A stretch of 34,675 bases of DNA from a virus (lineage: Duplodnaviria > Caudoviricetes): IMG/VR virus record IMGVR_UViG_3300042453_001025, positions 1 to 34,675 of that record; one strand, given 5' to 3'. The position numbers and the translations under genes are program-made. Of this stretch, positions 1 through 34,675 are shown piece by piece (the stretch's first letter is position 1; the number at the start of each line of letters is the position of its first letter). The notes beneath the pieces were generated by a model. It was not told the DNA's origin, ran no database searches, and worked only from the letters and a program-made list of their open reading frames with translations.

Positions 1-149
1 AGGATTCCGCATGGTTTTACATCCGATTTCGCAATGGCGGAAAAATCGAATACCAATCGCCATCGACCACAAAGAAATTCGCCGGAATCCAATCCTTTTT
101 CCAAATACGCTACCAATTGCGAGTTGTCGCATGTCTGCGAGGGGCCGAA
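1..149. repeat. Terminal direct repeat, left copy (circular assembly overlap)
   Basis: 1-149 matches 34527-34675 except one base (C at 23 vs G at 34549). Confidence 0.97.
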
Positions 150-413
150 CCATGGATGTTGGAAGAACAATTGCGCGGCGCCGTTGTCAACGCGGATTTG
201 CCATCGACCGCCACATTTGCCAATGTTTCAATCATTCCGGTTGAATCAACCATTGACCCGGTGACGGTGGCCATCGAAGAATCGCCGCAGAAAAAAGGCC
301 GTCCCTTTGATAAAAATTTGACGTTTGTCGCCTTTGATTTCGATTTGGTAGGCGACCGGGACATGGCGTTGGAAAATTATTGTGACAACCCGTGTGATGG
401 TCCGGCGTGTTGA
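3..413 (+). CDS. 3' part of junction-spanning gene (starts 34373; about 188 aa), putative tail terminator/tail-completion protein
   Basis: The frame from ATG 34373 continues through the repeat into ...LRVVACLRGAEPW...YCDNPCDGPAC-TGA. Function inferred from position after the neck gene. Confidence 0.6.
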   Translation, partial: DSAWFYIRFRNGGKIEYQSPSTTKKFAGIQSFFQIRYQLRVVACLRGAEPWMLEEQLRGAVVNADLPSTATFANVSIIPVESTIDPVTVAIEESPQKKGRPFDKNLTFVAFDFDLVGDRDMALENYCDNPCDGPAC

Positions 414-438
414 TTATCTTTGAGAAAAATTGAATCAC

Positions 439-747
439 ATGAATTGCGGATGTTCAAAACACATTGGTTGTTTCGCTCCAAATCAAACCATTGATTTTGG
501 TTTGACTGCGCCATGTTCAGACGATTACGTCTTTGAAATTTGGAACGCAAATGGAACATTTACAACAATAAGCGTTGAATTGGAAACGGGCGACCCGTTA
601 ACGTTGCCAATGACATTCAACGAGAATGCGACAACAACCATCAAAATTCGTGTTCCGGATTGCGCGTCGGGGCCTGGATTTTATTATTTTACCACATCGG
701 ATGGCGCGTGTTCATGGACCGTCCATGGAATTTCGCCCGTTTGCTAA
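439..747 (+). CDS. Small Cys-rich, beta-rich putative virion protein (102 aa)
   Basis: ATG 439 (MNCGCSKHIGC...); 7 Cys; TAATG coupling to the next gene. Confidence 0.7.
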   Translation: MNCGCSKHIGCFAPNQTIDFGLTAPCSDDYVFEIWNANGTFTTISVELETGDPLTLPMTFNENATTTIKIRVPDCASGPGFYYFTTSDGACSWTVHGISPVC

Positions 748-1166
748 TGGAAAAAATTCGAAAAGTATTGAACGAATTGACCGGGTTTGGAATGGGAATC
801 ATGACCGGTTTGGGTTTGGCGATATTCACCGAACATGGCGACATGTTCAAACAAGTGATGTTGGCCGGCCTGGTTGGCATGGGCGCCGGAGCGATGACGA
901 TATTCATTGATTTTATCATTCAGCCGGGCCAAATTTTCGGGTTTTGGACCTGGTTTTTGGAACGTGTTGTCAATCACCCGAAAAATCCATTAAAGTTTTT
1001 GTATAAACCAATGGGTGGTTGTTTGTATTGTATGAATACGTGGGTAGCGTTTGGAATTTATACGTTGGTCGCATTGAACACCGGGTTGACTTGGTGGTTG
1101 ATTCTGCCATCCGCCGCCATCGCCCATGTGGCCGTTTCGATATTGGAACCAATTGTGAACGGGTGA
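747..1166 (+). CDS. Multi-pass membrane protein with CxxC (DUF1360-like)
   Basis: ATG 747 overlaps the upstream TAA; about 4 hydrophobic segments; KPMGGCLYCMNTW precedes a TM helix. Family assigned from recalled motif. Confidence 0.65.
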   Translation: MEKIRKVLNELTGFGMGIMTGLGLAIFTEHGDMFKQVMLAGLVGMGAGAMTIFIDFIIQPGQIFGFWTWFLERVVNHPKNPLKFLYKPMGGCLYCMNTWVAFGIYTLVALNTGLTWWLILPSAAIAHVAVSILEPIVNG

Positions 1167-1217
1167 TTCCAACCCGTGATTGTGTCGTAGTTTAGTTTTG
1201 GTTTAAGTTTTAACAGG

Positions 1218-1243
1218 AAACCCGGAAACGTCCGGGTTTTTTT
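1218..1243 (+). terminator. Rho-independent terminator ending the late operon
   Basis: AAACCCGGA-AACG-TCCGGGTTT hairpin running into a 7-T tract. Confidence 0.9.
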
Positions 1244-1284
1244 GTCCCTAACATGTACGTGTTGAAAAACTTTTTTTAAAAAAA

Positions 1285-1315
1285 TTTGCGGAAACGAAAA
1301 ACGCGTGTATATTTG
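1285..1315 (+). promoter_or_regulatory. Bacteroidota-type promoter (-33 TTTG, -7 TATATTTG)
   Basis: TTTG 1285-1288, 19-nt spacer, TATATTTG 1308-1315, upstream of the first early gene. Confidence 0.8.
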
Positions 1316-1335
1316 CCAAACAAAACAACAACGAC

Positions 1336-1527
1336 ATGAAACAAATCAATCACACCGAGTACATGAAGAAAGTCAAAACATTGACCGAAGAATCATTGCG
1401 CTACATAATCAAAGATTGTCAAGAAGCAATCAACGCCATGCCAAATGGAGAAAAGGCCGGATATTATGCGGACGAAATTCATTATTGTGCAATGGAATTG
1501 AGCCGTCGCGCGTCAACAAAAAAATAA
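1336..1527 (+). CDS. Hypothetical early protein (63 aa)
   Basis: ATG after promoter and CAA-rich leader; helical sequence. Confidence 0.75.
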   Translation: MKQINHTEYMKKVKTLTEESLRYIIKDCQEAINAMPNGEKAGYYADEIHYCAMELSRRASTKK

Positions 1528-1594
1528 TTCATCCGGGGGCGCGACCGGTCAACGCGCAAATCACAACAACATCAAAATCAAAAATCAAAATCAA

Positions 1595-2107
1595 ATGTTT
1601 AAACTCACAATTTCCAACATGCAGAATTCGGATTCACGTTCATTCGAATTCAACGATTTCAAAACCGCCATGTCACGTTTCAACGAACACATGGACGCCA
1701 ACAACATCAACGAAATCGATTTTTTCGATGACGCGTTTGATATGTGGTTCGCAGACCCAACCGCCGTTGGTGAATACCTGGTTGCCGGATGTGGCGGAAT
1801 TGGCCATGATGTTCGAATCGAATTGGAGGCCATCAAAGCGTTCACGCCGGTTCACGCCAATTCAATTTCAAATCTGCCAATCATTGAATCCAAATTGCGT
1901 CAATTGGGCGCCCGTCATATTGGACGAAATGATGACGAACAAATGGATTTGTGGCAATTTGAAAACCGAATGTTCATAATTCGGGAAACATGGTCATCAA
2001 TCGATGGCGAACGATTCGAAGTGTATTGTTCAATGGAATTCAACACCCTGGATTCTGCCATCCGCCAAATCGAAAACATTTGTCGAATCCAAACATTTAT
2101 GGCATGA
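1595..2107 (+). CDS. Hypothetical protein (170 aa)
   Basis: A-rich leader, typical codon usage, ATGA overlap with the next gene. Confidence 0.75.
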   Translation: MFKLTISNMQNSDSRSFEFNDFKTAMSRFNEHMDANNINEIDFFDDAFDMWFADPTAVGEYLVAGCGGIGHDVRIELEAIKAFTPVHANSISNLPIIESKLRQLGARHIGRNDDEQMDLWQFENRMFIIRETWSSIDGERFEVYCSMEFNTLDSAIRQIENICRIQTFMA

Positions 2108-2436
2108 AAACCAAAACCACAAAAAAAACCGGGGCCAATCGCCCCGGTCCATCAAAATGTCCAAACCACATTGGACCACAACAACACGGCGAATATAACA
2201 CCGATTTGATGTTGTTCGGTTCATTTGTGGATTGTTTGACCGATTTTGAATTGAAATTTTTGGTTCATCATTACAATTTGGGTTTGCCATTAGGCCGGTC
2301 CATTACGATGGCAGACATCAAAATGTTTCCAATGAACGAAATCATTCCATTTGTCAAATCAATCAACGTCGGAATCATTGGACAGTCCGTTGTTGATTGT
2401 ATCAACGCTAAATTGTCCACCAAATCAATTTTTTAA
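2104..2436 (+). CDS. Hypothetical protein (110 aa)
   Basis: Probable start ATG 2104 overlapping the upstream TGA. Confidence 0.65.
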   Translation: MKTKTTKKTGANRPGPSKCPNHIGPQQHGEYNTDLMLFGSFVDCLTDFELKFLVHHYNLGLPLGRSITMADIKMFPMNEIIPFVKSINVGIIGQSVVDCINAKLSTKSIF

Positions 2437-2447
2437 AAATTAACGTC

Positions 2448-2948
2448 ATGAACAACATCGAAAACAACACCACATCATTTTTGGCTGAAGTAAACGCCGA
2501 AGAAAATTTGACCAAAACAAAGGCCGCAGAATTCGCCGCCAAACTTATTCAATTGAACACCGATGGCCATGTGGACACATTGACCGCATTGGCACGGTTG
2601 GAATTTTTGTCCCAAATCATTGACCAGGTCAAAACCAACTATCGAAACGCCGCAGTCGATGAACTTGAATTGTATGGTCCGGAGGCCAAAACCGGAATCA
2701 CCCGTTTTGGTGTGACATTTAAACAAAAGGAAACCGCAGTCAAATACGATTTCAGTCAAACGGATATTTGGAACGGTATTGAATACGAAATTGAACGATT
2801 GAAGGCAGACCAAAAAGCAATTGAAACACAATTGAAAGGGTTGACCAAACCAACCAAGATTTTGGACGAAGAAACCGGAGAAATCACCGTCATGAATCCG
2901 CCAATCAAATCGTCGAAAACAACCGTCGAAATCACTTTGTCAAAATAA
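2448..2948 (+). CDS. Hypothetical coiled-coil protein next to the recombinase
   Basis: 166-aa ORF with helical character directly upstream of Bet/RecT. Confidence 0.7.
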   Translation: MNNIENNTTSFLAEVNAEENLTKTKAAEFAAKLIQLNTDGHVDTLTALARLEFLSQIIDQVKTNYRNAAVDELELYGPEAKTGITRFGVTFKQKETAVKYDFSQTDIWNGIEYEIERLKADQKAIETQLKGLTKPTKILDEETGEITVMNPPIKSSKTTVEITLSK

Positions 2949-2966
2949 TATTTTCGCATATATTTG
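2936..2966 (+). promoter_or_regulatory. Bacteroidota-type promoter upstream of the recombinase
   Basis: TTTG 2936-2939, 19-nt spacer, TATATTTG 2959-2966. Confidence 0.75.
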
Positions 2967-2990
2967 CGGAAACCAAAACACAACAACATC

Positions 2991-3911
2991 ATGAATGAAA
3001 TTCAAAAAAACCAGGTTCACACAATCGATGTGGCCAAATTGCAAGTGTATTTGAACGCCATGGGAATGGCAAACAATCTGACATCCGGAGAATTCCAACA
3101 ATTCGTGGAAATCGCCCAAGGGTTCGGACTGAATCCATTCAAACGCGAAATCTACGCGAATAAGTACGGGGACAAATTTTCGGTCATCGTCGGGTTCGAA
3201 ACATACATCAAACGCGCGGAACGTTCGGGACTTTTGGCCGGATGGTCCGTTGTGACGACCGGCGCCGTGAACTATGAGAAACCCAAACAGTCAACTTTGA
3301 TGGCGACCATCACAATTCACCGAAAAGATTTCCAATTTCCGTTCGTCCATGAAGTGTATTTTTCCGAGTATTTCGGAAGCCGCCGCGATGGAACCATGAC
3401 GGATTTTTGGAAAAACAAACCGGTGACCATGATTAAAAAAGTCGCCATGGCCCAAGGGTTCCGACTTTGTTTTTCGGATGAATTGGGTGGTATGCCATAC
3501 ACGGCCGAAGAATTGTCCGCAATGGATACCGAAATCAAAACCGCCGGACAACCATCGCCACCGGCGCCCGTCATCAATTTGGACGTGTTGATTGCCCAAA
3601 TTGAGGCCGCGAAATCGAAATCCGATTTGATTGACATTTGGAAGTCCAATCCGGAACACCATGGAAACCCAGGGTTCAAACATGCGATGACATCACGGAA
3701 AAAAATATTGGAGGCGCTGAATGACGGCGCCCCAATTCCGTCCGCCCCAATATCCGATACCGAATCATTGATTGACCAAATCATGGCCGCAGAATCAACC
3801 GAAGCCATTTTGGAATTGACGGTTGACCAAACGGACCCCGACGTCATGGACGCCGCCATGACCAGGTTGGAAAAATTAAACGGCGCAATCCAACAAGATT
3901 TATTCGAATGA
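2991..3911 (+). CDS. bet: Single-strand annealing recombinase, Bet/RecT family
   Basis: GLNPFKREIY and W.NKPVTMIKKVAMAQGFRLCF motifs typical of lambda Bet/RecT. Confidence 0.88.
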   Translation: MNEIQKNQVHTIDVAKLQVYLNAMGMANNLTSGEFQQFVEIAQGFGLNPFKREIYANKYGDKFSVIVGFETYIKRAERSGLLAGWSVVTTGAVNYEKPKQSTLMATITIHRKDFQFPFVHEVYFSEYFGSRRDGTMTDFWKNKPVTMIKKVAMAQGFRLCFSDELGGMPYTAEELSAMDTEIKTAGQPSPPAPVINLDVLIAQIEAAKSKSDLIDIWKSNPEHHGNPGFKHAMTSRKKILEALNDGAPIPSAPISDTESLIDQIMAAESTEAILELTVDQTDPDVMDAAMTRLEKLNGAIQQDLFE

Positions 3912-4030
3912 TTACAATTGCCATTTTTTTGGTTGCAATCGGATTGATTGGAACCATTGACGCCATTATTCAAACAAACCGATATAAAAACAAATATGAC
4001 CGAAACGATGACACCGAACCAATGGGTTGA
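3908..4030 (+). CDS. Small single-pass membrane peptide (40 aa; not in ORF track)
   Basis: ATGA overlap with the bet stop; MITIAIFLVAIGLIGTIDAIIQTNRYKNKYDRNDDTEPMG. Confidence 0.5.
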   Translation: MITIAIFLVAIGLIGTIDAIIQTNRYKNKYDRNDDTEPMG

Positions 4031-4409
4031 CCCCTTAGATGTCCAAACCGCCATCAAAAGAAAATTCCGAACCATCCGCAATTTCTGCGAATCATCCGGA
4101 ATCAAATATCACGTCATGACCAATGCCATCACCGGGCGTTTGTCATCGCCCCGTTCTCAAGATGTGTTGAACAAAGCCAAACAACAAATCGCCGAATGTG
4201 AATTGTTGCCATGTGTTTGGTGTATTGACCAGGAACAACGGGAATTTGTGAAAAACGGTGTGAAAAACAGGTTTGGAACCTTGCAAAACTTTTGCAAAAG
4301 CCACCCGGAATTCACGTTGACTTTTGTCCACAACGTCATTGCCGGAAAACGCAAACGAGTTGATGACCGGGTGTTGGCATTGATTGAAATATTGAATGAC
4401 CATGAATGA
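3996..4409 (+). CDS. DNA-binding protein with two tandem HTH-like repeats
   Basis: Internal duplication: IKRKFRTIRNFCESSGIKYHVMTNAITGR vs VKNRFGTLQNFCKSHPEFTLTFVHNVIAGKR. Start uncertain (3996 or 4008). Confidence 0.65.
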   Translation: MTETMTPNQWVDPLDVQTAIKRKFRTIRNFCESSGIKYHVMTNAITGRLSSPRSQDVLNKAKQQIAECELLPCVWCIDQEQREFVKNGVKNRFGTLQNFCKSHPEFTLTFVHNVIAGKRKRVDDRVLALIEILNDHE

Positions 4410-5208
4410 ACCAAAAAAATTTCGTCATGGTTCATTGTTTTCAGGAATTGGCGGATTCGATTTGGCCGCAGAATGGATGAATTGGGAAAACGTTTTCCAT
4501 TGTGAATGGAATCCATTTGGCCAACGCGTTTTGAAGCATTATTGGCCAAACGCCGAATCATTTGACGATATAACAAAAACCGATTTTTCAAAATATTATG
4601 GAACAATTGACATTATTTCCGGCGGATTCCCTTGTCAACCCTATTCAGCCGCAGGCAAACGACTTGGAAAAGAGGATGAACGCCATTTGTGGCCGCACAT
4701 GTTGCGAGCGATTGCAGAAATTGCCCCAAGTTGGGTTGTGGGCGAAAACGTTCGCGGCCTTACTAATTGGAACGGGGGAATGGTATTCGACCAAGTGTGT
4801 GTTGACCTGGAAAATCTTGGATATTCGGTCGCGGCCTTTCTTATACCTGCATGCGCGACCAACGCCCCACACAAACGCGAACGAATTTGGATTGTTGCCA
4901 ACACCAATGACCAGGGATTGGAAGGGCGGTCGAACAACCGAAGCGTTGAAAAAATCGGGACGAAATCAAAACAACAGTTTGCCGGACCGATTCCATCAAC
5001 CTGGAAAAACTTCACAATTGAATCCGCGATTTGTGGCCGAAATGATGGGATTCCCACCGAATTGGACGGAATTACCGTTTCGAAATGGCGAATTGAATCC
5101 ATCAAAGCATTTGGAAACGCCGTTTGTCCCAATGTAGTTTTGCAAATTTTCAAAACCATCGAAATGTATGAACAACAACAACAACAACAAACGGTCAAAT
5201 GGCCGTGA
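4396..5208 (+). CDS. DNA (cytosine-5) methyltransferase, alpha subunit
   Basis: Motif I FSGIGG, IV GGFPCQPYS, VI ENV, VIII HKRERIW, X FGNAV; motif IX not found in this frame. Confidence 0.93.
   Translation: MTMNEPKKFRHGSLFSGIGGFDLAAEWMNWENVFHCEWNPFGQRVLKHYWPNAESFDDITKTDFSKYYGTIDIISGGFPCQPYSAAGKRLGKEDERHLWPHMLRAIAEIAPSWVVGENVRGLTNWNGGMVFDQVCVDLENLGYSVAAFLIPACATNAPHKRERIWIVANTNDQGLEGRSNNRSVEKIGTKSKQQFAGPIPSTWKNFTIESAICGRNDGIPTELDGITVSKWRIESIKAFGNAVCPNVVLQIFKTIEMYEQQQQQQTVKWP
4598..5137 (+). CDS. Nested +1-frame beta subunit of the C5 methyltransferase (motif IX)
   Basis: 179-aa ORF wholly inside the alpha gene; LLPTPMTRDWKG and LNPRFVAEMMGFPPNWT (motif IX-like). Same arrangement as M.EcoHK31I. 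Confidence 0.8.
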   Translation: MEQLTLFPADSLVNPIQPQANDLEKRMNAICGRTCCERLQKLPQVGLWAKTFAALLIGTGEWYSTKCVLTWKILDIRSRPFLYLHARPTPHTNANEFGLLPTPMTRDWKGGRTTEALKKSGRNQNNSLPDRFHQPGKTSQLNPRFVAEMMGFPPNWTELPFRNGELNPSKHLETPFVPM

Positions 5209-5974
5209 CCGGTCGCCATCGTTCCAATTTTACCCTGGAGATTGGTTGACCGACCCGAAATTGAACCTTTGTTCGCCGCAGACAAAAGGCGTTTGGGTTG
5301 ACCTACTTTGCCACATGTATTTGTCCGATGAACCCGGATTTTTGGTTTTTGGCGACATCATTTTGGACGCGAATGGAATCCAAAAGTTGTCCAAAATTAG
5401 TCCAAAAGTGTTCCAAAAAGTGTTCGTTGAACTTACCACATTTGGAATCATTCAGCGTGATGAATTAGGGCGCTATTTTTCCAAACGAATGGTCAATGAT
5501 GAACGGATTCGTAAGCAATGGCGGGAAATTGGCAAATTGGGAGGCAATCCGAAATTGAAAAAAAAGGATAACCCAAAGGATAACCCAAAGGATAACACCC
5601 CCGAAAAGCCATTTCCAACCTTTTCATCTTCATCTTCATCTTCTAATATAAATACCCACACTAACGTGTGTGTATTTACACACCCGGTCACAATCGAAAT
5701 TCAAAAAAATTTTCCGACCGTTGCCAAAATGAAATCGCCGTTGACCGATGACCAGGCCGAAAAACTTTTGGCTGAACATTCGATGGCAGAAATCACCGAC
5801 GTTTTGGAAGCGATGGAAAACGTTCCGACATTGGCCACCAAATACAAATCAACTTTTTTGACCATCAAAAATTGGATTAAACACCGAAAATCAAATGACA
5901 ACACCAACAACAACCAACCAAACCGGAATCGAAATCCGAAACCCAATTTCGACGATGCAATTTCGAAGTTTTAA
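5168..5974 (+). CDS. Phage replication initiator (YdaU/DUF1376-like N-terminus)
   Basis: PSFQFYPGDWLTD...GVWVDLLCHM N-terminus, GKLGGNP, low-complexity linker with direct repeats, helical C-terminus. Confidence 0.75.
   Translation: MNNNNNNKRSNGRDRSPSFQFYPGDWLTDPKLNLCSPQTKGVWVDLLCHMYLSDEPGFLVFGDIILDANGIQKLSKISPKVFQKVFVELTTFGIIQRDELGRYFSKRMVNDERIRKQWREIGKLGGNPKLKKKDNPKDNPKDNTPEKPFPTFSSSSSSSNINTHTNVCVFTHPVTIEIQKNFPTVAKMKSPLTDDQAEKLLAEHSMAEITDVLEAMENVPTLATKYKSTFLTIKNWIKHRKSNDNTNNNQPNRNRNPKPNFDDAISKF
5564..5599 (+). repeat. Three 12-bp tandem repeats, candidate origin iterons
   Basis: AAGGATAACCCA x2 plus AAGGATAACACC, after an A-tract and before (TCTTCA)n, inside the initiator gene. Confidence 0.55.
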
Positions 5975-6785
5975 CGGACGCGAGATTGTCGAAGCGTCAC
6001 GAGATACCCAAATTCGCAATTTAACGGACCAAGAATCAATCAAAATGTCTTTGAGGTACATTTTCACATTGGTTGGTCTTAAAAGCGAAAATTTGCCCTC
6101 TGAATTGCAAAAAATGGTTTTGATTGAATTCATCGAATCGGAATTCGCCTGGATGACCCCGGAAGAAATGAAATTGGCCTTTCGAATGGCCGTCGCCGGA
6201 AAATTGGATGTCGAAATCAACCATTTTCAAAACTTTTCACCCGTTTATTTTGCCGCAGTCGCTAACGCCTACAAAGAAAAACGCGGCGCCGCATTAACCG
6301 AATACAATTCAAAAATGTTGGAAATGACAACCAAACCACACCCGTCCGATGACGAAAAAAAATTGATGTTTTGGGGATTTGTTGAAGAATGTTTGTTGAA
6401 ACGTTGGGACCAATTCGCCACCGGAAAACCAATCCAGTGGCAGACCGTTCCGGGAATCGAACACATTTTCCGGACCATGGAACAATTGGGTTTTGTCCTG
6501 GAGAATGAAGACAAACACCAAATCGTTGAAATTGCCAAAAAGCAAATCACCAAACAAATCAACACCGAAGAACCACAAACGCGTGACCGAGCGCGTGAAA
6601 TCCGTTCATTGCGCGAATCACTCGAATCCGGTGAATTGGCATTCAAACAAAATCAAAATTTGGCAGACATCACCCGTCGCCGTTGTTATGAATTGAGCAT
6701 GGACCATTTTTTCCAAACATTCCGCAGACAAAACACCGATTTTCGGGCCGTAGTTGAACAAATCAAACAAAACCAATACGAATGA
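5895..6785 (+). CDS. Putative replication accessory protein (helicase-loader position)
   Basis: Long helical ORF overlapping the initiator 3' end; start 5895 or 5955; function inferred from position only. Confidence 0.55.
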   Translation: MTTPTTTNQTGIEIRNPISTMQFRSFNGREIVEASRDTQIRNLTDQESIKMSLRYIFTLVGLKSENLPSELQKMVLIEFIESEFAWMTPEEMKLAFRMAVAGKLDVEINHFQNFSPVYFAAVANAYKEKRGAALTEYNSKMLEMTTKPHPSDDEKKLMFWGFVEECLLKRWDQFATGKPIQWQTVPGIEHIFRTMEQLGFVLENEDKHQIVEIAKKQITKQINTEEPQTRDRAREIRSLRESLESGELAFKQNQNLADITRRRCYELSMDHFFQTFRRQNTDFRAVVEQIKQNQYE

Positions 6786-7009
6786 CAAAACCCATCAACC
6801 CCGGAACCGCCATTCTTTTTTTGCTCAAAAGGGAATATATAAAAGAATGCAAAATTGAAACCGTCGCCAATGACCAGGGCGAAGAATCCGACCGCGCCGT
6901 TCATCCAAACGGATGGTCATTTGAACAATGGCTAATCGAAAACAAAATGATTGTTCAACCACAATCCATCATTCAAACGCAAACACCAAAAATTGAACTT
7001 TTAAAATGA
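6782..7009 (+). CDS. Hypothetical protein (75 aa)
   Basis: ATGA overlaps at both ends. Confidence 0.7.
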   Translation: MTKPINPGTAILFLLKREYIKECKIETVANDQGEESDRAVHPNGWSFEQWLIENKMIVQPQSIIQTQTPKIELLK

Positions 7010-7410
7010 ACAAAATTTTTTTGATTGGCCATGTTGGCCAAGACCCAAAACGAACCACAAATGGAACCGGCGTCAACTATTCGTTGGCAGTAAAAGAACG
7101 AACCCGAATTGATGGCGAATGGACCGACAAAACCACATGGGTTGACGTTGTCCATTGGGGACAAAACGCGGACTTTGCCGAAAAATGGTGTAAAAAAGGC
7201 GCCAAAATTATGATTGAAGGCCGTTTGAATATCAATGAACGCGTTGATGGCGATGGCGTCAAAAAGCGTTTCACCAATGTTGTCGCGGAATCGGTTGAAC
7301 TTTTGGGACGTCCATCTGATGGTCAGTCAAATGACCATCAAACAACCGTCAAACAAAAATCCCAACCGGCCGCCGCAGTCAAACATGGGGACGACGATTT
7401 ACCCTGGTAA
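7006..7410 (+). CDS. ssb: Single-stranded DNA-binding protein
   Basis: NKIFLIGHVGQDP, KGAKIMIEGRL, acidic tail DDDLPW. Confidence 0.95.
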   Translation: MNKIFLIGHVGQDPKRTTNGTGVNYSLAVKERTRIDGEWTDKTTWVDVVHWGQNADFAEKWCKKGAKIMIEGRLNINERVDGDGVKKRFTNVVAESVELLGRPSDGQSNDHQTTVKQKSQPAAAVKHGDDDLPW

Positions 7411-7480
7411 AAATGATATTTTAAAAATTAATTGTTGAAAACAATCCAAAAAAACCAACGTCCAATCCGGGGCGTTGGTT

Positions 7481-7504
7481 CATATTTGCCAAAACAACAA
7501 CATC
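7481..7504 (+). promoter_or_regulatory. Promoter-like box plus conserved early leader
   Basis: CATATTTGCCAAAACAACAACATC-ATG resembles 1308-1338 and 2959-2993; the -7 box has one mismatch. Confidence 0.5.
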
Positions 7505-7975
7505 ATGAATACAGAAAAACGACACCAATGGCGAATTGAAATTGAACAACATTTGCCATCATTCAAAATTGACAATCGGTTTGAAAACCGAATCGTCGCA
7601 GAAAATCACCAACCGCGTTTTGTTTCCATGACGGTCGAATTGACCGCCGCAGAATTGGACGAACTGATGTCAACCATCAACACCGGATTCGAATGTCGGT
7701 TGATTTCGGTTACAAATATGTCCGAATGTTTGGTCATGGCCATTCAACAAACAAAAGACGTCGTCAAACTCCATTTGTTGGATGGAACACGTCGCGAACT
7801 TTGGACGCCGTTGCAAGTATTTGCGCCAATCTTAAAATCGGAAAACGATGTTCGCAGAATGAACGCCAATTTTGACCGGGACGAACCATTTCGCGCCTGG
7901 ATTGACCAATCCGATTGGAACTATTTATTGGACCATGAATCCGCAGACCGTTTGAAATACACTTTTGCCGAATGA
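7505..7975 (+). CDS. Hypothetical protein (156 aa)
   Basis: ATG 7505 after the conserved leader. Confidence 0.72.
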   Translation: MNTEKRHQWRIEIEQHLPSFKIDNRFENRIVAENHQPRFVSMTVELTAAELDELMSTINTGFECRLISVTNMSECLVMAIQQTKDVVKLHLLDGTRRELWTPLQVFAPILKSENDVRRMNANFDRDEPFRAWIDQSDWNYLLDHESADRLKYTFAE

Positions 7976-8454
7976 TTAGTAGAGAACCGCGAATCAAACG
8001 AATTTTGTCATTGATGGTTGAATTGCAAAATCGAAACATGACAACCAGACAAATGTCCGCAGAATTACAAATCACCGAAAGGACGGCCTATCGTTATTTG
8101 AAATTATTTCGCGAACATGGAATTGGATTGAATCAAACTAAATTTGGCCAATACACATTTCAACAGGTTGAAACCAAAAAACGACCGGCCAAAAGAATAA
8201 AAAATAAAATGAACACATCAAACCAAAACCAGGTTCCCAACGTCGGGAAAATGGCGAAAAAAACACCAATTGAAACCATTTTTGAACGTTTCCAATTCCA
8301 TGACGATTTTCCCAAATGGATGGCAGAAAACAAAACCGAATTATTGAAGGCAGAAAAACAATTGTTGGCGAAATTTTGCCAATGGATGTGTGAAAGCCAA
8401 ACCAATTTGGACAAATCCGTTGAACTATTTTTGAAAGAAAATGAAAACCATTGA
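7972..8454 (+). CDS. HTH (HTH_11-like) DNA-binding protein with unknown C-terminal domain
   Basis: MTTRQMSAELQITERTAYRYLKLF is a typical HTH. Confidence 0.72.
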   Translation: MISREPRIKRILSLMVELQNRNMTTRQMSAELQITERTAYRYLKLFREHGIGLNQTKFGQYTFQQVETKKRPAKRIKNKMNTSNQNQVPNVGKMAKKTPIETIFERFQFHDDFPKWMAENKTELLKAEKQLLAKFCQWMCESQTNLDKSVELFLKENENH

Positions 8455-8689
8455 AAAAATCGCCATCATTTGGGTTGCTCCATTGTTTTTGGTTGGAATC
8501 ATTGCAATCGGAATCATTTCGACCATCATTTATTTGCTGAAAATGGTTTGGGTGTATTCCGGAACCGCCGGGGCGTCCATCATGTTGGTTCGTGAAATCC
8601 GAAAGAATTTCAACAAGGCAAAATGGAAACGCCTACAAAAAACCGATTCGCTCATGGCAGAAATCGACCGTAAAATTAAAAACAACTAA
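8441..8689 (+). CDS. Small membrane protein
   Basis: Hydrophobic N-terminal stretch and basic C-terminus. Confidence 0.65.
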   Translation: MKTIEKIAIIWVAPLFLVGIIAIGIISTIIYLLKMVWVYSGTAGASIMLVREIRKNFNKAKWKRLQKTDSLMAEIDRKIKNN

Positions 8690-8692
8690 AAA

Positions 8693-8971
8693 ATGGCAAA
8701 ATGTAAAATCACCAACGCAACCGCCAAAGGCAAAGCATGGAAGGCCGAATGTATTGTGGACGGTGTTTCACGAACCATTCAAGGTGGCCAGGATTCGAGC
8801 CGGAACGAATGGGGAACCAAAGGCGGAAAAACAAAAGACCAGGTCAATTCATTTTTGGCCCGTCATGGCGAACCCAAAACCGCCAAACAGAAAATCAATG
8901 AATTGAATTGGACAAAGGGAAGCCAAATTGGAAAAACAATCATTTTGCCCGACAAATTTTTCAAAAAATAA
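8693..8971 (+). CDS. Small basic hypothetical protein (92 aa)
   Basis: A-rich leader; Lys-rich; SFLARH motif. Confidence 0.7.
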   Translation: MAKCKITNATAKGKAWKAECIVDGVSRTIQGGQDSSRNEWGTKGGKTKDQVNSFLARHGEPKTAKQKINELNWTKGSQIGKTIILPDKFFKK

Positions 8972-8990
8972 TCCATCAAAACCAAACCAC

Positions 8991-9392
8991 ATGATAAAAA
9001 ATTTCGAAGAATTTACAATTGAATTGACCCCGACCGAATACCGGTTGATTCCAATGATGGTTGACCGATTCAACAACAAACGCGGAATCATTCACATCGT
9101 CACCGCAGAAACAATGATTGCCAAAATCAATGAAGCGTTTGGAATCAAACTAAAAGACACACGAATCCGGAAAATCATTCAATATATCCGGGTGAACAAC
9201 CTGGTTCCCGGATTGATTGCCACATCAAAAGGTTATTACACCGCAGAAACGACCGCCGAAATCAATGAATGGATTGAATCATTGAAAGCCCGTGAATTTG
9301 CCATTCGCCAAATCCGCGAAGTCGCCGAACATCACGTTCATTTGATGGAAACCAAAAATCAACAAACAATTTTCGAAAATGGAACATATTGA
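8991..9392 (+). CDS. Putative winged-helix DNA-binding protein
   Basis: ATG 8991; DTRIRKIIQYIR...LIATSKGYY pattern resembles wHTH phage proteins. Confidence 0.6.
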   Translation: MIKNFEEFTIELTPTEYRLIPMMVDRFNNKRGIIHIVTAETMIAKINEAFGIKLKDTRIRKIIQYIRVNNLVPGLIATSKGYYTAETTAEINEWIESLKAREFAIRQIREVAEHHVHLMETKNQQTIFENGTY

Positions 9393-9567
9393 CATCCAAA
9401 CATTTTGGAAATTGAAACCAGGCGACCGCGTTATGACCGGAAGCGGACCGGCCACCGTATTGAAGGGACCAACCATTGGTCATTCATACGTGGAACTGAA
9501 GGTGGATAAACCACAATGGTTGTCGCCGTATTTTTACCAATACGAAATCAAATCTGTCATCCAATGA
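9379..9567 (+). CDS. Hypothetical protein (62 aa, SH3-like beta pattern)
   Basis: LKPGDRVMT motif; coupled to neighbouring genes. Confidence 0.6.
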   Translation: MEHIDIQTFWKLKPGDRVMTGSGPATVLKGPTIGHSYVELKVDKPQWLSPYFYQYEIKSVIQ

Positions 9568-9773
9568 CCATCGAAAAAATGCCAAATCACAACGAACCAA
9601 TTGAATTTGAAACCATGGTTGGTTGGCTGAAGGGAAAACGAATTCCGGTGACAATTCATGGATTTGAAACATCATTTTTTGTAAGCGATGAAATCGAAGA
9701 AAATCGACATTGGGCAACATTCAAAGAAAGTGAAATTTTCAGTTGGAAATGTATAAATCAAACAGAACCATGA
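9564..9773 (+). CDS. Hypothetical protein (69 aa)
   Basis: ATG 9564 overlaps the upstream TGA. Confidence 0.6.
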   Translation: MTIEKMPNHNEPIEFETMVGWLKGKRIPVTIHGFETSFFVSDEIEENRHWATFKESEIFSWKCINQTEP

Positions 9774-9901
9774 CCATCGAACAATTGAAACAACGAATCA
9801 TGTCCGGCCAACAACAATATTGGAACCGCGACCAGGTCATCCAACTTTTGGACAAATTGGAGCCGCAGAAACAACAATCGAACGTTTTGACCCTATTTTG
9901 A
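9770..9901 (+). CDS. Hypothetical protein (43 aa; not in ORF track)
   Basis: ATGA overlap; MTIEQLKQRIMSGQQQYWNRDQVIQLLDKLEPQKQQSNVLTLF fills the gap exactly. Confidence 0.6.
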   Translation: MTIEQLKQRIMSGQQQYWNRDQVIQLLDKLEPQKQQSNVLTLF

Positions 9902-9904
9902 CCC

Positions 9905-10114
9905 ATGACCAAACACGAAAGGAAACAACACATCAAAGACATCCACAAACGCGCCATCGAAGCGTTGACCGATGACCCGGACACATCACCGGACATGTTC
10001 GTTTTGCGCGTTGACGCCCTGGACCAACTTTTGGCCGGAGCCATGTCAATGATTGAATTGATGTATTTGTTTGAACCACAAGACCCGGACGAACCAATGA
10101 ATCCGTATTTTTGA
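9905..10114 (+). CDS. Hypothetical protein (69 aa)
   Basis: Tightly packed ORF with typical codon usage. Confidence 0.65.
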   Translation: MTKHERKQHIKDIHKRAIEALTDDPDTSPDMFVLRVDALDQLLAGAMSMIELMYLFEPQDPDEPMNPYF

Positions 10115-10383
10115 CCATGAACCGACAAATCCGCAGAGCCGCCGGACGTGAACAATCGACCATCCGACGTGAATTTTGGACCGTCATTGATTCATTCCAC
10201 AAATACACCGGAGCCATTCCGGATGGCGCCGCCAATGAATCACATTTGGCCAAACGATTCAACACCGTATGGATTCAATTTTGTGACCATTGGGAGAAAA
10301 AACCGCATTTGTTGAAACCCGACCGACGGGCGTTCATCAATTACGTCACCGGACAACCGGACCCCGTGATTGAAACCGAATAA
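10111..10383 (+). CDS. Hypothetical protein (about 90 aa)
   Basis: MNRQIRR-type start common in phage ORFs. Confidence 0.65.
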   Translation: MTMNRQIRRAAGREQSTIRREFWTVIDSFHKYTGAIPDGAANESHLAKRFNTVWIQFCDHWEKKPHLLKPDRRAFINYVTGQPDPVIETE

Positions 10384-10445
10384 ACCCACAAACCACATCG
10401 CCAACAACAACACCGGGCCGAACCAAAGGCCGAAAAATTGGCGAC

Positions 10446-11003
10446 ATGAAGAAAACAAAAAGTGGTTCGCCATCGTACCAAAAACCGATGGCAGACAAAA
10501 AAAAACCAACACCGCGAAAACCATCCGCCGCAGAACGGACACCCGAAGAAAGGCGCCAGGTTGCCAACGCGATTTGTGAGTTGTACGAAAACGACCATGT
10601 GACCATTCAATCATGTTGTGGCGAACATGGAATCACCGACCGGACATTCAAAAATTGGGTTGACCAGGATTCGGAAATTGCGGCCCGTTACAAAATAGCC
10701 AAACAAAAACATTCCAAAAACCGAAAAGAGGGAATCAAAGAAAAGGCCGTTGACGCCTTGGAACGCCTGGTTGTTGGGTATTGGGTCGAAGAAACGGAAA
10801 CCGTTGAATTGTACGGTAAAAATGGCGACATGGCCGGACGTCAAATCAAAACAAAAAAACGATATATTGGTCCCAATCCAACGGCCGTCATTTTCACGCT
10901 GAAGAATGCAGACCCGGAGAATTGGAACGAAAACATTCACGTTGAAATGACCGGAGAACCACAGGTGTTCAAAATAGGAAATCAAACCATTTCATTCACA
11001 TGA
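10446..11003 (+). CDS. terS: Terminase small subunit
   Basis: N-terminal HTH (GITDRTFKNWV) and PNPTAVIFTLKN.DPENW motif, upstream of TerL; start may be 10488. Confidence 0.78.
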   Translation: MKKTKSGSPSYQKPMADKKKPTPRKPSAAERTPEERRQVANAICELYENDHVTIQSCCGEHGITDRTFKNWVDQDSEIAARYKIAKQKHSKNRKEGIKEKAVDALERLVVGYWVEETETVELYGKNGDMAGRQIKTKKRYIGPNPTAVIFTLKNADPENWNENIHVEMTGEPQVFKIGNQTISFT

Positions 11004-11284
11004 ACCAACAACAACCAACATCCAAAACATTTCCCGTGACCATTAGCGAACCCGAAATCCAAATGGTCATCCAAAACATCATTGACGATTTGGGCGATGT
11101 TCCATCCGCCGCCCGTTGGGTTCGGAACAAATTACATTCCATCAACCATGATATTTTGGTCAATGGAAAAACAATACAATCCATTGAATCACGGGACGAA
11201 TGGGCAATCATTGACCAATATTTTGAACGCAATATGACCGCCATCATTCGCGCCCAATCAACGCCACACAAATTCCAACCATGA
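11000..11284 (+). CDS. Hypothetical protein (94 aa)
   Basis: ATGA coupled on both sides. Confidence 0.68.
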   Translation: MNQQQPTSKTFPVTISEPEIQMVIQNIIDDLGDVPSAARWVRNKLHSINHDILVNGKTIQSIESRDEWAIIDQYFERNMTAIIRAQSTPHKFQP

Positions 11285-11535
11285 TTCGATTCGTGAATCC
11301 ATTCATTTTTGCGAACGCCTTTTTTGACTCGGACGATTCCATCGACTACCAAGCCATTGGAATTCCACAACCACAGGAATCCGCCCCGGTTAGATTTCAC
11401 ATTGAATCAGTCATGGCATGGAACCAAGTCAGCGAAACACAAACAATGGTCAGGTTGGCAACGGGTTCCGGTTATATTTTAGACTGCGAGATTGACGAAT
11501 TTGACCAAATCATGGTCGCCAATGGTAGTATTTGA
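11281..11535 (+). CDS. Hypothetical protein (84 aa)
   Basis: ATGA coupled; overlaps the TerL start. Confidence 0.65.
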   Translation: MIRFVNPFIFANAFFDSDDSIDYQAIGIPQPQESAPVRFHIESVMAWNQVSETQTMVRLATGSGYILDCEIDEFDQIMVANGSI

Positions 11536-12790
11536 ACCGCACCCAAAACAACACGAATTCATGGAGGCCGTTTTTTCCGGCCAATATGAATATTTGTTGT
11601 ATGGAGGCGCCGCCGGTGGCGGAAAATCTTATGTGTCATTGGCCACATTGATATTGTTGGCGAAGATTTTCCCCGGTTCCAAATCACACGTCATCCGGGA
11701 ATCATTGCCGACATTGAAGCGGACGACCATTCCAACGTTTTTCAAACTTTGCCCCAAACCATTCATCCGTTCGTATCACCAAACGGACCACATCGTCACG
11801 TTCACCAATGGTTCGACCCTGGAGTTTTTTCCCGAAAACTATGTGATGGACAAAACATTGACCCGGTTCGATGGTTTGGAAACGAATTTTTTTCTTTTAG
11901 AAGAAGCGCAGGAACTACAAAAAAAGACGTTCGAAAAATGCAAATTGCGCGTTGGACGCCACATCATTCCAAACCAACCGCCCCGTCTTATCATGGCCAC
12001 ATGTAACCCGTCGCAGACATGGACCAAAACAACATTCCATGAACCGGCGATGGCCGGAACATTGCCGGATGGATATTTTTATAAACGGGCGTTAATGATG
12101 GACAATCCGTCGTTACCGCCCGAATATTTGGCCGCGATGGATTCATTGGATGAATTGACCCGGGCCGTGTTCGTCAATGGCGATTGGGACGTTTCCGACG
12201 TTGAACGTCCGTTCGCCTACGCGTTCAACAAATTCAAGACGGTGAAAACGAATGTGGCCATCCATCCGAACGAACCAATCATTTTGTCTTTCGATTTCAA
12301 CGTTGACCCAATCACATGTGTGGCCGGTCAATCGTATGGCGACAAAATCCGAATCATTCGGGAATTCCGATTGAAGAATTCCGACATATATCGATTGTGT
12401 GAAACCATCCGGGTTGAATTTGGCGACCGATTGTTCATCGTCACCGGTGACGCGTCCGGGGCCAACCGTTCGGCCATGACCAGGGGCGCCGTGAATTATT
12501 ACACAATAATCCGCGACGAATTGCAATTGCCAAAAACATCATTCAAGGTTCCAAGCGTGAACCCATCCATAAAAAATTCGCGTGTTCTGCTGAATTCGAT
12601 TTTGGAGAAACACCCGGACATGGTCATTGATTCATCATGTCAATGGTTGATTCATGATTTGCAGAACGTAGAAACAACCGCCACCGGGGACATCGAAAAA
12701 ACAAAGGATTCGCAATTGTCACACCTTTTGGATTGTTTCCGATATTATTTGTGGACGTTCCACAATGATTTTGTCAAATACCGAAATTGA
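11522..12790 (+). CDS. terL: Terminase large subunit
   Basis: PHPKQ, Walker A YGGAAGGGKS, Walker B FLLEEAQE, ATCNP, nuclease SFDFN...HLLDCFRY. Confidence 0.95.
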   Translation: MVVFEPHPKQHEFMEAVFSGQYEYLLYGGAAGGGKSYVSLATLILLAKIFPGSKSHVIRESLPTLKRTTIPTFFKLCPKPFIRSYHQTDHIVTFTNGSTLEFFPENYVMDKTLTRFDGLETNFFLLEEAQELQKKTFEKCKLRVGRHIIPNQPPRLIMATCNPSQTWTKTTFHEPAMAGTLPDGYFYKRALMMDNPSLPPEYLAAMDSLDELTRAVFVNGDWDVSDVERPFAYAFNKFKTVKTNVAIHPNEPIILSFDFNVDPITCVAGQSYGDKIRIIREFRLKNSDIYRLCETIRVEFGDRLFIVTGDASGANRSAMTRGAVNYYTIIRDELQLPKTSFKVPSVNPSIKNSRVLLNSILEKHPDMVIDSSCQWLIHDLQNVETTATGDIEKTKDSQLSHLLDCFRYYLWTFHNDFVKYRN

Positions 12791-12798
12791 TTTTCCAT

Positions 12799-12806
12799 TA
12801 CCTTTG
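12799..12806 (+). promoter_or_regulatory. Putative -7 promoter box TACCTTTG
   Basis: TAnnTTTG in the gap after terL; no well-spaced -33 box seen. Confidence 0.5.
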
Positions 12807-12829
12807 AACGAAACAAAAATTCAAAGGAT

Positions 12830-12958
12830 ATGCCCAAAAAATTGGAACGTTGTGTGGCCGACGTCATGCGGACCGGAAAATCCGAATCGTCCGCGTATGC
12901 CATTTGTCAATCGTCAATCAACAAAGCCAAAAAGGCAAACCCAAAACCCAAACGATGA
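12830..12958 (+). CDS. Small two-cysteine basic protein (42 aa; not in ORF track)
   Basis: MPKKLERCVADVMRTGKSESSAYAICQSSINKAKKANPKPKR; its stop overlaps the chaperone ATG. Confidence 0.7.
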   Translation: MPKKLERCVADVMRTGKSESSAYAICQSSINKAKKANPKPKR

Positions 12959-13602
12959 ATTGGTTCAAACGACAACAACCCAAACCAAACCCGGTGATGG
13001 CAGAATCAAAACACATCACCGGTTCAATCATTCCATTGACAAAGATTTTCACCGATTCCGACGGTGACAATTGGTTTGAATACACAAACCCGTTGCAAAT
13101 GCCATCGAAACGAACCATCGCCGCCGAAGTGGCGACCAGGTTCGCGGAAATGAACATGACCAAAGACCAATTGAAAACGATGGTCGAATCCATGAAGAAA
13201 TCCGCCAATTCCGGGAACATCGTTGAAATGTTTCATTTGTTGGCAGAAATCGAATGGCGTTTGGAATTCATTGGCGAAGAACAAACGTTGATTGAATTGG
13301 CCGCATGTTATTACGTCCTGGATGGCGAAGACGAAACCAAATTCAATGACGTATTCAAACAACGCCGGATTGATAAATTGAACAACAATCCATTGGTCCG
13401 CGATTTTTTTGTCCAAAGGGCGTTGACGTCCACAATCAAATTTTCCGAATTATCGTCGGACGATATCCAAGAATTTTTGAAAGTCAGCGCCCAGGAAAAC
13501 GAAAGATTCTACCGGATTTTGCAGTCGCTCAGGTCGGGAAATACATTGACGACATCAATTTCACGAATCAAATCATTTGCGAAAACAAAGTCACCGAAAT
13601 GA
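12955..13602 (+). CDS. Tail assembly chaperone (gpG-like)
   Basis: Directly upstream of the tape measure gene; contains in-frame slippery heptamer G GGA AAT at 13536-13542. Confidence 0.72.
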   Translation: MNWFKRQQPKPNPVMAESKHITGSIIPLTKIFTDSDGDNWFEYTNPLQMPSKRTIAAEVATRFAEMNMTKDQLKTMVESMKKSANSGNIVEMFHLLAEIEWRLEFIGEEQTLIELAACYYVLDGEDETKFNDVFKQRRIDKLNNNPLVRDFFVQRALTSTIKFSELSSDDIQEFLKVSAQENERFYRILQSLRSGNTLTTSISRIKSFAKTKSPK

Positions 13603-13697
13603 TGGCGTTGGAATCATTGTCGGTCGATGAATACTATCAAACCATTTCAACGTTTTTCCGGATTCAAGACGAACGGAACGAACAAAAAGAAAAATAA
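13536..13697 (+). CDS. -1 frameshift extension of the tail chaperone (gpGT-like)
   Basis: The -1 frame reads GKYIDDINFTNQIICENKVTEMMALESLSVDEYYQTISTFFRIQDERNEQKEK-TAA, ending 8 nt before the tape measure ATG. Confidence 0.7.
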   Translation, partial: GKYIDDINFTNQIICENKVTEMMALESLSVDEYYQTISTFFRIQDERNEQKEK

Positions 13698-13705
13698 AAA
13701 AATCA

Positions 13706-16700
13706 ATGGCAACTGAAGTCAACAACATATTGTTCAAACTGCAAGCGGACACCGCCCAATTACGGAGCGAATTCGCAAAGTTGAACACCGGAATTGAAAA
13801 CATCCAAAAGAACACAAAGACCGCCGAATCCGGATTGAAGGGTTTGAAAACAACCATTGCCGGAGCGGCCGCCGCATTTGGCGGATTGTCAATCGCCGGG
13901 GCGTCCGTTGATTTCGCAAAAGGGGCCATCAAAGCCGTTGCGGATTATGAAGCCGTGAACATTTCATTGGAAACGTTTTTGGGTTCGGCAACCGCCGCAA
14001 AAGAATTGTTCGCAGAATTGGAACAATTCAGCATCAAAACACCGTTCACACCCGAACAGGTCAATGACGCCGCCAAATCACTTTTGGCATTTGGTGAACC
14101 GGTCGAAGGTTTACAAACCACATTGGGACGGATTGGGGACGTTGCATCCGCGACGGGAAAAGATTTCAACGAATTGGCCGTGATTTATGGAAAAGCCCGT
14201 GTTCAAGGGACGTTGTTCGCTGAAGACATCAACCAATTGACGGAGGCCGGTGTTCCGGTCATCCAATTGTTCGCGGACCAATTGGGCGTTTCCGCCGGAG
14301 AAGTCAAAAAATTGGGTTCCGAGGGGAAAATCTCATTTGCCAATTTAGAACAGGCGTTCACAACATTGACATCCGAAGGCGGACGGTTTTTCGGGTTAAC
14401 GGACAAATTAAGCCAATCAACCGCCGGTCGATTGTCCACATTGGAAGGCAATTGGACGGAATTGAAACGGACTGTTGGCGAAGGCGTTTTGCCCGTGTTT
14501 GAATTGTTGACGGACGCCGCGTTCGCCGTCATTGCCGGACTTCAAGCCATTCCATCGGTTGTTGAAGAAAACCGCCGGACATTTATTTTGTTGGCCGGTT
14601 CGGTTGGAATATATGTGGCCGCACAAAACGCCGCGTTGATTTCACAATTGCGTTATGAAATAGCATTCAAACGACTATTGATTCAAGAACAAATCGGAAC
14701 CGCCATTCAAAAATTGAAGGCGTTTTGGACCGCCGCCAATACCGTCGCGACTAATGTCGGAACCGGGGCGACTGTTGCCAATACGGTAGCAACCAGGGCC
14801 GCCGCATTGGCCACCGCCGCATGGAACGCCGCATTGAAATTGAATCCAATTGGTTTGGTCATTGCCGGATTGACCGCCGTTTTGTTGGTTTTTTCCGATT
14901 ACATTTTCGCCACCGACCAAGCCGTTGAAGCCACCGAAGAATTAAGCGCCGCACAAAAGGCAGTCGCAGACGTCAACGCGATTGCCAATGAACAAATCGC
15001 AAAAGAAACGGGAGAATTGAACGCGTTGTTCCAAGCCCTGAAGAATACCAACGCCGGTTCAGAGGAGCGGAAAAAATTGATTGATGAAATCAATGGTAAG
15101 TATGGAACCACATTGACGAACATCAAAAATGAAAAGGAATTCATTGAACAATTGGATGTTGCCTATCAAAATTTGATTAAGCAAATCAAAATCAAAGCGC
15201 AAACAGAGGCCAAACAACAAGTTTTGACGGATTTATACGCCAAACAAGCCAGGGCCCAACAAGTCGCCGCCAATAGTTATGTTGATTTGGCGAAATCTTT
15301 GGCCGCAGGAAATGAAGCCGCTCAAAAAATTTATGCGGATTTGGTTCCGTCGCAAAAGAAAATTGTCGATGATTTGTTGGCAAACAACCAGGCCGTTCAA
15401 AATCAATTGGCCGAAGCGCCTTTGCAAGTTAGCGGCGCCGCATTGGAAACGGCGCAAAATTACGCGAATTTAGCCGCGACGTTGGACCCATTAATCGCCA
15501 ACAATCCATTCGCAAAAATTACCGAAGAAGAACAAAAAGCCGTTGACGAATTCAACAAAATTCAATTTGGATTCACCGACGAACAATTGGCCGAAGCCCA
15601 AGCCAACGGACAAAAATTGTTCACCGCCTTTGATTTGTTTTTGAATCAATACGAAGAATCGTCCGCGCAAATTGAAGCCGTAAACAAAGAATTCGTGATT
15701 GACCCATTCACCGGAACAACAACGGGCAATTTGAGCAAATCACAACAAACGGCGGCAGACAATTTGAAAAAAGCCATTGCAGACCTTAAAAATAATTTAC
15801 AAAAGGAATTGGCCCGTCAACAAGTTGATTTGAAATTCCAACCGCAGTTGGCAGACGACCCGAAAACATTTCGGGAACGTTTGAATCGGATTGAAACCGA
15901 AACCGCCAAAACAATCGACCTTTTCAACCTGGAGATGGACCAACGCGAAGCCCAAGCGATAGCGGAAGGAACATACACCGAAAACGCGTTGGCATTTGCT
16001 GAATTAAGGAAAAACGGAATTTTGTTGATTCAAGGTGAAACCCAAAAGGCCATCACCCAATTGACAAATGAAGCCGAAACCGAACGAAATAATTTTTTGG
16101 CAGAAACGGACAAAATCAACGCGGATTTGAAATTACAAAGGGAATTGGACGCCATTAGGGTTTTGGAAGGTGAACGTTCAAAATTGATTGACCGATTGTC
16201 CAAAGCCCGGAACGCTCAGGAAAGAAACGAAATTCGAGTTCAATTGAATTCCAATTTGCAAGCGATTCGCGACAATAACAAAAAAGCCGAAAAATTGGAA
16301 TTGGACGCAATCACTAAAAAACGAGATGCGGCCGTTAAAAAAGAGGGGGCGACCGCCGAAGAAATCGCCGCAATCAACGCCCAAGCCGAATTGGATATTT
16401 ACAACGCCACAAAAAAATATTCGGACGCCCGAACCGCATTAAACAATGAAGAAACCGACAATTTTTTGGCGAATGAAGAAAAAAAGAAAAAAGAAGTTGA
16501 AGACGCGTTGAATGATTTAATTGACGCAACAAGGGAGGCCGCCAAACAATTCATTGATTCACAAATCACACAAACGGACGCGTTGATTGAACAACAACAA
16601 AAACGCGTTGACGCCGCCCGTGATATTGCAGAAAACGGAAACGCCGAACTTTTGCAATTGGAACAAAAACGTTTGGACGATTTGACCAAACAACGTCAAC

Positions 16701-17215
16701 GATATGTCGAAGCTCAACAAGCGTTGACATTGATTGAAATTGCCGCCAATTCAGCGTTGGCAATTGCAAAGGCCGCCGCCGCCGGGAATGGAGTGGCAAC
16801 CGCGTTGACCGTGGCCGCCGCCGTTGTGGCATTGGCCGCAGGATTTGCCCAAGCCAGGGCGCAAGCGCAAGCCGCCGCATCATTCGCGACGGGTGGATAT
16901 ACGGGTGATGGCGGAAAATTTGAACCGGCCGGTATTGTTCACCGTGGCGAATTCGTAATCACAAAAGAGAAAACACAAAAATTCCGTCCGATATTGGAAG
17001 CCATACACACCGGACGAAATCCAATGTTAGTCAAAGGTTTTTCCGAAGGTGTGATGGCCGCCAACACAAAGAATATGGAAAACAAATTGGAACGGATTGA
17101 AAAGGCCATCCGAGGCCAACGCGGATTGGAATTGTCAATTGACGAACGCGGAATCAACGGAATCGTTTCCCGTCTGCAATACAAACAAAATCGAATCAAA
17201 AACGCCGCGCGATGA
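13706..17215 (+). CDS. Tail tape measure protein
   Basis: 1169 aa, Ala-rich helical; tape-measure domain (KTPF...VIYGKARVQG...EDINQL), NPIGLVI motif, C-terminal FATGGYTGDGG..PAGIVHRGEFV. Confidence 0.95.
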   Translation: MATEVNNILFKLQADTAQLRSEFAKLNTGIENIQKNTKTAESGLKGLKTTIAGAAAAFGGLSIAGASVDFAKGAIKAVADYEAVNISLETFLGSATAAKELFAELEQFSIKTPFTPEQVNDAAKSLLAFGEPVEGLQTTLGRIGDVASATGKDFNELAVIYGKARVQGTLFAEDINQLTEAGVPVIQLFADQLGVSAGEVKKLGSEGKISFANLEQAFTTLTSEGGRFFGLTDKLSQSTAGRLSTLEGNWTELKRTVGEGVLPVFELLTDAAFAVIAGLQAIPSVVEENRRTFILLAGSVGIYVAAQNAALISQLRYEIAFKRLLIQEQIGTAIQKLKAFWTAANTVATNVGTGATVANTVATRAAALATAAWNAALKLNPIGLVIAGLTAVLLVFSDYIFATDQAVEATEELSAAQKAVADVNAIANEQIAKETGELNALFQALKNTNAGSEERKKLIDEINGKYGTTLTNIKNEKEFIEQLDVAYQNLIKQIKIKAQTEAKQQVLTDLYAKQARAQQVAANSYVDLAKSLAAGNEAAQKIYADLVPSQKKIVDDLLANNQAVQNQLAEAPLQVSGAALETAQNYANLAATLDPLIANNPFAKITEEEQKAVDEFNKIQFGFTDEQLAEAQANGQKLFTAFDLFLNQYEESSAQIEAVNKEFVIDPFTGTTTGNLSKSQQTAADNLKKAIADLKNNLQKELARQQVDLKFQPQLADDPKTFRERLNRIETETAKTIDLFNLEMDQREAQAIAEGTYTENALAFAELRKNGILLIQGETQKAITQLTNEAETERNNFLAETDKINADLKLQRELDAIRVLEGERSKLIDRLSKARNAQERNEIRVQLNSNLQAIRDNNKKAEKLELDAITKKRDAAVKKEGATAEEIAAINAQAELDIYNATKKYSDARTALNNEETDNFLANEEKKKKEVEDALNDLIDATREAAKQFIDSQITQTDALIEQQQKRVDAARDIAENGNAELLQLEQKRLDDLTKQRQRYVEAQQALTLIEIAANSALAIAKAAAAGNGVATALTVAAAVVALAAGFAQARAQAQAAASFATGGYTGDGGKFEPAGIVHRGEFVITKEKTQKFRPILEAIHTGRNPMLVKGFSEGVMAANTKNMENKLERIEKAIRGQRGLELSIDERGINGIVSRLQYKQNRIKNAAR

Positions 17216-19014
17216 AATCACCCATTGTCATCAAATTAAACGGAACCGTCATCAATGGTCGAATTGATGGCGTTGAACAATTCAACATCACATGGCGTGA
17301 AAACGATGACGATGGCGGATTGGCAAAGTCATATTCAACCGAATTGCGATTTTACGATGACGGTTATTCAATTTTGAAAACAGTTTTGATTGACAACCCA
17401 AACGGATTTGTGAACGAGGTTGATGTTCAAATTTTTGATGAATGTTGTGGACGTTTGGTGTTTGACGGTTTTATTTCTGGAAATTCAATTGATTGGTGTG
17501 AACCTGAATGTTGGATTTCTGCAAGTGTGGTTGAAAAAAAAGAATTATTGAATTGCGTCAAATCAACATTAATCACCGACAATCACAATGATTTTTTGAA
17601 TCAACCACAAAAAAAACTTAGATATTGTATTGAAACGCGGCCCGACTTTATTTATTCAATACTTTTTTTGATTTATGGAATATTAAACACGGCGATTTTT
17701 TTGATTTTATTGCCTTTGTCATTGGTTGTGGTTGTGATTCAAGGAATTGCGTTGGGAGTTTGTTTGCTTTTTTGCGCCATTCCGGGCACCGGTTGCAATT
17801 CGGCAACATGTACGGGCGGAACATGGACCCATCCATCCGGGGCGTTTTCTGATATTTCCGGATGGTTCAATAATTTGCGTGACAGGATGATTCAATGTCA
17901 ATGGTATCATCCAACCGCGTTGGTTCGTGATTACATTCAAAACGTTTGTGACAAATGTGGATTGACCTTTGAATCGTCAATTTTGAATGACCCATCGTCG
18001 CCATATTACAATTTATTATTGTTGTCCGCCCCAGTTCAAAGGGGATACAAACCAAGCGAATCCGAATCACGTTTGATTGAACAAAACTATCCAATCGAAT
18101 CATTGGACACATTGATGACCCGTCATTTAAACGCAATTTTCAACGCGCGATATTGGATTGTGGGAAACAAACTGATTTTTGAACGCAAAGATTATTTTTC
18201 ATCCGCGTCAACATGGATTGACGCCGAACAATTGTTGAACGATGGCAGAATCATTGAAAATCAAATTTGTTTTTCATGGATTGATAAACCACAAAAGGCA
18301 TACGCCGTTTACAACTATTCGTTGGACGCGATTGATATGACATGCAATGAAGCCGGAAGCCGTTTTGAAGATATTGTGGAATGGAATTCGCCGCCATCAT
18401 TGCGTCAATCGGAATCATTGGAATTGACATTGTTGTCATCCATGGCCCGTTTTCGATGGGACGGAAACGGAACGGACAATTTGGAACAACAAATCTACAC
18501 CGGATTGATTTTCGCGTTTCCATTTATTCCAACAATCCAAGCGTCACGGGGACTTTTAATGATGGGACAACATACGCCATCCAATTACAAATTTTTGATT
18601 TGGGACCCTGCAAGCGGAAATGAAAACGCAAAAGTTCAAACCAATTATGACCAGGCATTCACAAACGGTCCGGTTTTTCGTCCATTTATGACGCCAGGTA
18701 GCGAAATATTTGCCGCGTTTGATTCAAACAATATTGTTCCGCCACAACATTTGTTCAATTACCCAATGTCGTTCAATGAACAAAACACGAATAATTTGTA
18801 TACGTTATTTCATTACATCGACAATCCAAGGTTGGCCGGAAATAAGACGTTCAATTTCAATTTCACATTTTCGTTTGAATGCGGCCAATTCGACGCCATT
18901 GATTTTTCAAAATCAATTCGTCTGCGAGTTGGAAACAACATTAAATTTGGAGAAATCAAAGAATTACAAATTGATTTCGTGAAACGGACCATTGGCGTTT
19001 CCGGAATCGTTTAA
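17212..19014 (+). CDS. Tail tip/hub protein with an internal hydrophobic segment
   Basis: Follows the tape measure gene; beta-rich; 16 Cys; about 45-aa hydrophobic stretch. Confidence 0.65.
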   Translation: MKSPIVIKLNGTVINGRIDGVEQFNITWRENDDDGGLAKSYSTELRFYDDGYSILKTVLIDNPNGFVNEVDVQIFDECCGRLVFDGFISGNSIDWCEPECWISASVVEKKELLNCVKSTLITDNHNDFLNQPQKKLRYCIETRPDFIYSILFLIYGILNTAIFLILLPLSLVVVVIQGIALGVCLLFCAIPGTGCNSATCTGGTWTHPSGAFSDISGWFNNLRDRMIQCQWYHPTALVRDYIQNVCDKCGLTFESSILNDPSSPYYNLLLLSAPVQRGYKPSESESRLIEQNYPIESLDTLMTRHLNAIFNARYWIVGNKLIFERKDYFSSASTWIDAEQLLNDGRIIENQICFSWIDKPQKAYAVYNYSLDAIDMTCNEAGSRFEDIVEWNSPPSLRQSESLELTLLSSMARFRWDGNGTDNLEQQIYTGLIFAFPFIPTIQASRGLLMMGQHTPSNYKFLIWDPASGNENAKVQTNYDQAFTNGPVFRPFMTPGSEIFAAFDSNNIVPPQHLFNYPMSFNEQNTNNLYTLFHYIDNPRLAGNKTFNFNFTFSFECGQFDAIDFSKSIRLRVGNNIKFGEIKELQIDFVKRTIGVSGIV

Positions 19015-19027
19015 TAAATAAAAAAAA

Positions 19028-22000
19028 ATGTCCATACATAGAATTGATATTGTTGGCGGAATACAACCAGATGGTCCAACCAATTATTTGGATTGTTGTC
19101 AAACATGCCAAACGGCAACCGTGACGTTTGAAAACGTTCACAATTCCGATTTGAACATCACCCTGTTTGATATTGACGCCATTGGTTCGGGTTTATCAAT
19201 TACCGTGACGGCCATCAATGGCGGCGCCGTTTCATGGCCTTTTTTTATTGCTCAGGGTGACACATTCACATTGGACATTGAATTTTGTTGGGACGGAGTG
19301 ACAACACCATTGACGCCGTGGGACGGAAAATTTGTTACCGTTGAACATGGAAACGATTTGTCGTGGAATTTCGCCATGGAATGCGTTGATTGGTCAACGG
19401 TTTGGACAATTCCAAACCCTGCGTTTGACTTTACAGACACACCAATTGGTTCGACCGGTTCGCAATCACTAACATTGTCAAATCCAACAATTGGACCCGT
19501 TTCAATTAGTTTAGATTTCACCGGTTGTGGTTCACCATTACCAATACAAACACCCGACCCGTTTGTTTTGGCGCCAGGCGGAACGGGTGATTTGACGTTG
19601 ACATGGACGCCGACCGATATTTCCGACGCGCTCGATTGTTTCCCGGATTATTGTGACAATCTTTTCAAAATAACAGGAAACGCCATTGAACCCGATTGTG
19701 AATGTCTTTGTTGTGAAAACATCGAAATCCAAACCGATGGAAACTATTTGAATCCAAGTTCGGGTTTTTGTGGCCCTGATTTGATTTATTTCAAATCGTC
19801 TTTTTTGGACAAAAAAACCGTTGTGTTTTCAATGAAATACGCCGTTCAGTTGGTGACGGGTTGGAATATTCAATTTAACCCGGCGTTGTTTGGTTTGGAA
19901 TGTATTTCACCTTTTGACGACGTCAACGCGCCTTTGCCGGTTGGATACTACATTCAATATTTGTCCGGAGCGCACCCCGACGGCGTGGCACAACCAATGA
20001 CATTGAATGGAGCCGGTGTTTCTGCCAACAATTTAAAAAATTGGGAAGTATTTTTCAGACCAACGGATTCATTGAATGGTCGATTCAATATTGAATTGAC
20101 GTTCTACATGATTCAAGATTTCGAACAATTTTTGACGTCATTGACTTTTGACAATGGCCAAAAATTAAAACGAAATACATTCTCAGCCATTAATGATTGG
20201 GACAATTCATTCCCGTCGGTTTACAATTCTGTAAAATCTTTACAAGGGGCGTTTTTTGTCAAAGACCCGGCCACCCTGGTTGATGGCGAAATTTTCAAAT
20301 GTGGAACCATCACATGTTCATCGTTCACCGGTAGATTTTACAACAAAGGGTTATTCAACAATCCATCCGAATTCACCAATCCAAATTTCACAATTTCCCG
20401 AAACATTGGAACGGTGACGAATTTTTCAACCATTGAAAACACAAAAGTTCAATTCACAATCAATGTGAATCCGGCGTATGGAGCCGCCCGACCCGACATT
20501 GTTTTTCACCTGTTTGATGTGACAACATTCGACAATTCCGTTGATTTTTTAACGGCAACCGATTCGTCACGGGCGTTCGTTGCATCGTTGCCGGGAACGG
20601 GTGTTGTGAACAACCATTTGGTTCGACCTGGTCAATTGGGTAGTGTTGGACCGGATTGGATGTGTTCATTGCATGTTGGAACAACGGTCAATCCGTCGTC
20701 GACCTATCGAATGGCGGCGATTGTTTATTCATCCAACGGCGAAATGGTCAATACCTTTTTGTCCGACCCTATCACAGTCACCCAGATTCCGGACCGCGAT
20801 TGTGATTGTGAATTAGATTTCGATTCAAGATGGAACCAATATTTTCAAACCCAAACGCCGGATTGTATTCGCCCGGTGGCAAAAGAAAGAATTGGACACC
20901 GTTTGTTGATTGAAGGCGGCGACTTTGAAAACTGTTTGACCAATTGGGGATTCACATTCGATAGTTGGATGGACCGTTTGTTGACGGTGACTTTGAGAAT
21001 TTACAAACGCCGCGAAGATTTTCCGAACCCAGGAAAAACCACATTTTTTCAATACGAACAACATCAATCGGTCGCGTCAAACGCGTTTCCGGGCGGATTC
21101 TCGAATCCAAATGATTTGTTCGTTCAAAAGATTGGCCCGAATGTTTTGGAAACGATTATCGCAGACCGCCGCGTTCGTTGGGAAAACAATATTTTTTCGG
21201 GTGGTCAGGTGTTGACGGCAAACACGAACAATTACATGAACCGAACACCGGCCGGACCATTGGGCGGAATTTACGCGTCCACATTGGGAATCACCGATTC
21301 ATGGATAAATGATGACATATTTTTCGAATACACGTTCACATTCAATTTTTCTGCGGATGTCAACGCGCCTTTGTTTTGGAATATCGTCAAAGCGTACCGA
21401 GTGAGTGCGATTGATTTAGAACCGATAAATTCCGGATACGAACAAAGATTGACCGACGTCACATTTGAAGGTCAAGACCCAACAACCGGCTTGTATGTTC
21501 CAATTGAAGCGCCATTTTGTTTTTCAAATTACACAACCATTCGTTTGACATACCAAGCGGACCGCGAAGGGAATTTTTTGTTTTTCATTGAACCGGAGCC
21601 ATTCGGATTGTCGGTGATTGCAGAAAACGACGAAATCGCATCACCAACGGACCAAACACAATTGACATCGCCAATCGTTTTGTCCCAGGATTCCGCATTT
21701 GACCCCGTGACGTTTACCGCCCAAGTTGTTTTGGATGGTTCGGCGTTTGAAAACAAACGTTATTTGTTTTGCGGATATTTAAGCAGTCCCGAAGCGGCCG
21801 CCATTTGTGAGTATTTTTTGAGCAATTTCAAAATTGCCGGTTCGTCATTGATTGTGTTTCCATCGCCGCAGGTTGGCGACACCATGACCGGAACATTCAA
21901 CAATGTGACCGCCGGTCGAACATTGACGATTCGTTCATCAAATGGGGACACAATTTATCCGATACCGGGGACAACATATTATTTTGAATATTCATTCAGC

Positions 22001-22210
22001 GTTCCGACAACCAGGCCGTTGGACTTCCGATTCGGGACATTGTCAACGTCGGGACCAATTGATGTGACCTTGCCAATTGGTTCAACGTCGGGTTCATTCA
22101 CAATGATTTGGGGCGCCGACACGGCCGGATTTTGGACAATGGAAACGGGGGCCGGTACGGACATGACCGGAACATTTGCGTTCAAATTAGGGAATCAATT
22201 GTGTCCATAA
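19028..22210 (+). CDS. Large tail/receptor-binding protein with N-terminal Ig/ASH-like domains
   Basis: 1060 aa, beta-rich; FDFTDTPIGSTGSQSLTLSN...LAPGG...LTWTPT is an ASH-like pattern; 25 Cys. Confidence 0.65.
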   Translation: MSIHRIDIVGGIQPDGPTNYLDCCQTCQTATVTFENVHNSDLNITLFDIDAIGSGLSITVTAINGGAVSWPFFIAQGDTFTLDIEFCWDGVTTPLTPWDGKFVTVEHGNDLSWNFAMECVDWSTVWTIPNPAFDFTDTPIGSTGSQSLTLSNPTIGPVSISLDFTGCGSPLPIQTPDPFVLAPGGTGDLTLTWTPTDISDALDCFPDYCDNLFKITGNAIEPDCECLCCENIEIQTDGNYLNPSSGFCGPDLIYFKSSFLDKKTVVFSMKYAVQLVTGWNIQFNPALFGLECISPFDDVNAPLPVGYYIQYLSGAHPDGVAQPMTLNGAGVSANNLKNWEVFFRPTDSLNGRFNIELTFYMIQDFEQFLTSLTFDNGQKLKRNTFSAINDWDNSFPSVYNSVKSLQGAFFVKDPATLVDGEIFKCGTITCSSFTGRFYNKGLFNNPSEFTNPNFTISRNIGTVTNFSTIENTKVQFTINVNPAYGAARPDIVFHLFDVTTFDNSVDFLTATDSSRAFVASLPGTGVVNNHLVRPGQLGSVGPDWMCSLHVGTTVNPSSTYRMAAIVYSSNGEMVNTFLSDPITVTQIPDRDCDCELDFDSRWNQYFQTQTPDCIRPVAKERIGHRLLIEGGDFENCLTNWGFTFDSWMDRLLTVTLRIYKRREDFPNPGKTTFFQYEQHQSVASNAFPGGFSNPNDLFVQKIGPNVLETIIADRRVRWENNIFSGGQVLTANTNNYMNRTPAGPLGGIYASTLGITDSWINDDIFFEYTFTFNFSADVNAPLFWNIVKAYRVSAIDLEPINSGYEQRLTDVTFEGQDPTTGLYVPIEAPFCFSNYTTIRLTYQADREGNFLFFIEPEPFGLSVIAENDEIASPTDQTQLTSPIVLSQDSAFDPVTFTAQVVLDGSAFENKRYLFCGYLSSPEAAAICEYFLSNFKIAGSSLIVFPSPQVGDTMTGTFNNVTAGRTLTIRSSNGDTIYPIPGTTYYFEYSFSVPTTRPLDFRFGTLSTSGPIDVTLPIGSTSGSFTMIWGADTAGFWTMETGAGTDMTGTFAFKLGNQLCP

Positions 22211-22217
22211 TTTTGAT

Positions 22218-22225
22218 TAACTTTG
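22218..22225 (+). promoter_or_regulatory. Putative -7 promoter box TAACTTTG
   Basis: TAnnTTTG in a short intergenic gap, only 4 nt before the ATG. Confidence 0.35.
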
Positions 22226-22229
22226 AAAC

Positions 22230-23300
22230 ATGGAATTGTTCGATTCTTATTCATTGGCAAACGGTCAAATCTATTGTGACCAAACCACATATTGTGAATA
22301 TGCGGACCCAAATTCGCGCGTGTTATGTACTGAAGTGCGAAACGCGTGTGGCCAATTGTGTTCCGATTTAATCGTCACAAATGGTTTGGTTTTGTGTGAT
22401 TGCAATGATTCATGGAATTGCAAATTGTGTTTGAATGACGTTCCATTTTGGATTCCATTTGAAGACGGTGACACATTTGATTTTCAATTTCAGCAATCCA
22501 ATGACATAAAGGAACCGCCATGTGAATTTGGATGGTTGCCATCGGATTTGGTTGGATTAACTGACACCGCGTTTGCTACATTTGAAATTCGCGCGTGTTG
22601 TGATGACCAGGCGTTGGAAATTACCGAGGAAATGTTTCCAATCATTGCCCCGAATCACTACGTTGGCAATTACACGTCAACGGATTATTCGGGAAATGAA
22701 TCAATCAATCCGATTCAAATGATTCGATTCAATTTGTCTGCCATTCAAACATATATGGTCGGCGCCGGATTGGACCCGTGTTTCTATTTTATATTCAATT
22801 TTTCAAATACTGCGGACTGTATTCCATTTACCGAAACAACAAACGAATTTTGTTCGGAGCCATTCAAAATGGTTCCATGTTCTAATGGAGAAAAAACACA
22901 ATTGATTGAATCGGTGTTTCCGCGAACTGATTGTTTTAATTTTTACTATGGAATGAATTTCACGGGCGGCAATGGAAACCCGTTTCAATATTCAAATCGA
23001 ATTCGTGTTCCCGGTTCGTTTGAACGAACCAATTTCACAATCACAAAAGAATTGATTGGCGCCACATTGAAAACAACGGCCGCGCAATACTGCGAAAATT
23101 GGGTTTTGCGGACAATGAATTTGCCGGAAACATTCGTCAAATTATTGGTGAACATTTTCACCGGGCGTGATGTGTACGTGAACGGGACCGAATATCAAGT
23201 CCAAGGCGAAATCGCCAAAAACAACGACATCGGTTCACAATGGTTTTTGGAAACTACATTCGAACGTTGTGAATGCGACAAATCTTTGAATTGCGAATGA
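22230..23300 (+). CDS. Cys-rich putative minor tail/virion protein
   Basis: 356 aa, 21 Cys, beta-rich, in the structural module. Confidence 0.6.
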   Translation: MELFDSYSLANGQIYCDQTTYCEYADPNSRVLCTEVRNACGQLCSDLIVTNGLVLCDCNDSWNCKLCLNDVPFWIPFEDGDTFDFQFQQSNDIKEPPCEFGWLPSDLVGLTDTAFATFEIRACCDDQALEITEEMFPIIAPNHYVGNYTSTDYSGNESINPIQMIRFNLSAIQTYMVGAGLDPCFYFIFNFSNTADCIPFTETTNEFCSEPFKMVPCSNGEKTQLIESVFPRTDCFNFYYGMNFTGGNGNPFQYSNRIRVPGSFERTNFTITKELIGATLKTTAAQYCENWVLRTMNLPETFVKLLVNIFTGRDVYVNGTEYQVQGEIAKNNDIGSQWFLETTFERCECDKSLNCE

Positions 23301-24982
23301 TTACAATTGAAAACATATCGACCGCGTTGTCAAATGACCAATATCGTCCCAAAAATTGGGAGCATTGGAATAAAGTTCGGACAACGATGTTTATTCATAC
23401 ACGAGGGAAAAACCCTGGAGAAATATTGACGTCACGTCGTCCCAATGAAGACCCGGACGTCCAAAAATATCGTTTGTCCATTTACGAACCAATCACAAAA
23501 GGTTCAATGAACCGGGCGATTGATAAATTGTTCCGGATATTCCAAAACGCCAATTTTTCCATTTCCGTTTCGGATGAATTGAACACGTATCTGACGGAAC
23601 GAAAGTTCGATGGACAATATTTTTATTCGTACATCCAAAAATTCGTTGTCCGCAGAATGATTGAAGACCCGAACGGATGGTTGGTGTGGATTCCGGTTGG
23701 TGAAGGGTTGACCAATCCGGCCGTCAAAGTAGACGCCGAACCCGTGTTGATTATGTCCGACCAAATCAAAGTGTTGGAACCTGGATTGTTGACATGGCAA
23801 TCCATGGACGAACATTCACCCGTCATGGTCAATGGCAAATCGCAAATGACCGGGTTGATTTATTACTCATTGACCGACAACCAATTTTTGAAACACACCC
23901 AGGTTGGCCAGGCAATCGACAAACGATTTGAAACCGTTGTCATTTACCAACATGATATTGGCGCCATTCCGGGCGTGATATTGGGCGGCGATTTGACGGA
24001 TGAACATTTTTTCGATTCATATTTTTCGGCCTTTGTTCCGTTCGCCAATGAAGCCATCCGCCAATATTCCGATTGGACCGCCGTGATGACAACATCCGCG
24101 TTCCCGTATCGCGAAGAAATCGCGGAAAATTGCAATGGTAAGGGTTGCCGCGATGGTATTGTCTACAATCACGAAACCGAAGAACACGAAACATGTGGCA
24201 TTTGCAAAGGAACCGGACGTGTGATTTCACGTTCGCCATTTGGCGTATTTCTGCGAGAAAAGGCCAATCCGGCGTTGGGTGTTGATGGCGACGTCAACGG
24301 CCCAATGATTCGATTTATTTCACCGGACGTTTCCATCATTGAATATTCGGGCCAGGCATGGCAAACACTTTTGAAGAAAGCCGAAGAATCATTGCATTTG
24401 AACGTAATTGATGAAAGTCAATCCGGAGTGGCCAAAATGATTGACCGCGAAGATTCATTTAGTCAGTTGACCAAAATATCGAACAACATATTTGATGAAA
24501 TCATTTTCAAATCATTGTTGTTCATTGAAAAATATCGGAACGTCGTTCAACCCATGAATCCGGTCATCACCAAACCGATTTCGTTTTCAATGAAGACCGA
24601 AGACGATTTGATTGATGAATTGAACAAATTGACGGACAAAAACGCGCCAATTGCGTTTCTCGTTGAATCGACAAAAGATTTGGCCCGGAAACGTTTTTCG
24701 GGAAACAAGTCCGTTTCGCGAATGGTCGAAGTGTTGGTCAGTTATGACCCTATTTTCCATTTGAACACCAAAGACAAACAAATGTTGTTGGCGGCCGGTT
24801 CCATCAAAAAAGACGATTTGATTCGCTCGTTGTTTGCCTACAAAACGTTGACCGGAATCACCGCAGAATTCGGAACGGAATTTTTGGAAAAACCATTGTC
24901 GGAAATATTCGCCGAATTGGACCGCAGAATTCAACCGACCATTGATTCGTACATCACCACCCAATTGATTCAAACCACCTAA
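23297..24982 (+). CDS. Portal protein with an inserted zinc-finger-like segment
   Basis: About 561 aa, directly before MuF/scaffold/capsid; SQSGVAKMIDR motif; CNGKGCRDG...CGICKGTG insert. Confidence 0.78.
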   Translation: MITIENISTALSNDQYRPKNWEHWNKVRTTMFIHTRGKNPGEILTSRRPNEDPDVQKYRLSIYEPITKGSMNRAIDKLFRIFQNANFSISVSDELNTYLTERKFDGQYFYSYIQKFVVRRMIEDPNGWLVWIPVGEGLTNPAVKVDAEPVLIMSDQIKVLEPGLLTWQSMDEHSPVMVNGKSQMTGLIYYSLTDNQFLKHTQVGQAIDKRFETVVIYQHDIGAIPGVILGGDLTDEHFFDSYFSAFVPFANEAIRQYSDWTAVMTTSAFPYREEIAENCNGKGCRDGIVYNHETEEHETCGICKGTGRVISRSPFGVFLREKANPALGVDGDVNGPMIRFISPDVSIIEYSGQAWQTLLKKAEESLHLNVIDESQSGVAKMIDREDSFSQLTKISNNIFDEIIFKSLLFIEKYRNVVQPMNPVITKPISFSMKTEDDLIDELNKLTDKNAPIAFLVESTKDLARKRFSGNKSVSRMVEVLVSYDPIFHLNTKDKQMLLAAGSIKKDDLIRSLFAYKTLTGITAEFGTEFLEKPLSEIFAELDRRIQPTIDSYITTQLIQTT

Positions 24983-26748
24983 TGGAATTTGGCGACAACG
25001 TCATTGAAATCATTCGCAAACAAGACCGCACCGTTTCCGCCGCCAATCAAACGTTCTTTGATTCATTACCGGCAACGGAACAACGGATTTTTGCCGCAGT
25101 ATCAAAACACGTCCAAAAGTTTTCGTCCGATGGCGAAAAATTCGTGTTTGATGACGGGAATGTGTTATTGACCAACCAGGTTGAACGAATCATTTTGGAC
25201 GCCCTACAATCGTCCAAATATCCATCCGACGTCAACGGATTTTTGCGGAATTTCGAAACGTTGAAACAATACAATTTCGACATCCATGGCAATGTCAATG
25301 ATTTGTCGCCGGAGCAATTGGGCGAATTGATTAATCCAATCCAACGCGGAACGGTTGAACAAACATTGCAGTCATTGACGGGTTCGGGTGTTTCAACCAA
25401 TTTCATCGAACCAATCCGGACGGGAATTTATCAAAACATTGTCGCCGGTTCAACCAAAGCGGATTTGGAGGCGTATTTACGGCGCTACATTTTGGGGAAT
25501 CCGGATGTGGATGGTTTGTTGTCGCGATATGTCAAACAAGTAAGCCGGGACGCCCTGAATCAATTCGATGGCCAGGTGAACGCGAAGATTGCGAACGAAT
25601 TCGGATTGGATGCCTATCGATACGTCGGTTCGTTGATTGAAGATTCACGGCCGCAATGTCGGCGATGGGTTGCCATGGGTGTGATTCAAACAAAGGATTT
25701 GCCGACGGAAATTGCCTGGATGAATGCGAATGGAACCGGAGCGATTCCGGGAACATCGCCCGAAACGTTTTCCATTTACCGGGGCGGATACAATTGTCGC
25801 CATTCGGCCATTCCATTCAAGTTGACCAAATCACAACGGGAACGATTGAACATGGAGCCGGCAGAAGTCGCGCCCGTGAAAATTGAACAACAAATCAACG
25901 AGGTTGAAAAGGAGGTTGCAAAGGTTGAAAAGCAAACAACCACCGCGACCAAACAAAAGGAAATTAATCCGGAAATATTTTTATCGACACAATCAAAATC
26001 AACGGTTGACCAATTCAATGAAATTGCCGCCAATGCCAATGGTATCATTGAAACAATAAATGCCAAAGGAACATTTGTGACATTGCGAAAACCGTCGGAA
26101 TGTACGGGACCAGGAACCAAAAAATTTGCCGAAGCAACCGGAAAAAAATTGACTTTGCCGACATATCAAATTGGAACGATTTCCACCAATTCGGGCGGCA
26201 ATTGCGCGACCAATAATTCATATTTGAATATTAAGATTGGCAAAGGGGAAAAAATAATTTTTAAAAAATACAATATTGAATCAACCGAAGATTGGTTGAA
26301 TCAACACGCGGAAAAATATGGATATAAAATTCGCGAAAGTGGCAATAAAAAATTGTTGACGCGTGACGTTGCGCGAGGTTATCAAATCGCCGGTGAATTT
26401 CAAAATGGAAAATTTAAACCATGGACCATTTCAACCATTGCAAGTGATGTTGACCAAAACATCGCGCCAACCATTACACATGAATTGGGACACGCCATCC
26501 AAAACGCTAATGATTCAAGAGCCGCCGAAATCATGTTGTCATTGTTGAATAAAAAAGGATTAAAGTTGTCGGATGCGCCTACATTGTATGGTCAAACAAA
26601 CAAACAAGAATTTTGGACTGAATCATTCACATCGTATGTGTATGCAAATGATTTTTTGAAGACATCACATCCAAAGGTTTTTGAATTCGTCGAAGATTAT
26701 TTGAAGGCCATGAAAATTGATATTAACACCGTAAAAATTGCCAAATGA
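24982..26748 (+). CDS. MuF/SPP1 gp7-like minor head protein fused to a HExxH metallopeptidase-like domain
   Basis: YRYVGSLIEDSRPQC...GGYNCRH (MuF); C-terminal THELGHAI and YGQTNKQEFWTESF. Confidence 0.82.
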   Translation: MEFGDNVIEIIRKQDRTVSAANQTFFDSLPATEQRIFAAVSKHVQKFSSDGEKFVFDDGNVLLTNQVERIILDALQSSKYPSDVNGFLRNFETLKQYNFDIHGNVNDLSPEQLGELINPIQRGTVEQTLQSLTGSGVSTNFIEPIRTGIYQNIVAGSTKADLEAYLRRYILGNPDVDGLLSRYVKQVSRDALNQFDGQVNAKIANEFGLDAYRYVGSLIEDSRPQCRRWVAMGVIQTKDLPTEIAWMNANGTGAIPGTSPETFSIYRGGYNCRHSAIPFKLTKSQRERLNMEPAEVAPVKIEQQINEVEKEVAKVEKQTTTATKQKEINPEIFLSTQSKSTVDQFNEIAANANGIIETINAKGTFVTLRKPSECTGPGTKKFAEATGKKLTLPTYQIGTISTNSGGNCATNNSYLNIKIGKGEKIIFKKYNIESTEDWLNQHAEKYGYKIRESGNKKLLTRDVARGYQIAGEFQNGKFKPWTISTIASDVDQNIAPTITHELGHAIQNANDSRAAEIMLSLLNKKGLKLSDAPTLYGQTNKQEFWTESFTSYVYANDFLKTSHPKVFEFVEDYLKAMKIDINTVKIAK

Positions 26749-26936
26749 CAATTGAACAAATGCAAAAGTTGTCGGAATTGACAACGGCGGCCGCCGAAAA
26801 AAATGACATTGCCACATTGCAGAAAATCAAAACAATCATTGACCAGGATGTCGCCGAAAATGGAATTGAATCGACGTTGGGAACCGAATGGTTTGAATCG
26901 TCATTGACCGGCGAACAATTGGCGGCATTGAAATAA
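26745..26936 (+). CDS. Small acidic protein, possible immunity partner of the MuF extension
   Basis: 63 aa, ATGA-coupled to MuF; function inferred from position. Confidence 0.55.
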   Translation: MTIEQMQKLSELTTAAAEKNDIATLQKIKTIIDQDVAENGIESTLGTEWFESSLTGEQLAALK

Positions 26937-26948
26937 ATTGTATATTTG
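26919..26948 (+). promoter_or_regulatory. Bacteroidota-type promoter for head genes
   Basis: TTG 26919-26921, 19-nt spacer, TATATTTG 26941-26948. Confidence 0.65.
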
Positions 26949-26963
26949 AACAAACATTCAGAC

Positions 26964-27269
26964 ATGAACAAAATTCGCATTCAGAACGTCAAAACCGGGA
27001 AAATTTCCGAAGTGACACAATTCGCATGGAACACGCTGAAGAAAGGCGGCAAATCGAAGTTTTACGAAATATTGAACAAACCTTCGGAGCCGGTGAAATT
27101 CAGCGCCCCAAAGTTGGCAGAAACAAAAATCGTCGAAGCCGAACCAATCATTGAAGAACCGGAAACCAATTCGGATTTGGCGTTTTTGGAGCAAGACGAA
27201 AACGAATACAGAGAATCCAACGGCGTTGAATCAAAACCCGTGAAAAAAGGCCGTAAACCCAAAAATTGA
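26964..27269 (+). CDS. Hypothetical head-module protein (101 aa)
   Basis: ATG 26964; acidic linker and basic KKGRKPK tail. Confidence 0.7.
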   Translation: MNKIRIQNVKTGKISEVTQFAWNTLKKGGKSKFYEILNKPSEPVKFSAPKLAETKIVEAEPIIEEPETNSDLAFLEQDENEYRESNGVESKPVKKGRKPKN

Positions 27270-27274
27270 AATAC

Positions 27275-28114
27275 ATGACCAACATTGAAAAGTTTTTGAA
27301 AAAGATTGGTGTACCATCCGACGCCATCGCAAAGTTGAACACCGAGGCCGACGACGTCAACATTGACGAAATCGCCGGAGAATTCCAAAACATTCAACGT
27401 GATGTTTTGAAAAATAATCCGGATTTCATTGGTTCGATTCGCGGCGAAGTAAAGGGAACCGAATTGTCGAAGATTGAGCAAAAAATCAAAAAGACATTCG
27501 GTCTATCGACTGAAGACGTCAAAGACAAAAAATTCGATGACATCATTTCGGTGGCCTTTGAAAAAATGAACAAAACGGCCGGGGCCGGCGCTGAAGAATT
27601 ACAAAAACGATTGATTGAATTGACCAACGAAAACAAACGCCTGGTTGATGAAATCATTCCGCAAAAGGAAAACGAGGCCAAACAGGCCATCAAAACGTTC
27701 AAACGCGAATCGTTCATCCAATCCGCCATCGCCAAACGTTCGTTGATTATTTCGCCCGAAGTTGTGAAACCGGCCGTCCAAACATATTTGGATTCCAATT
27801 TCAATATTGACGTTGATGACAACGGGGAAATCATTGTCAAAACGAAAAACAATTTGAATCCGTTGAACAATGATGGAACAAAAATCGTTACATTTGACGA
27901 AATATTGGATGGCCATTTGACGACATTGGGTGTGATTAAACAATCCAATGGCGGACAACAAACGCCACCAAAACAAACCAATGGAGCGCCGCAGACGCCG
28001 CCATCCGGAAACGGAGCCGAACCGCCAAAATATCAATTGGCCGGAATGGCAAAGGCCCAAGCCAACGCCGCATCATTGCAGACAATGAAAGTATTCGGAA
28101 ACGAATCGAAATAA
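27275..28114 (+). CDS. Capsid scaffolding protein
   Basis: Charged coiled coil with a Pro/Gly-rich tail, directly upstream of the capsid gene. Confidence 0.78.
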   Translation: MTNIEKFLKKIGVPSDAIAKLNTEADDVNIDEIAGEFQNIQRDVLKNNPDFIGSIRGEVKGTELSKIEQKIKKTFGLSTEDVKDKKFDDIISVAFEKMNKTAGAGAEELQKRLIELTNENKRLVDEIIPQKENEAKQAIKTFKRESFIQSAIAKRSLIISPEVVKPAVQTYLDSNFNIDVDDNGEIIVKTKNNLNPLNNDGTKIVTFDEILDGHLTTLGVIKQSNGGQQTPPKQTNGAPQTPPSGNGAEPPKYQLAGMAKAQANAASLQTMKVFGNESK

Positions 28115-28250
28115 ACCGGGGCCGTCGGGCCGTAAACGAATCACCGGGTTGATGGCGAACCGTAAACGCCAACCGGGGAACCGACCCAAATTCGGAATGA
28201 TTGCCATCATGGCGACCATTACGCGTTTGGGTTTTGTGTTATCTAACCCC
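28115..28250 (+). ncRNA. Candidate structured cis-regulatory RNA in the capsid leader
   Basis: Two hairpins sharing loop CCGTAAA (28130, 28160) plus a long hairpin at 28184-28232; folded by eye. Confidence 0.45.
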
Positions 28251-28291
28251 AACAAAATCAAACAAAAAAAACCTTTTTAAAAATTAAAAAA

Positions 28292-29317
28292 ATGGCATTT
28301 ACTCAAGGACTTTGTCAAAAATTGCAAACGGATTTAAATTCCGTTGCCGGAATGAACGCGCCGGCGCTGAAGCGCGACCGCGTTGGGTATTTGGACGCCC
28401 TAATGTCCGAAGAAAACCGCATGGGTTTTGAAGCGATTCCAATTCCAACAAATGGAAAATATCGCGCCGTTCAAGTGAACTACATTCAACGCGGAACGGC
28501 GGATTCGGTGAATTTAACATGTTCCGCATCATGTGATACCGACCAGGAAATTTCACCGTTGGAATCAATCGTGAACATCACCGAATGTATCGAAACAAAA
28601 GGAATGTTGTTTTCTGAAGACCAAATGAGAAAACTTTGCGAAGCGGATTCCGTTTATGTTTCCAACGTTATCATGTCGCAAATGAACGCCATCAACACGG
28701 CGTTGAATTCTCAATTGCTCGCAGAACAATCAACCAATTTCGGCAAATTCAGCGATGGAACAACCCAAAAGGATGTTCAATTGTTCGAAGCCACATCAAA
28801 CGCGCCCCGTGCGATTGCGGCCGCCCAAATCCGTCACGAATACGATTTGACCGGAGCATCCGGAGCGCCAATGATTATTGGCGGCGGAAACTTTGATTTG
28901 TACGCAAAAACCCAACAAATCGCGTGTTGTAATTCATCAACCGGAATGGATTTAAGCCGTTGGACTGACTATCGCTATTACAACGACCGTTTTGTTGACA
29001 CCGTAATTGGCGCCAACGAATTCATCGTTTTGGCCCCCGGCGCCGTTCAATTGCTCACATGGAACAAATACGTTGGTGATTACGCGAAGCGAAACGACGT
29101 GTTTGAACATGGAACAATCACCGACCCATTCACCGGGTTGACCTACGATTTGAAGGTTCACTATGACGATTGCGCGGACGCCTGGTCAATCAAACTCCAA
29201 TTGAATTGGGGATTGTTTTTCATTCCGGCCAACGCGTTTGGAACCGGCGATTTGAACGAAGGTGTGAACTACACATTCCATTTCGCTGATTGTTCAACAA
29301 TCGTTGGTTGCGACTAA
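28292..29317 (+). CDS. Major capsid protein
   Basis: 341 aa after the scaffold; strong A-rich leader; size and position fit a HK97-fold capsid protein. Confidence 0.82.
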   Translation: MAFTQGLCQKLQTDLNSVAGMNAPALKRDRVGYLDALMSEENRMGFEAIPIPTNGKYRAVQVNYIQRGTADSVNLTCSASCDTDQEISPLESIVNITECIETKGMLFSEDQMRKLCEADSVYVSNVIMSQMNAINTALNSQLLAEQSTNFGKFSDGTTQKDVQLFEATSNAPRAIAAAQIRHEYDLTGASGAPMIIGGGNFDLYAKTQQIACCNSSTGMDLSRWTDYRYYNDRFVDTVIGANEFIVLAPGAVQLLTWNKYVGDYAKRNDVFEHGTITDPFTGLTYDLKVHYDDCADAWSIKLQLNWGLFFIPANAFGTGDLNEGVNYTFHFADCSTIVGCD

Positions 29318-29352
29318 TTCAAATAATTTTCTAACATAAAAAAACATAAAAA

Positions 29353-29895
29353 ATGGCATTATGTACGTCAGCATGTGCGCCCGCATTACCGCCGGCGCCG
29401 TCCGCCGGTTGTGGAATCACAACCCGAAACGGCGGAATTTCGAAATTGGCATTCATCAAATGTGACTACACATTCACCGACGTAAGCGACCGCGACGAAT
29501 GGATTGCGGCGATTGCCGCCGGTGATGTTGTGTTGACTGGTTTGGTGTTGGGCCAAAAGGCAAAAGGAACATTCACCAAAAAACGCGTTTCGTCATGTAC
29601 ACCCGAAAGTATTGTTGGTGGCGAAAAGTCGGTGACGTTCCAAGATTACAATGCAGACCCGGACGATTGTACCGACATTAATTTCTACAATGAAATTCAG
29701 TTGAACGCGCCGTTGTATCAATTCGGATACTACACATGTGATGGATATTTTTATGGTCCAATCACATCGTTCACAATGGAAGTTGACCAGGTTATTGAAG
29801 ACAACAACACCGGTTCAATCTACTTTGATGGAACCGTTAGTTGGAACGCCGTGACCATGCCATGTGGCGTGGCCGTGAATTTGGATGGTTTGTAA
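29353..29895 (+). CDS. Major tail tube protein (probable)
   Basis: 180 aa, beta-rich; GGISKLAFI motif; strong leader; followed by a terminator, consistent with a high-copy structural protein. Confidence 0.62.
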   Translation: MALCTSACAPALPPAPSAGCGITTRNGGISKLAFIKCDYTFTDVSDRDEWIAAIAAGDVVLTGLVLGQKAKGTFTKKRVSSCTPESIVGGEKSVTFQDYNADPDDCTDINFYNEIQLNAPLYQFGYYTCDGYFYGPITSFTMEVDQVIEDNNTGSIYFDGTVSWNAVTMPCGVAVNLDGL

Positions 29896-29915
29896 ACCAA
29901 CCAATGTTGAGTCAT

Positions 29916-29954
29916 AAAAAAACCCGGTTGACGTTCGTTGACCGGGTTTTTTTT
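29916..29954 (+). terminator. Rho-independent terminator (possibly bidirectional)
   Basis: A7-CCCGGTTGACG-TT-CGTTGACCGGG-T8 hairpin with G-U pairs. Confidence 0.88.
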
Positions 29955-29955
29955 C

Positions 29956-29963
29956 TAACTTTG
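29956..29963 (+). promoter_or_regulatory. Putative -7 promoter box TAACTTTG
   Basis: TAnnTTTG directly after the terminator, before ATG 29980. Confidence 0.5.
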
Positions 29964-29979
29964 AAACAAAACAAAAGGA

Positions 29980-30786
29980 ATGGCGCTACAAATATTGGAT
30001 TGTTTGAATGGTCGAAACGAGGTGATTGCCGAATGTTGTTGTTTGGTTGAATGTACAATTTACAATGGGTATCCATACCAAATTGAAATCACCGATTTGA
30101 CATTTTCAACGGTTGATTTTACCATCAACAATATATTGTTTGACGGAAATCCAATTTCGTATCCATTGCGAATTGATAGTGAAACTTCAGCAAGTTTGAT
30201 TTTTTCTTTGTGCGCTCCAATTGATGAATTGACCGAAACCATTTCATTGGACATCACATCCATCACCGATGGAACGGAAACATTCACGTTTGATGTGAAT
30301 TCGGTTTTACCTTTTAGTGTGATTGCCGAAACTGAATTGATTTTTGGCGATGTTCCAATCAATTCGGGTGTTTCTTTACAAATTAGCATTTCCGACAGTC
30401 CTATGTGTTGCAATGATTACTATTTGAGTACATTGACCGCTCCGTTTTCGCATTCCGACGGTGTCACAATATGTCCCGAAAGTGGAACTCAATCGATAAA
30501 TGTATCATTTTCACCAACGGCCATTGGAAGTTTTTCCGAAAATTTGACAATTAGTATAAATGAATGCAATTCGGTTGTGATTCCATTGTCAGGCAATGGA
30601 GTTGAAGCGCCTGTGGGCGGAAACAATGTTTCGGGAAAACGGACCGTTGTTGATTGTCCAACGGGCGATTGTCGATTGTACAATCCACAACCAAAATTTG
30701 CACAACAAACAAAAAACGCAATCAACCAAATTTCACGGGCGACCAGGCCAAAAGGCGGACCCGGCCGTGGAACTAATTTCAGATAA
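29980..30786 (+). CDS. Ig-like/ASH (choice-of-anchor D-like) domain virion protein
   Basis: LIFGDVPINSG...INVSFSPTAIGSFSENLTI...IPLSGNG pattern; 12 Cys; basic C-terminal tail. Confidence 0.68.
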   Translation: MALQILDCLNGRNEVIAECCCLVECTIYNGYPYQIEITDLTFSTVDFTINNILFDGNPISYPLRIDSETSASLIFSLCAPIDELTETISLDITSITDGTETFTFDVNSVLPFSVIAETELIFGDVPINSGVSLQISISDSPMCCNDYYLSTLTAPFSHSDGVTICPESGTQSINVSFSPTAIGSFSENLTISINECNSVVIPLSGNGVEAPVGGNNVSGKRTVVDCPTGDCRLYNPQPKFAQQTKNAINQISRATRPKGGPGRGTNFR

Positions 30787-30791
30787 AAAAA

Positions 30792-31220
30792 ATGATTTAC
30801 CATCGCGACAAATTAGACACCGCGCCGGACATGATTGAATCCGCCGTTGTTAGTTTATACAAAGCCATTTGGCCACATGATGTTTTTGTCGTCACAACAT
30901 CCGAATTTCATGTGGAACGAATGAAACGTATGGAATCGGTGGCAAAATGCCAATTTTCCAAACCGTCATGGATTAAGTCAATCAACAAAAATGAAGGTGT
31001 GATTTTTACAATAACATCCGGAATGTTTCGCCGCAAACATGACCGTCATATTTTGACGGCCATTGAACGCGTAAAAAACGAACATGATGGATTGACCGTT
31101 GACATCATTGAAAATCAAAAATTCGGTGTGTATTTTTTCGGGCTGAAGAATAAAAAATCAAAAGAATCCGACGAATCCGAATTGGTTGATTTGCCGGAGC
31201 CAAAAAATGACCCCGAATGA
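30792..31220 (+). CDS. Hypothetical protein (142 aa)
   Basis: A-rich leader; ATGA-coupled to the endolysin. Confidence 0.68.
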   Translation: MIYHRDKLDTAPDMIESAVVSLYKAIWPHDVFVVTTSEFHVERMKRMESVAKCQFSKPSWIKSINKNEGVIFTITSGMFRRKHDRHILTAIERVKNEHDGLTVDIIENQKFGVYFFGLKNKKSKESDESELVDLPEPKNDPE

Positions 31221-31726
31221 AACAACCATTCAAATATTTGGTCATTCATTGCACTGCAACCAGGGAAGGCCAAAACATAACCCCGGACGACATCGTCCGT
31301 TGGCATACATCGCCACCGCCGCATGGTCGCGGATGGTCGCGCGTTGGGTATTCCGACATGATTTTGTTGGATGGCAGTCGTCGAACGTTTGTCAAACACA
31401 ATGGCGACCGTTGGATTGATGACGGAGAAATCACCAATGGCGTCAAAGGAATCAATTCGATTTCACGTCATGTGGTTTATGTTGGCGGATTGTCCGCAGA
31501 CGGACAACGTGTGAAAAACACAATGAATGACGCCCAATCACAAACATTGGCCGCCATCATTGACGAAGTTTTAAGGTATCAACCGGACGTTCTAATTGCC
31601 GGACACAATCAATTCGGGAACAAAGCGTGTCCATCGTTTTGGGTTCCAAAGTATTTGGAATCGTTATGGATTCCCGAAAAAAATATTTACAAAAAAGACC
31701 CTTTTGGATATGGCGAAATGTTTTGA
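31217..31726 (+). CDS. Endolysin, N-acetylmuramoyl-L-alanine amidase (Amidase_2, T7 lysozyme-like)
   Basis: YLVIHCTAT, GWSRVGY, VYVGG, GHNQF..KACPSF zinc-amidase motifs. Confidence 0.93.
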   Translation: MKQPFKYLVIHCTATREGQNITPDDIVRWHTSPPPHGRGWSRVGYSDMILLDGSRRTFVKHNGDRWIDDGEITNGVKGINSISRHVVYVGGLSADGQRVKNTMNDAQSQTLAAIIDEVLRYQPDVLIAGHNQFGNKACPSFWVPKYLESLWIPEKNIYKKDPFGYGEMF

Positions 31727-32651
31727 CAATTTTATTGGAATCCGTTGTGTTTCTCAGACAACACCGAAATCCGGATTGTATATTGACGATTTGGAGGGAA
31801 TCAATATTCGTCGCGCCGCAGACATGGCGGATTCGGGTTTTTCATCCGGTGTTCAATTACTCGAATCGAAAATCAATTTTGCCACCCAATTGATTTTGGA
31901 CGAAATGGCCCGGTTTGCCATGCCTTATTTCCGCATGAATTCATTGGTTGATGAATTGAAGGTCGGCGAATGGGACAACGCGTGGAATACCCCGGCTCCA
32001 TTGGACCGAGGCGTTCGCATCAACACCCGTGATTCGCGGATGTTACGTGTACGGGTTCAATCGGTAAAAATCAAAATACAACAAACCGGATATTCCGGAA
32101 CGGTTGACATTGCGGATGGAACCAATTCAACATCATTTCCGTATACAACCGACGTGAACGGTGAAGCCGAAATTTTCCCGAATTATTTATCCGAAACGGA
32201 CGAAATATTCGTGACCATGGACAACACGGCCATTGACACGAACAAAACCAAAGTGAAGGGAGGTTGCAAATGTTCGACGAAAAAAAGTGAATTTTTGATT
32301 GCGAATGGATGGTCCGGAACCACAACAACCGGAACGTCATTTGGATTGATTGTCGGAGCCGCCGCAGAATGTTCCATGGATGAAATTGGTTGTGTGATTG
32401 CTCAAAAATTGCGTTTTCCGATATTGTATCGGACGGGAATGGAAATCGCAAAAGAGGCGTTGACGACCGACCGGTTGAATTCAATCACACTTTTGGATTC
32501 TGACACCTGGAATTTTTGTTTGGAAAATTGGTCCGCGCAATATGACGCCCAAATGAAAACGGCCATTCAACAATTGCCGGAGTTATTCAACCGAATGGAC
32601 GACATTTGTATCATTTGCAATCAATCGCGCTATGTTTACGGAATGCCTTAA
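31710..32651 (+). CDS. Putative head-tail adaptor/virion protein (313 aa)
   Basis: Start ATG 31710 (MAKCFDNFIG); helical ends with a beta-rich middle; 9 Cys; function inferred. Confidence 0.55.
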   Translation: MAKCFDNFIGIRCVSQTTPKSGLYIDDLEGINIRRAADMADSGFSSGVQLLESKINFATQLILDEMARFAMPYFRMNSLVDELKVGEWDNAWNTPAPLDRGVRINTRDSRMLRVRVQSVKIKIQQTGYSGTVDIADGTNSTSFPYTTDVNGEAEIFPNYLSETDEIFVTMDNTAIDTNKTKVKGGCKCSTKKSEFLIANGWSGTTTTGTSFGLIVGAAAECSMDEIGCVIAQKLRFPILYRTGMEIAKEALTTDRLNSITLLDSDTWNFCLENWSAQYDAQMKTAIQQLPELFNRMDDICIICNQSRYVYGMP

Positions 32652-32664
32652 TAATTTAAATAAT

Positions 32665-32940
32665 ATGAAAACCATCACATCAAAAGTCCAACAATCAACA
32701 TTGGCCAAACCCGTCAAACGTACTGCAAAAGGAATTCAAGGTTTTGTAAAATCACCCAATCCAAAAGACCAAATTTTGAAAGCAAAAGTCACAACGGCGA
32801 CAAAGGAATTTTTTGACGCGTATTGTGCAAAATACAACATCACCGTTTCTCAATTGGTTTTGGCGGCCATCGAATGGTATACCGGATTTGATGGAACCAA
32901 TGGCGCCGAAATAATGAACAACAAAAACATGATTCCATGA
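32665..32940 (+). CDS. Ribbon-helix-helix-like DNA-binding protein
   Basis: QILKAKVTTATKEFFDAYCAKYNITVSQLVLAAIEWY fits the RHH strand-helix-helix pattern. Confidence 0.6.
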   Translation: MKTITSKVQQSTLAKPVKRTAKGIQGFVKSPNPKDQILKAKVTTATKEFFDAYCAKYNITVSQLVLAAIEWYTGFDGTNGAEIMNNKNMIP

Positions 32941-33023
32941 AATGCAATTGTTCCAAGCCATCGCGACCATCCACATCGCGTCCCGTAAGCAGACCAACAA
33001 CCCGTCCGCGTCCAAAATATTGA
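32937..33023 (+). CDS. Tiny basic CxC peptide (28 aa; not in ORF track)
   Basis: ATGA overlap; MKCNCSKPSRPSTSRPVSRPTTRPRPKY. Confidence 0.5.
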   Translation: MKCNCSKPSRPSTSRPVSRPTTRPRPKY

Positions 33024-33087
33024 CATAAGTCATCGCAACCATTTGCGTTTCGTATCGTATCCCCAAAGCCACCCGGATACACTTAAA

Positions 33088-33519
33088 ATGAAACGAAAAA
33101 TGGTCATATCTACAATTTTGGGCGGATTCGCCGCCGGGACAATATCCGCATTCATTAACGATTGGATTTTTGACCCGTCAATTTCTTATTTCAGCCTGGT
33201 TGGATTAATCGCCGCCGACCATTTGTCGGCGTCATATTTGGCGTTTAAACACAACCGATTCGATACACGGGTGGCGCTGAAGATTTTTTGGACCCTTTTA
33301 TCACATACGGCCCTTTTGATGTTTTCAACGAATTTATCAAAAGGGGCCGAAATTCTTTTTTGGTTGAATGAAGCCGTTTTTGTTCCAATTGTCATTGTCA
33401 ATTTGATGTCATTGGTGAAAAATTTGGCGTTGTTGGGTTGGATAAAAAAAGGATTTGCCCGAATGATAACAGACAAAATTGACAATCACAAAAACGAATT
33501 TTTGGAGGCGAAAAAATGA
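33088..33519 (+). CDS. Holin (phage holin 4-like)
   Basis: 3-4 TM segments; SLVKNLALLGW motif; charged C-terminus; next to the spanin candidate. Confidence 0.75.
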   Translation: MKRKMVISTILGGFAAGTISAFINDWIFDPSISYFSLVGLIAADHLSASYLAFKHNRFDTRVALKIFWTLLSHTALLMFSTNLSKGAEILFWLNEAVFVPIVIVNLMSLVKNLALLGWIKKGFARMITDKIDNHKNEFLEAKK

Positions 33520-33932
33520 AAAAAATGATTTTTGGTTTGGCAGTCATCGCAATCATGGCGACATCATGCCAACGTCACGTTTCAAAATATCCATGTTATA
33601 TTGAAAAGGAATGGACAACCACAATGGTCAAAGACACCGTGATTCATATCAACGGCGCCCGGATGGACACCGTGGTTGCGTTCGATGGCCGTGATACTGT
33701 ATTCATCCGCGACCATGAAACCAGGATTGAAACCATGATTCAATGGTTGCCGGGTGATTCAATATTTGTGGAAACCAAATGTCCATCGGACACGGTTCGT
33801 GTGGAGAATTACCACACCGAAACGGTCCGAACAATTGTTGTCAATGAAGAAACAAAAAAATGGTTGTGGTTGGTCCCGGCCATTTTTTGTCTTATTTTAG
33901 CGATGTACGCCATTCATAAACTGTTCAAATGA
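33516..33932 (+). CDS. Unimolecular spanin candidate
   Basis: Lipoprotein signal MKKMIFGLAVIAIMATS-C, beta-rich middle, C-terminal TM WLWLVPAIFCLILAMYAI. Confidence 0.68.
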   Translation: MKKMIFGLAVIAIMATSCQRHVSKYPCYIEKEWTTTMVKDTVIHINGARMDTVVAFDGRDTVFIRDHETRIETMIQWLPGDSIFVETKCPSDTVRVENYHTETVRTIVVNEETKKWLWLVPAIFCLILAMYAIHKLFK

Positions 33933-34369
33933 CGCCGCAAGAATTCGCCCGAAAAATCCAAACAACCGTCGCCAATGTCGAACGTGATGTTCCAAACCTT
34001 TTGTTGTTGGGTGGAAAACTTTTGGAAGGTGAAATGAAACAACGGATTTTCAACCAGGGTGGCGACGCTAACGGCGGAAAAATTGGAAAATATAAATCCA
34101 AATCATGGATTGAAAAACGAAAAGACAATGGACGTCAAACCGGAAACGTGGATTTGGAATTCACCGGTTCATTGCGCGATTCAATGCAGGTTGTCAAATC
34201 CGGTGACGAAGTGTTTTTGGCCATAATCAATTCGACCGATTATGTCAAAGCAAAAGGCCAAGAATCACGAAGAAAAAAACCAATCTTCATTCCAACCAAT
34301 GGAGAACGCCAGGACGTCGAAAATTATTTGTCCGACCTAATATCCGAACGGGTGTTGTCGTATTTTTGA
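33929..34369 (+). CDS. Neck/tail-completion (virion morphogenesis) protein
   Basis: VDLEFTGSLRDSM resembles the L.dTG.Lr.S motif of Mu gpG/P2 S-like proteins. Confidence 0.7.
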   Translation: MTPQEFARKIQTTVANVERDVPNLLLLGGKLLEGEMKQRIFNQGGDANGGKIGKYKSKSWIEKRKDNGRQTGNVDLEFTGSLRDSMQVVKSGDEVFLAIINSTDYVKAKGQESRRKKPIFIPTNGERQDVENYLSDLISERVLSYF

Positions 34370-34372
34370 TTT

Positions 34373-34675
34373 ATGGAACATTTGATTTGCAAGATTGCCG
34401 AATCCATCCATTCGGTGATTCCATCATTGACCAAATCGGTGTATTTGGCCAAAATCGATGACGATGGCCGCGTGTTGATTCGCGAAACCGGTTCGAATGA
34501 ATATCATTTCGCCGGCATACATGACCAGGATTCCGCATGGTTTTACATGCGATTTCGCAATGGCGGAAAAATCGAATACCAATCGCCATCGACCACAAAG
34601 AAATTCGCCGGAATCCAATCCTTTTTCCAAATACGCTACCAATTGCGAGTTGTCGCATGTCTGCGAGGGGCCGAA
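34373..34675 (+). CDS. 5' part of junction-spanning putative tail terminator gene
   Basis: ATG 34373 (MEHLICKIAESIHSVIP...) is open to the end of the window and continues at position 150. Confidence 0.65.
   Translation, partial: MEHLICKIAESIHSVIPSLTKSVYLAKIDDDGRVLIRETGSNEYHFAGIHDQDSAWFYMRFRNGGKIEYQSPSTTKKFAGIQSFFQIRYQLRVVACLRGAE
34527..34675. repeat. Terminal direct repeat, right copy
   Basis: Matches 1-149 with one mismatch. Confidence 0.97.

Follow-up and report, generated by a model that had tools for sequence, protein, structure and literature searches.

A conserved membrane CxxC protein encoded beside cysteine-rich virion genes of a tailed phage: a candidate inward-facing thiol oxidase

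Phage particles and spore coats are assembled in the reducing cytoplasm, and the route by which they acquire disulfides is described as an open question for phage Jabs and as a puzzle for the coat protein CotY. A locus near the beginning of the 34,675-nucleotide stretch of viral DNA analysed here (IMG/VR record IMGVR_UViG_3300042453_001025, in the following referred to as the window) raises the question of whether a tailed phage may supply its own catalyst for this reaction. A preliminary description had proposed the product of the gene at 747-1166 as a candidate thiol oxidase in the manner of DsbB and VKOR, which would serve a dedicated disulfide-forming pathway for a Cys-rich shell. The idea of such a pathway gained from the pairwise occurrence of capsid cysteines and from disulfide-linked neighbours, whereas kinship to DsbB or VKOR was not found.

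The window represents a circularly permuted phage genome of ~34.5 kb in circular form, with a 149-nt end overlap containing 1 mismatch, and all of its large genes are located on the + strand. PHROGs and Pfam recognised terminase (10446, 11492), tape measure (13706), portal (23273), head-morphogenesis (24982), and amidase (31217) genes. Owing to the circular permutation, the gene at 747-1166 is the final gene of the late block, which starts near 10446. This position had been proposed before and is confirmed by the permutation together with a downstream terminator-like hairpin and U-run closing the late block (1213-1244, +; z -3.15; 0 of 200 shuffles as stable). A simple terminator scan did not have this hairpin among its listed sites. 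Upstream lie the 3' part of a late gene (1-413, +), which spans the ends of the window from 34373 and encodes 188 aa with 5 Cys in relatives, and the gene of a Cys-rich 102-aa protein (439-747, +). The phage host is likely to belong to the Bacteroidota, because one relative of the capsid protein comes from a record assigned to an Aequorivita MAG and the closest structural match of the membrane protein comes from a Bacteroides phage. Sites at 1285 and 2936 fit what we take to be the promoter consensus of Bacteroidota, the former (1285-1315, +) lying ahead of the early genes; this was also counted toward such a host, but 3 matches in the whole window versus 1.83 expected by chance make it a weak signal.

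The open reading frame at 747-1166 (+) encodes 139 aa including the sequence GGCLYCMNTW, and its sole cysteines are C92 and C95 (C92-x-x-C95 codons at 1020-1031, +). Its start codon overlaps the stop codon of the preceding gene in the sequence TAATG, in agreement with the previously noted coupling to a Cys-rich gene, whose product contains 7 Cys in 102 aa. The start at 747 was kept because several relatives begin at the equivalent position; an alternative start at 714, adding 11 residues inside the upstream gene, was dropped for the same reason. In the AlphaFold model (pLDDT 83.6) helices comprise residues 2-28, 31-58, 65-75, 81-91, 93-112, and 116-138, and the CxxC sits at the start of helix 93-112, so that reading frame and model both support a membrane protein with the motif at a helix start. 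Of the approximately four transmembrane helices proposed earlier, the model contains four hydrophobic ones (2-28, 31-58, 93-112, and 116-138, predicted in the membrane), but the first is only weakly hydrophobic and was found in 27 of 150 family members, and the predicted family core consists of three membrane helices. Prediction of a homodimer resulted in an uninformative score of 0.02.

Loop charges provide hints to the membrane side of the motif. Over 150 sequences the loop 59-91 before the CxxC carries on average 5.75 K+R and 3.53 D+E, the short turns 29-35 and 113-117 carry 0.14 and 0.10 K+R, and the C-terminal end is basic. According to the positive-inside rule basic loops lie on the cytoplasmic side, and the basic loop and nearly uncharged turns thus place the CxxC on the cytoplasmic side of the host inner membrane, as predicted from sequence. 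The helices within residues 65-91 are amphipathic and were assigned to the cytoplasmic face in this prediction. The charge layout is common to crAss001 gp97, mycobacteriophage gp7, and Bacillus YjcA; in the Bacillus DUF1360 set the loop carries 7.7 K+R and 8.5 D+E and the turn 0.13 K+R. Virions assemble on this side, whereas DsbB and most VKORs have the opposite orientation. Complementation of dsbB, suggested earlier as an assay, follows a periplasmic logic and would be the wrong choice for a CxxC with this predicted cytoplasmic orientation.

A family set of 164 sequences was obtained from 16 close relatives and a profile search (222 matches at E<=0.001, 150 of the 222 listed). The CxxC, whose conservation had been named as a check, was kept in 162 of the 164, the exceptions being one fragment and one CxxS; the search profile itself contained the motif, and the conservation figures therefore are inflated and represent upper bounds. 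In the 150-row alignment, which has a mean column identity of 11%, only C92 (100%), C95 (99%), and G90 (99%) reach 90%, followed by W99 (88%), G61 (85%), K87 (84%), and D55 (53%). A Cys at position 57 is present in 45% and a His at position 127 in 35% of the family. A CxxC-x3-W/Y opening a transmembrane hairpin after a basic loop was found in 143 of the 150 rows and likewise in gp97, gp7, and YjcA. Searching bacterial genomes with patterns of the close family resulted in 28 matches, of which 0 were confirmed as relatives. A tblastn match in Bacillus phage BvP (E 9) was not confirmed by profile searches and was rejected.

The structure search against DUF1360 that had been recommended identified a remote relationship. 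The closest structural match was the crAss001 protein A0A385DTE3 (E 4.4e-4, TM 0.65), taken to be gp97 from its length and score, and DUF1360-named proteins occupied ranks 6-13. With the family profile crAss001 gp97 (139 aa, annotated as DUF1360) scored 55.6 bits and gp7 of B1 mycobacteriophages reached E 7e-6. The 139-aa protein matched phrog_781 (E 2.9e-5) and an Atlas cluster that is 42% DUF1360 (0.91). Its match to Pfam DUF1360 (PF07098) of 14.6 bits (E 0.033) is below the curated 21-bit cut-off, and 28 of the 150 family members match this model at E<=0.1 (best 1.3e-4). Against the Bacillus DUF1360 set the family reached 31 bits at best, and the hhalign result (78%, E 1.8e-5, 57 columns) is modest and was obtained with Bacillus sequences picked by their CxxC motif. 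These profile and fold matches, together with the lack of a match to solved structures, characterise the protein on the sequence level as a remote DUF1360 relative below the Pfam cut-off, not a full member, and not a member of the DsbB or VKOR families. It shares with the DUF1360/phrog_781 proteins gp97, cluster B gp7, and YjcA a transmembrane helix, a basic cytoplasmic loop, and a CxxC-x3-W opening a transmembrane hairpin. In contrast to gp7 and YjcA, it lacks the Arg-rich end of TM1, and its subfamily differs from other DUF1360 proteins in the additional N-terminal helix.

DsbB is a small helical membrane protein with a CxxC at a helix N-terminus and two Cys pairs, its cysteines being periplasmic. 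The phage protein is likewise small, helical, and membrane-embedded with a CxxC at a helix N-terminus, but has one Cys pair that is predicted to be cytoplasmic. Like VKOR it carries the CxxC where a membrane helix begins; it differs in its three core helices and in lacking a CXnC shuttle pair, and no match to the VKOR family or fold was among the search results listed. The likeness to DsbB and VKOR put forward earlier was thus not supported beyond the motif. Foldseek gave no match in the PDB at E<=0.001, the best VIA match had Z 7.3 with DsbB and VKOR absent among the best 50 matches listed, and a search of PDB sequences with the 150-row profile gave nothing at E<=10. A second cysteine pair is absent from the protein, and no conserved second pair was found across the 150-row family. 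No VKOR family match was obtained among the 150 members, nor was an Erv family among the 22 families listed for them; the protein is hydrophobic and multi-helix. The predicted cytoplasmic orientation of the CxxC is shared with the crenarchaeal inverted VKOR (ApVKORi), which is reported to face the cytoplasm and to be able to drive disulfide formation there (10.64898/2026.03.26.714578).

The late shell and tail proteins, as putative substrates, are rich in Cys. The 13 presumed shell and tail proteins contain 120 Cys in 4915 aa (2.44%) versus 44 Cys in 3580 aa (1.23%) in the 22 proteins of the early genes and terminase (Fisher p 5.7e-5). The comparison excluded the tape measure and the scaffold, both with 0 Cys. 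The tape measure gene is followed by three genes presumed to specify the tail tip (17212-23300, +), which encode proteins of 600 aa with 16 Cys, 1060 aa with 25 Cys and Ig-like domains, and 356 aa with 21 Cys. Cys richness alone would be insufficient to deduce disulfides, because a survey of gut-phage capsids reports mostly isolated, buried, and unpaired cysteines (10.64898/2026.07.03.736451). The major capsid protein (28292-29317, +; 341 aa, 10 Cys) has a predicted HK97 fold (pLDDT 81.4; Foldseek E 1.9e-11 to the Douge capsid), and its cysteines come and go in pairs. Among 115 capsid relatives of >300 aa, drawn from 121, the Cys count is even in 102, in 54 of 62 after thinning at 80% identity, and in 15 of 16 at 60%; for the control residues W, H, M, Y, and F it is even in 27-37 of the 62 thinned capsids. 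Both C77 and C99 are present in 68 relatives, neither in 47, and a single one in 0, with 4 changes on the tree, all joint. C212 and C213 are both present in 109, absent together in 6, and single in 0. Even counts were also found for a 180-aa late protein with 8 Cys (29353-29895, +; 61 of 61 relatives) and a 268-aa late protein with an Ig-like domain and 12 Cys (29980-30786, +; 21 of 22). The parity fails elsewhere, namely for the proteins at 31710 (21 of 63), 439 (15 of 51), and 22230 (12 of 37), most of whose Cys are nonetheless conserved; in the first of these, a 313-aa late protein with 9 Cys (31710-32651, +), eight Cys are 92-100% conserved in 63 relatives. These patterns give good grounds for considering the virion as probably disulfide-linked. 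It resembles the virions of Milano, 7-7-1, Jabs, and crAss001 in its Cys-rich shell and tail proteins, although the disulfides of cross-linked virions such as Milano and crAss001 were solved, whereas here they are predicted from sequence. ASH/HYDIN-type Ig-like domains were observed in the Cys-rich late proteins at 19028-22210 and 29980-30786.

The protein encoded directly upstream of the membrane protein (439-747) has an N-terminal C-x-C hook, and C3, C5, C11, C91, and C102 are invariant in 51 relatives. No match was found in crAss001, B1, or Milano, nor in PHROGs, Pfam, and NCBIfam. Cys hooks at the N-terminus have been described for the small proteins LP1/LP2 of Milano (PMC10491603) and ORF61/62 of Jabs (10.64898/2026.07.24.740622), which the protein resembles in hook design. 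It is likely to be a small virion linking protein. Cys-rich N-terminal hooks are also present in CotY/Z-type coat proteins (L226, L253, L290, and others).

The proposed co-occurrence of the family with Cys-rich capsids was supported among close relatives. Of the 80 loci harbouring the capsid gene, those in records of >=28 kb were evaluated, and 27 of these 29 records carry the family gene; the two misses, G017 and G025, do not extend as far as the place where it would lie. A motif scan yielded 51 loci, 49 of which carry the family. A Cys-hook gene was located within <=700 nt in 41 of these 49, and in two more by separate inspection; in some distant phages it lies downstream of the family gene. 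The capsid family is present in 12 of the 17 more distant or previously untested records among the 51, including 4 of the 6 complete ones, and eight capsid proteins checked in these 17 records contain 6-9 Cys each. In G041, whose capsid gene was not recognised, several late genes are Cys-rich. Co-occurrence counts in phages, as in the bacilli considered below, are not independent because relatives share gene order by descent.

The co-occurrence did not hold throughout, and homologues in Cys-poor phages, previously named as counter-evidence, were in part observed. In the complete 73-kb genome G033 the family gene is located among non-structural genes; the 369-aa capsid protein contains a single Cys and the major tail protein 0. 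The head-tail module of this genome also contains a cluster of genes (L197:4373-10836) of the glycosyltransferase, methyltransferase, and sialyltransferase-like types. In crAss001 gp97 lies outside the structural module and the capsid protein has 2 Cys in 504 aa; the tail hub protein has 11 Cys, and cryo-EM work reports disulfides between subunits in gp57, the hubs, and the rings (PMC10172136). Another redox-type gene of the same phage, gp5 (L061:2271-2468), carries the annotation of a putative ferredoxin-thioredoxin reductase; its product has 65 aa and 7 Cys. In B1 phages gp7 precedes the portal gene, and the capsid proteins contain 6 and 2 Cys (0.8-1.0% Cys) versus 0 in the 595-aa terminase. 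These phages have a two-capsid-protein layout in common with Jabs, whose virion is described as cross-linked by disulfides (10.64898/2026.07.24.740622). For Milano a disulfide network was solved (PMC10491603), and searches with the family profile and DUF1360 gave no match in Milano or Pam3. PF07098 was absent from all 10 model phages searched (T4, Chi, lambda, HK97, P22, T7, SPP1, Bxb1, P2, and phi29) at a sensitivity that detects the 747-1166 protein itself only at E 9.7e-4. The family thus is neither required for virion disulfides nor limited to Cys-rich capsids, since Milano is devoid of it and G033 and crAss001 combine it with Cys-poor capsids, but it leans toward them.

Among 5195 ORFs a 55-aa ORF of HK97 reached E 0.0066 with the family profile. 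A weak scan for a CxxC before a hydrophobic stretch in six-frame ORFs of 14 phages yielded 19 rows, mostly inside longer ORFs, and matched the controls as well; the version purged of overlapping ORFs lost Milano gp4. The latter (L065:3913-4158) is an 81-aa hypothetical protein with C-P-C-C directly before a C-terminal hydrophobic helix, encoded between the virion genes and the terminase, with 92-94% identical copies in 7-7-1 and OLIVR4. It did not match the DUF1360-like profile and possibly is an analogous catalyst in the best-known disulfide-linked phages.

Bacterial relatives were collected by scanning the genome collection with a ten-residue motif that we take to be characteristic of Bacillus DUF1360; this resulted in 120 loci, coming from 11 of the collection's 64 parts, 80 of them with flanks. 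In B. spizizenii the genes cotO, cotZ (11 Cys), cotY (15 Cys), cotX, cotW, and cotV are followed by a divergent DUF1360 gene (E 1.4e-36), which by position is yjcA, and by spoVIF. In 75 of the flanked loci the motif lies in an ORF <220 aa, and 62 of these contain, within 4.5 kb of DUF1360, a CotY/Z gene (45) or a Cys-rich BMQ_0737 coat gene (17); in 38 of the 75 a CotY/Z gene lies within <=400 nt. According to published accounts, yjcA adjoins the 5' end of cotV (PMC11708026) and is under sigmaE control in the mother cell (PMC517825). Its linkage to coat genes could alternatively be due to common regulation during sporulation. CotY is reported to form disulfide-linked multimers assembled in the mother-cell cytoplasm, its authors asking how (PMC4950064). 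A table from 2012 lists yjcA in 39 of 46 spore-forming bacilli and in 0 clostridia or non-sporulators, and gives it as non-essential and as absent from two genomes having cotY/Z (PMC3533761).

Taken together, we tentatively favour the reading that the 747-1166 protein is an inward-facing thiol oxidase for disulfides of the Cys-rich shell and tail proteins, because its CxxC is conserved and caps a membrane helix, capsid cysteines occur pairwise, and disulfide-linked neighbours recur. The inward-facing CxxC would be oxidised by membrane quinone and would hand disulfides to shell proteins, either directly at the membrane or via a putative soluble shuttle. The first candidate substrate would be the hook-bearing 439-747 protein, which is built like Milano LP1 and Jabs ORF61/62. 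Menaquinone would be the presumptive electron acceptor, given a presumptive Bacteroidota host. Redox activity of the CxxC, its oxidising direction, and the quinone acceptor are putative, as is the choice between a direct and a shuttle-mediated substrate route; a thioredoxin-like partner or soluble shuttle was not found in this genome by Pfam, PHROGs, or inspection of the ORF list. Several observations speak against an oxidase. The protein has only two Cys and lacks a VKOR-like CXnC shuttle pair, the family is present along with capsids of few Cys in G033, crAss001, and B1, Milano is disulfide-linked without the family, CotY cross-links unaided, and yjcA is listed as non-essential and as lacking in two cotY/Z-bearing genomes.

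The motif also allows for roles other than oxidation. CxxC is a common metal-binding motif, and the protein may instead bind a metal or an iron-sulfur cluster and act as membrane anchor or assembly factor without catalysing disulfide formation. The third Cys at position 57 and the His at 127 in part of the family would suit such a site, D55 is the only conserved residue among the candidates for a quinone site, and linkage to virion and spore-coat genes is compatible with any assembly role. This explanation appears unlikely to us, since with two invariant Cys only a full site would need a partner, the 139-aa protein itself lacks the third Cys, and RnfA/NqrE-type chains reached Z of about 5 in the fold search, which is within noise. 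A lysis-timing or superinfection-exclusion function of the holin or antiholin type, with merely incidental Cys-rich neighbours, is distinctly improbable. It would fit a small multi-helix membrane protein encoded late in the operon, 1.6 kb past the presumed lysis genes, and the location of the gene away from structural genes in crAss001 and G033. The separate holin at 33088 that had been held against this function is plausible by hydrophobicity and position, but the label is a guess, as it has no match in Pfam, PHROGs, or NCBIfam. The 747-1166 protein in turn gave no holin match in these three databases, nor did the 150 family members, although holins are too diverse for such an absence to carry weight; an invariant CxxC is not known as a holin feature. 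Cellular homologues in spore-coat clusters and the B1 gene preceding the portal gene likewise argue against lysis.

A redox-active protein working as reductase or isomerase, which keeps virion cysteines reduced or reshuffles them while disulfides arise by air oxidation at lysis, would have the same motif, topology, and context as an oxidase. The cytoplasm already contains thioredoxin and glutaredoxin reductases, and an extra reductant thus is less needed there than an oxidant. On the other side, the disulfide network of Milano exists without the family, and spontaneous oxidation is documented for CotY, which is reported to form disulfides unaided in the E. coli cytoplasm (PMC4950064), and was raised for Jabs, whose authors note that contact with air during or following lysis might be enough for oxidation and treat a catalyst as an open question (10.64898/2026.07.24.740622). 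We consider this alternative quite unlikely.

If the oxidase reading is extended to the relatives, DUF1360 and its kin would form a third class of quinone-coupled membrane thiol oxidases, facing the cytoplasm, unrelated to DsbB and VKOR, and stapling shells by disulfides in a reducing compartment. Its users would be tailed phages (this lineage, crAss001-type crassviruses, and cluster B actinophages) and sporulating bacilli (YjcA). Such a class is possible, if rather doubtful. Poxviruses, with the E10-A2.5-G4 pathway, and baculoviruses and NCLDVs, with Erv-type pathways, employ soluble FAD-dependent Erv oxidases and thioredoxin-like shuttles. The route proposed here would share with them the concept of virus-coded formation of virion disulfides in a reducing compartment, in contrast to which neither a soluble FAD-dependent Erv oxidase nor a thioredoxin-like shuttle gene was found in this genome. 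In the literature searched, with subscription journals mostly outside the search, there was no function on record for DUF1360 and no phage-encoded membrane CxxC protein or sulfhydryl oxidase for virion disulfides. The present analysis puts forward one candidate family with three tractable models, namely yjcA of B. subtilis, gp7 of mycobacteriophage B1, and gp97 of crAss001. If true, it would provide a function for a DUF, a tailed-phage counterpart to the poxvirus pathway, and a tool of 100-140 aa for disulfide formation in the cytoplasm. If the oxidase reading is wrong, a conserved membrane CxxC protein encoded repeatedly beside Cys-rich shell genes would still be left.

Several further features of the genome were observed. 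The region 33088-33932 (+) encodes a hydrophobic Cys-free 143-aa protein, the holin candidate, and a 138-aa lipoprotein-like protein with a weak spanin match. The latter (33516-33932; E 0.003) has a lipoprotein-like N-terminus and a C-terminal hydrophobic segment, which is the design of one-piece spanins, and possibly belongs to these. A repressor-like gene (32632-32940; phrog_876, E 3e-6) overlaps the end of a late gene and is variable among relatives, and a methyltransferase-like ORF (4396-5208) is overlapped by a long ORF in another frame (4598-5137). The MuF-like head-morphogenesis protein encoded at 24982-26748 ends in a domain resembling zinc metallopeptidases (Pfam ATLF, E 8e-7); relatives vary in this region, G025 having genes for 655 aa and 567 aa. 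The gene order within 13706-28114 is unusual, as tape measure and tail-tip genes follow the terminase and precede both the portal and the head genes.
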